Positions 1 to 64,000 of a DNA stretch of 64,000 bases are shown here, in pieces; position 1 is the stretch's first letter, and the number at the start of each line of letters is the position of its first letter. The notes below the pieces were generated by a model. The model did not search any database and was not told the DNA's origin. It saw only the letters and a list, made by a program, of their open reading frames with translations. This DNA comes from a virus: UHGV virus genome UHGV-0286546, one strand, 5' to 3'. A program made the translations under genes and the position numbers.

Positions 1-749
1 TTACGTATAATGAAGAAACTTCTGCATACGATGAATATAAATTACCAAATTCTAGTATAAGCAATGTTTCTAACGCTTCACTCAACTATCTTGTACAAAG
101 ACGATATTATGAAACGTTCTTTAGCACTGTAAATGGTAAAGATTATGTACATATTATTTATAAAGGCGTATATGAATATGTACCAGAAAGAGGAATTTAT
201 ACCTTCGAAGTAAATGAAGATAAAACACAAGCAGTGTTTGTATCATATTATCCTGCTTTAGGTGGTACATTATACGAATTCTTACCAGTTAAAGAAGATA
301 ACAATAGAATTGTTCTTGCAACAAATTCTTCTTATCACGTTTTGAATTTTGATGGTATTGCTAAAAAATGGGTTTCTTCATTTGATTCTCTTAATAAAAT
401 GCAGTCTTGTATTTATACTGACGAAAATAAATTATATGTAATTTTAGCCGATAATTCTATTGTTTGTCATGATTTAGAAGGTGCTGTTATTTTAGATTTT
501 GATTTTGAAAAAACTTCCTATAATTATAACAATGCAGATATTGATAGTTATATTAGCATTTGGGCTAAAAATGCGGATAGTGATTATGTAGCAACAAATA
601 TTAAATTGACTATTGTTGGTGATGCAGTGTGGAAACAGAACGGAGAGAAAACGTTAAATACTACAACGGCTGCGTCTGGTCCAAGTAACATTCCTTTCAC
701 TATTAAAGGCCAAACAGCAATTAATGTAAGTGTTGATGCAGTAATTTAA
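1..749 (+). CDS. tail fiber-like structural protein, 5'-truncated at window edge (open frame from nt 3, in frame with track ORF 234..749)
   Basis: No stop in frame 3 from window start to 749; lies at head of a block of fiber-like genes; beta-rich composition. Confidence 0.5.
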   Translation, partial: TYNEETSAYDEYKLPNSSISNVSNASLNYLVQRRYYETFFSTVNGKDYVHIIYKGVYEYVPERGIYTFEVNEDKTQAVFVSYYPALGGTLYEFLPVKEDNNRIVLATNSSYHVLNFDGIAKKWVSSFDSLNKMQSCIYTDENKLYVILADNSIVCHDLEGAVILDFDFEKTSYNYNNADIDSYISIWAKNADSDYVATNIKLTIVGDAVWKQNGEKTLNTTTAASGPSNIPFTIKGQTAINVSVDAVI

Positions 750-758
750 AAATAAACA

Positions 759-1928
759 ATGTCAGAAGCATATGGATATTATACGTACGGCGATGAAAAA
801 GCAAGGCATGTTGTTGGAACATCGTCGTACGGAATTAAAAAATTAAATACCGATATAAATTTAATATCTAAAGAAGCAAATTGTTACATAAAGACTTTAG
901 ATAAGGATTTAACATATACTTTAAAAAATACTGTTTCAAAAAATAGTGTTTGTTATTATCACAATCTTAATAAATCTGCAAATATACATCTATATTATAA
1001 AGAAACGGATTTAACGTCTTCGACTCCTGAATATATAAAAATTGATGAAGATACTTTTTCTTTTTCTTCTGATGTTAATGGATATTATGAAATCGGATTA
1101 GAAGGACAAATTGCTACACATAATGTTATAATAAATGTTCAGCCTGAAACAGCAATAACAAAAATAAATAATACAGAGCAAAATACTTATGTTGCAGTTG
1201 ACACAGAAGATCTCAATTGGGAAGTTTCGGCAGAAGGATATGTACCTCAAAGCGGTGAAATTTTAAATATACGTGAAAATAAAGTTTTAGACATTACATT
1301 ATTAGAAGCTGTTTTATTAACAATTACATGTAATATAGAGAATGCAACTATTCTTATTAACGGAATAGAAGGTGCTAGTCAAAAAGTCGTTAAGGGTGAA
1401 GAAATAACATATGTTGTATCTGCTCCTGCTTATAAAACAAAAACAGAAACTTTAATATTAAATGCAGACACTGTAATTGAAGTTGAATTAGAAAAAAATA
1501 TTGTAAATATAGTATATCCAGGTACTACATTACCAAGTACAGTAACAACAGAAGGAATAGGTCCGAGTAGTAGTTATGCATTTTATAATACTGGGTCACA
1601 ATTATATAGTTATAAAGGATCTTATCACATTAACAGTGGTTCTTCCATAGCATATATTAGATTTAGAAGCCCAGATGAAGCAAGTCAATTATCATTAAGA
1701 GCATATGTTAGTTCCGAAGCAAAGCATGATTTTGGAAGAATTTATTTGAATGGATCACGAATTTTTTCACAATCAGGTACATCAAATTCTTGGGTAACAG
1801 TAACGTGTGATTTAACACCAAATACTGACTATGAATTAAAACTACGATATACAAAAGATGGTTCCGGAAATAAAGGTAGTGACCGTCTATATGTTTCAAA
1901 TATCACCTTTAGTACATTTGGAGATTAG
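759..1928 (+). CDS. putative tail fiber / receptor-binding structural protein (389 aa)
   Basis: Tightly packed in same operon as fiber genes (10-nt spacing); S/T/N-rich beta-type composition; no recognisable catalytic motif. Confidence 0.45.
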   Translation: MSEAYGYYTYGDEKARHVVGTSSYGIKKLNTDINLISKEANCYIKTLDKDLTYTLKNTVSKNSVCYYHNLNKSANIHLYYKETDLTSSTPEYIKIDEDTFSFSSDVNGYYEIGLEGQIATHNVIINVQPETAITKINNTEQNTYVAVDTEDLNWEVSAEGYVPQSGEILNIRENKVLDITLLEAVLLTITCNIENATILINGIEGASQKVVKGEEITYVVSAPAYKTKTETLILNADTVIEVELEKNIVNIVYPGTTLPSTVTTEGIGPSSSYAFYNTGSQLYSYKGSYHINSGSSIAYIRFRSPDEASQLSLRAYVSSEAKHDFGRIYLNGSRIFSQSGTSNSWVTVTCDLTPNTDYELKLRYTKDGSGNKGSDRLYVSNITFSTFGD

Positions 1929-1930
1929 AT

Positions 1931-2614
1931 GTGGATGACGAAATAATCAAAGAAAGTGCTGATAATAATTGTTGGTATAAAATATATAAATCGGGAAGAG
2001 TAGTAAGTGGAATAAAAACAAGATACATAGGTAATCCTTTAACTTTTAACTTACCTTTTAAATTTACTAATACAGAATATACAATAAATAGTATAAACAT
2101 TCCACAATATAATCCAATGCAGCATTATTCTGATAAATCTGCAGTTTGTTATAATTCACATTGGGTTATAAATGAAACTGAAGGATTAGTACCAGAAAGA
2201 AAAGTAAATAAAAAAGTATATTCTCAAAGTGTTGTTGTAGGCTTTAATGAAAGTAATGTATGTCCTATAAATAAAACAGCATATACATTTGGTACACCTA
2301 TTCCTAAAGTTACATCATTTAAAGGGCCTACGAAAACTGCAAATGTAGAAAATATTTCAAGTGATCCAACAGTTGGTGTAAGTACAGGAACATTAAATGA
2401 AATTCGGTTATCTTTAGCAACAAATCAGTTTATTACATTAAAGGTTGATATTTCTGGTGCTAAAATTAATAATTTACCTACTGGATTTACATTTGCTAAT
2501 AGTGAAATAACAGGTGCAGCTAAAAATCCTGGAGAATATCGGTTTAATATAGTATCGGAAGCAATAACTGTCCCAGTAATAATGAAAGTTAGTAATATTA
2601 TTAGAATATCTTGA
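1931..2614 (+). CDS. hypothetical structural protein (227 aa)
   Basis: ORF 3 nt after previous gene; S/T/N/V-rich like fiber proteins. Confidence 0.45.
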   Translation: MDDEIIKESADNNCWYKIYKSGRVVSGIKTRYIGNPLTFNLPFKFTNTEYTINSINIPQYNPMQHYSDKSAVCYNSHWVINETEGLVPERKVNKKVYSQSVVVGFNESNVCPINKTAYTFGTPIPKVTSFKGPTKTANVENISSDPTVGVSTGTLNEIRLSLATNQFITLKVDISGAKINNLPTGFTFANSEITGAAKNPGEYRFNIVSEAITVPVIMKVSNIIRIS

Positions 2615-2632
2615 GTGTTTATAGAGGTTTAA

Positions 2633-4426
2633 ATGAAAAAAGTAGTAGAAAATATTATTCAAATTAAGAATCCAGATGGTTATCACTTATTTCCTAAAAC
2701 CAAGGCGTCTGCGGTATATATGGGTGATGGTAAAACATTAGGAAACATAGATCCAAATGCTCAAGAAAACAAAATTGAATCTATCTTAGTAAATGGAAAA
2801 GAATTACCAGTAGAAGGTAAAGCTGTTAATATTAATATTTCAGAAACGACTGGTGGTGTAAGTGATTATGTTTTACTTGAAAATAAACCTAAAATTAATA
2901 ATATTGAATTAGCAGGTAACAAAACTACAATTGATTTGGGTTTGGCTTCATCTTCTGAAGTTAAGAGATTAAATACAAAAATTGAAAACTCAGAAGTAGA
3001 AATTAATACAATAAACACTCAAATCACTATGTTAAATGACCAATTGACGACTACGACTGAAAATGCAAATAAAGCGTTGGAAGAAATAGAACAAACTTCT
3101 GCGTTAATTGAAAATGTTAATAATGATTTAAACACTGAAATAACAAGAGCATTAAAAACTGAACAATCCTTAGATGAAACCAAACAGAATAAATTGGTTG
3201 CGGAAAATGGCATTGTTATTAGAGAAGATTCGAATTCAGATAATACAGTAATTGCACTTGATAATGAATATGTAACGGTACCTTTCTTTAATACTCAGTT
3301 AGAAAGCCTATCTTCAGCGATTATTCAAGACTTAGATGGTTTACAGGAAAATAAACAAAATAATCTTACAGCTGGTTTTGGTATTAAACTTGAGAACGAT
3401 ATAATTTCTTTAGATGTCGAAAGTCCTGAAGAAGAATCTGGAAGTGGTAGTGGTGGAGGTAGTGCTTTTCCTACTCTTCAACTTAAAACAGATGACTTAA
3501 AAACAACCAATTCTTTGTATTTCGACGGTGATAAAGTTGATAGAGTTAAAGTTAATTCAAAAGATATGGTTTTGACTGGTGATAATTTAAAATACTTTAT
3601 TAAATCAGACGGTGAATATACAGAAATTAAAAAAATCGAATATGATATGTGTCAATTCAGTGCTCCAGACTTAGATATTGGTTATATATCGTTGAATCCT
3701 GGATTTACACAGACTTTAAATTTCAATACATACGTTATAGATGAAAATACTGTAATTGAAGATAATTTCTTTGTTGAAGTACCGCGTGATTTTGATAATA
3801 AGTTAACTCCTTTATACAATTATCGTACCGGTTCAGAAATGTATTCATTCGAAGTCTGGACTGATGAATTTGTTGAAGACATGACAGGATTAGGTTCAAC
3901 TGCTATGCCTAGAAAGGCTTTATTACAAGCTTACAGTATGGATGAAATGTCTTTAGCCCGTGTTGCTTTGATTGACTGTTCATATCTTTTCGGTAAACCT
4001 ACTCGTCCATATTTAGCAGTATTTATTAGAGGTTTAAATGGATATTGGCGTACGATAGTTGCTTATAACTTTTACAACTCTATTCCAGATAGCGTTGTTG
4101 GAAATGGAATAGGTAGATATACAATCGGTTTACAGCATTGGGTATGGGAACAAATTCAGCGTAATACTTTAAAAGGTATGGATTTAGACAAACTTAGTAA
4201 ATCGAATAAAAATAGCATCGATTCGATAAAAACTACACTTGACGCTCTGGATACAAAAACTTCTAATAACACGAAAGATATTACTGCGTTACAAACACGA
4301 GTTGATCAGCTTAATTCAGAGTTAAGTACGAGTTTAGCAAATATTGAACAAAGATTACTGACTATAGAAAATAATGTAAGTTCGATGTTAGTAAGATTAG
4401 AAGCACTAGAAGCTAGAAATAGTTAA
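2633..4426 (+). CDS. tail fiber protein (597 aa): conserved N-terminal fiber motif, G/S linker, C-terminal coiled coil
   Basis: N-terminus ...VLLENKPKINNIELAGNKTTIDLGL shares motif NKPxINNxEhxGxxSLxxLG with ORFs 6987..7859 and 8736..9236; GSGSGGGS linker; heptad-like Q/L/N-rich N- and C-terminal segments. Confidence 0.7.
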   Translation: MKKVVENIIQIKNPDGYHLFPKTKASAVYMGDGKTLGNIDPNAQENKIESILVNGKELPVEGKAVNINISETTGGVSDYVLLENKPKINNIELAGNKTTIDLGLASSSEVKRLNTKIENSEVEINTINTQITMLNDQLTTTTENANKALEEIEQTSALIENVNNDLNTEITRALKTEQSLDETKQNKLVAENGIVIREDSNSDNTVIALDNEYVTVPFFNTQLESLSSAIIQDLDGLQENKQNNLTAGFGIKLENDIISLDVESPEEESGSGSGGGSAFPTLQLKTDDLKTTNSLYFDGDKVDRVKVNSKDMVLTGDNLKYFIKSDGEYTEIKKIEYDMCQFSAPDLDIGYISLNPGFTQTLNFNTYVIDENTVIEDNFFVEVPRDFDNKLTPLYNYRTGSEMYSFEVWTDEFVEDMTGLGSTAMPRKALLQAYSMDEMSLARVALIDCSYLFGKPTRPYLAVFIRGLNGYWRTIVAYNFYNSIPDSVVGNGIGRYTIGLQHWVWEQIQRNTLKGMDLDKLSKSNKNSIDSIKTTLDALDTKTSNNTKDITALQTRVDQLNSELSTSLANIEQRLLTIENNVSSMLVRLEALEARNS

Positions 4427-4518
4427 TAAAATTTTATAAATTATATCTTTTACATAGTAATTCCCTGAATAAAGTTCTAATAAATAATGATTGGACTAAT
4501 TTAGGGAATTATTTTATT

Positions 4519-5139
4519 ATGCTCAAATTTCTTAAATCCATTGTGGAATATTTAAAACATGCTGTTTGGTTAATACCTGTTACTTTATCTGCTATTTTAT
4601 GTATGTACTTTATGAATCTTTTTCAGCGTATAGATGAAGCACAGTTACGCAGACAAATTGATGAAAGAGATAGTATTATAGAAATTACCAAGTTCATTAA
4701 AACGAAAGATACTTTATACGCATATTTAGATATTATAGATAGATTCGAAGATAATAATTTATATCTATTGGATAATAAGTTAGAATTATTACCAGATAAG
4801 AGACATACCAGACATTGTTATTATTCGATGTATAGTGTAACTCCTCCGTTTGAAATAGAAAAATTTAGACAGGAGATGTTAAAAAACAAGGTTGGTACAT
4901 TTGATCATAAAATAGTCCCAGGTATAAAAATTAATTTTCAATATCGTCATATACGTGCAGACAATAAAGAATATATTTTATTAGCCGGCGTTCATAATTA
5001 CGTTAAATTACCAGAAGAAGAAGAATTATATTTTGCGATTGGTTTACTTTTACTTTTTACAGCCGTTTGCAATCTTATTATTGTTATTTATGCAAAGCAC
5101 ATGAGATATTTGTGTCATCTGGAAAATGATAAAGAATAA
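4519..5139 (+). CDS. membrane protein (N- and C-terminal TM helices)
   Basis: Two hydrophobic segments (LIPVTLSAILCMYFMNLF; IGLLLLFTAVCNLIIVIYA); precedes lysis-like genes. Confidence 0.5.
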   Translation: MLKFLKSIVEYLKHAVWLIPVTLSAILCMYFMNLFQRIDEAQLRRQIDERDSIIEITKFIKTKDTLYAYLDIIDRFEDNNLYLLDNKLELLPDKRHTRHCYYSMYSVTPPFEIEKFRQEMLKNKVGTFDHKIVPGIKINFQYRHIRADNKEYILLAGVHNYVKLPEEEELYFAIGLLLLFTAVCNLIIVIYAKHMRYLCHLENDKE

Positions 5140-5474
5140 TGGAGAAAATAGAAATGCAAGAACAAGGTGCCAAGTATCCAGAGGTGCTGACAGTCTTTTT
5201 ATGTTTTATCTTGGCATTATTAGGTGGAACAGCAAAAGAATTATCTAAATCTGAAGAAGCTTTTACATGGAGAAATTTCTTAAAAAATATCTTTGTATCT
5301 GGATTTTGTGGTATAATTGTAGGTTTATTTGCTCCGGATTTTGACCATAAAAATTGGATTATGGTATGTGCTGGTATTTCTGGTGTTGCTGGAATTCAAT
5401 TTTTAGATTTTTGTACTGAGATTTTAAAAACAGTAATTAAAAAGACAATTGACGCCGAAACAAAAAAGGAATAA
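5139..5474 (+). CDS. putative holin-like small membrane protein (3 predicted TM, 111 aa)
   Basis: Three hydrophobic helices, charged C-terminus; ATGA overlap with upstream gene; adjacent to spanin-like pair. Confidence 0.45.
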   Translation: MEKIEMQEQGAKYPEVLTVFLCFILALLGGTAKELSKSEEAFTWRNFLKNIFVSGFCGIIVGLFAPDFDHKNWIMVCAGISGVAGIQFLDFCTEILKTVIKKTIDAETKKE

Positions 5475-5477
5475 TCA

Positions 5478-5792
5478 ATGATAGCGAATAAAGCGAGTCT
5501 TATTACTATTGCCGTTTCTATTTTGGCTGCAGTTATATTTTTTATGCTTTGGCAAATTTCACAAGATAATTTAAAGAATACAAGAGAAAAATTGTGTGAT
5601 GCAAATAATACTATTCAGACATTAAAAAATGATAACGATAAATTACTTGTATATATTCAAACAAAAGATCAAGAAATTAAAAAAATCGAAAAAGAATATA
5701 TAAATAAATTAAATAATATTCCAAAAGATAATTGTGGTGATACTAAACCTTCAAAAGAATTACTTGATTATTTAAAACAGAATGCACAATGA
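5478..5792 (+). CDS. i-spanin-like protein (N-terminal TM anchor + coiled coil)
   Basis: Single N-terminal TM (SLITIAVSILAAVIFFMLW) followed by K/E/L-rich helical region; overlaps downstream lipoprotein gene by 4 nt. Confidence 0.5.
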   Translation: MIANKASLITIAVSILAAVIFFMLWQISQDNLKNTREKLCDANNTIQTLKNDNDKLLVYIQTKDQEIKKIEKEYINKLNNIPKDNCGDTKPSKELLDYLKQNAQ

Positions 5793-6034
5793 AAATATTA
5801 TGTAGAATTTTAGGATTGTTGATATTTTTCTTATTTTTGTTCAGTATGCTTTTTGGGTGTACTTCTACAACGCAGGTAAATGTATCTACAAACAATTTAG
5901 TACAAACAGATTATGATTATCAATGTTTAGATAGTACTAAAACTTTTACACAAATTATAGTTTGTTATCAAGCTCAAGATAAAGCAGAAAAAGTCCAAAA
6001 CAAGATAACAAACGAATTACTTAAAAATAAATAA
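5789..6034 (+). CDS. o-spanin-like outer-membrane lipoprotein
   Basis: Signal peptide with lipobox LFGC (MKILCRILGLLIFFLFLFSMLFGC); ATGA overlap with i-spanin-like gene. Confidence 0.5.
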   Translation: MKILCRILGLLIFFLFLFSMLFGCTSTTQVNVSTNNLVQTDYDYQCLDSTKTFTQIIVCYQAQDKAEKVQNKITNELLKNK

Positions 6035-6035
6035 A

Positions 6036-6070
6036 AATAAAGGCTCGTTTTTTGACCGTACACGAGCCTT
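6036..6070. terminator. bidirectional intrinsic terminator between convergent + and - gene blocks
   Basis: Hairpin AAAGGCTCGT-tttttgaccgtac-ACGAGCCTTTT flanked by A/T runs on both sides. Confidence 0.7.
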
Positions 6071-6093
6071 TTAATTTAATCTTAAGAGTTTCT

Positions 6094-6972
6094 CTAGAAA
6101 GTTAATTTAGCTACACACATGACCAATTTTTCGGCATCTGTGTCATTGTCTTCTAATGCGATAGCAACTACTTTTCTAAAATCATACCATTTTTTAACAC
6201 AACCGACTCCGGCAATCTTACTGAGTACAATTTTATCAAACTTTTTAACTTTACCAACAACTCTTACTTTTACTTTGCCGACGAGAGCAATACTTTGACC
6301 TTTGCTTTTCGAATTTAAAATAAAACCTGGTTTTTCAGAAATTACACCATTCACTTCTTTATCAGCTATAGTTATTTCTTTTTCACCACCGAATTTAATC
6401 AATGTACCAACTGGATATTTTTCATCACTAAGATATTTTTCGGCTAAGTCTGCATATCGAGCTTGAGTTGCAACACCATTAAAGATGGGTGCGGTAATAG
6501 TACCTGGAAATTGACTATCACCAGCTTCATTCATCAATGTAATTTGTTTATCTAAGCTGTTTGTACCCGCATTTATAGTAGTATTTGAAGTATAACCAAG
6601 TAATAATTTATCTTGATAGGTGTTTAATGTGAATTTACCATTTGTACTATTCGTTTTAATAGCTGTAACATAAGCGCCGTTTGCAGCTTTTGAGTTTAAT
6701 ATAGCGGTGCCTTGGTTACCATTCAAATACGTATTTGTTAAAATATCAGTATTCAAACGATCAACTTCAATAGTATCTGGTAAAGGTTGCCAAATAAGCT
6801 TACTACCATCTGTATATAAGTAACTTCCAGCTTTTCCTGCAATCTCAGAAATTACACCGCCGATCGTTAAAGTACCTTCGGCTGTAACGTCTAAATCTTC
6901 TCCGATGATAACACCGCCTTTTTTAGTAGTGGTTGCAGGAGGTAAAACACTGTCTATAATTCTAATTGCCAT
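6094..6972 (-). CDS. tail fiber protein (292 aa) with N-terminal TTTKKGGVIIG fiber motif
   Basis: N-terminal ATTTKKGGVIIGEDL resembles A(S/T)xTxxG(I/V)VxL motif of phage fiber proteins; T/N/G-rich beta composition. Confidence 0.55.
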   Translation of the reverse strand: MAIRIIDSVLPPATTTKKGGVIIGEDLDVTAEGTLTIGGVISEIAGKAGSYLYTDGSKLIWQPLPDTIEVDRLNTDILTNTYLNGNQGTAILNSKAANGAYVTAIKTNSTNGKFTLNTYQDKLLLGYTSNTTINAGTNSLDKQITLMNEAGDSQFPGTITAPIFNGVATQARYADLAEKYLSDEKYPVGTLIKFGGEKEITIADKEVNGVISEKPGFILNSKSKGQSIALVGKVKVRVVGKVKKFDKIVLSKIAGVGCVKKWYDFRKVVAIALEDNDTDAEKLVMCVAKLTF

Positions 6973-6986
6973 TTTATATCCTCAAA

Positions 6987-7859
6987 CTATAAAGCAGTTA
7001 AATATTCTTCAAATTTTAATATTTCGATATCAGGAAAATTTTTATTCTGTGGAATATCACGTAAGTATTGAGCATACTGTAATAATTTAAAATAAATGTT
7101 TTCCGAATCTTCTGTTTTAATACCTAATTTAGTTTGTTGTTCAAAGCGTGTGATTCGCCATAATACATTTTCTAAATTTTGGTTGCGTTCTTCTCTTTTT
7201 AATTCTTCTTTTGATTTTTCTCTTTCGATAATATAAGGCTCTGCAACGTTACTTTCAAACGAAGATAATTCATCTGCCACTTTTAAAGATAACTCGGCAT
7301 TAGAAACATACTTACGTAATACTTTCGAAAGATCAGCTTTTGTAATATATTCTGCTTTTTTTAATGTGTTAATTAATTCATCTATTTCTTCTTTTGAATA
7401 TACATCTTCGTTACAAGCTTTTTCTGATATTAATTTTTTTACTTCGTCGGCAGTAACGTAATTTGTATCTTTAAGTAAATCAGATTCTGTTAGTACTACA
7501 TTGTTTGCTAAAACTTTTCCATTAATTGTTGGCTTATTTGAAAGAGTATTATAATCTAAATCAGTATCTTTAAGTTTATTTAAAACCGTATCGTGGGTAA
7601 ATTTAATTTTAGCGTTTATTTCACTTAATCTTGTATCGATATTCTTGTGTAATTCTTCAAAATCTTTAACAGTTGTAGTTACAAATTCAGCAAAATTATC
7701 TGTTTCAACATAACTTCCTTTCGGTTGAATACCCAAATCTGATAAAGATAAATTACCATTTAATTCGATATGATTAATAGAAGGTCTATTTTCTAAAGTG
7801 AGATAATCTTTAGAAGGAGTATATCCAGCAACTATTTTATCACCTTGTCTAATAGTCAT
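6987..7859 (-). CDS. tail fiber protein (290 aa) with shared N-terminal fiber motif and coiled-coil C-terminus
   Basis: N-terminus LTLENRPSINHIELNGNLSLSDLG matches motif of 2633..4426 and 8736..9236. Confidence 0.6.
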   Translation of the reverse strand: MTIRQGDKIVAGYTPSKDYLTLENRPSINHIELNGNLSLSDLGIQPKGSYVETDNFAEFVTTTVKDFEELHKNIDTRLSEINAKIKFTHDTVLNKLKDTDLDYNTLSNKPTINGKVLANNVVLTESDLLKDTNYVTADEVKKLISEKACNEDVYSKEEIDELINTLKKAEYITKADLSKVLRKYVSNAELSLKVADELSSFESNVAEPYIIEREKSKEELKREERNQNLENVLWRITRFEQQTKLGIKTEDSENIYFKLLQYAQYLRDIPQNKNFPDIEILKFEEYLTAL

Positions 7860-7862
7860 TTG

Positions 7863-8168
7863 TTATTCCTTTGGATATTTCTTTTTTATTTGATTAATAG
7901 TGTTAAACCAGACATTTGTACCTTTAACTTTATCCCAATACAACATGTCTAATTGATCTTCTAAACTTGGGTATTCTGCCAATCTCGCTGCAATAGCTTT
8001 TTCTGCTTTTACTTTTGATTCTAAAACATACTGATTGTTTACAAATACATAGTTTTCATTCGTTTTAATTATTTCGTCAAAGATAATAAATGGAATATTT
8101 TCTAATTCTTCTTTTGTTTTAGCTACTGCGATTATCTTATTGTCTTTATATGCTAAGTACTGACTCAT
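7863..8168 (-). CDS. hypothetical protein (101 aa), possible fiber assembly factor
   Basis: Small ORF overlapping neighbours by 4 nt inside fiber gene block. Confidence 0.45.
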   Translation of the reverse strand: MSQYLAYKDNKIIAVAKTKEELENIPFIIFDEIIKTNENYVFVNNQYVLESKVKAEKAIAARLAEYPSLEDQLDMLYWDKVKGTNVWFNTINQIKKKYPKE

Positions 8169-8731
8169 TCAAATTTATCTCCTTTAACGTATAAGAAATT
8201 TACAGTCTCACCAGCAAAAGTATATTCAATCTTTAATTCATCGTCTTTTAATACGGGAATAAACAGCGAATACATTGAATGAGCACGCGTAGATACACAA
8301 TGCTGATAAATAGTATTCATTATTTTACTGTGTACTGAAATGTATTGACCGAGTGAAGTACAATATTTATTCAGTAAGATATATCCATTTTCAGGAATTT
8401 TATAAGTAGAACCAGATGCAAATAATTGTAAAGAGACTGTACTTATTCCATTTTTTGTGGATTCTGCTTCGATTTCATTCCATTTTAGTATTCCGTCAGA
8501 GGCTTCTAATAAATGGCATCCAGACTGTGGCACTCTTGGAAGAAGACCTTGTAAAGTTTCATATATTTTAGATGACGACCAAGTTTTATCTTTATATAAA
8601 CCAGAATCTTCAAGTAAATCTATAACTTCACAATCGTCTGTGATAATATATGTAATGTCGTCATCGTGTTTTGACAATGCATTATATTCAGCTAATGTAC
8701 CCTTCCACAACTTTTCTTTTTTCGTTGTCAT
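8165..8731 (-). CDS. hypothetical structural protein (188 aa)
   Basis: ORF in fiber block, 4-nt overlaps both sides. Confidence 0.45.
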   Translation of the reverse strand: MTTKKEKLWKGTLAEYNALSKHDDDITYIITDDCEVIDLLEDSGLYKDKTWSSSKIYETLQGLLPRVPQSGCHLLEASDGILKWNEIEAESTKNGISTVSLQLFASGSTYKIPENGYILLNKYCTSLGQYISVHSKIMNTIYQHCVSTRAHSMYSLFIPVLKDDELKIEYTFAGETVNFLYVKGDKFE

Positions 8732-8735
8732 TTAA

Positions 8736-9236
8736 TTAGCTCCAATAAGACTGTAAGTTACCAATCCAATTAACACCTTGATCAAAACTTCTAAATGCTA
8801 ATAAATAATTATTATTTGCTTCTATTAAAGGCACTTCTCCACTTAACCATTTTACACTACCTGGCCAAGTAATTGTTCCAACTGTCGCAGACGCTGGTAT
8901 ATATAATTCAAAAGTTATAATCTTTCCAGGTACATTTCCAGTCAAAGAAGAAGTATCGAATGTAAATGTAACATCACCTGTAATAGTATAACTATAAATA
9001 CTAGTCGACGCAGTTAATGCTATATTGTTAGTAGTAGAAATTAAATCTTGATAAATTGTACAAGCATGAGTAGCAAAAGCATTGTCAACTTCTGCTTTTG
9101 TATAACAGCCTAACGAATCTAAACTAATTTCCCCTTTTATTTCTACATTATTAATTTTGGGTTTGTTAGTTAAAACATTGTAATCTGTAGTCCCAGAAGG
9201 ACCCGCAATTAATGTATCTCCAATATAAACTGACAT
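8736..9236 (-). CDS. fiber-like protein (166 aa) with shared N-terminal fiber motif
   Basis: N-terminus TDYNVLTNKPKINNVEIKGEISLDSLG nearly identical in pattern to N-termini of 2633..4426 and 6987..7859. Confidence 0.55.
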   Translation of the reverse strand: MSVYIGDTLIAGPSGTTDYNVLTNKPKINNVEIKGEISLDSLGCYTKAEVDNAFATHACTIYQDLISTTNNIALTASTSIYSYTITGDVTFTFDTSSLTGNVPGKIITFELYIPASATVGTITWPGSVKWLSGEVPLIEANNNYLLAFRSFDQGVNWIGNLQSYWS

Positions 9237-9382
9237 TCTTTGTTTTCCTTACTTTATATATAGTATATAGAACTTTAATAATAAAAGCCCAATTTCTAAT
9301 ACGAAATATAACCAAATAAACAAAAAGTCTCAGAAAATCAATCTGAGACTTTATGCAACGCTATTTCAAATTATAACGTTTA

Positions 9383-11344
9383 TTATCTAGCAGTAACAGT
9401 AACGTTTGCATCACTACCTTGAATAACACTATTCAAAATAATGACTTCAGCTGTATAAACTGGCCATAAGTAAACGTCAATTACCATTTGATTGTTTGCA
9501 ATTACTAACGGTGTATTGTTTTCTTCGTTACAAACAACACTATATTTAGTAATACCTTCAGCAGACAAGATTGAATTTAAGAAGCTGTTGAACTGTAATG
9601 TGATTTGCATACGTTCATAAGCTGTGTTGTTTTCAAACAAGTGCCATTTAGCTGCATCACGTAATACAGTCTCAATGTAGATAACTGTTCTTGCAACGTT
9701 AATACGATCTAATGCAGAAGGTTTAGCTTGTAACGTTCTTTGACCCCAGTTAACATAACCAGCACTCGGATCTTTAATAATGCAGTTAATCTGGTTGTCT
9801 GTATAGATGTTACCGCCTTTAGTCTGATCGTAGTATTGAGTCAAACCAGTCGGAGAAACAACAGCAGAAGTTAAGACACCTCTATTTAAACCTGCAGGAG
9901 CCATCCAAGGCTGACCATTACCCATAATTTTAGCAACATACGCAGATGGGCACATTACAAAATTTGCACGACCTTGAACTGAATCATATGTTTTAACCCA
10001 AGGAGCAGAAACAGCACCACGATAAGAGTTAAAGCCTTGAATATTCTTACGCCAATCAACTAAGTTTTCGTAATCAGTCTCAGTCATCGGGCAGTCAAAC
10101 AAGCAGAAGCAGTCACGACGATGTTCGGCGATTTCTAACATTTTAGCCTGATAAGAAACATTGCCTTTGTTGACATAACCACTGTTCATCAAGAGCGAAA
10201 CACCAACTTGTGATCTGTCTTTGAAATTATCCCAAGCAGCATTCAAATCAGTATATTTAGCATTCGCATCTTTCCATGTACCAGATTTACCACCAGTCAA
10301 TGCAACGTTTTCAACAAATTCAGGAATAACAATAGCATCTGGATTTGCTTGAACAAAATTCTGGTTTACAAATACTTGAATGTAATTAGAAGTACCGTTT
10401 ACAACGTCTTCAACATACATTGAGTTACCGTAGCTATCTTGGCTCGGATACAATGTACAATATTCAAACGTTTCAAGAGTTTGCATAACGCGACCAACTT
10501 TCTCAATAACTGACAAAGTGAAAGTTGTTTGATCATCATCTGGATAACGACCTACACGTGCATTTGAATCATTTGTCTGTGTTTCAATACTATTAACGAA
10601 GAATGAAACTGTACTAGATTGTCCGTTAACTGTCCAATCATATACTTTAAATGTACCATTCAACGCTTCATTAGACATTCTAGAAACAACAATAGATGCA
10701 CCTAATTCTAATCCATCAACAACACTCGCCGGAACAGTAATCGTAACTAATGTTCTACCTGTATCTCCAGATTCTTCTTCGAATTTAGTAGGAGCAGTTA
10801 CAGCATATGCACGATTTTCATTAATCGTACTATCTGATAAGGAGATATAGAATTTTCTGTTGTTCGGGTCGGTTGCAGTAACAATGAAAGCAGAATCTAA
10901 ATCGTCGCTAGCAAATAAACCAGATTCAGCACCGGAGTCACGAGATGTCTGAGCTGCTGTAATTTCTTCATAAAAATACCCATTTGAAACAGGCATTTCT
11001 TTAACACTGCCTTGAACAGGAATTGTAGCTGCAGCCCAATGAGCATCATTTACACGGTCTTCTGCAGGTAATTCTGGATCACCAGTCGGAACTACACGTA
11101 CAAAGTAATGTTCACCAATTGTATCTGACGCAACTGCTAAAGAATAACCAGCATAACCGTATTTGGAACTTAATGAACCAAAACGACCAGTATAATCTTG
11201 CAGCGTAGATAACAGAGTTGGAGTATTAATCGGTCCATATTCAGCTTCACCGACATAAGCACATGCTGTCGTAGTATTTGTAGCGACAACTCCACTTAAA
11301 TCTTTAATAGAAGCATAAATTCCCGGAAATTTATAGTTGGCCAT
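9383..11344 (-). CDS. contractile tail sheath protein (653 aa)
   Basis: N-terminus MANYKFPGIYASIKDLSGVV...YVGEAEYGPINTPTLLSTLQDYTGRFG matches the hallmark sheath N-terminal motif (xPGVYxxExDxS ... GPxxxPxLhTSxxxFxxxFG); size typical of sheath. Confidence 0.8.
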   Translation of the reverse strand: MANYKFPGIYASIKDLSGVVATNTTTACAYVGEAEYGPINTPTLLSTLQDYTGRFGSLSSKYGYAGYSLAVASDTIGEHYFVRVVPTGDPELPAEDRVNDAHWAAATIPVQGSVKEMPVSNGYFYEEITAAQTSRDSGAESGLFASDDLDSAFIVTATDPNNRKFYISLSDSTINENRAYAVTAPTKFEEESGDTGRTLVTITVPASVVDGLELGASIVVSRMSNEALNGTFKVYDWTVNGQSSTVSFFVNSIETQTNDSNARVGRYPDDDQTTFTLSVIEKVGRVMQTLETFEYCTLYPSQDSYGNSMYVEDVVNGTSNYIQVFVNQNFVQANPDAIVIPEFVENVALTGGKSGTWKDANAKYTDLNAAWDNFKDRSQVGVSLLMNSGYVNKGNVSYQAKMLEIAEHRRDCFCLFDCPMTETDYENLVDWRKNIQGFNSYRGAVSAPWVKTYDSVQGRANFVMCPSAYVAKIMGNGQPWMAPAGLNRGVLTSAVVSPTGLTQYYDQTKGGNIYTDNQINCIIKDPSAGYVNWGQRTLQAKPSALDRINVARTVIYIETVLRDAAKWHLFENNTAYERMQITLQFNSFLNSILSAEGITKYSVVCNEENNTPLVIANNQMVIDVYLWPVYTAEVIILNSVIQGSDANVTVTAR

Positions 11345-11527
11345 TTCTTTATTATCCTTATCTTAAACTTAACTAAAACAGTTAATATTTAGAACTTTTG
11401 AAAGGATATAAAGAGATATTAATCTAACTTATTATATCATTCCATAAATTCTTTTATATGTATAGAACCGGAATAAAGTTAGATTATTTTTCAATACGTT
11501 ATTATTTTAAAATCTGAATGAATGTAA

Positions 11528-12436
11528 TTAAACTTCGAATTTACATTTATCAGGAAACATACTATTTAAGAATTGGTTAAGTCTAGGATATTGTCTATTA
11601 TTACCAACTGTATCATCAAAAACACTCAACCAATCTTCTTGTAACCAAGCGTCAGTTAGATCCTGATTTAATGTTATTTTTACATCGTTAATTTTTCTAG
11701 GTTTTCCTAATCCTTCGTCTGGGTATAAGTTTTTGTAGACACTACGTTTGTGTAATACTTTTGGAGTTTGACAAAATTCTTTAATACAAGATAATTTCAT
11801 CATTTGATTAAAATTAGCTTTATTTATAATAATAGGAAGATGTGATTCGTAATTATAATGACTACGACAATCTAATTTATTTAACAATTCGACTGCATAA
11901 TCAAAGCCATACTTCCAACGAGATTTTTTTATATTGTTTGCGTTTCTTTTTACTTCGGCATCTAATGTACCAAGACAAACATTTAATGCTTCATACCAGT
12001 TTCTAATTGGCTTTAATGCGAAGAAATCATCATTCATTAATACAAAATTATCAGATATTTCCTGGCAATTACAAGCAGCTAAATAATTTGTAATGCTATT
12101 TTTCCACTTGTCTTGATTCTGGATAGTCGGAATATAACGAACATTTTTAATCCAACTAGGCTTATATCCAATAATCCAAATACGTTTAAAATTACAGAAT
12201 TTAGCAATAGAACGTAAAGACATCCGTATATCTGGATTATTTTCACTTGCTTTTAAAATATATACTAAATCTAATTCTAAATCTGGTTTGTATATTTCAG
12301 TCGTTAAACATGGATTTAAGAAAGATCTTGCCTTTTCTGATAAAACATTGTGTGGGTAACTTATTTTCTGTTTATCAGCCCACTCTTTTGTATGTAACCA
12401 CGGCTGAGTAACAATCTTCCTTTTTGATTCTACCAT
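11528..12436 (-). CDS. hypothetical protein (302 aa), possible glycosyltransferase-like (NDD motif)
   Basis: ORF with strong coding signal; W/K/N-rich; LMNDDFF DxD-like motif; no confident family assignment. Confidence 0.5.
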   Translation of the reverse strand: MVESKRKIVTQPWLHTKEWADKQKISYPHNVLSEKARSFLNPCLTTEIYKPDLELDLVYILKASENNPDIRMSLRSIAKFCNFKRIWIIGYKPSWIKNVRYIPTIQNQDKWKNSITNYLAACNCQEISDNFVLMNDDFFALKPIRNWYEALNVCLGTLDAEVKRNANNIKKSRWKYGFDYAVELLNKLDCRSHYNYESHLPIIINKANFNQMMKLSCIKEFCQTPKVLHKRSVYKNLYPDEGLGKPRKINDVKITLNQDLTDAWLQEDWLSVFDDTVGNNRQYPRLNQFLNSMFPDKCKFEV

Positions 12437-12446
12437 GTTTATACAC

Positions 12447-12830
12447 TTATTTCTGCTTTATTGCGTTTGCTAATTTTTTTGCTGATATTTCAAGAGGATA
12501 CATAATACCACCGTTAGATTTAAGAAAATTATAAATCTTGGCTTCTAATTCTTCTGTACTAACCTCTTCTTCGATTGGTTTTTGACCTAATACATTATGA
12601 ATAGTATTCCAAACTTTATGTAATACAATATCTTGCTGTTCTTCGTTTAACTCATCAAAAGCATTAGAATGGTATACGGAGGTTTTTTGTAAAAGATCTT
12701 GAACTTCTTCATAGCTTTTCGCTTTAAGAATAACACTACTTTCAATATAATTCAATTTTTTAATTATACTGTTTGCAATTCTATTGAGCGGATTTAATGC
12801 TTCTATGAATAATTCTTTCGTTTTAGACAT
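12447..12830 (-). CDS. hypothetical protein (start revised to second Met; TAATG stop-start overlap with upstream gene)
   Basis: Internal ATG at minus-strand 12830 overlaps stop of 12830..13720 (TAATG), typical phage translational coupling. Confidence 0.5.
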   Translation of the reverse strand: MSKTKELFIEALNPLNRIANSIIKKLNYIESSVILKAKSYEEVQDLLQKTSVYHSNAFDELNEEQQDIVLHKVWNTIHNVLGQKPIEEEVSTEELEAKIYNFLKSNGGIMYPLEISAKKLANAIKQK

Positions 12831-13720
12831 TATGCGATTATTCTCTTCTTTGGATTGTTTCCACCAAAAGCAGAATGACGAACAGACCAACCAATTTCTT
12901 TTTCGCCATTGTATTCTAACTTCTTAAGATACTGAATTACATCAAATAATTTTTCTTTTGCAGCAATCGAATAAACATTTTCCATGACATTCTCAATACT
13001 AGAGATGTCAGAATCGATGTCGCCTTTGAAATCATTTTTTCTATCAGTAATCGGATCATTGGAAGCAATAATAGCATTTTCAATTTGATCTATTTTTGAA
13101 TCAGATATATTAAAATAATTTCGTAATTCAATCAAAGCTCTATCGACTTCATCAGCAAGCATTTCATCTTCATAAAAACCAAATACTTTTTCTAAGATTT
13201 CGTACTGTTTATCGTTTAAACCTAAAGTATCTGCTATAATTTGACATACAGTATAATTATCATATGTACGATTTTGCTGTACTGCTTCTGTTAATACTTG
13301 CACTGATTCTTTTACTTCTTCTTTGTCTTTGGTCTCAACTTCGTCTTTATCTTGATCTTCTTTATTTTCTGTATTATCAAGAGACTGTTCTTCGCCAGAG
13401 TCTGCTTCTTTAACACCTGCTTCATAAGCTTTTTTCATTTCTGGAACTTCGCTTATTTTAGATGTTAATTGAGCCAGATGTTTCATTTCTTCATCACGTA
13501 CATCTACTAATACGTCATGAAAAAGATCAACTAATTCTTTTCTGGTAACATTATCTTCTAACGATAAAATTTGATCGTATTCGCTGTATGCTTTAGATTC
13601 AGAAGCAATCGCACCTAAAATCGCCTGGCAATAAGCTTCATCGTTTGACAAATCAACATCATTTGTTTCTAATGGATTTGCTTCTGCTTCAACCAATCTC
13701 TTTTTTGGAATAATACGCAT
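12830..13720 (-). CDS. acidic hypothetical protein (296 aa)
   Basis: D/E-rich helical composition. Confidence 0.5.
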   Translation of the reverse strand: MRIIPKKRLVEAEANPLETNDVDLSNDEAYCQAILGAIASESKAYSEYDQILSLEDNVTRKELVDLFHDVLVDVRDEEMKHLAQLTSKISEVPEMKKAYEAGVKEADSGEEQSLDNTENKEDQDKDEVETKDKEEVKESVQVLTEAVQQNRTYDNYTVCQIIADTLGLNDKQYEILEKVFGFYEDEMLADEVDRALIELRNYFNISDSKIDQIENAIIASNDPITDRKNDFKGDIDSDISSIENVMENVYSIAAKEKLFDVIQYLKKLEYNGEKEIGWSVRHSAFGGNNPKKRIIA

Positions 13721-13731
13721 TTTTTCCTCTA

Positions 13732-15018
13732 TTATCTAGCAAGCGGAAAAGCATCACTAGTTTTATTTACTTTATATGTGTCGCCGTCTAATTCAAGTAA
13801 TACGTTTTCGACATGTAATTTTTTAGGTAATAAATTTTTGTCGATCTGAGATACTTTATATGCATTATCTTTACGTTCATCATATTCCTGATCGACATGT
13901 ACAGCTTCTGAACCTTCGCCGATTTTATTCTTCAAAGCAGCAACAACATCTGCAACGGAAATACGAACATCAGGAACAAAATTTAACGGACCAGCATAGT
14001 TAGACTCTTTTACCGCTTCTCTTTGTAATTGATTTTTACTTGCCATGTGCCAATATAATTCAGATGGAGTAATGTTATAATCTAATAACTCATCAATTTC
14101 ACCGTACTTCGTTAAAATTAAATATGGATCTGCTTCAGGATCTCCGTTCATTTCTTTTTCTGCTTCTACAACGAAGGCGTGTTTATCCTCTTCAGACATA
14201 GAAGCAAGAAAGTTATCCATAACACGAGCTTCAAAATTCGCAAGACCAAGAGCTGGATTAATCGGTTTTAAATTATACTTTGTTTTTTCTGCTACCGCTT
14301 CTCTTTGTAATTGATTTTTACTTGCCATGTGCCAATATAATTCAGACGGAGTAATATTATAAGCTAACATATCATCAATTTTACCATAATTGGCCAAAAT
14401 TAAATATGGATCGGCTTCTGGGTCTCCGTTCATCTCTTTTTCACATTCTATAACAAAGTCTTGCTTATCTTCTTCGGACATTGAAGCGAGTAATTCATCC
14501 ATTACATATGCTTCAAAATTTGCCTGACTAAGAGCCGGATTGATCGGTTTAAAATTATAATTTGTTTTTTCTGCTAAATACTGTTCACAAGTTTTACCAT
14601 TCAAAATACTTTCAACGAATTTAGCCAAATGAGATTCACCAAAAGAATGTTTATTTTCTTCGCAATCACAGCAATCGTCTGTAGTTTTAACGATTTTCAA
14701 TGAAGTAACATCAGAATCTTCGTTATCACCGGCGGAAATATCAACCAGATCATTGGCCATATCTTCAACAGCTTTTTCGAAAGAATTTCCAGTATCAGAA
14801 GATTTACCAAAATCATTGTCGTTTGACATATTAGCTTTGTTAACTAAATTTTCTTGATCGGTAATTTCACCTTGCGCAAATTCACCCGGCTCAACGTTAG
14901 CCATTCCCATTTCTTCGAAGGAAGGCACAATATTGTTACTCATGATTTCTTTTGAACTTTCAACACCTTCGTTCAAATTTTTAGAAATAGCTTCTAACAT
15001 ACGTTCTCTAAGATTCAT
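13732..15018 (-). CDS. hypothetical protein (428 aa) with internal ~95-aa tandem duplication
   Basis: Two near-identical segments (KTNYNFKPINPAL...ELYWHMASKNQLQREAV) from a ~285-bp tandem DNA duplication around 14005..14575. Confidence 0.6.
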   Translation of the reverse strand: MNLRERMLEAISKNLNEGVESSKEIMSNNIVPSFEEMGMANVEPGEFAQGEITDQENLVNKANMSNDNDFGKSSDTGNSFEKAVEDMANDLVDISAGDNEDSDVTSLKIVKTTDDCCDCEENKHSFGESHLAKFVESILNGKTCEQYLAEKTNYNFKPINPALSQANFEAYVMDELLASMSEEDKQDFVIECEKEMNGDPEADPYLILANYGKIDDMLAYNITPSELYWHMASKNQLQREAVAEKTKYNLKPINPALGLANFEARVMDNFLASMSEEDKHAFVVEAEKEMNGDPEADPYLILTKYGEIDELLDYNITPSELYWHMASKNQLQREAVKESNYAGPLNFVPDVRISVADVVAALKNKIGEGSEAVHVDQEYDERKDNAYKVSQIDKNLLPKKLHVENVLLELDGDTYKVNKTSDAFPLAR

Positions 15019-15102
15019 ATTTTTATCCTTATTGAAAACTCTTATATTTTGTGAAATTAATACTTTTATAATTAGAACTTTACTTACTAAAAAATAAATA
15101 TT

Positions 15103-15381
15103 CTATTTAACTTTAACAAAACCCGGACAAAGTGTTACTATTTTTCCTTTTTTAGATTTTGCATACATGGCACATTGAGGCTTACCTGCTTTTATCCAAT
15201 GCTGACATAAATTAATATGAAAATGATTATAGGGATTTTTAGATTCTGCAAAATATCTACAAGAACAAGTTTTTAAATCAGCTGTTACAAAATGCGATTC
15301 AATTAAATTTCCATTAATTTTTTCATCAACCCAATAACCTATTGTTTGATTGTCTAAAGTATCTTCACGTATTAAGTACAT
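15103..15381 (-). CDS. SWIM-type zinc-finger protein (92 aa)
   Basis: CSCRYF...N-x-LCQH fits CxCxnCxH SWIM signature. Confidence 0.5.
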   Translation of the reverse strand: MYLIREDTLDNQTIGYWVDEKINGNLIESHFVTADLKTCSCRYFAESKNPYNHFHINLCQHWIKAGKPQCAMYAKSKKGKIVTLCPGFVKVK

Positions 15382-15420
15382 TGAATATCCATTCCATAGT
15401 ATTAATATATTAAACTAGAA

Positions 15421-15455
15421 CATAAAAAAAGGTCCCTCAATTAAGGAACCTTTTT
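15421..15455. terminator. intrinsic terminator-like hairpin downstream of minus-strand gene 15479..16567
   Basis: AAAAAAAGGTCCCT-caattaa-GGAACCTTTTT, A/T runs on both sides. Confidence 0.5.
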
Positions 15456-15478
15456 CATTTAGTATTTTATTAACTAGA

Positions 15479-16567
15479 TTAACCGAAAAAACGTTTTGTA
15501 AAACGTGATTCTTCAGCTGTTTCTGCAATGAAGTTATTTGCGTCAACAGATTCATTGAAAGCTGCAACGTATTTACCATATTTAGAGTCATAAACACGAA
15601 CACATTCTTTCAAAGAGCGATTGTCAAAAGTAGAAACGATTTTAGCAATAGCTTCTTCTTTCAAACCAGTTTTTTCTGTAGACAGAGCTTCAACCAATGC
15701 CATATAATCTTTACCAGATTTAGCAGATTCTTCGTAAGCACACAAAGCAGATTCGAGAACTTCAGTTTCAGCACCCATGTCATCGTCTTGCATCATCGGA
15801 GCAGGAGCAGCATCGAAAGAATCCATTTCGTCAGCAGATTCAAATGTTTTTTCAGGATAGATTTCACCAGAATTAGCTTCTGTATCAAAAGCACCCATAA
15901 CTTCGCCAGCTTCAGACAAAGCAATTTCACGTTTACCAGGCTGTAAAGAACCTTTCAATTCAGAAACTCTTTCAGCGAATTTCTTATAATCTGAGAAACT
16001 TTCTTTCTTAACAGAATCGGTTTTTAAGAGTCTCATATTAATCGGAGAATTATCAGCTTCGTCGATCAAGATAGATTCACAAACAACGAATTTAGTCGGA
16101 TTAATACGATTTTCACTGAATTTAGCGAATTTAGATTCAACAGATTCTTTTTCTTCAACATCTAATTCAGCAACTTCGATATTGTCACCAGCATCTTCGC
16201 CTTCAGGAGCATCAGCCAAACTATCGATAACGTCATCAACTTCTTCACCGTCCATAACAGCATCCAAAGCAGGTTTTTCAACAAATTTAACGTCAGACAA
16301 TTCATCAGAAGAAACAACGATGTCAGCGATTTTAGAAGCTAAATCTGCGTCAGAAATAACAACAACTGCAGCAGAACCGTCTAAAGCCATATCACCATCT
16401 GGAGTAGCACCGATTTCTACAGTTTCGCCTTTATCAAATTCAATATCGGCATCTTCTGTTTCGAGAATTAATTTTTTAGTTACAATCCAGCTTTTGCCTT
16501 CTTTAGCACTTTCACGCAAAGCTTCTCTGCAAAGTCTTGCTGAAAGTCTTTTCAAAAATTTTGCCAT
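15479..16567 (-). CDS. highly acidic protein (362 aa), possibly head scaffolding/prohead core protein
   Basis: D/E/A-rich (about 25% acidic), helical, noticeably higher GC than flanks; function inferred only from composition. Confidence 0.4.
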   Translation of the reverse strand: MAKFLKRLSARLCREALRESAKEGKSWIVTKKLILETEDADIEFDKGETVEIGATPDGDMALDGSAAVVVISDADLASKIADIVVSSDELSDVKFVEKPALDAVMDGEEVDDVIDSLADAPEGEDAGDNIEVAELDVEEKESVESKFAKFSENRINPTKFVVCESILIDEADNSPINMRLLKTDSVKKESFSDYKKFAERVSELKGSLQPGKREIALSEAGEVMGAFDTEANSGEIYPEKTFESADEMDSFDAAPAPMMQDDDMGAETEVLESALCAYEESAKSGKDYMALVEALSTEKTGLKEEAIAKIVSTFDNRSLKECVRVYDSKYGKYVAAFNESVDANNFIAETAEESRFTKRFFG

Positions 16568-16689
16568 TTTAAATCACTTTCCTTATGTGTTTTACTTAAT
16601 TAAATTTTTAAACTTATCAAAAACTAGAACTGTACAAATAAAAAATCAAAAACTAGAGATATATGCTTTTTAGAACTATATTTTTTGTA

Positions 16690-17661
16690 TTAACTAATTA
16701 CTATTCTATTTGTTCTTCCATCACCTTCTACATGGATATTCATTCTGATAGTCTCAATTAAAGATTGTGGCAATGGAGTATCTGTTAAGCAACCCCAGTA
16801 ATTAATCTTAAACGCTGAACCATAAATATATCCTTGACCTTTTAATTTATCTGTAGAAGAAGAATAACGGTCAATATTAGGAATTTCAAATACAGTAAAT
16901 AATTGATTTTCATTATTACCAATGGATGGAGATGCGTACTTATGCCAGATTTGAGCATCAGCACATCTTAAAATAAATTTATCACGAATGTATTGAATCT
17001 CGTCTCGATTATCACATAAAATAACTGCGCTATAAGTACCGGTTATTGATTTTGCTTTATATCTATTTGGTAATTTATCCCCAGTCGCACGTAAATCTTC
17101 AGTATTAAACCAAACATCTTCTTTCTTTAAATTCGGTAGAGATTTAGTAATGACTACTCCATTTATTGATAACTTACAAAAAACTTTATTTTCTTCGGTT
17201 TTAATTTCAACGATTTCACCCTGTAAACCTCTATATCTATCCATAGAAGCAATAAATACAGTATCACCTACTTCCCACGATTCTGGAGGACTAGGTAAAT
17301 CAAAATACCACTGACGAAAACGATTACCGCTTTTCCAAAAGACTGTTTCAATATCATTCTGCATAAAAGCTAAAATAGGATAAGAAACATCTACTCCTTT
17401 TTCTTTATTTATATTTTTTCGGAGTAAGTACGTATTAAAAATTTCTTCAGTATTTAATTCATCTACTTGAAAAACGCGTGAATAATCCCACAGCCAGTCA
17501 TTTTTTATTGGATCTGCATTTATATCTTGTATTCCAAGTTTATTTCTCGGGTCAGCAATTCTCATTTGATTTAATAGTACTTCTCTCATTGCTAAATCAA
17601 CTTCATTTAAACTAGAGTGAAATACACTATTTGTAGGTATATGTAATGTAATATCAGGCAT
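16690..17661 (-). CDS. hypothetical protein (323 aa)
   Basis: Long ORF; no recognisable motif. Confidence 0.5.
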   Translation of the reverse strand: MPDITLHIPTNSVFHSSLNEVDLAMREVLLNQMRIADPRNKLGIQDINADPIKNDWLWDYSRVFQVDELNTEEIFNTYLLRKNINKEKGVDVSYPILAFMQNDIETVFWKSGNRFRQWYFDLPSPPESWEVGDTVFIASMDRYRGLQGEIVEIKTEENKVFCKLSINGVVITKSLPNLKKEDVWFNTEDLRATGDKLPNRYKAKSITGTYSAVILCDNRDEIQYIRDKFILRCADAQIWHKYASPSIGNNENQLFTVFEIPNIDRYSSSTDKLKGQGYIYGSAFKINYWGCLTDTPLPQSLIETIRMNIHVEGDGRTNRIVIS

Positions 17662-17664
17662 ATC

Positions 17665-18522
17665 TTAATTATTTATCCATTCTATAAATTGGTCCATATT
17701 AAAAAACTCAATCCAATTTAATTTATTTTCTTTGACTATTTCTCTCTTTTTTGGATCTCTTATTGTCCATACGTCTATCGCACTCAAATAAGCAGGTTTA
17801 GTATTAGACTTTTCCTTCCATTTATTTAGAACTTTAATGTCATCTTCTGTACCTTTGAAAGCTTTTCCACCGTGTGTCCAATGGCCTTGATACTCAATAT
17901 ATAAATCTAAAGTTGGTATATAAAAATCACAATTGAATGGATACTCTTTTGATCTATATTGATACTTCACATCTTCAAACGTCTTCTCTAATGCTTCTTT
18001 TATAAATTTTTCTGGTTTTGAACTATTAACTGTGTGACGTTTTTTCTTTGTTTCATAACTTTTTTTACGAATTTTTGAGTTTTGAATAGGATTTTTACAA
18101 CCGTATCTTTTTATACAAGTAGATTCGCGTTTTTCTATAAATTCTTTTACTTTAGCAGTGCAAGTTACCCCATACTTTTTTAAATTTGTATTGATAACCT
18201 TTCTATATATCTCTTTGTTTTGTAAGGAATATTCATGACCATATTTTTTTATACATGTATTTCTAGCTTTTTTGTTTACTTCTTTTAATTGCAAAGTACA
18301 AGATACACCGTATTTTTTTAAATTATTTGTTATAGTTGTTTGTGTTACAGCTTTTCTATCTTTTTTTATATGTTCACGCTTTAATAAATAAGTTATTGTT
18401 CTTATACTTAAATTTAATTTAAATGCAATTTCAGATATTGTTAGATTATCAATAATATATAATTGATAAAGTTGATTTCTATTAATAAAATAGCGTTTTT
18501 TATACTGTCCTGAATTAATCAT
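17665..18522 (-). CDS. homing-endonuclease-like protein: N-terminal HTH, NUMOD-like KKYG repeats, C-terminal Vsr/DUF559-like PD-(D/E)xK domain
   Basis: HTH LTISEIAFKLNLSIRTITYLL; repeated K(K/R)YGxxCTxxxKE motifs; C-terminus DFYIPTLDLYIEYQGHWTHGG resembles Vsr/DUF559 core (DFxLP...IEvDGxxWH). Confidence 0.55.
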   Translation of the reverse strand: MINSGQYKKRYFINRNQLYQLYIIDNLTISEIAFKLNLSIRTITYLLKREHIKKDRKAVTQTTITNNLKKYGVSCTLQLKEVNKKARNTCIKKYGHEYSLQNKEIYRKVINTNLKKYGVTCTAKVKEFIEKRESTCIKRYGCKNPIQNSKIRKKSYETKKKRHTVNSSKPEKFIKEALEKTFEDVKYQYRSKEYPFNCDFYIPTLDLYIEYQGHWTHGGKAFKGTEDDIKVLNKWKEKSNTKPAYLSAIDVWTIRDPKKREIVKENKLNWIEFFNMDQFIEWINN

Positions 18523-18526
18523 TTGA

Positions 18527-19228
18527 TTATTTATCCAGTAATTCTAAATGTTTGTTAAATATTTTTTCAAGTAAACGCTGGCGGTTTTGTCTTGACATTG
18601 ATTTACAAAGGTTTGTTTCATGAGAACGATAATAATATAAAATTTCATGAATACTTAAAATAGGCATTCTTTTTAAAATCTGTAAATGAAAATCAAAATC
18701 TTCACACATTTTTAAAGATTCATCAATAGAACAATAATCAAGAACTTCTTTTTTAAACATCATTCCACCAGCATACCCTGTCCCAGCAGTCTGTTTATTC
18801 TTAATTATTTTTTCATAATTCCACTCTTTAGGCCTCGTTATATGTTGATCATAATCTCCAAAACGTTTTAATTCACAACAAACAGCACCAACCGATGGAT
18901 TTTCTTCTAATAATTCAACTTCTTTTTTAATTAAATCTTTATCAAAAATATCATCACTGCCTAATCTAACTAAATATTTACCGGTTGTTAATGAAAAAGC
19001 TTTATTTACAGACTTATTCATACCTAAATTTTTTTCATTTATATATAATTTTATTTTAGGTGATAATTTAGTTATTTCATCATAATTTACATTCGGAGAT
19101 GCGTCATTTATACAAACTATTTCTAAATTTTGATATGTTTGATTTAAGATACTATTTAAACATTCATATAAATATTGTAATTTGGTATCATATACTGTTA
19201 AAATTATTGAAACTAAAGACTGTGTCAT
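18527..19228 (-). CDS. glycosyltransferase family 2 (233 aa)
   Basis: N-terminal GT-A signature VSIILTVYDTKLQYLYECLNSILNQTYQNLEIVCINDAS. Confidence 0.7.
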   Translation of the reverse strand: MTQSLVSIILTVYDTKLQYLYECLNSILNQTYQNLEIVCINDASPNVNYDEITKLSPKIKLYINEKNLGMNKSVNKAFSLTTGKYLVRLGSDDIFDKDLIKKEVELLEENPSVGAVCCELKRFGDYDQHITRPKEWNYEKIIKNKQTAGTGYAGGMMFKKEVLDYCSIDESLKMCEDFDFHLQILKRMPILSIHEILYYYRSHETNLCKSMSRQNRQRLLEKIFNKHLELLDK

Positions 19229-19232
19229 AGCA

Positions 19233-19862
19233 TTACTCTTTGTTTAATTTATAGTTTGATAATGAGCCTTCTCTTTTTAAATAATGATAATATATACCGT
19301 TATCTGGACATTCAAAAATTTTATCTGTTAATTTATATAACCAAAATTTAAATCTACTGTCCTCTCCTTTCTTTAAAGCTGTAGGAAAACGACAATTAGG
19401 ATTATCATCTAATAATTTTTTACGGATAATAGAAGGAACTATACAACCATATTCATTTTTACCATGCTTGCCGTCTATTACTCGTATACCTCGTACAATA
19501 TCATAATCTTTGGAATGTTTATACAATTCTTCAAAATAGCCAAGATCTACTTTATCATCACTGTCAACAAAGCCAATAAATTCTCCGGTTGCATTTTTGA
19601 TAGCATGATTTCTTGCAATAGATACTCCGCTATTTGTTTTAAAATAGGTTACATGAATTCTACTATCTTTTTCGGCATATTGTTCTATTATGAATTTAGA
19701 ATCATCTGTAGAACCATCATCTACTATTAATATTTCAATATCACTCAGCGTTTGATTTACAATGGAATCTAAACATCTATTTAAATATGGAGCAGAGTTA
19801 TAAACAGGAACGATTATAGATATTTTAGGCATATATGAATCCTTGTCTTTGTAAATATTCAA
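19233..19862 (-). CDS. glycosyltransferase family 2 (209 aa)
   Basis: Classic GT2 N-terminus ISIIVPVYNSAPYLNRCLDSIVNQTLSDIEILIVDDGSTDDS. Confidence 0.8.
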   Translation of the reverse strand: MNIYKDKDSYMPKISIIVPVYNSAPYLNRCLDSIVNQTLSDIEILIVDDGSTDDSKFIIEQYAEKDSRIHVTYFKTNSGVSIARNHAIKNATGEFIGFVDSDDKVDLGYFEELYKHSKDYDIVRGIRVIDGKHGKNEYGCIVPSIIRKKLLDDNPNCRFPTALKKGEDSRFKFWLYKLTDKIFECPDNGIYYHYLKREGSLSNYKLNKE

Positions 19863-20304
19863 TAAATTCTAAAGCATGCTTACAAAAGCCCGGCAAGTTG
19901 TGTGGATTGTTTGGTTTACGCGCAGTTAATCTATGATAAGCTGGAAAACGCGCCCCTGTACCTGCTCTATTCATTCTATTTGCTTTATCGAATCTAAAAC
20001 GATAACTAGGACAACTACAGCGAATTAAGACTTCATGCCTACTTAAACTAGGTTTTGGCTGATACCCTTGTAAAATTTCTTCATCTGATAATCCGTCGTT
20101 TTCAAGTACACCTTTAAAACTAATCATAACAGAATAACTAGAAGGCTTATGGGAAGAACTAACCTCGCCATAGAAAGTAATTGTTCGTACGCCTTTATCG
20201 TATCTCAAATCTAAATTTCGTATTCTAGCAGATTGATCGGCGTTGTTTATTGAACCCGGCGATACTTTTGGTGTATTTCTGGCTAATTTTCCCCATACAG
20301 GCAT
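19825..20304 (-). CDS. SWIM zinc-finger domain protein (159 aa)
   Basis: CSCPSYRFRF...FCKHA fits CxCxnCxH; higher GC than neighbours. Confidence 0.5.
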   Translation of the reverse strand: MPVWGKLARNTPKVSPGSINNADQSARIRNLDLRYDKGVRTITFYGEVSSSHKPSSYSVMISFKGVLENDGLSDEEILQGYQPKPSLSRHEVLIRCSCPSYRFRFDKANRMNRAGTGARFPAYHRLTARKPNNPHNLPGFCKHALEFIEYLQRQGFIYA

Positions 20305-20766
20305 TTATTCTTCTTCTACTGTTTTATTTAAGTCAATCGTTTGTAAAATCCATTGAGTACATTCTTCTAAAGTACGCCATTCTAACACTTCATAACCCAT
20401 AGATTCTAGTCGATTACAAAAAGCTTCTTGATCTGCTGATTTTTTTCCCTTTCCAAATTTAAATTCTACAAAGGTACATTTTCCATTATGTAAAACAATC
20501 AAATCGGGTTGACCTTTTTTAGCTCCCATTTTTTCCATGTGTCCTTTATAGATGGCTTTGAATCTAACATCCTTAATAAAAGACATACCATTAAAAACAT
20601 CTGTACAAAAACACAGCATATTATGAGCTTGTAATTTTGCTACACAGGCTTTTTGTAATTCGTGCTCAGAGGTTATTTGATTTACTTTTTTTTCATCGAC
20701 TTTAACTTTTAGTTTAGATACCGTCGATGAACGTTTATAATAAGTCATATTAGCTGTACCATACAT
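20305..20766 (-). CDS. VRR-NUC domain nuclease (PD-(D/E)xK superfamily)
   Basis: GAKKGQPDLIVL...CTFVEFKFGKGKKSADQEAF matches VRR-NUC core (KKGxPDLxhh...hhExKxxxGKLSxxQ). Confidence 0.7.
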   Translation of the reverse strand: MYGTANMTYYKRSSTVSKLKVKVDEKKVNQITSEHELQKACVAKLQAHNMLCFCTDVFNGMSFIKDVRFKAIYKGHMEKMGAKKGQPDLIVLHNGKCTFVEFKFGKGKKSADQEAFCNRLESMGYEVLEWRTLEECTQWILQTIDLNKTVEEE

Positions 20767-20776
20767 AGCACTATTC

Positions 20777-21139
20777 CTAATTTAAACTATCTTTAAAATC
20801 AAGAATATTACAAGCAAGCATAGCAATAGCAATTTTAGCCTGGTTCCAAAGCTGCATAGCGCTTGATAACTGTAATTTCTCGGCATTTTCTTTATTAATA
20901 GATAGTTTTTCCATGTATTTTTGTAATTCAATGAGGGCACTTTCAATTGCTGGTTTTCCTTCATATAATTTTTTCTCAACTAAATATTTGTGTAATGAAA
21001 AACCTTCTTCGATAATTACATTTAAATCTGCAATAGATTCTTTTGTAGTAATACTTTTACCATCTTCAGAAGTATACTTTTCACTATAAGTATTAACGTC
21101 TTTTAAAATTTTTTCAGATAAGGTATATGCTTTTTCCAT
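20777..21139 (-). CDS. hypothetical protein (120 aa)
   Basis: ORF, coding-like composition. Confidence 0.5.
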   Translation of the reverse strand: MEKAYTLSEKILKDVNTYSEKYTSEDGKSITTKESIADLNVIIEEGFSLHKYLVEKKLYEGKPAIESALIELQKYMEKLSINKENAEKLQLSSAMQLWNQAKIAIAMLACNILDFKDSLN

Positions 21140-21426
21140 TAATTTTCCTCACTTTTCAATAATTTAATTACTTTGTTAATGTTTCCTTTTATCGCGTATT
21201 CCTGTAAAATATTTGATATAACAAAACACAATTCTTGATCTAATGCAATTTCAGTACCTGACTTTTTTTCAGTTAATATTAAAACTGTATCATTTCCTGC
21301 TGGTTTAAGATTAATTTCAATATTTTGTAATTTACTATCTTGGAACGTCAATGACATTTCTTGTATAGGTTGTTCATTATATTGAGCTTCTTTTTTAGAA
21401 AAAAATGATTTTAATTTAGAAAACAT
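21139..21426 (-). CDS. hypothetical protein (95 aa)
   Basis: ORF with 1-nt overlap to downstream gene; head of minus-strand operon facing divergent promoter region 21427..21518. Confidence 0.5.
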   Translation of the reverse strand: MFSKLKSFFSKKEAQYNEQPIQEMSLTFQDSKLQNIEINLKPAGNDTVLILTEKKSGTEIALDQELCFVISNILQEYAIKGNINKVIKLLKSEEN

Positions 21427-21518
21427 TTGAGATTAACCTCCTTCATTTTTATTATTAGAACTCAAAAGACATTAATATTCTATATAAAAAGCGAATCACG
21501 GGAAAGAGAACCTTTAAT

Positions 21519-23075
21519 ATGCCAATTTATCAAACACATTCTTTTTGGAATTATATAGCGAACGAATCAGAAACGATTATTAATAAAGTTAAAGATTTAC
21601 TGTATATTGAAAAATATAATTATGAAACAAAAGATTATGAAATCGCTCACTATTTTCAAGAAGTTGCCAAATTAAAAATAGAAGATTCGGTGTATATTAC
21701 TCTTCGCGTTCCGGCTGGTTTAACTCAATATCTTTTAGATAAAACAACTTTATTATTAGAAAAGAAAGAATATCCAGAAAAAAGATATAGTGAAAACGAA
21801 ATATTAAGAGTCGCTGAAGAAATTAAACAAATAAATCCCCAATTTGAAATAAGAGAGTATCAAACTGAAGCTGCTCTTACTTCTCTGAATCAATTTCAAA
21901 GTTTAATTGAAGCTAGTGTCGGAAGTGGTAAAACTAGCATTATGTCTTTTGTTTGTAAGATTTTAGAAAATGAAAAAATATTAATCTTAAATGATAATAA
22001 CTTTATTTTAGATCAAATATATAAAAGATTGCTTTCATTTGGTTTAACTAGTATAAGTTGGAATCTCAGTAAAGATCCAGATTATACAAAAAATATCGTT
22101 ATTCTTAATACTAGTGGCTCAGATGCAAAATTAAACAAACAAGATCCAGATTATATAAAGTATCTACAAAACGTGCATACAATTATATACGATGAAGCAC
22201 AACATGTTCAAAGTTTAACATTTTTTGAGCCAATTCTTTATACAGATCCCGAAAAATTGAAACATATCATAGGTTATTCAGGTAGTCCTTTTCGTTGCTA
22301 CAAACATCCCTACGATGATTTCGATGATTTTAGAACAATAGCAATTCTAGGTGAACCAGCTTTTAAATATACAATGTCAGATGCGATAAAAGACGGTAAT
22401 ATCGCACAACCTTACGGATACTTTATTAGATATAATAATAAACCTGGATATGTACCCGAACAATTTAAAGATAACTATTTCATGCAATACCGAGCAAATA
22501 TCATATATAATAAAAATAGAAACAAAGCCGGTTTGGAAATGCTAAAATTCTTAAATAAACATAATATTAAAACACTCGCTTCTTTTAATAATATAAAACC
22601 AGGGCAAAATATGATGAAGATGTTAAAAGAAGAAGGAATATCAGCAATTTTTAGTTGTGGTAATGAAACTCTTTATGAATGGCTACCCAACAAAAGAGGA
22701 ACTTTAAAATTAGATGTACGGAAAGGAAACACTGATGATATTAAAATTGCATTACAAAGTGGATACAATATAATCTTCGGTAGTCAAGTATTAGACGAAG
22801 GCGTTGATATATCAGAATTTCAAGCTGCTGTTTTATTTAGTGCTGGGAAAACACCTATTGCTGGTATTCAAAGGATTGGTCGAGCAAGTAGAAAAAGAAA
22901 AAACGAATTGAATGTTTCTTTAGTTATTGATTTCCAAGACATTAATGGTTATTATAAATTTCAAGAGCATTATATATTACGAAAACAAATGATGGTTGAT
23001 TCTGGCGTTAAAATATTTGCAAATGTACAAGATTTTATAAGTATGGTTGAACAAATTAGTAGCCAGAATAAATAA
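21519..23075 (+). CDS. superfamily-2 DNA/RNA helicase (DEAQ-box, 518 aa)
   Basis: Motif I ASVGSGKTS, motif II IIYDEAQHV, motif VI IQRIGRASRKRK. Confidence 0.8.
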   Translation: MPIYQTHSFWNYIANESETIINKVKDLLYIEKYNYETKDYEIAHYFQEVAKLKIEDSVYITLRVPAGLTQYLLDKTTLLLEKKEYPEKRYSENEILRVAEEIKQINPQFEIREYQTEAALTSLNQFQSLIEASVGSGKTSIMSFVCKILENEKILILNDNNFILDQIYKRLLSFGLTSISWNLSKDPDYTKNIVILNTSGSDAKLNKQDPDYIKYLQNVHTIIYDEAQHVQSLTFFEPILYTDPEKLKHIIGYSGSPFRCYKHPYDDFDDFRTIAILGEPAFKYTMSDAIKDGNIAQPYGYFIRYNNKPGYVPEQFKDNYFMQYRANIIYNKNRNKAGLEMLKFLNKHNIKTLASFNNIKPGQNMMKMLKEEGISAIFSCGNETLYEWLPNKRGTLKLDVRKGNTDDIKIALQSGYNIIFGSQVLDEGVDISEFQAAVLFSAGKTPIAGIQRIGRASRKRKNELNVSLVIDFQDINGYYKFQEHYILRKQMMVDSGVKIFANVQDFISMVEQISSQNK

Positions 23076-23162
23076 ACTATTTGGAAAATTTAATAGTGTA
23101 GAGAACAATCGGAAATACATTCTATATGGTAAGAAAATTAAATAAAAAAGGTATGGATAAAA

Positions 23163-24581
23163 ATGGTTGATATTGCATATAGCTTTGAAGATGAATATAG
23201 TATAGATGTTCAATTAAAATTCTTAAGTTTATTGCTGTTTGACGAAGCTTGGGCAGAACTCAGTGGATTAGAAGTAGTAAAACCTGAATTTTATGAAAAT
23301 CGTCATTTACATAGAATATGTGAATGGATCCATAAGTATTATAAAAAATATAAGAAAATGCCTACTTCTGCTGTTTTACGTGAATTGGCAAAAGATTATA
23401 TAAATGATAACAATTTAGCTCAAAAAGAATATTTTATCTATGAAGACTACATCAATCGTATTTCAGATTTAAAAGAAGAAGACGATTTAGAATATTTTAA
23501 AGATAAAGCTATTATTTTTGCTAGACAAGTAATGTGGAGAACTGCTTTAGCAAAAGGCGGAAAAGCATTTGAATTAGAAAATTATAAAGATGCAATGGAA
23601 GCTTTCGAAAAGGTATTACATATTGGCGAAGAAGCTGATATGGGCTTAGATTTTCAAAAGTTAGACATGCGTCAGTTCTTGGATTCTTTGGAAAACGAAT
23701 ATAGTACAGATAATATGCTTCAAACACATATTCCTGACTGGGACGAAGCATTAGGTGGAGGTTTTATTAAAGCAAACGTTCATATTATCGCTGCAGAACC
23801 TGGTGGTGGTAAAACTAAAACTATGTCATATTTAGCGAAAGAAGCTTTACTTTCATATAAACGAGTTGTTTTCATTACACTTGAATTAACAGAAAATCAA
23901 ATTATGCAAGGTATTGCTAACTGTGTAACAGGTTTGAGTATTTCAGAAATGCGTAATAAAGCAATACAAGAAGACTTTATACGTAAAATAACTAAGTTTA
24001 AAAATGATTATTCTGATAATTTGGTTATTAAGTTTTATAGACCAGATACAATTACCTGTAATACAATTAATAACTATATTAAAACTCTTTGTAGAAAAAA
24101 ATCCGAAGAATTAGGAAAAGATTGGAGACCGGATGTAATCTTTCTTGACTACATGGATAAAATATTACCGACAACAAGAATAAAGGGAAATGTATACGAA
24201 GATAACGGTAATGTCGCGACAGACTGTAAGAATTTAGCCATTACTTTCGATTGTCCTGTTATTACTGGCTCTCAGTTAGGACGTGGTGGTTGGAATTTAA
24301 CAGGTAATCAGGTAATCAGTATGGCTTCGATTGCGGAATCTGCACGTAAAGTTCATATTGCTCACTCCATGACAACCATCAATGCTAATAATGCCGAAAA
24401 ACAATTAAATAGATGTAGATTTTATATAGCTAAATCACGAACAGGTACACCAGGAAAAGTAATTTACATCGAAAGACATATGGGCAGAGGTACAATAAAA
24501 CAAGTTGAGCCTTACGACGCTGGAGCATTACAAGATCTGTCAGGATGCACCATTAGAAATACGAATAATACAGATAAATAA
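23163..24581 (+). CDS. DnaB-family replicative DNA helicase (472 aa)
   Basis: Walker A AAEPGGGKTKT; H4-like VITGSQLGRGGWN; overall DnaB/gp41-like architecture. Confidence 0.75.
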   Translation: MVDIAYSFEDEYSIDVQLKFLSLLLFDEAWAELSGLEVVKPEFYENRHLHRICEWIHKYYKKYKKMPTSAVLRELAKDYINDNNLAQKEYFIYEDYINRISDLKEEDDLEYFKDKAIIFARQVMWRTALAKGGKAFELENYKDAMEAFEKVLHIGEEADMGLDFQKLDMRQFLDSLENEYSTDNMLQTHIPDWDEALGGGFIKANVHIIAAEPGGGKTKTMSYLAKEALLSYKRVVFITLELTENQIMQGIANCVTGLSISEMRNKAIQEDFIRKITKFKNDYSDNLVIKFYRPDTITCNTINNYIKTLCRKKSEELGKDWRPDVIFLDYMDKILPTTRIKGNVYEDNGNVATDCKNLAITFDCPVITGSQLGRGGWNLTGNQVISMASIAESARKVHIAHSMTTINANNAEKQLNRCRFYIAKSRTGTPGKVIYIERHMGRGTIKQVEPYDAGALQDLSGCTIRNTNNTDK

Positions 24582-24688
24582 AAAGAGAGGCTTAAAAACC
24601 TCTCTAACTTTTTCAATGTACAAATCGCTGGATACTCTAAAACTTTTCCAATGATTTCATTACTCTCTGTACATAGGTAAAGTCAAAC

Positions 24689-24976
24689 CTATTTATTTTT
24701 CGGTAAAAATAACTTTTTCAATTCAGTGAACAAGAAAATGACTGAATCGTAGATAGCTTCAAATAAGGCAGAAAGAACACCAACTACCAAACTCATACAA
24801 ACAACTTCGATAGATTTAATTGTATTACCAACAAAATCCATAACTAAATCAATGGTTTGAACAACAAGTGCTTTTGCTTCATTAACAAAGTCATTAAAAA
24901 TAGCTTTAATTGAATCTTTAGTTTTATTCCAAGCTTCTTTACACTTTGTACTAAACTTTTTCCAAATTTCTTTCAT
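24689..24976 (-). CDS. small membrane protein (95 aa)
   Basis: ORF with central hydrophobic helix (VVCMSLVVGVLSALFEAI). Confidence 0.45.
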   Translation of the reverse strand: MKEIWKKFSTKCKEAWNKTKDSIKAIFNDFVNEAKALVVQTIDLVMDFVGNTIKSIEVVCMSLVVGVLSALFEAIYDSVIFLFTELKKLFLPKNK

Positions 24977-25007
24977 TTAGATATACCTCTTTAGTTTTAT
25001 ATTTACT

Positions 25008-25187
25008 TTATTTAGAACACTCTTCTTTCTCTGGTGGTCTAAAATCAATTTCAATTTCTTCTTGCTTCTCATTAAATCTAAATGTAAAGATTTCACTGGT
25101 TGGTCTGTCTAGTGGTTGAACGTCTACTAATTCGTTGGTAACTAGACTAGGATAATATCTTTTAACAATCTCATCTAACGTTTTCAT
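25008..25187 (-). CDS. small hypothetical protein (59 aa, below track cutoff)
   Basis: ATG with upstream GGAG; clean ORF MKTLDEIVKRYYPSLV...EKEECSK abutting 24689..24976. Confidence 0.4.
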   Translation of the reverse strand: MKTLDEIVKRYYPSLVTNELVDVQPLDRPTSEIFTFRFNEKQEEIEIDFRPPEKEECSK

Positions 25188-25228
25188 TTTTTGCTTTACA
25201 TCTCCATATAATTTATTATTATAGAACC

Positions 25229-25624
25229 ATGATGAAAAGAATTACTACAGCAAAAGAAACCGTTTTAGATTTATTAGAAAAAGGAAAGCTAATAAATCTT
25301 GTTGAATTACGCACCGGTAAAAACAATTCGGGATCTGGAATAAACAAGATTAACCAGTTACGAACAATCTGTAAATACTTTGATATACCTTTAGAAAATT
25401 ATGTACGTTATTGTAATACAAGTAAATTACGTAATCGTCGTAATTTTTTTATTTTTTTAAACTATCTAAAACGAAATAACATTCAATATATCTATGCAGA
25501 AAAAGTTTTATATTTTCCTGTAGAATCAGAAATTGCAGACATTCTAAGAGTATATAATAACAATTGGAATGCAGTATATGATTCTATCGTAGATTGTCAT
25601 TTGGCCGAGAAAGAAAGTAAATAG
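25229..25624 (+). CDS. hypothetical protein (131 aa)
   Basis: ORF; downstream gene starts 1 nt after stop. Confidence 0.5.
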   Translation: MMKRITTAKETVLDLLEKGKLINLVELRTGKNNSGSGINKINQLRTICKYFDIPLENYVRYCNTSKLRNRRNFFIFLNYLKRNNIQYIYAEKVLYFPVESEIADILRVYNNNWNAVYDSIVDCHLAEKESK

Positions 25625-26053
25625 ATGCTATACTATTCAGACTACCTTAATAAAGATTCTAGATTTGAAGCTGCAGTTTTATATTATCTATTAAATGCGA
25701 TTTCAAAAAACAACGAAGAAGTTAGTGTGGAAGATGTATTCTGGATAATCAATCGTGCAAATTTTAGAGCATGTGAAAAATATTGGACTCCTGTTATTGA
25801 TTATAATTTTTTAAATTGGTTAGGAGATATTGAATATAAATTAGAAGTATTTAATGTAGATTGGAATGAAGGTACATTTAAAAATACATATACTCATTTG
25901 GATTTTCTTTCACAGTCACAAATTGAATGTTTAGATAAAGCAATTTTTAGATATAAGTTATATGGTAAATATATTATAAAGAATAGAGAATGGGTATGGA
26001 AATTAAAAGATTATTTAAAAAAGGTAAAGAAAAAATGGTTAGAAAAATGTTAA
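25625..26053 (+). CDS. hypothetical protein (142 aa)
   Basis: ORF. Confidence 0.5.
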   Translation: MLYYSDYLNKDSRFEAAVLYYLLNAISKNNEEVSVEDVFWIINRANFRACEKYWTPVIDYNFLNWLGDIEYKLEVFNVDWNEGTFKNTYTHLDFLSQSQIECLDKAIFRYKLYGKYIIKNREWVWKLKDYLKKVKKKWLEKC

Positions 26054-26343
26054 AATTCATAGGTTTAGCGTTAGAAAAAGATTATGCAAAGGCAGATACT
26101 TGTTGGATCGTCGCATTGAATCATATCGCAAAACACCTATTTAATCCTAAGACCCCTATGCCGGTAATTAAAAATCTCGTAGAATTACTTTGTGTTATTG
26201 ATTATGATGGCAATGAACTTATAAACGATTGGATGACAGACTTAAAAAGTAGAAACGGCAATAAAGAATACTTGGCACGATTAAATGTGATTTGTCCAAT
26301 TATTATCAAAGAACAAAAGAAACTCGAAAAAGGAAACAAATAA
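26035..26343 (+). CDS. hypothetical protein (start ambiguous: 25990/26035/26047)
   Basis: ORF overlapping previous gene; internal ATGs give shorter overlap. Confidence 0.45.
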   Translation: MVRKMLKFIGLALEKDYAKADTCWIVALNHIAKHLFNPKTPMPVIKNLVELLCVIDYDGNELINDWMTDLKSRNGNKEYLARLNVICPIIIKEQKKLEKGNK

Positions 26344-26344
26344 T

Positions 26345-27460
26345 ATGTATATACTAAATGACATCCAATTAGATTATAATGATGTTTTAATTGCACCACA
26401 AACAACTACTATTAATCATAGGGGCGAAGTAGAGATTATTAGAAATTTTAAAACACTTCGAAAAGATGTCGGTGGCCATCATGAAGAATTTAATTGTTGC
26501 CCGGTTATGAATGCTAATATGACACAAACTGGTACTTTTGAATTAGTTGCTGAATTATTAAAAAATGATATGATCGGTTGTATTCATAAATTTTACACCG
26601 TAGAAAAAATTCGTGAATTCTGTGAGCAAAACACAACAGATAATAGATTTTTTATTACGATCGGTTTGCGCAATTGGCAATCTGAAATTCAAAAGTTAAA
26701 AGATTGTAACAAATATAAATGGTCTATTCTTATCGATGTACCGAATGCATATATTCCAGAAGTAGAAAATTTAGTTAAAGAAGTACGTAAAGAATTTCCA
26801 GATAGAATAATTGCTGTAGGTAATGTTTGTACTGGTGACCGTACTCAAGAACTAATTAAAGCTGGTGCAAATATTGTAAAGGTTGGCATTGGACCTTCTG
26901 CAGTATGTCGAACTCGTCATACAACTGGCTGTGGTCGTCCACAATTATCAGCAGTCATCGATTGTGCTAATGCTGCGCATCAAGTTGGTGGATTAATCAT
27001 TGCTGATGGTGGTTTTACAATGTCCGGTGATCTATGTAAAGCTTTTGTTGCTGGCGCAGATATTTGTATGTCTGGATCAATGTTTGCTGGTTGTGATGAA
27101 GCTGCAGGTCAAGTAATCAATAAATGTTTTCGTACATCTGTTTATTCTATGACAGAAAAAGAAAACGAATTCGGTGATATTATTTGTGAACACGATAAAC
27201 CACAATTTGAAATTAAACAATTTAAAGAATATTATGGTATGTCTAGTTTTAGAGCGCAATACGAAAATTATGGTCAAAAAACTAAAACTGGAACTTCTGA
27301 AGGAGTAGAAAGTAAACTTATTCCTTATACTGGACCAGTTATAGATACAATTAACAATATTAAAGGTAGTTTAAGAAGCTGTGGTAGTTATATTGGTGCA
27401 AAAAATATTAAGTATTTTTCTAGACAAGGTACTTTTTATAGAGTGAATAGGATTCAATAA
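26345..27460 (+). CDS. GMP reductase / IMP dehydrogenase-family enzyme lacking CBS subdomain (371 aa)
   Basis: Catalytic loop KVGIGPSAVCRTRHTTGCGRPQLSAV and IADGGFTMSGDLCKAFVAGAD...MSGSMFAG match IMPDH/GMPR TIM-barrel signatures; no CBS insert, so GMPR-like. Confidence 0.75.
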   Translation: MYILNDIQLDYNDVLIAPQTTTINHRGEVEIIRNFKTLRKDVGGHHEEFNCCPVMNANMTQTGTFELVAELLKNDMIGCIHKFYTVEKIREFCEQNTTDNRFFITIGLRNWQSEIQKLKDCNKYKWSILIDVPNAYIPEVENLVKEVRKEFPDRIIAVGNVCTGDRTQELIKAGANIVKVGIGPSAVCRTRHTTGCGRPQLSAVIDCANAAHQVGGLIIADGGFTMSGDLCKAFVAGADICMSGSMFAGCDEAAGQVINKCFRTSVYSMTEKENEFGDIICEHDKPQFEIKQFKEYYGMSSFRAQYENYGQKTKTGTSEGVESKLIPYTGPVIDTINNIKGSLRSCGSYIGAKNIKYFSRQGTFYRVNRIQ

Positions 27461-27625
27461 ATATAAAATGAAACAATTAAATATATCATGGATTGGATTG
27501 GTATATACTGTATTATTACATGCTTAGCTCAGTATACAGTTTCAACAAAACTTAAAAAAGGTTTTACAAATAAATTTTTTTGGTGTATATATACATTCAA
27601 TAAATGACGAAAGGAAATGTTAAAA

Positions 27626-27991
27626 ATGACACCTAACCAAAACAGAACGATTCATAGAGTTATTTCTGTATTCGGTGAAAAAAATCAACAGATGCAAGCA
27701 ATAGAAGAATTAATGGAACTTCAACGTGCGGTATTTGAAAATGTACACCGAGGAACAGACAACAGAGACAATATCGTAGAAGAAATTGCAGACGTAGAAA
27801 TCATGTTGACACAGCTTAAAAGAATTCATAATATTGATCAAAATGAAATCGAAGCAATTCAAGAGCATAAATTGAACCGTCTCGATCATACAATAGAAAA
27901 ATATTTGGCAAAACAACAGTCGAAAAACAATTCTATTGAAAGTAAACAGGTTGACATTCAAATCGATAGAAATACCTCTAACGGTAGATAA
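27626..27991 (+). CDS. MazG-like nucleotide pyrophosphohydrolase (start moved to ATG with better RBS spacing)
   Basis: EELMELQRAVFEN ... VEEIADVEIMLTQL matches the two EExx(E/D) helices of the MazG/NTP-PPase family. Confidence 0.65.
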   Translation: MTPNQNRTIHRVISVFGEKNQQMQAIEELMELQRAVFENVHRGTDNRDNIVEEIADVEIMLTQLKRIHNIDQNEIEAIQEHKLNRLDHTIEKYLAKQQSKNNSIESKQVDIQIDRNTSNGR

Positions 27992-28005
27992 AGGGAGAAA
28001 TATAA

Positions 28006-28200
28006 ATGTTTTTAATTAAGAATACAAAAAGATCTTATAACTGTTATCTTTCTGACGAAGGTAAATGGGCAGGATTGTTAATTGCCAAAGTTTTCGAAAA
28101 TAAAGAAGACGCAGAAAAAGTTTGTTCAGAAGACGGAAAAGTTATTTCTTGGAATGAAGCGACTGGTTTATATTTAAAAGATTCAAACGAACAAAATTAA
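28006..28200 (+). CDS. small hypothetical protein (64 aa)
   Basis: ORF with RBS AGGGAG. Confidence 0.45.
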   Translation: MFLIKNTKRSYNCYLSDEGKWAGLLIAKVFENKEDAEKVCSEDGKVISWNEATGLYLKDSNEQN

Positions 28201-28356
28201 TTAAAAAAAAATAATTATTATAAAAACTTTTCTAAAAATACTGTTCTAATGACTATGATTATACGTACTGAAAATAATAATAGTTTAGCGACAGATTTAG
28301 AAAAGCCTACAATCTGGCGACGTATTGTAATATAAAAACTGAATTTAAATATATGA

Positions 28357-28400
28357 AGTACGCCCCAGAAAAAAAAAATAAAAAAAATTCTGGGGTTTAT
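28357..28400 (+). terminator. terminator-like hairpin (CCCCAGAA-A-rich loop-TTCTGGGG + T run)
   Basis: Inverted repeat followed by TTTATTTTTTTC. Confidence 0.5.
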
Positions 28401-28535
28401 TTTTTTCGGTTTTACAAATAATAAATTTTCAGATATAAAATAATCATTCAAGAGTCAATAAAATGATTCTTTAGTTATAAGACATTGTGAATAGGAAATA
28501 ATATTAAACGAATTAGCCTTGGCAGCTAAACTGTT

Positions 28536-28574
28536 ATGTATTTGCCAAATAAAACAGAATATAAATATACATAA
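28536..28574 (+). CDS. candidate 12-codon leader mini-ORF (MYLPNKTEYKYT) upstream of tRNA cluster A
   Basis: ATG TAT TTG CCA AAT AAA ACA GAA TAT AAA TAT ACA TAA; codons largely match downstream tRNAs (Met, Leu, Pro, Asn, Thr-TGT, Glu); weaker case than 37719 and 43174 (see findings). Confidence 0.3.
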   Translation: MYLPNKTEYKYT

Positions 28575-28662
28575 CACCGGTAGTCTTAACGTTTATCTTA
28601 ACCGGCCTAGAGGGTAAAAGTAGATGTTTTTACTTAAAAATCTACGAAAGAAGCGTATCTAT

Positions 28663-28737
28663 CGCGGGGTAGAGCATTGGTAGATCACTAGGCTCATAAC
28701 CTAGAGGTAGGTGGTTCGATTCCATCCCCCGCAACCA
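28663..28737 (+). tRNA. tRNA-Met (anticodon CAT), possibly initiator-type (C1-A72 mismatch)
   Basis: Cloverleaf by eye: anticodon stem CTAGG/CCTAG, loop CTCATAA, T-loop TTCGATT, 3' ACCA encoded. Confidence 0.7.
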
Positions 28738-28800
28738 TTTTAGGTAGGAACAGCAATACATAACAAACTCAAACTTGAACTTTGACAGAATACTACCTAG
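28738..28800 (+). repeat. tRNA-trailer hairpin element, copy 1 (TTTTAGGTAGG...ACAGCAAT...ACTACCTAG); contains perfect TTGACA
   Basis: Second copy at 29098..29166, also immediately 3' of a tRNA; TAGGTAG/CTACCTA stem enclosing ~50 nt. Confidence 0.5.
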
Positions 28801-28816
28801 TTTTTATTTTAATTAC

Positions 28817-28903
28817 GCGCTCGTGGGGGAACAGGTAGACCCGTAAGACTTAAAATCTTATGTCCGTAGGGACGTGTCAGTTCGATTCTGACCGAGCGCA
28901 CCA
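28817..28903 (+). tRNA. tRNA-Leu (anticodon TAA), class II
   Basis: Acceptor GCGCTCG/CGAGCGC, anticodon loop CTTAAAA, long variable arm, T-loop TTCGATT, CCA encoded. Confidence 0.8.
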
Positions 28904-28915
28904 AAGTTTTTTTAT

Positions 28916-28989
28916 CGAGAACGTGGTGTAAGGGTAACACTCCTCGTTTGGGGCGAGGGATTGCCGTTCGAGTCGGACGTTCTCGACCA
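28916..28989 (+). tRNA. tRNA-Pro (anticodon TGG); T-arm folds poorly by eye
   Basis: Acceptor CGAGAAC/GTTCTCG, anticodon stem CCTCG/CGAGG with loop TTTGGGG, TTCGAGT T-loop, CCA encoded. Confidence 0.6.
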
Positions 28990-29011
28990 TTTGATTATTA
29001 TATTTTATTGT

Positions 29012-29087
29012 GCCGGCATCGACAAGCGGTTTAAGTCGTCTCCCTTTCACGGAGGAGTCACGGGTTCGAATCCCGTTGCTGGTACCA
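29012..29087 (+). tRNA. tRNA-Glu (anticodon TTC)
   Basis: Acceptor GCCGGCA/TGCTGGT (two G-U), D-stem CGAC/GTCG, anticodon loop CTTTCAC, T-arm ACGGG-TTCGAAT-CCCGT, CCA encoded. Confidence 0.7.
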
Positions 29088-29097
29088 TTTTATGATT

Positions 29098-29166
29098 TTT
29101 AGGTAGGTACAGCAATCAATTTCGCTTTGTAGCACCAGACTTTTAATCTGTTATAAAACTACCTAG
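29098..29166 (+). repeat. tRNA-trailer hairpin element, copy 2
   Basis: Shares TTTTAGGTAGGTACAGCAAT ... AACTACCTAG with copy 1. Confidence 0.5.
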
Positions 29167-29176
29167 TTAAAATCGT

Positions 29177-29252
29177 GGGGAATTAGCTCATCTGGGAGAG
29201 CGTCTGATTTGCATTCAGAAGGTGAGGAGTTCGAGTCTCCTATTCTCCACCA
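29177..29252 (+). tRNA. tRNA-Ala (anticodon TGC)
   Basis: GGGGAAT acceptor, D-arm AGCTCATCTGGGAGAGC, anticodon loop TTTGCAT, T-loop TTCGAGT, CCA encoded. Confidence 0.8.
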
Positions 29253-29397
29253 AATTTATGGAGGTTCTGTTAAGTATAGAGTAGTTAGAATATAAATTAG
29301 CTGATCCTAGGTATGTAAAAGCACTAATTAATTCAATGATACAAAATATACGATTAAATAACTTATATATGACACAGATATAGTTACCTCCGCCAAC

Positions 29398-29485
29398 GCC
29401 GACTTGCCAGAATTGGTTGAATGGAACGGATTTGTAATCCGTCGGAGTAATCCCATTGCAGGTTCGAATCCTGTGGTCGGCACCA
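29398..29485 (+). tRNA. aberrant class-II-length tRNA (88 nt), anticodon TGT (Thr) in a perfect 5-bp stem/7-nt loop but with a 15-nt extra arm; Tyr (GTA) register does not fold
   Basis: Acceptor GCCGACT/GGTCGGC, anticodon arm ACGGA-TTTGTAA-TCCGT, T-arm GCAGG-TTCGAAT-CCTGT, CCA encoded. Confidence 0.5.
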
Positions 29486-29574
29486 TTTTTCAAATGCTTT
29501 TTATTTCAGTTTATATAAAAGGTACTTATAAAAACAAGAGTATCATAGAATAAAACTTTTAGTTGTATTTTTAT

Positions 29575-29649
29575 TCTGACGTAGCCTAAAGGTTAGGCAG
29601 CAGACTGTTAATCTGCCCTATGCTGGTTCGAGTCCAGCCGTCAGAGCCA
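29575..29649 (+). tRNA. tRNA-Asn (anticodon GTT)
   Basis: Acceptor TCTGACG/CGTCAGA, D-stem GCCT/AGGC, anticodon arm GCAGA-CTGTTAA-TCTGC, T-arm CTGG-TTCGAGT-CCAG, CCA. Confidence 0.8.
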
Positions 29650-29789
29650 TTTTTTTTTTGTGGTAGTGTCGGTAAAATCTATCTTTATGAATGTTAATTG
29701 TTATATAGATGGATATTCCCGGTATATATGACACCGATATAGGGAGACTACCTCCTTTATTGAATTTACGTTTTTATTCTTAGCGATTT

Positions 29790-29867
29790 GGTCGTTTCGT
29801 TCAGTTGGTCTAGGACATCGCCCTGTCACGGCGAAGATCACGGGTTCGAGCCCCGTAACGACCGCCA
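29790..29867 (+). tRNA. tRNA-Asp (anticodon GTC)
   Basis: Acceptor GGTCGTT/AACGACC, anticodon arm TCGCC-CTGTCAC-GGCGA, T-arm CACGGG-TTCGAGC-CCCGT, CCA. Confidence 0.8.
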
Positions 29868-29944
29868 TTTTTTATCGGAATTTGTATTAGAGTGTTTGGA
29901 AATATTTGTTAATTATGCTCTAATACAATAGAGGTTAAGTGAAT

Positions 29945-29998
29945 CCGGTCTAGCTTAACACTGCAAACCCCTCTAGACCGGACAGTTTTTATATATTT
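29945..29998 (+). terminator. strong intrinsic terminator ending tRNA cluster A (9-bp stem CCGGTCTAG/CTAGACCGG + T run)
   Basis: Inverted repeat with 20-nt loop followed by ACAGTTTTTATAT; second hairpin GTATTAGAG...CTCTAATAC just upstream (29884..29925). Confidence 0.65.
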
Positions 29999-30062
29999 GT
30001 AGAAATAGTTAGTACTTGTTCTAAAAAGTATGTGTTAGTATTTTTTAGCGAGGGTTAACTAT

Positions 30063-30548
30063 ATGAAAATATACACAGACGCCAGTACAAGAAGTAATCT
30101 TTCAGGTTTAGCGTTTATAGTTACTGATGCGAAGAACAAAGTGCAATGTAGAAGAGCGTCTGTTGTAGAAGAAAAAGATAATAACACTGCAGAATTGAGA
30201 GCAATATGTTATGCATTGGCGTATACTAAGTCTGTTGATGAGCCTGTTGTATTAATGACAGATTCAACATATGCGATACAGGCGATAAGAGGTGGATATC
30301 ATAGACCTAATGAAGAAAAATTAATAAACTATATTCATGCTCATATGAAAAATAGAAAGTGTAATATATTTTGGGTGAAAGGACATAACAAAGATGGTAC
30401 TGTCCTTTCTTATTTTAATAAAGAAGCAGATAAGTTAGCAAAACACGTTAGAAAAGAATATGAATATAGTGTAGCTAAACAAAAGAAAATAGATAAACAA
30501 AAAAGATTAGAAGCTGCATTGGTATCTAAGAAAGGAAAAAATAGATGA
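30063..30548 (+). CDS. ribonuclease H (RNase HI-like, 161 aa)
   Basis: Catalytic DEDD pattern: IYTDAST, TAELRAICYAL, LMTDSTYAIQ, WVKGHNKDGTVLSYFNKEADKLAKH. Confidence 0.75.
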   Translation: MKIYTDASTRSNLSGLAFIVTDAKNKVQCRRASVVEEKDNNTAELRAICYALAYTKSVDEPVVLMTDSTYAIQAIRGGYHRPNEEKLINYIHAHMKNRKCNIFWVKGHNKDGTVLSYFNKEADKLAKHVRKEYEYSVAKQKKIDKQKRLEAALVSKKGKNR

Positions 30549-31123
30549 GGACCATAGACTTTTATACAGTTAAAGAAAGTGGTGCAAATATAAATAGAGT
30601 TATATATCATGTTGAAAATTCTGATATTGCTCTTATTAGTGCTTTTCGTTCTGATTCTTCGAAAAAACAAAATTTAGAAAATAATAAAAGATTAGCATTA
30701 GATATACATAATATTGGATTATCGTATATAAAAGTTACTGGTAATTATAAAGAAGAAAATAATTCAGAATTTACAACCGAAGATAGTTTTATAGTAATTC
30801 ATCGTCCAGAATCAAATAAAGCACAAGATGAATTTTTTGAAGAAATGCTTGGATTATGTAGAAAATATAATCAAGATGCAGTATTAATTAGTTTAAAAAA
30901 TCGAAAAGATGTCCCTATTGCTTCGTATGATAGTAATGGAAAAATTGTATATGGTCCATTTACTAAACTTACACTGAGTAATATAGAAGATTTTTATACT
31001 AGAATCCATAATCATAGGTTTAAATTTGAAAGCATTGTAGAATCAGAAGAAGGTATAAAACCGAGCGGATATTCAAATGCCATGCGATATTATGGAACAA
31101 AAGCTTTATTAAAATTAAAATAG
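30545..31123 (+). CDS. hypothetical protein (192 aa); leaderless paralog of 31592..32329
   Basis: Shares FFEEMLGLCRKYNQDAVLISL block with 31592..32329 (FKEEMLALGRKYNQETILLKL). Confidence 0.55.
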   Translation: MRTIDFYTVKESGANINRVIYHVENSDIALISAFRSDSSKKQNLENNKRLALDIHNIGLSYIKVTGNYKEENNSEFTTEDSFIVIHRPESNKAQDEFFEEMLGLCRKYNQDAVLISLKNRKDVPIASYDSNGKIVYGPFTKLTLSNIEDFYTRIHNHRFKFESIVESEEGIKPSGYSNAMRYYGTKALLKLK

Positions 31124-31224
31124 AAGTTTGAGACGTTGAGATTGCGGCTCTGGAGATAATCCTAAATTTATTATATACAATCTCTCAATTAAAACGTTAA
31201 CTTATAGAAAAGGAATAAATAGTC

Positions 31225-31587
31225 ATGTTGAATGGCAGCAATCAAGCACATAAAAGTAGTGCATACGAATCTTTGAGCAAATTAGAACAAGCTGAATTAG
31301 ACACTTTTATTAGAGGTCTTATTCAAGGGGCTTGTGCTTTTACAGACGAGTTTACAGTTTCAGATATTGTAGGTGGTAAGTTTACGCATTGGAAAAATAC
31401 TCCTTTGCATAAAATATATCTTTACCATAAGCATAGAAAAGATTGTGATAATCCGGTGGCCGAATCTGGTAAAGATATGGGAAGAATCTTTAAATATGTC
31501 ATGGCTAAAGATAAATTTAGAAATTATACTCTAGTCGGTACAGAACAAAGACAATTTCCAATTAACCGTTATAGAATAGAGTACTAA
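31225..31587 (+). CDS. hypothetical protein (120 aa)
   Basis: ORF with RBS AAAGGAA. Confidence 0.5.
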   Translation: MLNGSNQAHKSSAYESLSKLEQAELDTFIRGLIQGACAFTDEFTVSDIVGGKFTHWKNTPLHKIYLYHKHRKDCDNPVAESGKDMGRIFKYVMAKDKFRNYTLVGTEQRQFPINRYRIEY

Positions 31588-31591
31588 TAAA

Positions 31592-32329
31592 ATGTCAAAA
31601 TTTAAAGAAGTAGTAGAAAATGCTTTAAAAGAAAGAGGATTTTCTTTACAAAAACTAACAAATAATCTTGAGATAGATAGTCCGATATGTACGTGTTTTA
31701 TAACTGCATATTTAGAAACAAATGACAAGGAAACAAATATTGCTAATAACAACAAATTAGAATTAAATATTGTATCTCTCGGTTATGAATACGGTTATAA
31801 AAAAATCCTTGGTGGATATGTTTATTCAAATGGAACTTTTGCTAAAGAGCCTGGATTTTTAGTATCTTGTAAAAGAACTAATGTATTACCTGAAGATTTT
31901 AAAGAAGAAATGTTAGCTCTTGGCAGGAAATACAATCAAGAAACTATTTTACTAAAGTTACCAGGAGAAAAACCAGCTTACTATAATACCAGAGGTAATA
32001 AAATAGATGAAAAGGATATTGAATTCGCCTTTACAAAGCAGGTAGATCCAACAAAACCGAAAACACTTTATCCAAATGAAATTACAGCTTGGAGTAAAGG
32101 ATATACTCAATTACAAAAAGATGCAAACAAAGGTAAAAATCAAGCTATTGAATTGACCAATGAAAACTCTTCTGTTTTTGAATCGTTGATATTGACTGAT
32201 GAAGAAATCAATGAATTAAAAGAAGATACCAGAGAAAAATGTTTTTGTAGTGGCTCTGGGATATTAAGAATGGCTGCCTGTAGAGAACATTTGGGTTTAG
32301 AACCTTATCCTTGTCTCAAAAAGCGGTAA
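31592..32329 (+). CDS. member of MS(K/R)F(K/R)TIVEN-leader paralog family (245 aa)
   Basis: N-terminus MSKFKEVVENAL; body homologous to 30545..31123. Confidence 0.6.
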   Translation: MSKFKEVVENALKERGFSLQKLTNNLEIDSPICTCFITAYLETNDKETNIANNNKLELNIVSLGYEYGYKKILGGYVYSNGTFAKEPGFLVSCKRTNVLPEDFKEEMLALGRKYNQETILLKLPGEKPAYYNTRGNKIDEKDIEFAFTKQVDPTKPKTLYPNEITAWSKGYTQLQKDANKGKNQAIELTNENSSVFESLILTDEEINELKEDTREKCFCSGSGILRMAACREHLGLEPYPCLKKR

Positions 32330-32345
32330 TTTGAAAGTGTTTAAA

Positions 32346-32954
32346 ATGTCAAGCTTTAGAGAAATAGTAAATACTATTTTGAAGTCAGCTTTACTTGGTA
32401 AAAATCCTAATGTTGAATCATTAGCTATTATTACAGCTGAAGATTCCTTTGGTAAAAAAATTAACAGAAGAGACAATGCTACTCGATTGAAAGTTTTTAA
32501 GATACAATTGAAGCTAGGAGGTCATCCTTATGAAAACATTGTTGATAAATATGGAAATAAAGAGCATTCTTTTGTAATTTTTAATTTATCAAGATCTGCT
32601 GCTAAAAATTATGCAAAAGTATATGAGCAAGAATCGTTTATTTTTGGCATAAAGAATAAAGATGACATGTTATATGAATATTGGGAAACTGTAGATAATG
32701 GTAAAACTTATAATTTATCTAAAACTACAGATTTTATAAGAAATGAGCCAGAATTAGAAGATTATTTTTCTAGATTACATGATTATAAATTTAATATAGG
32801 CTTTGATTTTAATGAATCTATCGACGAAGAAACTGTAAGAAAATTAGAATCTATTACGACTCCAGAAGATAAGAAATGGATTAAAGAATATATTAATGAA
32901 GAACGTGTAGGTATGGCTTCTTATTTACATTATAAAAAGTTGTATAAAAATTAA
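32346..32954 (+). CDS. member of MSxFxxIVxN-leader paralog family (start at second ATG: MSSFREIVNTIL)
   Basis: Internal Met gives family-consensus N-terminus. Confidence 0.5.
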   Translation: MSSFREIVNTILKSALLGKNPNVESLAIITAEDSFGKKINRRDNATRLKVFKIQLKLGGHPYENIVDKYGNKEHSFVIFNLSRSAAKNYAKVYEQESFIFGIKNKDDMLYEYWETVDNGKTYNLSKTTDFIRNEPELEDYFSRLHDYKFNIGFDFNESIDEETVRKLESITTPEDKKWIKEYINEERVGMASYLHYKKLYKN

Positions 32955-32977
32955 TGTCTTAAAAGGAGAGAATCAGT

Positions 32978-33163
32978 ATGACACAAGAAGAAAAACAGAA
33001 ACGCTTAGAAGAACAGCAGTTTAAGAAAAAATGGGCCAAACGTTTGAAACTTAGCCCTATGCCAAATAAGATATCTGCAAATGTTGGTAGAGCACCTCGT
33101 TGTAATAGTAATACCGCTAAAAAAGAAGTATCTTTGGCAGTAGCTTCGAAGAAAAAGAAATAA
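32978..33163 (+). CDS. small basic (K-rich) protein (61 aa)
   Basis: Strong RBS AAGGAGAG 8 nt upstream; preferred over overlapping antisense ORF 32959..33204. Confidence 0.5.
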   Translation: MTQEEKQKRLEEQQFKKKWAKRLKLSPMPNKISANVGRAPRCNSNTAKKEVSLAVASKKKK

Positions 33164-33322
33164 TTTAATCCAATTGACTCCCTAAGCCTCTTAACAATGC
33201 GCAACTAGTCTCTGAATTAACAGTAGATGTATATATAAGCTGCAGTAATTATATATATAGGAGTCGTTTTCTGTTTTACAATACAATTAAAATACTGCAT
33301 ATAATGTATATATTAAATAAAT

Positions 33323-33595
33323 TTGAAAGATAATTTTATGAATTTACTTAATCAATGTCAAATCCGTTTATACGGTGAAAATGAGTGGAGTGAAATTAAA
33401 GAATTTTATCCGGTAGCTAAAAGTGTTTTGATTGAAACCTGGTTAGAAGATCATCCAGAATTTTATGAAAGATCGGTGTTAAGTGATGGATATAAAGAAT
33501 TGATTATTGAAACAAGACATAATGATTCTGAAGATTCTACAATACAAATTCATAAAGTAGATATTTCATATAAGTTTGATATAAAAGATTTATAA
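33323..33595 (+). CDS. hypothetical protein (90 aa)
   Basis: ORF ending 8 nt before tRNA-like element. Confidence 0.5.
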   Translation: MKDNFMNLLNQCQIRLYGENEWSEIKEFYPVAKSVLIETWLEDHPEFYERSVLSDGYKELIIETRHNDSEDSTIQIHKVDISYKFDIKDL

Positions 33596-33603
33596 ATTTT
33601 TAT

Positions 33604-33723
33604 GAGAGGGTAGCTCAGTCTGGTAGAGCAACGTAAAAAAGTATTTAGTATTTAAGTACGTTCAGCAACATATATTTTTGGTTGGTAACCCGTGTGTCGT
33701 AGGTTCAAATCCTACCCCTCTCA
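33604..33723 (+). tRNA. tRNA-like element with ~46-nt insertion replacing a canonical anticodon arm (intron-containing, disrupted or repurposed tRNA)
   Basis: Perfect acceptor GAGAGGG/CCCTCTC, canonical D-arm GCTCAGTCTGGTAGAGC and T-arm GTAGG-TTCAAAT-CCTAC, but 68 nt (33631..33698) between them with no foldable 17-nt anticodon arm; no encoded CCA. Confidence 0.45.
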
Positions 33724-34355
33724 ACAAGTTTTGGTTTGTTAGTTTAGATAGGCTATAATTAAAGTAAGTAAGTTTGGAAGTTACGACACAGACCAAATAA
33801 CCTATCGTTTCCAAATTATCTTTATCGTTGTCGTGAAGGATAAAGAGTGAAAAACTAACGTTAAAGTGACAAAAAGTATACTTAATTATCCAAAGTATTG
33901 CCAATATCACTTGAATTTATGGGTGTCGTGTTTTCGAAAGAGCATGAAGGTCAGGGTCAATCCCAAAAGAGTCACGAACGTGGATTTCATATTTTACCTC
34001 CACCTGCCCATAATTTTTTATGCTCCGTCGTAGTCTTGGTGACCACTAGTTGAATGTCTATAGCTCCAGTCAATTAGTATGGGAATACTGTTCGAATCAG
34101 TTACGGGGTACCAATTTTTATGAGTAGTTTATTAGTTCTTCTCGCCTTGGAAAATTGAACTAGTGAATAGTCATCTTGTAATGGTAAACATTCTTGACTG
34201 AAACTAAAGAAAAGTTTATATGTTTATTAGAGTAATATGGTAAGCCGCGGCTGAGACTTATAAGGGTAAGTAGATATATAGATGTAATGAAAGTTTTACC
34301 ACAGTATAAAGATTAGTAATATGAAGAAAGAATTAAATGACGCGAGGATAAAATA

Positions 34356-34541
34356 ATGAAAGCAAAGAAAATGACAATATCGATTAAAATACCTAAACCT
34401 AGAGATTTTAATCATTATACCTTACAATTAAAAGGATTGATGAGAACGAAAGTAATTAAAAATAAAAAGAAAGAAATCAAGAAATTCAATTGGAAAAAAG
34501 ATAGTACAGATTATTCAAACATTATATTAGCTAGTGCTTAA
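34356..34541 (+). CDS. small K-rich hypothetical protein (61 aa), doubtful
   Basis: ORF in AT-rich spacer; low-complexity lysine-rich. Confidence 0.3.
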   Translation: MKAKKMTISIKIPKPRDFNHYTLQLKGLMRTKVIKNKKKEIKKFNWKKDSTDYSNIILASA

Positions 34542-34562
34542 ATAATTTGTATTGTCTTCATT

Positions 34563-34650
34563 GGAGGAATGGCAGAGTGGCTTAATGCAGCGGTTTACTA
34601 AACCGTCGTACCGAAAGGTGCCGTGGGTTCAAATCCTACTTCCTCCGCCA
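34563..34650 (+). tRNA. class II tRNA (88 nt, Ser-like architecture) with non-canonical anticodon loop TTACTAA (ACT by standard register)
   Basis: Acceptor GGAGGAA/TTCCTCC, anticodon arm (G)CGGT-TTACTAA-ACCG(T), variable-arm hairpin GTACC-GAAA-GGTGC, T-arm GTGGG-TTCAAAT-CCTAC, CCA encoded. Confidence 0.5.
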
Positions 34651-34657
34651 ATTTATT

Positions 34658-34751
34658 AGGTCTGTCGTTCAATGGTTAGGACACTAGGCTTATACCCTAG
34701 CGAGCGTCTGATTAACGCGAAATCCCAGTTCGAGTCTGGGCGGACCTACCA
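34658..34751 (+). tRNA. 94-nt tRNA-like gene: anticodon arm CTAGG-CTTATAC-CCTAG (TAT) followed by a 23-nt extra arm that itself looks like an anticodon stem-loop (GCGT-CTGATTA-ACGC)
   Basis: Acceptor AGGTCTG/CGGACCT, D-arm GTTC-AATGGTTA-GGAC, T-arm CCCAG-TTCGAGT-CTGGG, CCA encoded. Confidence 0.45.
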
Positions 34752-34776
34752 GTTTTAAATAAGAAAGGAAGTATAA

Positions 34777-34971
34777 ATGAGCACACGTCAAGAATATAAT
34801 AAAAAAATTTTAGCACATATTTCTGAAAAAATAGACCAGTGTTCAGATATGCGTTTTGTACAAATTCTGTGGGCATTGAGAATTGATGATGGACAAGATA
34901 ATTTCTACGAAGAATCGAAAGAAACGTTAGAAAAAGTAGAAAACAATCTAAAGAAAATTAATAACGAATAA
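34777..34971 (+). CDS. small hypothetical protein (64 aa)
   Basis: ORF with RBS AAGGAAG. Confidence 0.5.
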   Translation: MSTRQEYNKKILAHISEKIDQCSDMRFVQILWALRIDDGQDNFYEESKETLEKVENNLKKINNE

Positions 34972-35046
34972 TATTATTTCCGGTTTTACAATATTTTTAA
35001 CAAGACATATATTTGTTTATAGATTAACAGAAAAAAGGAAGTGGAT

Positions 35047-36531
35047 ATGTCTGATAATAAAACAATGACTGAAAAAGGTGCTATTACTAATCAATCTACA
35101 TTAGACAAAGTTGTAGATTGGTTTTATCATGGAGCCGCATTACGTAGAGAAAAAAACAAAGACCGTATTATAGCTTTGTTTGATGATGCTTTTAAACAGG
35201 ATAAAACCAAAGCATTGCGTATTTTATTTTATATTCGTGATATTCGTGGTGGTCAAGGTGAAAGACGCATTTTTAGAATTTGCTTAAATCATTTGGCAAA
35301 AATAGAATCTGCTTGGTTAAAAGACAATTTGGCATTAATTGCTGAATACGGCAGATATGATGATTATTTGTGCTTGCTTGATACAGAAATTAAAAGTGCT
35401 GTAATTGATTTCGTTAAAGCACAATTAGATAAAGATATTGCTGCAATAGATAGCAATACACCTATTTCATTGCTTGCCAAATGGATGCCTTCCGTTACAA
35501 CCAAGAATAAAGAAAAAAGAAGATATTTAAATGCTCTTTTGAATTCTGGTAAATTTGGCACAGTAAAAAATTATAGACAAACGTTATCTAAACTTCGTGA
35601 TAAATTAAATATTGTTGAAAAGAATCTTTGCAATAAAGCCTTTGCTGAAATTGAATATTCTAAAGTTTCTTCTAATGCAATGTCTAAGTATTCAAAAACT
35701 AGAATTTCATCTGGATTAGCTGGTACTTTTTGGCGCAATGACTTAGATAGATTTAAAATGTATTTAGACGCTGTTAAAAACGGTAAAACAATCGACGGCA
35801 AAGAAGTAAAAATAAATGCAAAAACCTTATATCCATATGATGTTATTACAAAATATATGAGTGGTTATAGTATAAGTCATCAAGAAGATCCTGCAGCGGA
35901 AGCTCAATGGAATGCTTTACCTGATTATGTACCAGAGATTAACGGCATTGTAATTTATGATACTTCGGGTTCAATGTATGGATTACCTATGGCTGTATCT
36001 TTGTCGTTGGCTATTTATATTGCTGAAAGAAATAAATCAGAAGTTTGGCGTAATTATGTTATTCCATTCTCATCTAATGCGACTTGGAAAAAAGTAAAGG
36101 GTAACAATTTAGTAGAAAAAATTGAATCTATTTATACTGGAGATTGTTCAAATACTAATTTACAAGCAGCCTTTGATCTTATTTTAGGTAAAGCTATATA
36201 TGCGCAAGTACCTAAAGAAGATATGCCAAAACAGCTGATTATTATTAGTGATATGGAATTTGATTCGGTTTCTTCTAATAACCAAACTAATTATGAAGCT
36301 ATAAAAAGCAAATATAAGAAAGCTGGTTATGACTTACCACAATTAATCTGGTGGAACGTTGAATCAAGAAGCAATCAAACACCGATTACAGTAAATGATA
36401 AAAATTGTTTATTGCTTTCTGGCTGTTCACCGGTAGTTATGCAAGTAGCTTTGGGTGGTTCATACGATTTTATGGAAGCAATCGATAAAATTATTAACCA
36501 AGAACGTTATAGTTGCATCAATTATAATTAG
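35047..36531 (+). CDS. von Willebrand factor A (vWA) domain protein with DUF2828/TROVE-like N-terminal region
   Basis: MIDAS motif IVIYDTSGSMYG; N-terminal ALRILFYIRDIRGGQGERRIF block reminiscent of DUF2828-type proteins (uncertain); ATG at 35047 preferred over GTG at 35041. Confidence 0.6.
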   Translation: MSDNKTMTEKGAITNQSTLDKVVDWFYHGAALRREKNKDRIIALFDDAFKQDKTKALRILFYIRDIRGGQGERRIFRICLNHLAKIESAWLKDNLALIAEYGRYDDYLCLLDTEIKSAVIDFVKAQLDKDIAAIDSNTPISLLAKWMPSVTTKNKEKRRYLNALLNSGKFGTVKNYRQTLSKLRDKLNIVEKNLCNKAFAEIEYSKVSSNAMSKYSKTRISSGLAGTFWRNDLDRFKMYLDAVKNGKTIDGKEVKINAKTLYPYDVITKYMSGYSISHQEDPAAEAQWNALPDYVPEINGIVIYDTSGSMYGLPMAVSLSLAIYIAERNKSEVWRNYVIPFSSNATWKKVKGNNLVEKIESIYTGDCSNTNLQAAFDLILGKAIYAQVPKEDMPKQLIIISDMEFDSVSSNNQTNYEAIKSKYKKAGYDLPQLIWWNVESRSNQTPITVNDKNCLLLSGCSPVVMQVALGGSYDFMEAIDKIINQERYSCINYN

Positions 36532-36650
36532 TTCTTAATAACTATTAAAGACTGTGAAAAACGTACAGCAATCTATAAAATATTTTATATTGAAGACTTG
36601 CTGTGTTTTAACAGCATGATAAGGTATTAATTTCGGTTAATACCTGTTTA

Positions 36651-36715
36651 TAAGGAAGGGCCGAAACAAAAGTTTTTCGTTAAAAGACAGTCTTTACGGT
36701 CCTTCCTTTTTTTTA
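36651..36715 (+). terminator. long hairpin + T8 terminator after vWA gene
   Basis: AAGGAAGGGCCG...CGGTCCTTCCTTTTTTTT. Confidence 0.6.
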
Positions 36716-36728
36716 TCAAAGGATAGGA

Positions 36729-36977
36729 ATGTTTACAATGTTAGATTTGCATAAAAAGTCAATATATAATAAAGAAGAATTGGATAAAGCAGATTTATGT
36801 GGATGTTTCTATTGCTGCGAAGTATTTGATCCGAGTGAAATAAAAGAATACACTGATAACGGAAACACTGCACTTTGCCCATATTGTAAAGTTGATTCTG
36901 TAATACCTCTTAATAAAAACGATGAAGAGTCTAAAGAAATTTTACAAAAAATGTATGGATATTTCTTTAAAGATTAA
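36729..36977 (+). CDS. zinc-ribbon protein (82 aa)
   Basis: CGCFYCC...CPYC four-Cys pattern. Confidence 0.5.
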   Translation: MFTMLDLHKKSIYNKEELDKADLCGCFYCCEVFDPSEIKEYTDNGNTALCPYCKVDSVIPLNKNDEESKEILQKMYGYFFKD

Positions 36978-37057
36978 AATTTTATTTATTTTTTGTTTTA
37001 CATTTATATTCTATATTATATAAATATATTGTTTTTAAGTCAATATAAAAATTTTAT

Positions 37058-37130
37058 TCGGGGGTCGTCTAGTGGCAGGACATGAGATTTTGGCTCTCAT
37101 AACGTTGGTTCGAATCCAGCCCCCCGAACC
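37058..37130 (+). tRNA. tRNA-Gln (anticodon TTG)
   Basis: Acceptor TCGGGGG/CCCCCGA, anticodon arm TGAGA-TTTTGGC-TCTCA, T-loop TTCGAAT, CCA encoded. Confidence 0.75.
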
Positions 37131-37152
37131 AAAAATTGAAAGGAAAAGAAAA

Positions 37153-37380
37153 ATGAAGTTATATGATAGTGGAATTATTTTAGGTAGTGTAATTGCATTT
37201 ATGATATATGGAATAGGGTATATTATAAATGGAAAAATTAATGAACAGCCTAAAGTAGACTATCAAGAACAAAGAATTCTAAACGAAGGTTATGTAAAAA
37301 CTAATTATACAGAAGATCAAATTTTCTACAGTGATTACCAAGAATGTGTAGAATATAAAGATCATTTTTATTGTTATTAA
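37153..37380 (+). CDS. small membrane protein (start corrected to ATG after tRNA-Gln; track ORF 37072 begins inside the tRNA)
   Basis: RBS AAAGGAAAAG then ATG; hydrophobic N-terminus IILGSVIAFMIYGIGYII. Confidence 0.5.
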   Translation: MKLYDSGIILGSVIAFMIYGIGYIINGKINEQPKVDYQEQRILNEGYVKTNYTEDQIFYSDYQECVEYKDHFYCY

Positions 37381-37394
37381 TTTAGGAAGTAAAG

Positions 37395-37643
37395 ATGAAA
37401 AAAGTATTGTTAGGCATTTTTATTGTTTTATTGTTAACTGCTTGTGCTCAAGAAAGAGTACCGTACGTTAAAACAGATTGTAGAAATTGTAATTCTCAAT
37501 ATACCGTAAGAAAACCTGTAGAAATTGTATACGAAGAGATTACTTATACTACTGTTTATGAACCAAGAACATATGCTAAGACAAAAAGAGTAACGGTTCC
37601 ATATAAAAATTGTGAAAAAACTTATAAAAAATACTGTCGTTAA
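37395..37643 (+). CDS. small lipoprotein (82 aa)
   Basis: Signal peptide with lipobox LLTAC. Confidence 0.5.
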   Translation: MKKVLLGIFIVLLLTACAQERVPYVKTDCRNCNSQYTVRKPVEIVYEEITYTTVYEPRTYAKTKRVTVPYKNCEKTYKKYCR

Positions 37644-37650
37644 TAAAAAA

Positions 37651-37680
37651 TTGCTTTACAAATAAAAATTTTATGATAAT
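37651..37680 (+). promoter_or_regulatory. sigma70-like promoter TTGCTT-N17-TGATAAT (module copy 1)
   Basis: Near-consensus -35/-10 spacing; homologous copy at 43106..43136; related TTGTTTTAC motifs at 36999 and 39397. Confidence 0.55.
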
Positions 37681-37718
37681 ATAAATATATAAATTAAAAA
37701 AGAAGGGTTCTATAAACT

Positions 37719-37778
37719 ATGATGAAAATGATGTTTAAATATATTAGATTTTATAAACAGCTCAATCGAGGTGTATAA
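37719..37778 (+). CDS. 19-codon leader peptide MMKMMFKYIRFYKQLNRGV (candidate attenuator leader for downstream tRNA cluster)
   Basis: RBS AGAAGGG; first 13 codons are only ATG, AAA, TTT, TAT, ATT, AGA = codons of the downstream phage tRNAs Met/Lys/Phe/Tyr/Ile/Arg(TCT). Confidence 0.5.
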   Translation: MMKMMFKYIRFYKQLNRGV

Positions 37779-37811
37779 TTTTCTATTACGTTTTTATCAG
37801 ATAGAATTTAA

Positions 37812-37850
37812 AAGCCTCGAGAATAAGAATCGAGGCTTTATTATTATAAG
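37812..37850 (+). terminator. intrinsic terminator (AAGCCTCGA-N9-TCGAGGCTT + T-rich) between leader ORF and tRNA-Tyr
   Basis: 9-bp perfect stem; leader 3' end contains identical TCGAGG able to compete for the 5' arm. Confidence 0.6.
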
Positions 37851-37855
37851 TTTTT

Positions 37856-37940
37856 GGTTGGGTCGCATAGCGGCAATTGCTGGAGACTGTAAATCTCTTC
37901 TCTTCGGAGTTCGTAGGTTCGAGTCCTACCCCAACCACCA
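37856..37940 (+). tRNA. tRNA-Tyr (anticodon GTA), class II
   Basis: Acceptor GGTTGGG/CCCAACC, anticodon arm GGAGA-CTGTAAA-TCTCT, long variable arm, T-arm GTAGG-TTCGAGT-CCTAC, CCA. Confidence 0.8.
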
Positions 37941-37945
37941 TTTAT

Positions 37946-38023
37946 AGAGAGGTAACTCAGTTGGTCTAGAGTATTCGCCTGATATGCGAAGAGTCGTGAG
38001 TTCGAGTCTCACCCTCTCTACCA
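37946..38023 (+). tRNA. tRNA-Ile (anticodon GAT)
   Basis: Acceptor AGAGAGG/CCTCTCT, anticodon arm TTCGC-CTGATAT-GCGAA, T-arm GTGAG-TTCGAGT-CTCAC, CCA. Confidence 0.8.
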
Positions 38024-38042
38024 AATTATTTAGGGAGCATTT

Positions 38043-38600
38043 TTGTTGAGTTATAACAGATTAAAAAATTTTAGAAAATTACGAAAACTAGCTATATTAC
38101 AAGGATTTGGCGGAAAATGTCAATGTTGTGGTTATAACAAATGCGTTCAAGCTTTAGAATTTCATCATTTAAATTGTAATGATAAAGAATTTTCTATTAG
38201 TACCATTATGAATAAAAACTGGAACGAAATAAAAAATGAATTAAAAAAATGTATTTGTGTGTGTGCCAATTGTCATAGAGAAATACACAATAATTTATTA
38301 GAAATTGATGTTAATAAACAATATTTTGACGAAAACGCCGTACAAGATTATGAATGTGCTATAAATAAGGTAACAAAATATAGCAAATGTCCAATTTGCG
38401 GAGCATTAAAACCAGAATATAACAAATTTTGTTCTCGAAAATGTGCCGCGAAATCAAGAGATAGAGTAAATTGGGAACAATACGAAAGTTTAGTTTATAT
38501 TATTGATAATAAAATTGAATCTATTAATAGTATTGCTTCTAAATTAAATATTTCTTGGCAAGCTGTAAAGAAAAGATATAAAAAATTAAAATCGCAATAA
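38043..38600 (+). CDS. HNH homing endonuclease (185 aa, TTG start with AGGGAG RBS) inserted inside tRNA operon
   Basis: CQCCGYNKCVQALEFHHLNCN ... CANCHREIHNN = HNH/zinc-binding signature. Confidence 0.7.
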   Translation: MLSYNRLKNFRKLRKLAILQGFGGKCQCCGYNKCVQALEFHHLNCNDKEFSISTIMNKNWNEIKNELKKCICVCANCHREIHNNLLEIDVNKQYFDENAVQDYECAINKVTKYSKCPICGALKPEYNKFCSRKCAAKSRDRVNWEQYESLVYIIDNKIESINSIASKLNISWQAVKKRYKKLKSQ

Positions 38601-38617
38601 AGATTTGAATTATTTAT

Positions 38618-38693
38618 GGTCATGTAGCTCAGTTAGTAGAGCACCAGACTGAAAATCTGGGTGTCGTTGGGGCGGAACCAACCGTGACCACCA
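38618..38693 (+). tRNA. tRNA-Phe (anticodon GAA) with atypical T-loop GGCGGAA instead of TTCGAAT
   Basis: Acceptor GGTCATG/CGTGACC, anticodon arm CCAGA-CTGAAAA-TCTGG, T-stem GTTGG/CCAAC, CCA encoded. Confidence 0.65.
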
Positions 38694-38699
38694 TTTATT

Positions 38700-38775
38700 G
38701 GAAGTATAGCTCAGCCGGTAGAGCAACGAGCTTTTAACTCGTGGGTCATGGGTTCGAATCCCTTTGCTTCCACCA
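38700..38775 (+). tRNA. tRNA-Lys (anticodon TTT)
   Basis: Acceptor GGAAGTA/TGCTTCC, anticodon arm ACGAG-CTTTTAA-CTCGT, T-loop TTCGAAT, CCA. Confidence 0.8.
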
Positions 38776-38783
38776 ATTTTTAT

Positions 38784-38860
38784 GGCGATGTAGTTCAGCC
38801 GGTTAGAACGTATCCCTCATAAGGATAAGGTCACTTGTTCGAGTCAAGTCATCGCTACCA
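38784..38860 (+). tRNA. tRNA-Met or Ile2 (anticodon CAT), second CAT tRNA
   Basis: Acceptor GGCGATG/CATCGCT, anticodon arm TATCC-CTCATAA-GGATA, T-loop TTCGAGT, CCA. Confidence 0.75.
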
Positions 38861-38913
38861 TCTTTTTAAATTTTAAGTTCTAAACATAAAATGATTATTA
38901 CGGAGAAATTTTT

Positions 38914-39390
38914 ATGCCTAGAATTATAAAACATACAGATAAAGTTTTAGTAGAACGCTGTGAAAGTTATTGGTTAAGTCTACGACATGTAAATAGTTAT
39001 TTACCAGGGATAGAAATTTTTAAAAATCCGTCAAAGTCTGATCTTTTAAAAATGTTAAGACAAACATCTACAATACGAGGATTTGCTGATCACGAAGATG
39101 TAATTGTATGGAATGGAGAAGAAGAAATTCATGGTACAATCGAAAAGGCAATACGACAAAAGTATGGTGATGATACTTTTTCAGACGGTAAGCATAGGAT
39201 AGCAAGATTTCAAGTATTTAGAGATAAAAATAACCTTTTAGGATTTGAAGACAATGAGGGTCCCGATACAGATGAGGTAACGAATGAGTTAAAACAAACA
39301 CTTTTGGGTAACCCAAATTTCACTAAACTCTTTTCGAAAGAAGAAATACTAAATGCACAATCTCATCACATTATAGACGATGAAGAATAA
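38914..39390 (+). CDS. hypothetical protein (158 aa); leaderless paralog of 42557..43102
   Basis: Shares blocks LKERCES, TIRG(F/L)AD(H/N)EDVI(V/I)W(N/D)G, NPNFT(K/R)LFS(K/E)EEILNA(Q/D)SH with 42557..43102. Confidence 0.6.
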   Translation: MPRIIKHTDKVLVERCESYWLSLRHVNSYLPGIEIFKNPSKSDLLKMLRQTSTIRGFADHEDVIVWNGEEEIHGTIEKAIRQKYGDDTFSDGKHRIARFQVFRDKNNLLGFEDNEGPDTDEVTNELKQTLLGNPNFTKLFSKEEILNAQSHHIIDDEE

Positions 39391-39452
39391 ATAAAATTGT
39401 TTTACTTTTATTAAAAATAATATATATTTATTTTAAATAGCTTTGCATTAGA

Positions 39453-39529
39453 GGATTCTTAGCTCAATTGGATAGAGCAATAGCCTTCTAAGCTATGGGT
39501 TGCAAGTTCGAATCTTGCAGAATCCGCCA
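39453..39529 (+). tRNA. tRNA-Arg (anticodon TCT)
   Basis: Acceptor GGATTCT/AGAATCC, anticodon arm ATAGC-CTTCTAA-GCTAT, T-arm TTGCAAG-TTCGAAT-CTTGCAG, CCA. Confidence 0.8.
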
Positions 39530-39577
39530 TTTTTTTATTATTTTCTGTTTTACATTTTTTAATTATGGTGTATTTTA

Positions 39578-39855
39578 TTAATATCTGTTATGGCGGAAGT
39601 ATAGACGCTAGATGGAGTGTGGAGAGAGGAAGTGAATCCGGAATAGCTTACCTCGCAGATGAAAAGAATACGGCCGAAAGCGGTGAATAATCGCAATCGG
39701 AGAAACCGTAGAACGGAGGCTCAGACGGGATGCAAACTAACCAATTAAGTCACAATTCGCGAAGTGATGTCATCGAGCCCAAAACAAAGACCACACGTTC
39801 TAAAGGGTTGGTATTTTCTTAATAGTATATCATGGCTTTAGATAACAGATATTAA
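39578..39855 (+). ncRNA. candidate structured non-coding RNA / IR-bounded element: GC-enriched 250-nt ORF-free core flanked by perfect 14-bp inverted repeats TTAATATCTGTTAT / ATAACAGATATTAA
   Basis: No ORF >=60 aa on either strand; GC much higher than flanks; sits in tRNA island directly 3' of tRNA-Arg (T4 encodes stable RNAs C/D in its tRNA region, a precedent). Confidence 0.4.
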
Positions 39856-39887
39856 CAAAGTATATAGTGAAAGGAATGAATAAATAG

Positions 39888-40295
39888 ATGTTGGAAAAAA
39901 TAAAAGAAAAAATTAAAGATTGGTGGTTTTCTAGAGATAGTATTTTTAATTTTTATTTCTCAATATCTTCATCTGGTATTTTTATAAATTTTACTATATT
40001 AGATTACGGTATAGATTTAGATATCACTATTCCGTGTATTCTTCCTAGCTTCTATATTAAAACCTTTTATGAAAAAGAACAAGAAATCTTTACAAATAAA
40101 TTTTGGGGTGAACAGTTTACATTTGTTTCTGATTTGCGTACAGAATTTGGTACAGGTTGGTTTGTTAATCAAGATCATGCTGGTTTTAGTGCTCAAGCGT
40201 CAATTTTAGGTTTTAATTATAGTTATGAATTGAGAGATACAAGGCATTGGGATTACTTTAAAAATTGCTGGAAGAGCTGTTCAGAAGATAAATAA
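39888..40295 (+). CDS. hypothetical protein (135 aa), F/W/Y-rich
   Basis: ORF. Confidence 0.5.
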   Translation: MLEKIKEKIKDWWFSRDSIFNFYFSISSSGIFINFTILDYGIDLDITIPCILPSFYIKTFYEKEQEIFTNKFWGEQFTFVSDLRTEFGTGWFVNQDHAGFSAQASILGFNYSYELRDTRHWDYFKNCWKSCSEDK

Positions 40296-40350
40296 ATAAG
40301 ACATTCTAAAGTTCTAAGTATATATTTGGTATATTTAGGACTTTTTATTT

Positions 40351-41106
40351 ATGAGTAGATTCAGAACAATTGTAGAAAATATCATAAAAACTTTTACAGA
40401 AGACGCGTTCTCAGACAGAGATAGATATAAAGAGGCAATTGATGTATATCTTAATGTATTAGATAAAATGGAACCGTCTCTAAATACAGATAAAATTATT
40501 ACAGATAGCGCAGAATGTGTCAGTTTACAAGTAGATACACCTCATGGTCCTCTAATTGTTAGTGTTTCTCTAGATAAAGATGTACATAATGCCGGTGTAT
40601 ATTATCCAGAATACAACGCTATTGAACTTAACATACACGGTATAATGGATTTGAGTGATGAAACTATAAACATGACAGATCCGATTACCGGTGAAGAAAA
40701 TGTTACAGGTATAAATGCTAAATACTTATATAAAATTTTATCTTCTCGTGCCGTTCAAGATACATTTATTCACGAATATACCCATTTTATAGATGATAAA
40801 ACAAAGTACTCCATGAAAAAGCAAGCAGATACATATAAAAATATAGATTATTTCAATAAACCTTACGAAAGAAATGCGTTTTATATTGCTTGGTTAAATA
40901 AAATCGTTTCATATACCTATAAAAAATATGGTAAAATAATGAAAGAGTTGACACCAGATGAACGATTAAATTTTTTAAGAAATGCTTGGAAAGAAGACGA
41001 AGAATTTGTAGAATATTATAATAAACTTGAACCTGCTGCAAAGAAAAGATTTATGTCAAGATTATATAATTATTTTAGTACTGATTTCTGGTCGGATGCT
41101 GCATAA
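40351..41106 (+). CDS. leader-family member (MSRFRTIVENIIK) with HExxH zinc-metallopeptidase motif (251 aa)
   Basis: DTFIHEYTHFIDD = HEXXH; conserved N-terminal decapeptide. Confidence 0.55.
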   Translation: MSRFRTIVENIIKTFTEDAFSDRDRYKEAIDVYLNVLDKMEPSLNTDKIITDSAECVSLQVDTPHGPLIVSVSLDKDVHNAGVYYPEYNAIELNIHGIMDLSDETINMTDPITGEENVTGINAKYLYKILSSRAVQDTFIHEYTHFIDDKTKYSMKKQADTYKNIDYFNKPYERNAFYIAWLNKIVSYTYKKYGKIMKELTPDERLNFLRNAWKEDEEFVEYYNKLEPAAKKRFMSRLYNYFSTDFWSDAA

Positions 41107-41123
41107 CAAAAGGTAGATTTAAA

Positions 41124-41708
41124 ATGAGTAAAATAAGAACAATTATTGAAAATATCCTTTATGAAGGTGATAAAAAAATATTTGATAAAGAATCTGGATA
41201 CAATAGCTCTAAAGATGAGTTATATATTTATGATTTACTTAAAAAGAAATGGCCAGATGTTAAAATGAGCTATACCAGAGATGATTTTATTAATCCAGAA
41301 ACTCATCGTCATTTTCAATTAGATTTTTACGTACCTTCTGAAAATATGGGAATACAGGTAAATAAACATTGGAAACACGGTAGAAGAGTATATGATCCAT
41401 CTGATCCAAATTGTCAAAAAGATGTTCGTTGGTTAAAAAATAAAGGTGGAGATTTTTATAACAAAGTTTTGCATACCTGGACCGAATTAGATCCTATTAA
41501 ACGAGAAGTTGCAAAGCAAATAGGTATGAAATACGTAGAAATCTTTAATTTAGACGAATTTAATACTTGGTACAATAATCCAGAATTAACATACGAAGAA
41601 TATAAACAGGCTCCAGATTCTTTACAATACGACAGTGATGAATATTTTGCTGCAAAAGCTAATAATCGTGATATTTATGGTAATGATTCCGATCCGTTAG
41701 GTGCATAA
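41124..41708 (+). CDS. leader-family member (MSKIRTIIENILYE), possible nuclease-like fold (194 aa)
   Basis: Conserved N-terminus; FQLDFYVPSENMGIQVNKHWKH loosely PD-(D/E)xK-like. Confidence 0.5.
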   Translation: MSKIRTIIENILYEGDKKIFDKESGYNSSKDELYIYDLLKKKWPDVKMSYTRDDFINPETHRHFQLDFYVPSENMGIQVNKHWKHGRRVYDPSDPNCQKDVRWLKNKGGDFYNKVLHTWTELDPIKREVAKQIGMKYVEIFNLDEFNTWYNNPELTYEEYKQAPDSLQYDSDEYFAAKANNRDIYGNDSDPLGA

Positions 41709-41774
41709 TTACGGTTTTACTTTTATTTTAATATAAATTATTATATATAAAATTTAAAATAGATAGGTATAAGA

Positions 41775-42530
41775 ATGAGTAAGTTTAAAACCATCGTAGA
41801 AAATGCATTATATGAAGTTGGAGCATTGCCTTTTCCAAAAAATATTCAAGTATATGCTAAAAAAGAAAAAGTAAATTTATTTGAAATTAAATATTTACGA
41901 AAAGATGGTAAATTGGATGAACCAGGTGGAATTTGTTATGCTAAAACTGGAATTTGGAAAGATATCCGTGAAAATGAAAATGCTTTTATACGCACGCAAT
42001 TAGATGAAAAATTTAGACCAGATCAAGGCAATTTTAGTAAATATCGTGGTGGTATGATTGTATTTGCTCTGAGTGTCAATACTGTCATTGATAAATTGAA
42101 TTATAATCAATTAGTTGCAGAAATTAAAAAGATTTGGTATACCTTAATAAACAATACCTTTAAAAATAAAATGATTAAAGGTGTAGTTAATTCTATGAAA
42201 AATACTTATGCTAACATTGAAGATGCAGAGATCGGAGGTATTACAATAGGTAATAACTTTAAAGGCATGTATTTTGATGGTAATAAAGTATATAATGATA
42301 AATCAACGAGTTTAGAAATAAATGACATTTCTAGTGAGATGTTGTTATTACTAGCTATTGAAATTTGTAAAGCATTTCGTCAAGATAGCGTTTTAATCAA
42401 AGATTTCAATAAAAATAAATTCTTTTTGTGTGATTCTGAAGAAGTAGAAGGCGAAATTCCAGAAGAAAAAATAAAAAACGCTTCTAAAGACTTAGCAAAC
42501 TTAAAGAATGTAAATACAAAAACAAAATAA
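41775..42530 (+). CDS. leader-family member (MSKFKTIVENALYE), 251 aa hypothetical
   Basis: Conserved N-terminus. Confidence 0.55.
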   Translation: MSKFKTIVENALYEVGALPFPKNIQVYAKKEKVNLFEIKYLRKDGKLDEPGGICYAKTGIWKDIRENENAFIRTQLDEKFRPDQGNFSKYRGGMIVFALSVNTVIDKLNYNQLVAEIKKIWYTLINNTFKNKMIKGVVNSMKNTYANIEDAEIGGITIGNNFKGMYFDGNKVYNDKSTSLEINDISSEMLLLLAIEICKAFRQDSVLIKDFNKNKFFLCDSEEVEGEIPEEKIKNASKDLANLKNVNTKTK

Positions 42531-42556
42531 TGTATGATTTAGCAGAAAGTATAATT

Positions 42557-43102
42557 ATGAGTAGATTTAGAACAATTGTTGAAAATGCTATTGCCAAAGT
42601 AAATAAAAAACTTTTAAAAGAACGTTGTGAATCGCTTTTTATAGCACCAATGAGTCTACATAATGATGAGCGAGAAGTAGTAGAAGTACTTTATAATCCT
42701 TCGAAAGCAGAATTCAATAGAGCATTTAGAGAATGGGGTACTATACGAGGACTTGCTGACAATGAAGATGTAATTATTTGGGATGGATATAAAGCTGTTC
42801 ATGATTCAGTAAAAGAACAATTAGAAAAACAGTATGGTGCAACCTTTCCAACTAATTACGGGACATTATGCAGATTTGAAACAACACGCGAATATCCATT
42901 AATGCTCGAAGATGATACAAAACAGTATAGTCATGGTAAAGAATTAGATCCAGTAAAGCAAACCTTATTTAAAAATCCTAACTTTACACGATTATTTTCA
43001 GAAGAGGAAATACTAAATGCTGATTCTCATAATTTTGCTAATGGAGAATTCGGTGAGTTTCAAAATGATCCAGAAATATTAAAAAAGTTTGGATATGATT
43101 AA
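42557..43102 (+). CDS. leader-family member (start at MSRFRTIVENAIAK; track ORF starts 27 nt earlier), paralog of 38914..39390
   Basis: Family N-terminus at internal ATG; body homologous to 38914..39390. Confidence 0.55.
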   Translation: MSRFRTIVENAIAKVNKKLLKERCESLFIAPMSLHNDEREVVEVLYNPSKAEFNRAFREWGTIRGLADNEDVIIWDGYKAVHDSVKEQLEKQYGATFPTNYGTLCRFETTREYPLMLEDDTKQYSHGKELDPVKQTLFKNPNFTRLFSEEEILNADSHNFANGEFGEFQNDPEILKKFGYD

Positions 43103-43105
43103 AAA

Positions 43106-43136
43106 TTGCTTTACAGATATAAAATTTTATGATATT
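43106..43136 (+). promoter_or_regulatory. sigma70-like promoter TTGCTT-N18-TGATATT (module copy 2)
   Basis: ~90-bp region homologous to 37647..37735. Confidence 0.5.
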
Positions 43137-43173
43137 GTATAAATATAAAATAAAAAAGAGAGTTCTATAAATT

Positions 43174-43239
43174 ATGATTAATACGAATATTTTACATTGT
43201 TGGTGTCATCATTTACTTCACAGAGGTGTTGATGCTTAG
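43174..43239 (+). CDS. 21-codon leader peptide MINTNILHCWCHHLLHRGVDA (candidate attenuator leader for Cys-His-Trp tRNA cluster)
   Basis: RBS AAAAGAGAG; CAT TGT TGG TGT CAT CAT ... CAC = 7 of 21 codons are His/Cys/Trp, exactly the three tRNAs immediately downstream. Confidence 0.5.
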   Translation: MINTNILHCWCHHLLHRGVDA

Positions 43240-43272
43240 TTATACGTGTTAATTCATAAAATTATTAGTTTC

Positions 43273-43308
43273 AAGCCTCTAGGATAATTACTTTCTAGAG
43301 GTTTTTTT
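43273..43308 (+). terminator. intrinsic terminator (AAGCCTCTAG-loop-CTAGAGGTTT + T7) between leader ORF and tRNA-Cys
   Basis: 10-bp stem + TTTTTTT; leader 3' end AGAGGTG can pair with the CCTCT 5' arm. Confidence 0.65.
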
Positions 43309-43313
43309 ATTAT

Positions 43314-43387
43314 GGACTGTTGGTAGAGTGGTTATACGTTAGTCTGCAAAACTAATTACACAAGTTCGAATCTTGTACAGTCCTCCA
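43314..43387 (+). tRNA. tRNA-Cys (anticodon GCA), U73 discriminator
   Basis: Acceptor GGACTGT/ACAGTCC, anticodon arm TTAGT-CTGCAAA-ACTAA, T-arm CAAG-TTCGAAT-CTTG, TCCA end. Confidence 0.75.
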
Positions 43388-43430
43388 ATTTTACGCATAG
43401 AAGTATATATCAATAAAATGGTCTATTCTT

Positions 43431-43506
43431 GTGTGCGTAGCTTAATTGGTAAAGCGTCGGTTTGTGGTACCGAAGGATACGAGTTCGAATCTCGCTGCTC
43501 ACCCCA
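43431..43506 (+). tRNA. tRNA-His (anticodon GTG), C73 discriminator, no encoded G-1
   Basis: Anticodon arm TCGGT-TTGTGGT-ACCGA, D-arm GCTT-AATTGGTA-AAGC, T-arm ACGAG-TTCGAAT-CTCGC, one acceptor mismatch. Confidence 0.7.
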
Positions 43507-43512
43507 CTTTAT

Positions 43513-43586
43513 AGGGACTTAGTTTAATGGTAAAACACTAGTCTCCAAAACTAGATATAGGAGTTCGATTCTCTTAGTCCTTGCCA
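43513..43586 (+). tRNA. tRNA-Trp (anticodon CCA)
   Basis: Acceptor AGGGACT/AGTCCTT, anticodon arm CTAGT-CTCCAAA-ACTAG, T-arm AGGAG-TTCGATT-CTCTT, GCCA end. Confidence 0.75.
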
Positions 43587-43589
43587 ATT

Positions 43590-43940
43590 CTAACGATATT
43601 TAAAGTATAATGTATCTGCTTCATATCTTATTCTGTTATAACGTATTATATTTTTTACATCTTCTATATCAGAGTCTGGAACAGTAAACCATTCACCACG
43701 CATTTTATAATTTTTACGACGTAATTCTCTATGTATTAATCTTTCGATTTTAAGTAAATGATTTCTTTCACATTCAAATTCTTCAGTAAACAATAACACC
43801 AAATCATTCGGATGTCCGGTTTGTAATTCTTTTATTCTTTTATTAGGATCTTTAGATATACCTACTTTTATATGACCGTTATTATCTCCAATCATATACA
43901 TATAATCTAAAGGTTGTATTTCATCATTTATTATTTGCAT
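43590..43940 (-). CDS. T5orf172/GIY-YIG-like (MUG113-type) domain protein, putative homing endonuclease
   Basis: YMYMIGDNNGHIKVGISKDPNKRIKELQTGHPNDLVLL ... GEWF matches T5orf172 core. Confidence 0.65.
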   Translation of the reverse strand: MQIINDEIQPLDYMYMIGDNNGHIKVGISKDPNKRIKELQTGHPNDLVLLFTEEFECERNHLLKIERLIHRELRRKNYKMRGEWFTVPDSDIEDVKNIIRYNRIRYEADTLYFKYR

Positions 43941-44050
43941 ACTTATTAGAATACTTAATCTCTACAAAATAACAAAATAAATTTCAATTAACGGTTTTAC
44001 ATATATAGTCAACAATAGTAAAATGTAATTATAGATAAAAGGAAAATGTC

Positions 44051-44842
44051 ATGGTTAAAAACTATTACGAAATATTAGAAGTACATAAATTTGCTTCAGA
44101 TACTGAAATTAAGCGTGCTTTTTACAAGTTAGCTAAAAAGTATCATCCTGACATTAACCCTAAAACAGCAAACTTATTTAAAGAAATTAATGAAGCTTAT
44201 CATGTTTTAATTGATCCTAAACTAAGACGTGAATATAATAACAGCTTAAATACAGAAGTTCCGTTCACTTTAAACGAAGATATTTTTAAATCCTCTGAAA
44301 ACGATTCATTAGTAGATATTCTTAATAATGTAACCAAACAAACAGAAGACCTGAATAAAGAATTAGAAGAACTTATAAACTCTTTTGATTACTTTGAAGA
44401 TGGACAATACTACTATAATCCAGAAAAAGAAAGTATCTTTAGAATTATAGATGAATTTAAAACATTTAGATTTGAAAACGCTGTTGCTGCCATATGGAAT
44501 AGAAATGCAATTAGTATCTTCGGCGCGGCATTTGTTTTCCTGCTGAGTTTTATTTGTATTTTGTTTACTAAACCATTTAAACTCTATAAACATCTTACTT
44601 ATAAAAAACGTAACTTTGCTTGGTTAAATCATATTTCCAGATTAACTAAAGAAAATAAATTGTTTTTTACATTGTGCTGGACTATTATCTTAAATATTTT
44701 TAGCGTAAGTAGGCTAATTTATAATATTTTATATTCTACTGTATGGATTTTCAGTAAGATTTTAAAATACTTCTTGATTCCAGCCGCTATTATATTTGCT
44801 GCCACATTTAGAGTTGCTTTCTATAATCCAACAAGAAGATAG
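44051..44842 (+). CDS. J-domain (DnaJ-like) protein with C-terminal transmembrane segments (263 aa)
   Basis: [33 protein letters not shown] = J-domain with HPD; 3 hydrophobic helices in C-terminal half. Confidence 0.75.
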
Positions 44843-44856
44843 CAGAGAAGTTTAAA

Positions 44857-45189
44857 TTAATTTCTTTCCCAAATACCTAAAACAATCATTTGGCCAACTA
44901 AGACTTCAAAATCAACAGTTGGCTTTATTTTTATTTTCACTTTATATCCCAGATCAGAGGCTTCTATATGTGGTTTCAACATAGTCAGTTCCATTTCAAA
45001 TGAATCACACAAATCTGAATTAATTTGATTCATAATATCAACTAAAAGCTGTTGCTGACACATTATTTTAAAATTTAATGCTTCGTCTTCTAAATACGGT
45101 AATCGATCACAATAATACATATCGTGAAAGTAGGTATTCGTAATACATTTAAAAATCTTACTAATTAATAACTCTCTATTGAATTTCAT
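44857..45189 (-). CDS. hypothetical protein (110 aa)
   Basis: ORF in 3-gene minus-strand cassette with 4-nt and 10-nt overlaps. Confidence 0.5.
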   Translation of the reverse strand: MKFNRELLISKIFKCITNTYFHDMYYCDRLPYLEDEALNFKIMCQQQLLVDIMNQINSDLCDSFEMELTMLKPHIEASDLGYKVKIKIKPTVDFEVLVGQMIVLGIWERN

Positions 45190-45512
45190 AAAGCCATCTC
45201 ATATAGTCTATTGGTTATGCGTAATGTTGCAACTATTAATTCACTGTAGGTTTCGTCTAATACCTTTACATTTATACGAATATTAATTACTTTTGGACGT
45301 ACACGTACTAATGTATAATCAATTTGTAAGAACCCTTCGAATTCTTTTTTAATTTTCTTTATATTATCTAGAAAATCCGATTTATATGGACAAATAATAG
45401 TACATATACCTAATTCATTGTTAGAATTCATTGTCACTCGATAACCAGACATCTTAAAACACTTATGAACTAAGCTATAAAAAATTGCTCTATTATAATC
45501 TTCTATAACCAT
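45186..45512 (-). CDS. hypothetical protein (108 aa)
   Basis: ORF. Confidence 0.5.
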   Translation of the reverse strand: MVIEDYNRAIFYSLVHKCFKMSGYRVTMNSNNELGICTIICPYKSDFLDNIKKIKKEFEGFLQIDYTLVRVRPKVINIRINVKVLDETYSELIVATLRITNRLYEMAL

Positions 45513-45961
45513 GTCTTCATCTCTTGTTCAAATTTTAAGATGTGTGTATTCTTATGATACCCTTTGATCTTTAACAGCGTCATGAAATCTTCTATTTCAT
45601 CAGTATACTCATCGCTAACGCATATCCATAATTCATTCCTTAGCTTTCCGGGCCACGTTGTAATCATATCCTGAGCATATATATGATATGGTTCTGTTTT
45701 TTTAGTAAAATAAAGATATTCGTGTAACAACTTATATTCTCGACTAAATTTATGAATCATATCAATTTCCTCAGAATCTATATTCCCTTGTAAATTAAAT
45801 AAAACATTACAATAAGTTACTCCATCTGTTATTGAATACTCTTGATTGATTAAATATATAGGCAAACCAATATGATTTTTTGCCATTTCTTTTGTCAAAA
45901 TATCAAATATAAAACCTAACTTTTCATCTATAATATCTCTACTATTCATACTGGACTCCAA
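45503..45961 (-). CDS. hypothetical protein (152 aa)
   Basis: ORF. Confidence 0.5.
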   Translation of the reverse strand: MESSMNSRDIIDEKLGFIFDILTKEMAKNHIGLPIYLINQEYSITDGVTYCNVLFNLQGNIDSEEIDMIHKFSREYKLLHEYLYFTKKTEPYHIYAQDMITTWPGKLRNELWICVSDEYTDEIEDFMTLLKIKGYHKNTHILKFEQEMKTWL

Positions 45962-46067
45962 AGATTATTATAATTATAAAGAATTGTACCATAGTCTTAA
46001 TAGAAAAGTAAAACATTATTATTCTATTATGTGATATTAATTTAAATAAACAAGGATATAACTCACA

Positions 46068-46370
46068 ATGATTAAAACATTAAATGAAGAAACTTATGAG
46101 TATGAAGATATATCATTGGAAGAATTACATTGGCGCGTACATAATAGCATGGACCGTTCAGATAACTTTAATTACGGTGAATATGAAGATTTAGAAAAAC
46201 CAACTAATGATTATGATATAGAAGATTTTACTGAAAATCCTTATGACTATGGATCACAAGAATATCTGACTACTATGGAAAAACTAAAGGCACAGCGAGA
46301 CAAATACAGAGAAAGTAAAGAAAACTCTAAAAATTTATACCTGCAAAATTGTAAAAAATATTCCAGATAA
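46068..46370 (+). CDS. small acidic hypothetical protein (100 aa)
   Basis: ORF with RBS AAGGATA. Confidence 0.5.
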   Translation: MIKTLNEETYEYEDISLEELHWRVHNSMDRSDNFNYGEYEDLEKPTNDYDIEDFTENPYDYGSQEYLTTMEKLKAQRDKYRESKENSKNLYLQNCKKYSR

Positions 46371-46431
46371 AAAGGTTTTACATTATACCATATATTAAAT
46401 ATAATAAACTCATGATAACAAAGGATATAAC

Positions 46432-46761
46432 ATGTATAACCAACAAAAAGTAAATAATTTTAAAACACTATTGAGAATAAAATACCCAACGCCTCTTGCT
46501 GATGGAAACGAAGCACAAAAGTTGGCCTGGCGTATCTTTAATCATTTAACTACAACATATAATCCTAAAATAGAAGCATTAGATACGTATGACTCTCCAA
46601 AAACGCATTATATATTATTTATAGGTAACAAACGTATAGATGTTGAATTATCCTCATCTGCTTTTTATGTTAAAGATGTACCACTTTGGACAGTAGATGA
46701 AAAAGAAACTTATCTAAACAGTACATTTATAAATTACTTGCTAAATGAAAATTTAATATAA
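46432..46761 (+). CDS. hypothetical protein (109 aa)
   Basis: ORF with RBS AAGGATA. Confidence 0.5.
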   Translation: MYNQQKVNNFKTLLRIKYPTPLADGNEAQKLAWRIFNHLTTTYNPKIEALDTYDSPKTHYILFIGNKRIDVELSSSAFYVKDVPLWTVDEKETYLNSTFINYLLNENLI

Positions 46762-46775
46762 AAGGAAGATAAATC

Positions 46776-47075
46776 ATGGGAACTAATTACTACTTACACA
46801 CTGACTTCTGTCCTTGCTGTGGAAAACCTAAAAAAGAAATTCACCTGGGTAAGTCTTCCTTCGGTTGGAAATTCTTAATTCATAAAACAAAGAAAACTTC
46901 TAATTATAAAGATTTTTGTAATTTTTTAAAAACAGGAATAATTAAAGACGAATACGGTGAAGAATGGACAACAGAAGATTTTCTAGATTTAGTAAACGCA
47001 CATCAAAACGATAAAACTGATAAAGACTGCGAAATTATTGACGGATATGCTTTTTTAGATTGTGATTTTACTTAA
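46776..47075 (+). CDS. zinc-ribbon protein (99 aa)
   Basis: CPCCGKPKKEIHLGKSSFGWKF Cys pair + downstream Cys. Confidence 0.5.
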   Translation: MGTNYYLHTDFCPCCGKPKKEIHLGKSSFGWKFLIHKTKKTSNYKDFCNFLKTGIIKDEYGEEWTTEDFLDLVNAHQNDKTDKDCEIIDGYAFLDCDFT

Positions 47076-47087
47076 AGGAATAACGTA

Positions 47088-47540
47088 ATGAAAATATTTG
47101 GATACAACATTTTAAAAGATTCCGAACTTGAAAGAATTAAAAAAGACCATTGGGAAGATTTTAAAAAATATCTTAAAATAAAAAAGCTTTGGCATATTGA
47201 CTATCACTGGGAAAAGAAACCTAAGTGTTCTGCTTGTGATGAAAAAAGAAAACTAACCATACAAATGCCTGATGGTAGCACAACAAAAATTTCTTGCTCT
47301 TGTGATAAAACTATAACAATAATGGAAGTAGCCCCACTCGATAAGGAATTACCTATTATCGCTGTTAAAGGAGAAATCGTATATATGGCTGATGGGTTTA
47401 GTGAATGGAGTGTTAGTGGCAGAATTATATTCAAACAATCAGAATTATATACCACAGAAGAACATTTAGATAGATGTTTCTTTACTTCAAAGAAATTAGC
47501 TGAGCAGGCTTTAAAAATTATAAAGGAAAATGAAAAGTGA
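47088..47540 (+). CDS. Cys-containing hypothetical protein (150 aa)
   Basis: ORF; CSACDEKRK...CSCDK. Confidence 0.5.
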   Translation: MKIFGYNILKDSELERIKKDHWEDFKKYLKIKKLWHIDYHWEKKPKCSACDEKRKLTIQMPDGSTTKISCSCDKTITIMEVAPLDKELPIIAVKGEIVYMADGFSEWSVSGRIIFKQSELYTTEEHLDRCFFTSKKLAEQALKIIKENEK

Positions 47541-48223
47541 CTTTATTGATTGACAATACAGATAAACTAAAAGCTATAATGGAATTTAATCCATCATTAT
47601 CTTATTATAAATTTGTCTGTTTGATAAGAGAAAAAGATTATAAAGATAAAGAAATGCCTCTATCTAACAAAGAAAAACAAGAAATACTTGTAAAACAATG
47701 GCTTGTTGATTCCCAAGAATCATTAGATAAACAATTGCCTGATATGCTTAAAATGACAGATATGTTTAAATGTAGATTATATATGTGCTTAGATAGAAAA
47801 TCTACAATGAAAACATTAGTACAGATGAGAAATCAAATAAATAATTATCTTGATCCATTTTTGGGTAATGATAATCCTAGCTGTTCTATTAAAGCTATAA
47901 ACAAAGTCATTATATCAGCAAGTTCTGTTTCTGAATCTTCTGATAAAAAATTTAGAAGATGGTTATATGATTGTGATTCATTGTCTTCATCTTTGAAAGA
48001 ATATGTTAGAGATGATTGTGGACAATTTTATCTAGCAACATTTAAAACAAAAAACGGTTATCATGTTGTTGCTAAAAGAGAGTTTAATGGTACTAGTGTT
48101 ATATCTGAATTAGCTGATTATGCTTTTGAAAATGGGTTAACTAAAGAATTTTTAGATTCACAAAATAGACCACTAGTTGAACTAAAAGAAAATGCTATGG
48201 TATTGGTTGCTATGGGAGAGTAA
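47537..48223 (+). CDS. hypothetical protein (228 aa)
   Basis: ORF with 4-nt overlap. Confidence 0.5.
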   Translation: MTLLIDNTDKLKAIMEFNPSLSYYKFVCLIREKDYKDKEMPLSNKEKQEILVKQWLVDSQESLDKQLPDMLKMTDMFKCRLYMCLDRKSTMKTLVQMRNQINNYLDPFLGNDNPSCSIKAINKVIISASSVSESSDKKFRRWLYDCDSLSSSLKEYVRDDCGQFYLATFKTKNGYHVVAKREFNGTSVISELADYAFENGLTKEFLDSQNRPLVELKENAMVLVAMGE

Positions 48224-48225
48224 CA

Positions 48226-48528
48226 ATGGAAATTAAAGATAGCATACCAAAAATTCCAAGTAATAGATTTTTATTTGAAAATTGGAACTCAAGATTTTGT
48301 ATAAACTTTTATGATATGTATGAGAATAAGGAATTTATAAAAAGTAAAATCATAGGCTGGTGTGAATCATCAAAAGTTTTTGCGAGAAAAAGAAATGACG
48401 AGGAATCCATTGCTATTATGCTTGATGATAATACTTGGTGTCATTTTCCAACCTTTGCGATTGAGTGTTTAATAGGTAAAGATATGAGAAATTTTTGGAA
48501 TTTTGAAAAGTATGAGGTCAAAGAATGA
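48226..48528 (+). CDS. hypothetical protein (100 aa)
   Basis: ORF. Confidence 0.5.
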   Translation: MEIKDSIPKIPSNRFLFENWNSRFCINFYDMYENKEFIKSKIIGWCESSKVFARKRNDEESIAIMLDDNTWCHFPTFAIECLIGKDMRNFWNFEKYEVKE

Positions 48529-48680
48529 TTAAAGTGGCAATTTATAATAGCTATTATTCTTGGGTAAATGATGAACCAGAGGCTGTATTAACCTTGAAAG
48601 AGTTTGAAGATGAGTTTAACAGCAGATTAGATAATAATTTAGACTTTGACCCTAGTCGTATCAGATTTATTGTTGAATAG
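48525..48680 (+). CDS. small hypothetical protein (51 aa, below track cutoff), ATGA-coupled to upstream gene
   Basis: ATG overlapping upstream TGA; clean ORF MIKVAIYNSYYSWVNDEPEAV... Confidence 0.4.
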   Translation: MIKVAIYNSYYSWVNDEPEAVLTLKEFEDEFNSRLDNNLDFDPSRIRFIVE

Positions 48681-48688
48681 GAAATTAA

Positions 48689-48931
48689 GTGATGTTTGAA
48701 GTACCAGAAGAAATATTGATTTATGCTTTTAGATATGCATTAGGTAGATTATCTTCTTCCCCCTACGATGTTGCTATATTGTTGATTAAAAACAAAAATA
48801 AAATAAGTAAGCATTACAAAACTATGATTGTAAATGAAATAGACTTGTTTTTAAGTTTGAAAGAAGATCATCCTAAAGATTTGGTAGAATTATGGAAAAC
48901 TGTTAAAACCGAAATGGAAAGGACAAATTGA
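48689..48931 (+). CDS. hypothetical protein (80 aa)
   Basis: ORF. Confidence 0.5.
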   Translation: MMFEVPEEILIYAFRYALGRLSSSPYDVAILLIKNKNKISKHYKTMIVNEIDLFLSLKEDHPKDLVELWKTVKTEMERTN

Positions 48932-49203
48932 TGTCATATTATTCAGAAAAAGATGAAGTGATATTCTATAATAGTCCTACAAATGATGAAATTGAGCTTT
49001 ATCTTATGTTAAATTGGGAAGAACTGAAAAAGAACAATTATATTTGGGAAGATATTAATGGTAAGAGGTTTAAAGAAAATCAAATAGATAACAGATATCT
49101 AAAAAATATAATCCGTTATTGTAGACGAAATTTTAGACCGCAAGAACAAATAACAGCTTTAAACAATCTAGCTTTAAGAAGGGGTATCAAATGGCACGTT
49201 TAG
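48928..49203 (+). CDS. hypothetical protein (91 aa)
   Basis: ORF with 4-nt overlap. Confidence 0.5.
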   Translation: MMSYYSEKDEVIFYNSPTNDEIELYLMLNWEELKKNNYIWEDINGKRFKENQIDNRYLKNIIRYCRRNFRPQEQITALNNLALRRGIKWHV

Positions 49204-49595
49204 AAGAAGTTTTATCAGAGTTCAGAAAAGGAGCGAAAATTAGAGCTACTCATTGGGATAAAAACTCCTATATCGAAATCAAGAATGAAGAGATTGTTGA
49301 TTGTAAAGGAACTGATGTCGGTGATTTACCATTTTATAAAGTAATGAACAATGATTGGGAATTTTATCGAGAACTAGAACCAGACTGGGATTATATCATT
49401 AAGAATAAGTGTTTATGCTGGTTTTGGGATAAAAGAGAAGATCACAAAATAGCAGGAATTTTAGAAAAATATTGTAATTTAAACAATATAAGTAGATTTA
49501 TTGTGAATATTTATGGGGAAGAAGCAGGTTTTTTTCACTGTCGTCCTGTTTGTAAAAATGAGATAAACTTTTATGAGGATAGAAAAGATGAGTAG
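49191..49595 (+). CDS. hypothetical protein (134 aa)
   Basis: ORF. Confidence 0.5.
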   Translation: MARLEEVLSEFRKGAKIRATHWDKNSYIEIKNEEIVDCKGTDVGDLPFYKVMNNDWEFYRELEPDWDYIIKNKCLCWFWDKREDHKIAGILEKYCNLNNISRFIVNIYGEEAGFFHCRPVCKNEINFYEDRKDE

Positions 49596-49803
49596 ATACG
49601 ATTATATGGATAAAGAAATCCTAGCTAATTTGCTATATGAGAGAGATAAAGAAATTGAATCTCTAAAAGATGAATTACGCTCAGAACGTAGAAAAAAGGA
49701 AGATTTAATGTATGAAGTAACAAAATTAAAACCTTATGAACAACGAGCAAAAAACTCTTATGATAATTGGGTTACAAACGCTGAAAGAGAAATATATGAA
49801 TAA
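49588..49803 (+). CDS. small coiled-coil protein (start moved to ATG after GAGGATAGAAAAG RBS)
   Basis: RBS spacing; same RBS module repeated before 49892 and 51437. Confidence 0.5.
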   Translation: MSRYDYMDKEILANLLYERDKEIESLKDELRSERRKKEDLMYEVTKLKPYEQRAKNSYDNWVTNAEREIYE

Positions 49804-49891
49804 AGAAATATTTAAGGTTCAAATAAGCGTGAATAAAAAGTGGGCATCTTGTTTATAATGAAAACCGAAGATTTTACAGAGGATAGAAAAG

Positions 49892-50074
49892 ATGGGATTT
49901 GAAGAAGCATTAAATTATATGAAAGAAGGTAAAAAAGTCTATATCAACGGTGATGATTACGCAATCATTGACGATGAAATAAGAGTTTTCCCAAATAAGT
50001 GGGATGATGATTTTCCAGCTTCGTTGGATAGTGATTTAATTTTATCTGATAATTGGAGCTTATGCGATGAGTAA
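49892..50074 (+). CDS. small hypothetical protein (60 aa)
   Basis: ORF after GAGGATAGAAAAG RBS. Confidence 0.5.
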   Translation: MGFEEALNYMKEGKKVYINGDDYAIIDDEIRVFPNKWDDDFPASLDSDLILSDNWSLCDE

Positions 50075-50210
50075 AGAAAAGGTCTATATCTGTGTCGGTG
50101 AGGGCTACATAAACAACATCAGACAAGGCTTGTGCGGTGGCTATGGAACTGTTAGTAATATCATTCAATGGTTATTTAATCGTTCAAAAAAAGATTGTTT
50201 CCCTGAATAA
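50067..50210 (+). CDS. small Cys/Gly-rich protein (47 aa, below cutoff)
   Basis: ATG overlapping upstream stop; ORF MSKEKVYICVGEGYINNIRQGLCGGYG... Confidence 0.35.
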   Translation: MSKEKVYICVGEGYINNIRQGLCGGYGTVSNIIQWLFNRSKKDCFPE

Positions 50211-50235
50211 ACAGACAAGGAAATAATTAATTATT

Positions 50236-50508
50236 TTGCCAAGAATTACCGGAAAAGGTTTGAAGAAAAGAGCAACGAAAGCGGAGGTTGGAGTATTCAA
50301 AAGGAGAAATCAGATGTGGCAGAAGATTAAAAAAATTTTAAATTTATACAAAAATTGGTTTTTATCAATATTGAAAATTTTATTTTTGATTTGTTTATTA
50401 ATAATGAGTTTAACTGTAATAATATTATCAGCCCCTTTTATTATTTCAACAAAAGTTCAAACGGTTTTACAAAATATGTTTGATAAGATTATAAGGTTTA
50501 TGTGGTGA
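50236..50508 (+). CDS. small membrane protein (90 aa) containing internal MWQKIK module
   Basis: Hydrophobic C-terminal half; shares DNA repeat TGATGTGGCAGAAGATTAAA with next two MWQKIK genes. Confidence 0.45.
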   Translation: MPRITGKGLKKRATKAEVGVFKRRNQMWQKIKKILNLYKNWFLSILKILFLICLLIMSLTVIILSAPFIISTKVQTVLQNMFDKIIRFMW

Positions 50509-50699
50509 TGTGGCAGAAGATTAAATGCTGGCTAAAACAACTATTTTGCAAGCACGAATGGAAGTGTTTAAATTATGACTGCAAATATCGTAAACCGAAT
50601 TGGTGTGGTGACGAGGGTTTAATTCATGGATTACCGTTATGTTGGGCTTGTTATTCTCGTCATGTAGTTTGTAAACATTGTGGAAAGATAAAAAAATGA
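50502..50699 (+). CDS. Cys-rich MWQKIK-family small protein (65 aa)
   Basis: 9 Cys; ends CKHCGKIKK; GTG/ATG start. Confidence 0.5.
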   Translation: MVMWQKIKCWLKQLFCKHEWKCLNYDCKYRKPNWCGDEGLIHGLPLCWACYSRHVVCKHCGKIKK

Positions 50700-51112
50700 G
50701 TGTACAAGCTTGTAGAATAAGAGGATTTGGTTATAAATTTGATTATGAATATCCATTGTTCTCTTTTATAAAAGGTGAAGATGAAGAAGAAATATTAGAC
50801 AACGAATATGACTTCATTGATGTTTTGGGATTGAATTTTAGTTATTATGATATGCATAACACCCCATCTGATAAAAATAAACGCAAATTAATGATTATTA
50901 CAGATGGAATGAATGGAAACTATAAAGCCGTTATGTTTGTAACTCAAGTTATTGATATGTATGATACTCATGGATTTTATGAGCAGGGTTGGGTAAGAGA
51001 TTTTAGAAATGACGACTGGTTGCGAAAATGTGCGAAAAGAGATATTGAAACGTTATTACAGCGAAAATTTGATGAAGAACCTATTGAATTAGATTTAGAA
51101 TATTATAGTTAG
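50696..51112 (+). CDS. hypothetical protein (start at ATG overlapping upstream TGA)
   Basis: ATGA coupling; track TTG start less likely. Confidence 0.5.
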   Translation: MSVQACRIRGFGYKFDYEYPLFSFIKGEDEEEILDNEYDFIDVLGLNFSYYDMHNTPSDKNKRKLMIITDGMNGNYKAVMFVTQVIDMYDTHGFYEQGWVRDFRNDDWLRKCAKRDIETLLQRKFDEEPIELDLEYYS

Positions 51113-51121
51113 GAGATTGTG

Positions 51122-51394
51122 ATGTGGCAGAAGATTAAACGCTGGTTTACTAGACCGTTACTTAAACCTAGAACAGTGTTAGCTAGAGCTGATATAGGCG
51201 GAGAATGGTTTAGATTTAAAGTTCATAAAGGTAACCAAATTTACCTATATTGGTTTGGTTATATGTTTCCCCTCGAGTTGCAAGAAGATGGTTCAACTAT
51301 TTGTAAAAAAGAGGGGATAAGAGGATACAATAAACCATATTATTGGCATTGGATAGGAGATGACGGTAGAGATTGTCGTCAGGCAACGTTGTAA
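51122..51394 (+). CDS. MWQKIK-family small protein (paralog of 50502..50699 with replaced middle)
   Basis: Same 5' module; decayed copy of the CKHCGKIKK-encoding 3' module lies just past its stop (51380..51410). Confidence 0.5.
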   Translation: MWQKIKRWFTRPLLKPRTVLARADIGGEWFRFKVHKGNQIYLYWFGYMFPLELQEDGSTICKKEGIRGYNKPYYWHWIGDDGRDCRQATL

Positions 51395-51436
51395 ATATTG
51401 TGGAAAGATTAAGTAATTTTTATAAGGATAGAAATG

Positions 51437-51874
51437 ATGAGTAAATCAAAACCAGAAGTCGGTGATATATGGGAAATATCTGATCCAAACGCTGGAACTT
51501 ACCGAGCTCTTGTCATTAATACAACCAACTTTAAACATCCCTATTGTATTACAGATGACCTAGAAGGATGTTTTTTATGGGGCTATTCAACTGAAACATA
51601 TATTGGTAACTCTAAAGGTTCAATTTCGGCTTTATTTGAGGTAAAAAACGATAATATTATAAAAGTAGGACAGATTTACGAATTACCAGAAACAAAGGGT
51701 AGAGTTGTTGTTATTAGAGCTCCTGAAACAAAATCTCCATTAGATTGGGTGTATTTTATTTTTGATAATGGATATACCAAAAGATTATGGCAGAAAACAG
51801 TTAAAGAGCTTAAACTCATCACAGAATACCCCACTTGGCAGGAGGCCGTTAATTCAAAGGAGTTTAAAAAATAA
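51437..51874 (+). CDS. hypothetical protein (145 aa)
   Basis: ORF after AAGGATAGAAATG module. Confidence 0.5.
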   Translation: MSKSKPEVGDIWEISDPNAGTYRALVINTTNFKHPYCITDDLEGCFLWGYSTETYIGNSKGSISALFEVKNDNIIKVGQIYELPETKGRVVVIRAPETKSPLDWVYFIFDNGYTKRLWQKTVKELKLITEYPTWQEAVNSKEFKK

Positions 51875-51988
51875 TACAAATGGGGATGTGATAGTTTAGG
51901 CGTTTGAAATACTAGTTAGCCGATACGAAAGAGATTCCACCGGTGCGACTCTGGACATCCCCACTATTTTAACAAAGGAGTTTAAAAA

Positions 51989-52186
51989 ATGATTGATATT
52001 ATAAAAGCCTTCTGTGAAATGATAATAGATACTACTGTCATTACATTACTAGGTATCGTGTGTATTCTTCTATTTGTATGCGCCTTCTTATTTTTTCCAT
52101 TTAAAAGTATAAAAGCTTGGTTCGGTACACAAATATATAAAATCGCAGATACTATGGAATACTACTTAACAAAAACTGAATACTAA
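51989..52186 (+). CDS. small membrane protein (65 aa)
   Basis: Central hydrophobic helix; RBS AAAGGAG. Confidence 0.5.
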   Translation: MIDIIKAFCEMIIDTTVITLLGIVCILLFVCAFLFFPFKSIKAWFGTQIYKIADTMEYYLTKTEY

Positions 52187-52214
52187 AACATAACTACTAC
52201 TGAAAGATAAACAA

Positions 52215-52574
52215 ATGAACACTACTGATAAAACATACCTCAAATCAAGAACTAAAACTGAATATAAACTCCTATCCTATATAACAAAAACACTAAACCT
52301 TAACTCAAAAGACTTTAAAATTAAAAAAGCCAAACGTAAAGATAAACCCTCTATGCTAATGTCTTCCATGCCAATTATAACTAACGTCTACAAATTTCTA
52401 AAAAATAATTATAACCTACCAGAACTTACTATATCTACATCATATTATTCAGATACAAAAAAACTACTAAGAAGATCTCATACTGAATATAATGTCCTAC
52501 ACCTCAAAATAAACAATACAGTACAAGATCCTCAAGACATACTAACCCTACTCCGTATTAAAAACTCTATATAA
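52215..52574 (+). CDS. doubtful ORF (119 aa, K/T/L/N low complexity) inside G-depleted block
   Basis: Open frame may simply reflect absence of G (TAG/TGA impossible) over 52.19-52.92 kb. Confidence 0.25.
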   Translation: MNTTDKTYLKSRTKTEYKLLSYITKTLNLNSKDFKIKKAKRKDKPSMLMSSMPIITNVYKFLKNNYNLPELTISTSYYSDTKKLLRRSHTEYNVLHLKINNTVQDPQDILTLLRIKNSI

Positions 52575-52942
52575 CACACAATCTACCTATAGGGGCCATA
52601 CGTATATTACACAACCTACTACGTTAATAACTACGCTAATAGCTACACTAACTCCAACATGGCCCCTCTACATATCCCATAACCATACATACCACACAAC
52701 TTCACCTACAATACCTACAAGGGGCCTTACTTATACCTATACAACATAATACGGACCTACAACTATACTAGCCTATAAACTAACTTTACCTTTGGCCCCT
52801 CTACGAACTCTACGACTAATACTTCCCTTGCTACCTATGTACCCTGCCTTGCTACTTCTGCCTTTCTTTTATTTATCTTAACACTTCCAACGCTTCCCCT
52901 CCTACTGGATTTTATATTGAGCTTATTATTTATATACGTAAA

Positions 52943-52961
52943 GGCCCCATGGCGGGGGGCC
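52943..52961. repeat. GC-only palindromic hairpin GGCCCC-atggcgg-GGGGCC at junction of G-depleted block and AT-rich iterons
   Basis: 6-bp pure G/C stem in about 25% GC context. Confidence 0.6.
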
Positions 52962-53470
52962 CACCATGAGATAATTAAAATATTTTCAATGGTGAATTTT
53001 TTTTATTTCAATGGTGAAAAAAATTTATTATTATAAATATATAATAAATAATAAAAAAGCTTAATTAAAAAAATTTTAATATAAATATAAAAAATACAAG
53101 GTTAAAATTTTTATTTTCAAGGCTAAAATTATTTATTATAATAAATTATAATTTAAAATAAAATTTTACAAAAGCTTTTTATTTTATATAATATGCAAGT
53201 TTGTAAATTTATTTTAAGAAGTAAATTAAAAGCTAATTAAATATAAAGAGCTTCAAGGCTAACTTTTTTGTTTTCAAGGCTTAAAAAATATAATATAATA
53301 AAAAAATTTTAATTAAAATAATAAAAAGCTTCAAGGTTGAAATTTTTGTTTTCAAGGTTCAAATTATTTATTATTATAAAAATATAATAAATAAAAAATT
53401 ATAAAAGCTTTTTATTTTAATAATAATATGCAAGTTTATAAGTTTATTTATTAAATATAAAAAAAGAATC
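52962..53470. repeat. extreme AT-rich iteron region (direct repeats of ~45 bp AAAAGCTTTTTATTTTA..ATATGCAAGTTT(G/A)TAA(A/G)TTTATTT and TTTTCAAGG(C/T)T(A/T)AAA motifs x6)
   Basis: Repeats visible at 53165/53400 and 53113/53258/53283/53330/53347; >90% A+T. Confidence 0.6.
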
Positions 53471-53623
53471 TAATCGTAATTTGTAAATATATAATACAAT
53501 TACAATTAGCCCTAGGAGAACAGTTGTCTCAGAGCTGTTGTGATTATACTATATATTTCGTTTTGACAGAGATGATATATATAGATTTTGTAAATTAACC
53601 AACCACTATGAAAGGAAAAAGCT

Positions 53624-53959
53624 ATGACAAAGGCTAAAAAAACCATGACTGTTGAAGAAGTACGTAAAGCAAGAGAAGAAAACATCCCGGTAGTATTTAA
53701 TATGATAGCTGCACTGAAGGCCATAGAAGATACGCCTGCCAAGGTTGTTAAAAGCGGTGCTCTTGGTGATTTCAGTAAGGATATTATGGAATTGTTTAGG
53801 CAGGCCGGTACCCCCTTGGCATTAAATCAGGTAAGAGCGGCACTTATAGCAGGGGGTAAGGAAGTTACAGCGAAGCAGGTTGCTGATAGATGCTGGTTGC
53901 TTGCGAAGCGTGGTCAGTTGAAGAAGGGTACTGATAAAGGTGTATATGAGTTAGCTTAA
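53624..53959 (+). CDS. hypothetical basic helical protein (111 aa), first gene of higher-GC block
   Basis: ORF preceded by AACCAACC-N-GAAAGGAAA leader motif. Confidence 0.55.
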   Translation: MTKAKKTMTVEEVRKAREENIPVVFNMIAALKAIEDTPAKVVKSGALGDFSKDIMELFRQAGTPLALNQVRAALIAGGKEVTAKQVADRCWLLAKRGQLKKGTDKGVYELA

Positions 53960-54132
53960 GAGCGCCGCATGGTAATTGATATAAGGGGATGTCGTTAGTG
54001 ATGTCCCCTTTTGTTGTATATGAGTAGTATATATAAACGACGAAGATGAGTGAGCGTCGCTTATACATATTGCTTGATAGACAGAATTAAGTGATATGAA
54101 ACCCAACCGATATTAAATGAAAGGAAAATATT

Positions 54133-54327
54133 ATGAATAAAGTATTTAAGAACGTCGCTTATAATAGATCATTGAAGGTAGTGTCGTTAGGAAATGGCAA
54201 CTATGGTTTGTATGATCGTGAGTTTAAGTTTTGGGTAGCGCAAGGCAGCAAGACTGATATGTTAATGTTGTACAAAAAGATGACGGTTAATGCTTATTGT
54301 GATTCAAAGTTATTGATAGCACAGTGA
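54133..54327 (+). CDS. small hypothetical protein (64 aa)
   Basis: ORF preceded by ACCCAACC motif. Confidence 0.5.
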   Translation: MNKVFKNVAYNRSLKVVSLGNGNYGLYDREFKFWVAQGSKTDMLMLYKKMTVNAYCDSKLLIAQ

Positions 54328-54404
54328 CGTTGTAAGAGTAAGAGCGATGTTAGTAATTAGCGTCGCTCTTGTTTGTATTAACCTTTTATTAGGGAGTAAA
54401 CGAT

Positions 54405-54509
54405 ATGACAATATTAAAAAGTGTTGCTATCGCGTTGGTTGTAGTTAAACCAGGTAGTAAAAGTCAGCAAACGTTGTTAGTTGTTGATGAGAAAGTAAAA
54501 ACCTATTGA
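54405..54509 (+). CDS. very small hydrophobic peptide (34 aa)
   Basis: Strong RBS AGGGAG; MTILKSVAIALVVVKPG... Confidence 0.35.
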   Translation: MTILKSVAIALVVVKPGSKSQQTLLVVDEKVKTY

Positions 54510-54523
54510 TAAGGAACAAAGCA

Positions 54524-54661
54524 ATGAACGATATAAAGGTTGATAAAGATCCTATAGGTTATTTGTGGCGTGTATGGTTATGTAACGTTATCATATTTGT
54601 AACTGATACACAAGCTCGTGCTGAAGAATTTGCTAAACTTTATAGAGGAGCAACACAGTGA
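54524..54661 (+). CDS. small hypothetical protein (45 aa)
   Basis: RBS AAGGAAC; stop overlaps GTG start of next gene. Confidence 0.35.
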   Translation: MNDIKVDKDPIGYLWRVWLCNVIIFVTDTQARAEEFAKLYRGATQ

Positions 54662-54849
54662 GTAAAACCTTGAAAAACCTAGCGTATTTAATCCTAATGA
54701 TGAGTGCGCTTATTTTAATGACAATATGCTTGATGACGCCGGATAAAACGAACGATGGTTATTTTACGGATATTGTTCGTTATTGGACGGATAATCAGTA
54801 TTATTGTGATAATTTTAACCCTAACTACTGTAAAGGAATAAAACCATGA
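54658..54849 (+). CDS. small membrane protein (63 aa, GTG start)
   Basis: RBS AGAGGAG; hydrophobic N-terminus. Confidence 0.5.
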   Translation: MSKTLKNLAYLILMMSALILMTICLMTPDKTNDGYFTDIVRYWTDNQYYCDNFNPNYCKGIKP

Positions 54850-55085
54850 GTGAGTTTATTACAGTAAACACGCTGGAGTTAAAACCAATAGATCCTAATA
54901 CGTTGGGACTTACTTATAAACTCACTGCGTGTGTGGATGTCAATAAAAGGATGGTTGAGTCATTTCGAACAATCAAAGATCCTTTTAATAAGAAGGCATA
55001 CGTTTTATTAACAATGACTTCTGGTAAAGAGTATGTCATTACTGAAGAATCTGAAACCTTACTTAGAGAGGAGATTGAACAATGA
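54846..55085 (+). CDS. hypothetical protein (79 aa)
   Basis: ORF, 4-nt overlap. Confidence 0.5.
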   Translation: MSEFITVNTLELKPIDPNTLGLTYKLTACVDVNKRMVESFRTIKDPFNKKAYVLLTMTSGKEYVITEESETLLREEIEQ

Positions 55086-55294
55086 GTATCGTAAATAAAA
55101 CAGATAGAGATTGGAATTACACAATGCTTGTAAGTACAGTCGATACATTAAAATCTTCACAAGGATTTTATTCAAGATTAGCGGCAGAGCTTGCTGAAAT
55201 GTCTGAGGAAGAAAAAGAGCAGCTTAAAGAACAGTTAGCTAATCAACCTAAGTTTAACGACTCATTAGATGTTGTTATGTTTTTAGAAGGTTAA
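55082..55294 (+). CDS. hypothetical protein (70 aa)
   Basis: ORF, 4-nt overlap. Confidence 0.5.
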   Translation: MSIVNKTDRDWNYTMLVSTVDTLKSSQGFYSRLAAELAEMSEEEKEQLKEQLANQPKFNDSLDVVMFLEG

Positions 55295-55308
55295 CAAAGG
55301 AGGCTACC

Positions 55309-55722
55309 GTGACAATACCTTATGTAACAGGTGACCAACTTAAAAATGCTGCAGACTATCTTGCTTCTACTAAAGAACAAGGTGGATGTTATCATTGGAA
55401 AGTTTGCAGTAAAGACGACAAAGATATTTCTGTTGTCTTAGGTTGGACAGATGGTTTTGATAAAGATGATCCTGATAAAGATAAATATCAAGATGATACT
55501 TGGAGACTTGCTGTTAAAGTAGGTTATCAACCGTCAAATAGTATGATGCAATGTGATTATGATGTAGACTTTAATCTTCCATACTGGCCAGAAAATGGTG
55601 ATGTTTTGGATGAATGTGAACGCGTCATCTATGAAACCACTGACTTTGGAATACTTGCTAAGGATATAAATAGCAATGTAAATTGGGTAATCGAGCATTG
55701 GAAGGAGTTAGGACATGATTAA
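55309..55722 (+). CDS. hypothetical acidic protein (137 aa)
   Basis: ORF with RBS AAGGAGG. Confidence 0.55.
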   Translation: MTIPYVTGDQLKNAADYLASTKEQGGCYHWKVCSKDDKDISVVLGWTDGFDKDDPDKDKYQDDTWRLAVKVGYQPSNSMMQCDYDVDFNLPYWPENGDVLDECERVIYETTDFGILAKDINSNVNWVIEHWKELGHD

Positions 55723-56065
55723 AACACTGTGTGATGTGGAAATAATTATATCTGAAGACAATGAAGTCTCATATAATTATAAAGGAGTACTCTATACCAA
55801 AGAAAAATTTGAAGAGAGATTCCTTCCTAAGTCCAAAAAGTTTGCGTTAATCTATACAGACTATGGTGATACCTGTGATGGTTTAGCTAGAGTGTCTGGG
55901 GTATATGATACATTCAGAGAAGCGCAGATTGAAATGAACAAAGATGTTGAACACTTTAAAAAAGTAAACAGTCAATATCCTGACGAAGCTTCTGATGATA
56001 ACTACATTGTATTAGGTGATACATTTGATGGTTGTCAATGGCAAATCTTAGAAATGGAAGTATGA
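55715..56065 (+). CDS. hypothetical protein (116 aa)
   Basis: ORF. Confidence 0.5.
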   Translation: MIKTLCDVEIIISEDNEVSYNYKGVLYTKEKFEERFLPKSKKFALIYTDYGDTCDGLARVSGVYDTFREAQIEMNKDVEHFKKVNSQYPDEASDDNYIVLGDTFDGCQWQILEMEV

Positions 56066-56128
56066 AACAACTAAAAACTATGAATTATTATGTACTTTTA
56101 ACCTAACCACATTAAAGGAGAATAAATT

Positions 56129-56530
56129 ATGACTAATATGTGTAATGATGATGACCATGAATTTGTTGGCATGGACATGTGCATATATTGTGGTGAATGT
56201 AAACAATTGCTATTACAACCACATTTTTTCAAAGATGCAAATGGTGAAATGAAACCAAAAAGAGGTATTCGTAAATATCAATCAACGAGTCCTGAACCTT
56301 GTGACAAATGTAAAAAGAAGTTTGAAGAGGATGGAGTTGTACCTATGATTGAAGCAACTCGCGGTCATAAAGGTGAGCCTATCTTTGGTAAGAGATACAT
56401 CTTCATGAGAAGAGAAGCTATTCAGGGTCAAGAGTTTATTGACTTTATGAATAAACACGGATACTTAATCTGTGAACCTGAATTTATTGATACAGTGTTA
56501 GCTAAACATAAGGAACAAATGAATGTGTGA
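56129..56530 (+). CDS. Cys-rich zinc-finger-like protein (133 aa)
   Basis: CIYCGEC ... CDKCKKKF. Confidence 0.5.
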   Translation: MTNMCNDDDHEFVGMDMCIYCGECKQLLLQPHFFKDANGEMKPKRGIRKYQSTSPEPCDKCKKKFEEDGVVPMIEATRGHKGEPIFGKRYIFMRREAIQGQEFIDFMNKHGYLICEPEFIDTVLAKHKEQMNV

Positions 56531-56750
56531 TGACATTAAAAAGTTAGAGGAAGAACTCAAGCAAGCTGAATATGATGAAACAGATGCATATGGAACGTAT
56601 ATGTATTATGAATGTGCAGACCGAGGATATGATTATGCAGCTGCCTCAAAAGCGTGTGATGATTATCATAAAGCAAGTCAACGAGTGAAAGACCTCAAAG
56701 AAAAACTTGAAAGCCTACGTAAAAAGGTTAATGGTATTAAAAATGAATGA
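56523..56750 (+). CDS. hypothetical protein (75 aa)
   Basis: ORF. Confidence 0.5.
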   Translation: MCDDIKKLEEELKQAEYDETDAYGTYMYYECADRGYDYAAASKACDDYHKASQRVKDLKEKLESLRKKVNGIKNE

Positions 56751-56805
56751 TACCATGTAAAACATATTATTATGAATCTTCTACACTAACTGAAAGGAGT
56801 GTGAC

Positions 56806-57090
56806 ATGTCTAAGAAACTAAAAGAAGTCTTTACGGTTGATTTAAATACACAGGATGAAGATAATCAAGGTCGTCCTGTATATGTTGTATCGACCAGAAA
56901 AGAAGCTGAAAGGAGAGTGCGAATCCTTAATGAGCAAGAAGCTTGGGGAGTTGAACTTACTGAGGATAAGTTGGATATTAGTGATTGTGATGAGAATTAC
57001 AGAGTAATCAGTTGTGGTCGTCCTCATAGATTTTATAACGTAGGATCATTTGAAGTAGATGGTCCTTTTTATGAAGAAGAAAGTGAATGA
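56806..57090 (+). CDS. hypothetical protein (94 aa)
   Basis: ORF with RBS AAAGGAG. Confidence 0.5.
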   Translation: MSKKLKEVFTVDLNTQDEDNQGRPVYVVSTRKEAERRVRILNEQEAWGVELTEDKLDISDCDENYRVISCGRPHRFYNVGSFEVDGPFYEEESE

Positions 57091-57091
57091 T

Positions 57092-57331
57092 ATGAATAAA
57101 GATTCAAAGCAAACTTTATATATGGTTGCTTATTGGTTTTTCTGTGATGTAGAAAGTATGGTTATTGAAGCTTTCGAAACTCAAGAAGAAGCAGACAAAT
57201 TTGAAGAACTTGTCTGGGATAAATGCCAAGATGCACATATTGAATGTGATGTTGTTACTTATATTGGCACAACAAATCGATATAATGATGCTTTAAGTAA
57301 CCTCAATAAGTTACTAAATGAAGAAAAATGA
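57092..57331 (+). CDS. hypothetical protein (start ambiguous 57059/57074/57092)
   Basis: ORF. Confidence 0.45.
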   Translation: MNKDSKQTLYMVAYWFFCDVESMVIEAFETQEEADKFEELVWDKCQDAHIECDVVTYIGTTNRYNDALSNLNKLLNEEK

Positions 57332-57349
57332 TAATAAGGAGTAAAAAAC

Positions 57350-58009
57350 ATGGGAAATCGTGCAGTAATCACAGATGCTGAAAAGAAAATCGGTGTATAT
57401 CTTCATTGGAACGGTGGACGAGATACAATCGAACCGCTTTTGGCATACTGTAAATTAAAAGGATACAGGGATGTAGAGAATGATCCTAGTTATGCCTTTG
57501 CGAGATTAACACAGGTTATTGCTAACTTTTTTGGTGGTAGTAATTCCCTTGGTGTTGGACTTTTCAGTGAGCTTGATACTGATAACATGGACAATGGTAC
57601 ATATGTTATTGGTAAAGATTGGAAGATTGTTGACAGACTGTTCTTTAAAGGTTTCGAACAAGATCATTATAAATTCTTACCTATGCTGCGTGCACTTAAT
57701 GATAGTCAACCAAAAAAAGAACAACTTGATAATATAGAGTTAGTCAAGTATTGTTTACAGAACGGTATATCCTTAGAAGATGACTGTGATCGTGAACATG
57801 TTATTGATGCCAATGGATTTGATGAAACAGTTGGATACATTATTAAAGATCTTAATATAGAGATTGATGTCACTCGGATTAAAACAATGTATCAAACCGA
57901 GTCAGACAATTTCGAATTAGAATTAGTCAACGGTCTCAAATATCCTATTAGCTCTAATGACGCCAACCTAATCATGGCTAAAATTGCAACCCTTAACAAT
58001 CCGGAGTAA
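57350..58009 (+). CDS. hypothetical protein (219 aa)
   Basis: ORF with RBS AAGGAG. Confidence 0.55.
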   Translation: MGNRAVITDAEKKIGVYLHWNGGRDTIEPLLAYCKLKGYRDVENDPSYAFARLTQVIANFFGGSNSLGVGLFSELDTDNMDNGTYVIGKDWKIVDRLFFKGFEQDHYKFLPMLRALNDSQPKKEQLDNIELVKYCLQNGISLEDDCDREHVIDANGFDETVGYIIKDLNIEIDVTRIKTMYQTESDNFELELVNGLKYPISSNDANLIMAKIATLNNPE

Positions 58010-58013
58010 ATAA

Positions 58014-58211
58014 ATGGCAACACCTAAATCATTAAAACCTATTCCAGCAGATGAAGCACGAGCCTTGATTGAAAAACATCTTAAGGCAGGAACAGGTTTT
58101 TACGAATATCCTGATAATGTCGGTGATTTCGTATATCAAACAAAACGAGGAGTGTATCTAATCCGTGAAAACTTTGGAGGTAGATATGAAACCGGTAAAA
58201 TCAGCGACTAA
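58014..58211 (+). CDS. hypothetical protein (65 aa)
   Basis: ORF. Confidence 0.5.
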   Translation: MATPKSLKPIPADEARALIEKHLKAGTGFYEYPDNVGDFVYQTKRGVYLIRENFGGRYETGKISD

Positions 58212-58461
58212 TAATCTTTTGTTTGTAAACGTGAGAACCTATACACCAAATGTAAGGTTTGATACTGATGGTTTAAATGATGATGTGGAACTTGTAGAAG
58301 ATAACTGCATCAGATTAAACATTTTACAAATCTGTTATATCGAACCTTATAAACATCTAGGTTTCACATACTATAAATTGGTAATGACAAATGGACAATC
58401 CATAGTTACCGATAAGTTTTCATTTTCTTCTATTGATAAACTTATACAAGGAGGTGATTAA
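58186..58461 (+). CDS. hypothetical protein (start at ATG after GGAGG RBS)
   Basis: GGAGGTAGAT-ATG. Confidence 0.5.
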   Translation: MKPVKSATNNLLFVNVRTYTPNVRFDTDGLNDDVELVEDNCIRLNILQICYIEPYKHLGFTYYKLVMTNGQSIVTDKFSFSSIDKLIQGGD

Positions 58462-58462
58462 A

Positions 58463-58915
58463 ATGACAAATAGACAGTGGCAAACATGTGAAAAATGTGG
58501 AAAACAATATATCGATGAAGAATCTGATATATGTCCACAGTGTCAAGATGAATTGTATTGTGAGCTTAATAATCTTGAAGACGTAACACCAAAATCTGAA
58601 AATGTTACTTGGTCTGCATCGGGTGTTGTTATTGGTAAAGACTTCTATGGTAATGCGGGAAGTTATCCTGCTTTAAACTACGCGAGTTTTGATACTAAAG
58701 AACACCTGCTTGAAAAGATAAATACGGACTTTGCAGACAACTGTCTTGATGCAGGTTTTGGTTTTGACCGTCTACTTGCTGCTAGGATGCATGTATGTAT
58801 GAAGCATACCATAGTAATTGATGGTAAAGATTATACACATGAAGAATGGCAGAATGTGGATATTGGTGACACAAGTCTTATTGATAAACTAACCAAGGAG
58901 AACGGCAATGAATGA
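58463..58915 (+). CDS. zinc-ribbon protein (start at ATG after AAGGAGGTG RBS)
   Basis: CEKCGKQY...CPQCQ. Confidence 0.55.
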   Translation: MTNRQWQTCEKCGKQYIDEESDICPQCQDELYCELNNLEDVTPKSENVTWSASGVVIGKDFYGNAGSYPALNYASFDTKEHLLEKINTDFADNCLDAGFGFDRLLAARMHVCMKHTIVIDGKDYTHEEWQNVDIGDTSLIDKLTKENGNE

Positions 58916-59177
58916 AGATATAGAAGTCGGTGATATTATTTCAAAGATGTATGGTTACAATATGACCTTATATAAATTTTATCGTGTTGAACGTATAACT
59001 GGTCGGAGTATGTTCCTTCAAGAGATTGGTAAGACAATTGTAGATGGAGATTATATGACTCCGAAAGTTATACCTAATCCAAAAGAGTTAAAAGGAGGTG
59101 TAATTCGTAAGAGTTTAAATACTTATGTAGGTAATAAATGGGATGGTAAGCCTTTACAAGAAGATCGTTGGGATTAA
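58908..59177 (+). CDS. hypothetical protein (89 aa)
   Basis: ORF. Confidence 0.5.
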   Translation: MNEDIEVGDIISKMYGYNMTLYKFYRVERITGRSMFLQEIGKTIVDGDYMTPKVIPNPKELKGGVIRKSLNTYVGNKWDGKPLQEDRWD

Positions 59178-59264
59178 TTTTTGTAAAAATTTTTTCAATT
59201 TATTAACTATTTTTTAGTAATTTTATGATATGTATTAACCAACCACAACGAAAGGAAACAAAAA

Positions 59265-59627
59265 ATGTATGTACTTAATACTGTCACTACCGAAGAACAG
59301 TTTAAAGAATTGTATGATGCATCTGCTTATACGATAACTGGTGCTGGTGGTGATTTAAGTGAATGGATGAAAGGTATTAACGATGGATTGCAGCAACGTA
59401 AAATCGGCTCAGTCTCTCAGTTTTATACCTTTAAGGGTGCAGATATGAACAGAGTCTATAACTTAAAAGGTGATGTGATGTATCAAGATGATTTGACATT
59501 CCTCGCCTTTAAGTTAGATGGCTTGAATGTTGGTAAGTTGTCAATGCTCAAGTTAGAAATGGGTGACAGATGGTTTGACGATATTGTAGATAATAACCGT
59601 CACTTCAATAAACGTTTGTTGAACTAA
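59265..59627 (+). CDS. hypothetical protein (120 aa)
   Basis: Preceded by AACCAACC-N-GAAAGGAAA motif. Confidence 0.55.
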   Translation: MYVLNTVTTEEQFKELYDASAYTITGAGGDLSEWMKGINDGLQQRKIGSVSQFYTFKGADMNRVYNLKGDVMYQDDLTFLAFKLDGLNVGKLSMLKLEMGDRWFDDIVDNNRHFNKRLLN

Positions 59628-59637
59628 GGAGTGTGTG

Positions 59638-59832
59638 ATGACAGACAAACAACTGCGAAAACTGGCTAAAGAAGAATACCTTGATTGTCGTGAGTGTGGT
59701 CATTATCCTGAATTTATTACTGATTGCTGTGAGCTAAGTGATGAAGAAGAAAAAATGTATGCCTCTGAATATGATATGACTATCGAGGAATTCAGAAAGT
59801 ACAAAGCATATCTTGAAGAATTGTGTAACTAA
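59638..59832 (+). CDS. small Cys-containing protein
   Basis: RBS AAGGAGTG then ATG. Confidence 0.5.
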   Translation: MTDKQLRKLAKEEYLDCRECGHYPEFITDCCELSDEEEKMYASEYDMTIEEFRKYKAYLEELCN

Positions 59833-59893
59833 ATAAATAAGTATTATTATGTTTTTTTGTTTAAACCCAACCGTAGAATGAAAGGAAAGTACA

Positions 59894-60523
59894 ATGGGAA
59901 AATCAAGTCGTATACAAATTGAAGATGAAGTTTTTGATAGCTTAAAAGATGCTGCAGACTTCCTCGGTATTAATGATTATGATCTATCTGGTAAGCTGGA
60001 TGATTGTGAAGAAAAAGTCATTAAAGGTTTTAAAGTTAGAAGATTGGATCCAAGAGTATCTCGTTTGTGTGGTGCAATCTATTGTAATAAAACCGGTAAA
60101 TTGTACAAGAATGCAGTTATCCTCGGTAAGTGTTTGAAAGTAAATCCTACGTATATCTCTAATGAATTACGTAAGAACAACAAGTATGTTGACCGGTTTA
60201 ATAATACATATCGTCGGGTACAGAATCCTGAAAACTTCGATATGTCTAAAGCGATTGATACCATCGAGCCAGTTACTTTACATGCTGTATCATTGGTTGA
60301 AACGCAGAAACCGGTTGTACAGAATGAACCGTCTACATATATCGAACCTGCACCGGTAGCTAAGCCTGAGGTAAAAGAATCGGTTGTTGAAGATGATAGT
60401 GACATCCTAAATGATTTGGAAAAACTTACCGTAAGATTCTTGAATAAAAGAGATTACAGTACAGTTGAAGGTCTTCTGGATGTTATGAAAAAGATTACTT
60501 CTGAAAAAACAAATCTAGCTTGA
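59894..60523 (+). CDS. protein with two NUMOD1/IENR1-like HTH repeats (homing-endonuclease DNA-binding module without a nuclease domain)
   Basis: VFDSLKDAADFLGINDYDLSGKL and LYKNAVILGKCLKVNPTYISNEL resemble FxSxxEAAxxLGxxxSxI repeats; preceded by AACCCAACC motif. Confidence 0.45.
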   Translation: MGKSSRIQIEDEVFDSLKDAADFLGINDYDLSGKLDDCEEKVIKGFKVRRLDPRVSRLCGAIYCNKTGKLYKNAVILGKCLKVNPTYISNELRKNNKYVDRFNNTYRRVQNPENFDMSKAIDTIEPVTLHAVSLVETQKPVVQNEPSTYIEPAPVAKPEVKESVVEDDSDILNDLEKLTVRFLNKRDYSTVEGLLDVMKKITSEKTNLA

Positions 60524-60537
60524 GGGAGAATAGAAAC

Positions 60538-61026
60538 ATGACTGACCAAACTGTAAAGAAAATTAAACGGAAAGATGATTATACCTTAGAAGAATTGCGG
60601 GCATTAATCGCTGAAATGGATGAGAGTATAGGTCGTCAGCATGGAAAATCCGGTAAAATCTTTGAAGACGAAGAAAAAGAAAAGAACAGACTTTGGAATA
60701 ACTATTGTTCAAGAAAGTCTCGTGAGCGTAGAAGAAAAGTTGAGAAAGACCAGGAAAAATCATTCATGGAAGCTCATGGTTTAAGCGCTGACGAAGACGA
60801 GTACGGAATAAGACCTGTTGATGAAAGGAGATATATACGATGCTTCCACTCTGGTTACATTGATGCTCCAGTCTATCGTAAATACGTACAACGAATGACT
60901 GGCTTAAGTCTTAAACAAATCTGTATCCTACAAAAGCGTACAGGTTTAATTCCAGTTCCTGCTGTCGGTGATGCTGAAGCTGAGAAAGACTGGAAAGAAA
61001 GATATGAGCGTGGCGATATTTATTAA
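60538..61026 (+). CDS. hypothetical basic protein (start at ATG after AGGGAGA)
   Basis: ORF. Confidence 0.5.
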   Translation: MTDQTVKKIKRKDDYTLEELRALIAEMDESIGRQHGKSGKIFEDEEKEKNRLWNNYCSRKSRERRRKVEKDQEKSFMEAHGLSADEDEYGIRPVDERRYIRCFHSGYIDAPVYRKYVQRMTGLSLKQICILQKRTGLIPVPAVGDAEAEKDWKERYERGDIY

Positions 61027-61365
61027 TGGTAAAAAAATAATTTTCCACGGCAACTAAAATGTGATATATATAATATTGTTTTATGAGCTAAACAATATTT
61101 AAATAACAATCGGAATTGGTCCGGTTGTATAACTGAAAGGCACTAAAATATAAAACGTAATTAAGGTTCAAGGCGACTATGATAATTCTACAGAGTAATC
61201 CTTTTTATGATATTCACTAACAACTAGTACACGATTACTTTGTATATCACGCTCGGCTGGTAAAATGTAAGTTGCGTTAAGATTTACAAACCTACAGAGT
61301 TTTCCCTTTTTCCTTGTGGTTGGGGAAAGAATCCTGGACATGATTATAAACTGTCTTTCTGTCGC

Positions 61366-61420
61366 GAAGAGGTATTTAATTATTGAGTACATTGTAGTTA
61401 GATACCTCTTCTTTTTATTC
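61366..61420 (+). terminator. 10-bp perfect hairpin GAAGAGGTAT...ATACCTCTTC + TTTTTATTC, ending an ORF-poor 435-bp spacer
   Basis: Inverted repeat + T run. Confidence 0.5.
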
Positions 61421-61461
61421 AACCCTATACTGTAAATGTATAACATCTAAGGAGATCAATT

Positions 61462-61779
61462 ATGACAAAACAGATTAAAACGTTAACTGACAAACAGATT
61501 GAAGAGTTGGTTAAAGCTTACGTAGAATATAAAAACGCTGAACAGAAATTTAAAGACCTTAAAGAAAAATATACCAAAGACTTGGTCGAAGGTAAATTTT
61601 CAGCTGAAGGCATTGGTGAAGTTATTAAAACCAAGTTTGTAAGGTCTTCCCTCAATTCCACAAGATTATCAGAAGAACACCCTGAAATCAACCTTGATGA
61701 ATATAAAGATTCCACTGAATCAACAAGTGTAACCATTAAAAATAAAATGGTTAACAATAAAGTTCTTGGTATATTCTAA
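61462..61779 (+). CDS. hypothetical protein (105 aa)
   Basis: RBS AAGGAG. Confidence 0.55.
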   Translation: MTKQIKTLTDKQIEELVKAYVEYKNAEQKFKDLKEKYTKDLVEGKFSAEGIGEVIKTKFVRSSLNSTRLSEEHPEINLDEYKDSTESTSVTIKNKMVNNKVLGIF

Positions 61780-61790
61780 AGGAGAATGCC

Positions 61791-62810
61791 ATGAAGACAA
61801 TTGAAGAATGGTTTCAAGGTTTAACTGAGACCCAACAAGACTACATCAAAAGAACTGCTAACGGTTTTGATGTAAATGTTCCGGGTTATTTCGAATTCGA
61901 TAAAGACTTAGATGCAGATAAAATACTTAGTTTTATTGCGCGAGGTCGTTTAGATAGTGCAGGATCTACAAATACGGAACGTAAAGAAGCCAATTTGTTT
62001 CTAGTCTATAGTCTGAATAAATGTAACAAAGAGTTACTATCTGATGATATGTTCATAACTTACCTAGATAATACATATTATGATGCTTCTTACGTACGTA
62101 AATACCTATCTAAAGAAATTTATCTGAAATTTCTCGAAAGTAAATATAGCAGATATGGTGAAGGAATATATGACTTAGACCAATTGCTTATTAGTACTGA
62201 AGACTTTGATAATATCAATTGGAATAAACTCAAAAATTCTTCTGGTTTCTGTAACGAAGAACTGTTTGGTATCATGGGTAAAGAAAAAGCTAAGGAATGG
62301 TTAAAAGAACATCCTGCAGCTTTTGATATTTATCGTGATGAGGAACGTCCACTTATTGATGAACTCTTTGATGAGTTATTCTTTGGTGAAGATGGATGGT
62401 GTGAATCAGATAAAATGGTAGTAGTTAGAAGGTATGCTGCACATCAATATCGTTTTGATGATCTGTTAAAGCGAATTGTTTGTGTAGATAAAAAGTATTA
62501 CAAGTATATCTATCCATTCATTGAAAATCGCACAGCTATGGCAAATGAAATCTATACAGCAAAGAAATCGGAGGAAGAGCTAACCGGTAATGAAACGGTA
62601 GAACAAGTTTATAGATATTCGAAAGAAATACGTAAGCTTGCTCAAATCGCTGCATGCTGTGTCAGAGGAAATATCAGTAAAGCAATGACAGGTACACTTG
62701 CTGAAGTCGCAGGACTTATGAAGATATACCAATATGACTTCGATAAGATCTTTGCGTGTATGTATCCTGAAACAATTGAAGATGATGAGGAGGAATACCA
62801 GGAAGCTTAA
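61791..62810 (+). CDS. hypothetical protein (339 aa)
   Basis: RBS AAGGAG. Confidence 0.55.
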   Translation: MKTIEEWFQGLTETQQDYIKRTANGFDVNVPGYFEFDKDLDADKILSFIARGRLDSAGSTNTERKEANLFLVYSLNKCNKELLSDDMFITYLDNTYYDASYVRKYLSKEIYLKFLESKYSRYGEGIYDLDQLLISTEDFDNINWNKLKNSSGFCNEELFGIMGKEKAKEWLKEHPAAFDIYRDEERPLIDELFDELFFGEDGWCESDKMVVVRRYAAHQYRFDDLLKRIVCVDKKYYKYIYPFIENRTAMANEIYTAKKSEEELTGNETVEQVYRYSKEIRKLAQIAACCVRGNISKAMTGTLAEVAGLMKIYQYDFDKIFACMYPETIEDDEEEYQEA

Positions 62811-62975
62811 GTAACTGATTTGGTTTAATTTTCAGGTAGTGAAACATGTATTTATTGAAGTAACTACCTTTTTTAATTACCATGTTAAAAAAATATATTT
62901 TCATGGTGAATCAATTGTAGTATATAAACAAACGTATTTTATAATATAACCCAACCAAAATTAGGAGAAAATGTT

Positions 62976-64000
62976 ATGGTTAAGAATGTACAAGATAAAT
63001 TGCTGATGCCGGAATTCACGATTGATACAGTTGTTAATGATAGTGGTATCGAAATTCCTGGTATCAAAAGAATGTATGATATTGCATTGGCTATTGGTGA
63101 TTCATTGATGCAGTGGGGTGGTCCAGGATGTGGTAAGTCTCAGTCAGTACAGCAGTGGAATGCAGATAAAGTTGCTGAGTATGAAAAACGTATGGCTGAA
63201 GGTGAAAAAGTAAAACCTTGGAATCCGGTCGTTTGTGATGTTCGTTTGTCTATGAAAGAGCCAGTTGATATGGTTGGTGTTCCTATTCCGACTAAAGATG
63301 AAAAAGGTAACATGACAACTGTTTGGGCAACTCCTTCGATGTGGCCTAAGAATGATGGTGAATTCGCTGGTGGTGTTATTCACTTGGATGAAATGAATCA
63401 GGGTCAAGCTGCTATTCTGAATGCTGCCTTCCAGTTGATTCAAGACCGTGCTTTGGGAGAATACAAAGTACCTGAAGGTTATATCATTATTGGTTCATCT
63501 AACCCGTCTGCATATAACTCTACTGTTACTGAGTTTTCTGTACCATTGTCAAACAGATTTAGTCACTTCAATGTTAAACCTGACTTCGATTCTTGGTTGA
63601 ACTACAGAATGAATAACGGTGGTAACTTGGATGTTATGACCTTCTTAAAGACACAGGGTATGAATATGTTGTTTGATAAAGAAGGTATGGAAGCCAAAGT
63701 TGGTAGTCTTGCCGATGCTATGTATACAGATATTGTTATCACTCCTCGCTCTTGGGAAGTAATTGAAAAAGTATTAGCGCTTCCTGATGGTAATAAAGCA
63801 ACTGGTGGATTTACAATAGATGAAAAACAAAGATATGCAACCGGTCGTTTAGGTCTTGCTATTGCTTCCAGACTGTTTACTTGGTTGAAAGATAAAGCTA
63901 AATATCAAGACTGGAGAGAAATCCTTATCGATGGTAAAGACTTTAAAGATGAAAACAGTGAACAATTCTGGGCTGTTCAGATGGCATGTATGAATGCAAT
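62976..64000 (+). CDS. AAA+ ATPase, AAA_5/MoxR-CobS-like (3'-truncated at window end; not in supplied track)
   Basis: Walker A GGPGCGKS, Walker B VIHLDEMNQ, sensor ...SSNPSAY...NRFSHF; preceded by AACCCAACC motif and AGGAG RBS. Confidence 0.7.
   Translation, partial: MVKNVQDKLLMPEFTIDTVVNDSGIEIPGIKRMYDIALAIGDSLMQWGGPGCGKSQSVQQWNADKVAEYEKRMAEGEKVKPWNPVVCDVRLSMKEPVDMVGVPIPTKDEKGNMTTVWATPSMWPKNDGEFAGGVIHLDEMNQGQAAILNAAFQLIQDRALGEYKVPEGYIIIGSSNPSAYNSTVTEFSVPLSNRFSHFNVKPDFDSWLNYRMNNGGNLDVMTFLKTQGMNMLFDKEGMEAKVGSLADAMYTDIVITPRSWEVIEKVLALPDGNKATGGFTIDEKQRYATGRLGLAIASRLFTWLKDKAKYQDWREILIDGKDFKDENSEQFWAVQMACMNA

What the first reader, a model, noticed from the sequence alone, without database searches (positions are those of the whole stretch)
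53561..64000. Compositional discontinuity: higher-GC gene block after 53.6 kb with a conserved upstream motif AACCCAACC-N~15-GAAAGGAAA
ORFs after 53.6 kb have visibly higher GC (about 38-42%) than the rest (about 28-30%). Five genes (starts 53624, 54133, 59265, 59894, 62976) carry (A)ACCCAACC 27-32 nt upstream of the ATG, usually followed by GAAAGGAAA. The motif is not found elsewhere in the window. This suggests a regulon with its own promoter/leader element (for example a phage-specific sigma or middle/late promoter) and possibly a horizontally acquired module.
Basis: seen in the sequence. Interest (0 to 1): 0.55.

Follow-up and report, generated by a model that had tools for sequence, protein, structure and literature searches.

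The report
Shared leader motif of phage early-gene cassettes
An uncultured ~243-kb human-gut phage puts the same short A/C-rich sequence just ahead of the ribosome-binding site of many small genes in one variable region; this is a real class-specific regulatory tag that also serves as a recombination point, and it is a new variant of things already known in large phages.

Summary
The motif is real. Each sits 5-10 nt upstream of a Shine-Dalgarno site and 27-32 nt before an ATG. It precedes 6 of 10 operon-first genes in the block against 0 of 32 elsewhere. At least four more copies lie in the 9 kb beyond the window. Variants (ACCTAACCA, TCTAACCACA) are kept in relatives. GAAAGGAAA is only this phage's usual ribosome-binding site.

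The GC shift is real but overstated: 35% against 29%, not 38-42%. Relatives share the gene order and the GC rise, so recent horizontal acquisition is not supported.

The motif lies downstream of -10-like hexamers. It can abut the ribosome-binding site or sit inside an upstream ORF, and it is predicted unpaired. I therefore read it as a transcribed C/A-rich 5' leader element of pre-late genes, not a promoter for a phage sigma factor.

One strain lacks 5.76 kb exactly between two motif cassettes, with a hybrid leader at the junction. The closest analogues are T4 PeSL cassettes and C/A-rich translational enhancers. No transcription start sites were mapped and the host is unknown.

The parts
53597..53605 (+). 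Leader motif site 1, AACCAACCA, 27 nt before the ATG at 53624
   Evidence: invariant in 7 strain variants
54101..54109 (+). Leader motif site 2, ACCCAACCG, 32 nt before the ATG at 54133; left partner of the 5.76-kb strain deletion
56101..56109 (+).
   Evidence: identical variant in relative L001 at 6745 upstream of the orthologous gene
56784..56791 (+). Degenerate motif CACTAACT directly before the Shine-Dalgarno site GAAAGGAG of the ATG at 56806; ATTATTATG lies upstream
59237..59245 (+). Leader motif site 4, AACCAACCA, 28 nt before the ATG at 59265
59865..59873 (+). Leader motif site 5, ACCCAACCG, 29 nt before the ATG at 59894; right partner of the strain deletion
62949..62957 (+). Leader motif site 6, ACCCAACCA, 27 nt before the ATG at 62976 (MoxR-like ATPase)
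   Evidence: orthologous positions in L001, L004 and L006 carry AACCTTAACCA or ATCTAACCA
53610..53618 (+). Shine-Dalgarno site GAAAGGAAA of gene 53624. The same 9-mer is at 54119-54127, 59250-59258 and 59880-59888; AAAGGAG is at 56114-56120 and AGGAG at 62963-62967
   Evidence: the 9-mer also precedes starts at 27609, 30530 and 37138 outside the block; xAAAGGA is the dominant Shine-Dalgarno context genome-wide
53624..53959 (+). First gene of the block, 111 aa, monocistronic, the highest GC of any block gene (43.5%); its C-terminal half is predicted to be a winged helix
   Evidence: orthologues in L001, L002, L004 and L005; found in 57 blocks of the metagenome collection
53983..54010 (+). Intrinsic terminator after gene 53624 (12-bp stem followed by a T-run)
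54340..54378 (+). Terminator-like hairpin (AAGAGCGA...TCGCTCTT) with a T-rich tail, after gene 54133
   Evidence: read from the sequence; not flagged by the scan
62834..62874 (+). Terminator hairpin AGGTAGT...ACTACCT followed by TTTTT, between gene 61791-62810 and the promoter/leader of the ATPase
   Evidence: read from the sequence
54128..59888 (+). 5.76-kb segment (17-19 small ORFs) that is absent from strain L131/L135. The junction is a hybrid of leader sites 2 and 5
53624..64000 (+). Unidirectional block of about 25 mostly small ORFan genes with raised GC/GC3. It is hyperplastic among strains and continues about 9 kb past the window end
52190..53596 (.). Conserved non-coding control region that forms the left border of the block. 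It holds a G-depleted C-rich tract, a GC-rich palindrome with an ACGTAAAGGCC core (52937-52962), and AT-rich repeats with promoter-like TTTTCA-17-TATAAT units (52960-53450)

Best explanation
The window comes from an uncultured, roughly 243-kb, 30%-GC myovirus that is common in human-gut metagenomes. Positions 53.6 kb to about 73 kb form a unidirectional, strain-variable ('hyperplastic') region of small pre-late (early or middle) genes. It starts right after a conserved 1.4-kb non-coding control region.

Its transcription units share a leader cassette with four parts, in this order:
1. An optional hairpin or terminator.
2. A weak sigma70-like -10, often with an upstream TG or ATTATTATG.
3. The G-free motif A(A/C)C(N)AACC(A/G), at or within about the first 15 nt of the transcript.
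4. The ribosome-binding site GAAAGGA, 0-12 nt further on.

I infer that the motif works in the RNA. It would be a single-stranded C/A-rich element immediately 5' of the ribosome-binding site. It would boost or gate translation initiation, or mRNA survival, of this gene class, in the manner of C/A-rich/ACA enhancers. It may also be the handle for a class-specific regulator.

Each genome has its own homogenised variant (CCAACC here, CCTAACC in L001, TCTAACC in L004/L006, CAACAAC in L007). I attribute this to recombination between cassettes. That recombination is directly visible as a 5.76-kb deletion whose junction is a hybrid of two cassettes.

The raised GC/GC3 is a conserved property of this expression class, with lower use of the A-ending codons read by the phage's own tRNAs. 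It is not a sign of recent acquisition.

Shown: the motif's existence, position, specificity and conservation; the deletion; the synteny; the composition.
Inferred: that the motif is transcribed, that it acts at the RNA level, the temporal class of the genes, and concerted evolution.
For: - Statistics.
- Position relative to the Shine-Dalgarno site and ATG.
- -10-like hexamers lie 0-15 nt upstream of the motif. Full TTTACA-17-TATTTT/TATTTA promoters lie 5-8 nt upstream in L004 and L006.
- In the same genome, beyond the window, ACCCAACCA abuts AAGGAG with 0 nt spacing. AACCAACCA-gat-GAAAGGAAA lies inside the 3' end of the upstream ORF. Spacing is 0-3 nt at L001 16999 and at L002 11291 and 13320. 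A start site downstream of the motif would cut off the ribosome-binding site.
- The motif is predicted mostly unpaired (0.48-0.99), with no common structure.
- Leaders in the block are C-enriched: 0.19 against 0.10, p = 0.011.
- Clade-wide conservation with genome-specific variants.
- The hybrid leader at the deletion junction reads ...ACCCAACCGatattaaatGAAAGGAAAgtacaATG.
- Further gene-sized insertions and deletions occur among 8 strains.
- Synteny, the GC rise in relatives and codon use against phage tRNAs (47% against 57%, p = 2e-14).
- Published precedent: ACA/C-A-rich elements just upstream of the Shine-Dalgarno site enhance translation without strict spacing (PMC3879156).
Against: - No transcription start site, RNA or protein data exist, and the host is unknown.
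- A generic 'unstructured C/A-rich' role does not by itself explain why a specific 8-9-mer is kept.
- Only 2 of the 6 window sites contain ACA.
- At two sites in the extension past the window end, and at several relatives' sites, a stable hairpin with a poor U-tract sits directly upstream. No sigma70-like promoter is visible there. That is equally compatible with the motif being the only promoter signal at those sites.
- At some sites (53597, 59237, 62949) a -10-like hexamer abuts the motif. The start site could then fall inside it, making it a discriminator or initial-transcribed element rather than a leader element.
- Only about 90 kb of the roughly 243-kb genome could be inspected.
Confidence: 0.5

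Rival explanations
1. The motif is a DNA-level promoter element (-10-like, discriminator or initiator) for a phage-modified host RNA polymerase, a phage sigma factor or a phage RNA polymerase. It would define a middle-type temporal class.
For: - Strict class specificity next to two other upstream motif classes.
- It occurs at the head of transcription units, after terminators.
- Hairpin-adjacent sites have no recognisable sigma70 promoter.
- -35 elements are poor or mis-spaced at the six window sites.
- -10-like hexamers directly abut the motif at 53597, 59237 and 62949.
- One short metagenome contig, L146, begins 2 nt upstream of the motif, although AT-rich repeats upstream could explain that assembly break.
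Against: - The motif is C-rich rather than AT-rich.
- Its distance to the ribosome-binding site ranges from 0 to 12 nt. At 0-3 nt spacing, a start site downstream of the motif would delete or truncate the ribosome-binding site.
- Complete sigma70-type -35/-10 pairs lie upstream of it in L004 and L006.
- The spacing between the conserved ATTATTATG/-10 and the motif varies from 4 to 15 nt, and even between strains through T-run length.
Confidence: 0.25
2. The repeat has no sequence-specific function of its own. It is a legacy of duplication or gene conversion of promoter-leader cassettes in a recombination-prone region. It persists because it travels with the ribosome-binding site and promoter and seeds further recombination.
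For: - Sites fall into near-identical pairs: AAACCCAACCG at 54100 and 59864, and ATTAACCAACCAC at 53594 and 59234.
- A deletion junction lies within two cassettes.
- Many other insertions and deletions use 5-13-nt microhomologies at gene borders.
- Each genome has its own variant.
Against: - The AAC-C core and its place immediately 5' of the ribosome-binding site are kept across relatives whose neighbouring proteins are only 30-60% identical, while the surrounding intergenic sequence is not alignable.
- Copies occur inside coding sequence exactly in register with the next gene's ribosome-binding site.
- The crossover in the deletion lies in the shared AATGAAAGGAAA, not in the AACC motif itself.
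Confidence: 0.12
3. The higher-GC block is a horizontally acquired module that brought its own regulatory signals with it.
For: A significant GC, GC1 and GC3 shift that begins sharply at a long non-coding border. Most genes are ORFans.
Against: - The block is syntenic in 7 IMG/VR relatives and in MAG-borne relatives.
- Four of the seven IMG/VR relatives clearly show the same GC rise.
- The shift is only about 6 points.
- The same ribosome-binding site form is used inside and outside the block.
- No integrase or transposase was found among the ten largest block proteins scanned.
Confidence: 0.07

Closest known systems
PeSL cassettes (promoter-early stem-loop) of T4-type phages (Arbiol et al. 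2010, PMC2839356; Comeau et al. 2014, PMC4122927)
   Same: - Short repeated intergenic regulatory cassettes concentrated in hyperplastic regions.
- They flank small ORFan early genes and combine a stem-loop or terminator with a promoter.
- Recombination between copies creates gene-sized insertions and deletions between closely related phages. Here that is the 5.76-kb deletion with a chimeric cassette and many other indels.
   Different: - In PeSLs the conserved parts are a consensus sigma70 promoter with an AT-rich upstream element and a G/C-tract stem-loop. Here the conserved part is a C/A-rich 9-mer downstream of the -10 plus the ribosome-binding site.
- The -35 is poor, and hairpins are neither conserved in sequence nor always present.
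- The phage is only remotely T4-like: its tail sheath is about 25% identical.
C/A-rich and ACA translational enhancers upstream of the Shine-Dalgarno site in enterobacterial mRNAs (yifK, dppA, gltI), which are targets of the sRNA GcvB (PMC3879156)
   Same: A G-free, single-stranded C/A-rich element lies immediately 5' of the ribosome-binding site. Its spacing to that site is flexible, and it is shared by a set of co-regulated mRNAs.
   Different: - Those elements are defined functionally and by ACA triplets. Only 2 of the 6 window sites contain ACA.
- The core here is AACC-N-AACC.
- No G/U-rich antisense partner was found: the motif's complement is not enriched in the neighbouring non-coding region.
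- Enhancer activity was not tested.
Class-specific control of T4 early mRNAs by RegA (translational repressor) and RegB (endoribonuclease that cuts GGAG in early ribosome-binding sites). From my own knowledge; not tested here.
   Same: Idea only: a short sequence in the translation-initiation region, shared by many early mRNAs, lets one phage factor control the whole class after transcription.
   Different: RegA and RegB sites overlap the ribosome-binding site or the AUG and have different sequences. No RegA or RegB homologue was detected among the proteins scanned.
T4-type temporal promoter classes: early sigma70, middle MotA box, late TATAAATA. From my own knowledge.
   Same: This phage also shows at least three upstream motif classes segregated by gene module: GTTTTACA-17-TAnnnT, AGTTCTAA ahead of structural genes, and the AACC leader.
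   Different: The AACC motif lies downstream of the -10 region. It is neither at -30 like a MotA box nor AT-rich like a late -10.

Membership tests
PeSL-type mobile regulatory cassette | Repeated intergenic cassettes concentrated in a hyperplastic region, flanking small ORFan genes | tested here: met
   Six to seven copies in 10 kb, and at least four more in the next 9 kb. The genes are ORFans. The region varies among 8 strains.
PeSL-type mobile regulatory cassette | The conserved core is a consensus sigma70 early promoter with an AT-rich upstream region | tested here: not met
   The consensus promoter scan shows no enrichment (43 found against 55.7 expected). -10-like hexamers are present, but the -35 is poor or mis-spaced. 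The conserved part lies downstream of the -10.
PeSL-type mobile regulatory cassette | An adjacent stem-loop that acts as a terminator or attenuator | tested here: inconclusive
   Terminators or hairpins precede the sites at 54101 and 62949 and two sites beyond the window. The others have none, and termination was not tested.
PeSL-type mobile regulatory cassette | Recombination between cassettes generates insertions and deletions with chimeric cassettes | tested here: met
   The L131/L135 junction is a hybrid of the cassettes at 54101 and 59865.
C/A-rich (ACA) translational enhancer | G-poor, C/A-rich, single-stranded sequence immediately 5' of the Shine-Dalgarno site | tested here: met
   The motif contains no G or T apart from the last base. 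Spacing is 0-12 nt. Unpaired probability is 0.48-0.99. Leader C content is 0.19 against 0.10.
C/A-rich (ACA) translational enhancer | ACA trinucleotides carry the activity | tested here: inconclusive
   ACA is present at 56101 and 59237 and in most relatives' CCACA variants. It is absent at 53597, 54101, 59865 and 62949.
C/A-rich (ACA) translational enhancer | Raises translation initiation; mutation lowers expression | not testable with these tools
   Needs reporter or toeprint assays.
Phage-specific promoter (phage sigma, RNA polymerase or activator) | The element lies upstream of the start site at a fixed distance, so the ribosome-binding site stays in the transcript | tested here: not met
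   At several sites the motif lies 0-3 nt from the Shine-Dalgarno site. Spacing to that site is variable. The start sites themselves are unmapped.
Phage-specific promoter (phage sigma, RNA polymerase or activator) | The genome encodes a cognate transcription factor or polymerase | not tested
The first gene encodes a winged-helix protein of unknown role.
Horizontally acquired genomic island | Absent from, or non-syntenic in, close relatives | tested here: not met
   Orthologues lie in the same order in L001-L007.
Horizontally acquired genomic island | A compositional deviation that is specific to this genome | tested here: not met
   The deviation exists, but L001, L004, L005 and L006 show the same regional GC rise.

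The most novel reading that the evidence does not exclude
The AACC-N-AACC leader is the recognition site of a dedicated trans-acting factor. Candidates are a phage-encoded RNA-binding protein (for example the winged-helix product of the first gene) or a nuclease. The factor would switch a whole regulon of more than 10 pre-late transcription units on or off after transcription. This would be a RegA/RegB-like class switch with an unrelated sequence code, in a widespread uncultured gut jumbo-phage clade. Cassette recombination would keep the code uniform within each genome.
Probability: 0.15. Interest if true: 0.6.

Novelty: new variant of a known kind. Interest (0 to 1): 0.35.

Why it matters
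- It gives a usable regulatory map for an uncultured but common human-gut jumbo phage. There are three motif classes that separate gene modules, and one of them marks the variable 'host-takeover-like' region.
- It extends cassette-mediated modular shuffling, known from T4-type coliphages, to a distant clade. Here the shared sequence is a 5' leader plus ribosome-binding site rather than a promoter plus stem-loop.
- The leader is a compact candidate translational enhancer or operator that could be tested directly.
- It is not a surprise to specialists. Class-specific upstream motifs and hyperplastic early regions are expected in large phages.

Tried and rejected
1. A pattern scan of IMG/VR with AACCNAACCR-N3-12-GAAAGGA gave only single chance matches in unrelated contigs, so it was uninformative.
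2. I tested whether the G-depleted tract at 52190-52930 is a decoy or antisense partner carrying many motif copies. The motif is not enriched there in the window or in L002; only L005 has its own CTAAC repeat. Rejected.
3. No near DNA match exists in cultured phages. The closest cultured ATPase and tail-sheath homologues are at most 27% identical, so no annotated model phage is available.
4. Rfam found only tRNAs; there is no known RNA family in the leaders or the control region.
5. Attempts to fetch other genome parts of the relatives' contigs, via the tail sheath and the DUF2828/DUF7788 protein (window 35047-36531), returned other contigs. Relatives' GC could therefore be compared only within 21-kb loci.
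6. I looked for a common RNA structure in the leaders and found none. An SD-sequestering CUUUC/GAAAG stem with the motif in the loop appears only at the L004/L006 post-ATPase sites.
7. A motif search found no bS21-like protein in the accessible sequence.
8. Host inference from MAG titles is contradictory: Succinivibrionaceae, Lachnospiraceae and 'Bacilli'. The Shine-Dalgarno context xAAAGGA fits a 16S 3' end of ...CCUCCUUUCU, but this is weak.
9. I considered and dropped pairing of CCAACC with 16S GGUUGG (wrong polarity relative to the anti-Shine-Dalgarno sequence) and a BoxA-like reading. Both were resemblances from memory only.
10. Two exact-protein look-ups for upstream window genes failed.

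Full report
WHAT THE WINDOW IS

The window is part of a large myovirus with about 30% GC.
- It has a tail sheath at 9383-11344(-), helicases at 21.5-24.6 kb and 20 tRNA genes.
- Cultured phages give no near DNA match. The best protein identities are about 25-27%.
- Exact-protein look-ups show the phage is common in human-gut assemblies. The 111-aa product of 53624-53959 is listed in 57 blocks of the collection.
- Several contigs are 243 kb long. ENA ERZ1689821 NODE_5 (243,127 bp) is 100% identical to window 43624-59931.
- Relatives whose ATPase is 72-84% identical occur in IMG/VR contigs of up to 231 kb, and in MAG contigs of 245-249 kb.

CHECKING THE OBSERVATION

Motif.
- Exact ACCCAACC occurs 5 times against 0.46 expected.
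Two are on the - strand, in the tRNA-Tyr acceptor stem and in a coding region.
- The pattern A[AC]C[ACT]AACC adds ACCTAACCA at 56101. A degenerate CACTAACT lies at 56784.
- All copies are on the + strand, 5-10 nt upstream of a Shine-Dalgarno site and 27-32 nt upstream of an ATG.
- Among operon-first genes, the motif is present in 6 of 10 in the block and 0 of 32 elsewhere (p = 4e-5).

GAAAGGAAA. This 9-mer also precedes start codons at 27609, 30530 and 37138. xAAAGGA is the dominant Shine-Dalgarno context genome-wide. It is the ribosome-binding site, not part of a special motif.

GC.
- Gene GC is 0.350 against 0.292 (p = 7e-10). GC3 is 0.276 against 0.195.
- The shift is therefore about 6 points, not 10. 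Only the first gene reaches 43.5%.

THE BLOCK AND ITS BORDER

The border.
- The block follows a 1.4-kb non-coding region at 52190-53596.
- That region contains a G-depleted C-rich tract, a GC-rich palindrome and AT-rich repeats with promoter-like units.
- The same architecture, including the ACGTAAAGGCC core, precedes the orthologue of gene 53624 in L001, L002 and L005.

The block.
- It consists of small ORFan genes on one strand. It ends, within the window, in a MoxR-like ATPase.
- A DUF2201/VWA protein follows beyond the window.
- In the same genome, the 9 kb past the window end carry further motif copies:
  - CAACCACA after a hairpin.
  - ACCCAACCA abutting AAGGAG.
  - AACCAACCA-gat-GAAAGGAAA inside the upstream ORF.
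  - ACCAACCACA-gt-AAGGAG.
- GC stays near 0.35 for about 3 kb past the window end and then falls.

OTHER UPSTREAM MOTIF CLASSES
- Structural genes carry aAGTTCTAa 30-62 nt before the ATG. This is conserved in a relative with a 49%-identical sheath and in another strain.
- Genes at 27-47 kb carry GTTTTAC(A/T)-17-TAnnnT.
- The AACC motif occurs with neither. It is one of at least three class signals.

CONSERVATION
- L001 has ACCTAACCA four times plus AACCTTAACCA. L004 and L006 have (A/T)TCTAACCAC(A). L144 has AACCAACC, ACCTAACC, TTCTAACC and others. L146 has AACCTAACCAC and CCAACCAACCACA.
- L002 and L005 have GTCTAACTACA or TCTAACCA. L007 has looser A/C-rich leaders (CACCAACAACA).
- All of these lie immediately 5' of the ribosome-binding site.
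- Neighbouring proteins are often only 30-60% identical, and flanking intergenic DNA is not alignable. The AAC-C core is therefore under selection. Each genome's own consensus suggests homogenisation between copies; that is my inference.
- Among 7 strains the cassettes are almost invariant.

DNA SIGNAL OR RNA SIGNAL?

Evidence that the motif is transcribed:
- -10-like hexamers (TATAAT, TATGAT, TATTAT, TAGATT), often with TG or ATTATTATG, lie 0-15 nt upstream.
- In L004 and L006, complete TTTACA-17-TATTTT/TATTTA promoters end 5-8 nt before the motif. That places the motif at about +1 to +10.
- The motif-to-ribosome-binding-site spacing ranges from 0 to 12 nt. At 0-3 nt, a start site downstream of the motif would remove the ribosome-binding site.
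- Two copies lie inside upstream ORFs, in register with the next ribosome-binding site.
- The motif is C-rich and predicted unpaired.

Evidence that keeps the promoter reading alive:
- -35 elements are poor.
- Some sites follow stable 11-15-bp hairpins with poor U-tracts and no visible promoter.
- At three sites the -10-like hexamer abuts the motif.

No start site is mapped. I give the RNA-leader reading 0.5 and the promoter-element reading 0.25.

RECOMBINATION
- Strain L131/L135 matches window 46030-54127 at 100% and 59863-64000 at 99.9%.
- Its junction reads gtgatatgaaACCCAACCGatattaaatGAAAGGAAAgtacaATG. This is the upstream part of the 54101 cassette fused to the downstream part of the 59865 cassette, joined within the shared AATGAAAGGAAA.
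- The missing 5.76 kb holds 17-19 genes. Many of them have orthologues in relatives, so this is a deletion.
- Seven further gene-sized insertions and deletions among strains use 5-13-nt microhomologies at gene borders.
- This mirrors PeSL-mediated shuffling in T4-type phages (PMC2839356, PMC4122927). Here, however, the shared sequence is the leader plus the ribosome-binding site.

COMPOSITION
- The block is syntenic in all relatives.
- L001, L004, L005 and L006 show the same 3-8-point GC rise over it. Recent horizontal transfer is therefore not supported.
- The block uses fewer of the A-ending codons read by the phage's own U34 tRNAs: 47% against 57%, p = 2e-14. TTA is 31% of Leu codons against 61%.
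- This is consistent with expression before the phage tRNAs matter. That is an inference, and it is not independent of the GC3 shift itself.

VERDICT
- The feature is a class-specific C/A-rich leader cassette of a hyperplastic pre-late region. It is a new variant of known kinds (PeSL-like cassettes and C/A-rich translational enhancers).
- Interest is moderate.

Noticed in passing
window 4473(+), 9274(-), 11396(-), 15079(-), 16631(-), 16677(-), 17833(-), 21462(-), 38876(+), 40310(+), 43161(+); L128; L141: A second upstream motif, aAGTTCTAa/t, lies 30-62 nt before the ATG of structural genes and some other genes. It is conserved in a distant relative (tail sheath 49% identical) and in another strain. 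It is probably the late promoter of this clade.
   Followed up: partly
window 34983, 39399, 39547, 41714, 43994, 46375 (+), 46014 (-), about 27580 (+): A third class, G(G/T)TTTAC(A/T)-17-TAnnnT, consists of near-consensus sigma70-type promoters. They lie ahead of the tRNA, replication and small-ORF regions, and none lies on the + strand of the block.
   Followed up: partly
window 52190-53596; L001 290-1560; L002 2640-3780; L005 3130-4250: A conserved non-coding control region lies upstream of the block. It has a G-depleted C-rich tract (G about 7%). ORF 52215-52574 lies inside that tract and has no ribosome-binding site. A GC-rich palindrome, tACGTAAAGGCCCCatggcgGGGGGCC at 52937-52962, has a core ACGTAAAGGCC that recurs in three relatives. 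AT-rich 78-235-nt repeats contain TTCAAGGYT and TTTTCA-17-TATAAT. Its function is unknown; candidates are an origin, a packaging site, an early promoter array, a non-coding RNA or a Rho loading site.
   Followed up: partly
window 47164-52000 and 53624-64000, compared with L133-L140: Strains that are 93-100% identical differ by many gene-sized insertions, deletions and replacements, for example 54422>55516, 54851>55078, 57092>57327, 58218>58430, 58467>58591 and 59627>59821. The junctions show 5-13-nt microhomology at gene starts and ends.
   Followed up: yes
window 53624-53959: This is the first gene after the control region, with its own terminator and the highest GC of any block gene. The AlphaFold2 model has a C-terminal half with pLDDT 83-90 that forms a winged helix. 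The best Foldseek matches are Zalpha/ZBP1, the Fur DNA-binding domain and the Rpa2 winged helix, with TM-scores (normalised to target length) of 0.8-0.9 for the Zalpha/ZBP1 and Rpa2 single-domain targets (about 0.4-0.7 for the larger Fur proteins) but weak E-values of 4e-3 to 5e-2. It may be an early nucleic-acid-binding regulator.
   Followed up: partly
L142-L145 (GTDB genome contigs): The phage or close relatives are deposited inside MAGs labelled Succinivibrionaceae (ATPase 100% identical), Lachnospiraceae and 'Bacilli bacterium'. The 'Bacilli' entries are single 245-249-kb contigs that look like whole phage genomes. These are likely binning artefacts, and the host is unresolved.
   Followed up: no
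window 61430-61461; L001 about 7960; L004 about 8320 and 8730: A conserved (T)CTAAATGTATAA element lies upstream of gene 61462 and its orthologues. It is distinct from the AACC leader and partly resembles the TTCTAA core of the late motif.
   Followed up: no
L001 10603-10680, L002 11231-11290, L003 3507-3579, L004 11240-11324, L005 11231-11285, L006 11201-11272, L007 6534-6605, L131 12419-12499: The intergenic site after the ATPase gene always holds a perfect 11-15-bp hairpin. Its sequence differs in every genome (z-scores -4.6 to -5.4 in 5 of 7) and its U-tract is mostly poor. The leader motif follows it. It may be a terminator or attenuator, or a processing or stability element.
   Followed up: partly
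window 34563-34751 and 38043-38600: Two unusually long tRNA-like genes were called: Ser-ACT at 88 nt and Ile-TAT at 94 nt. An HNH endonuclease gene is embedded in the tRNA cluster.
   Followed up: no
L146 1-45 (Logan ERR10745233 contig, 1138 nt): A short contig from a relative (first-gene protein 65% identical) begins 2 nt upstream of AACCTAACCAC. This could reflect a transcript 5' end if the run is RNA, or an assembly break at the AT-rich repeats. The run type is unknown.
   Followed up: no
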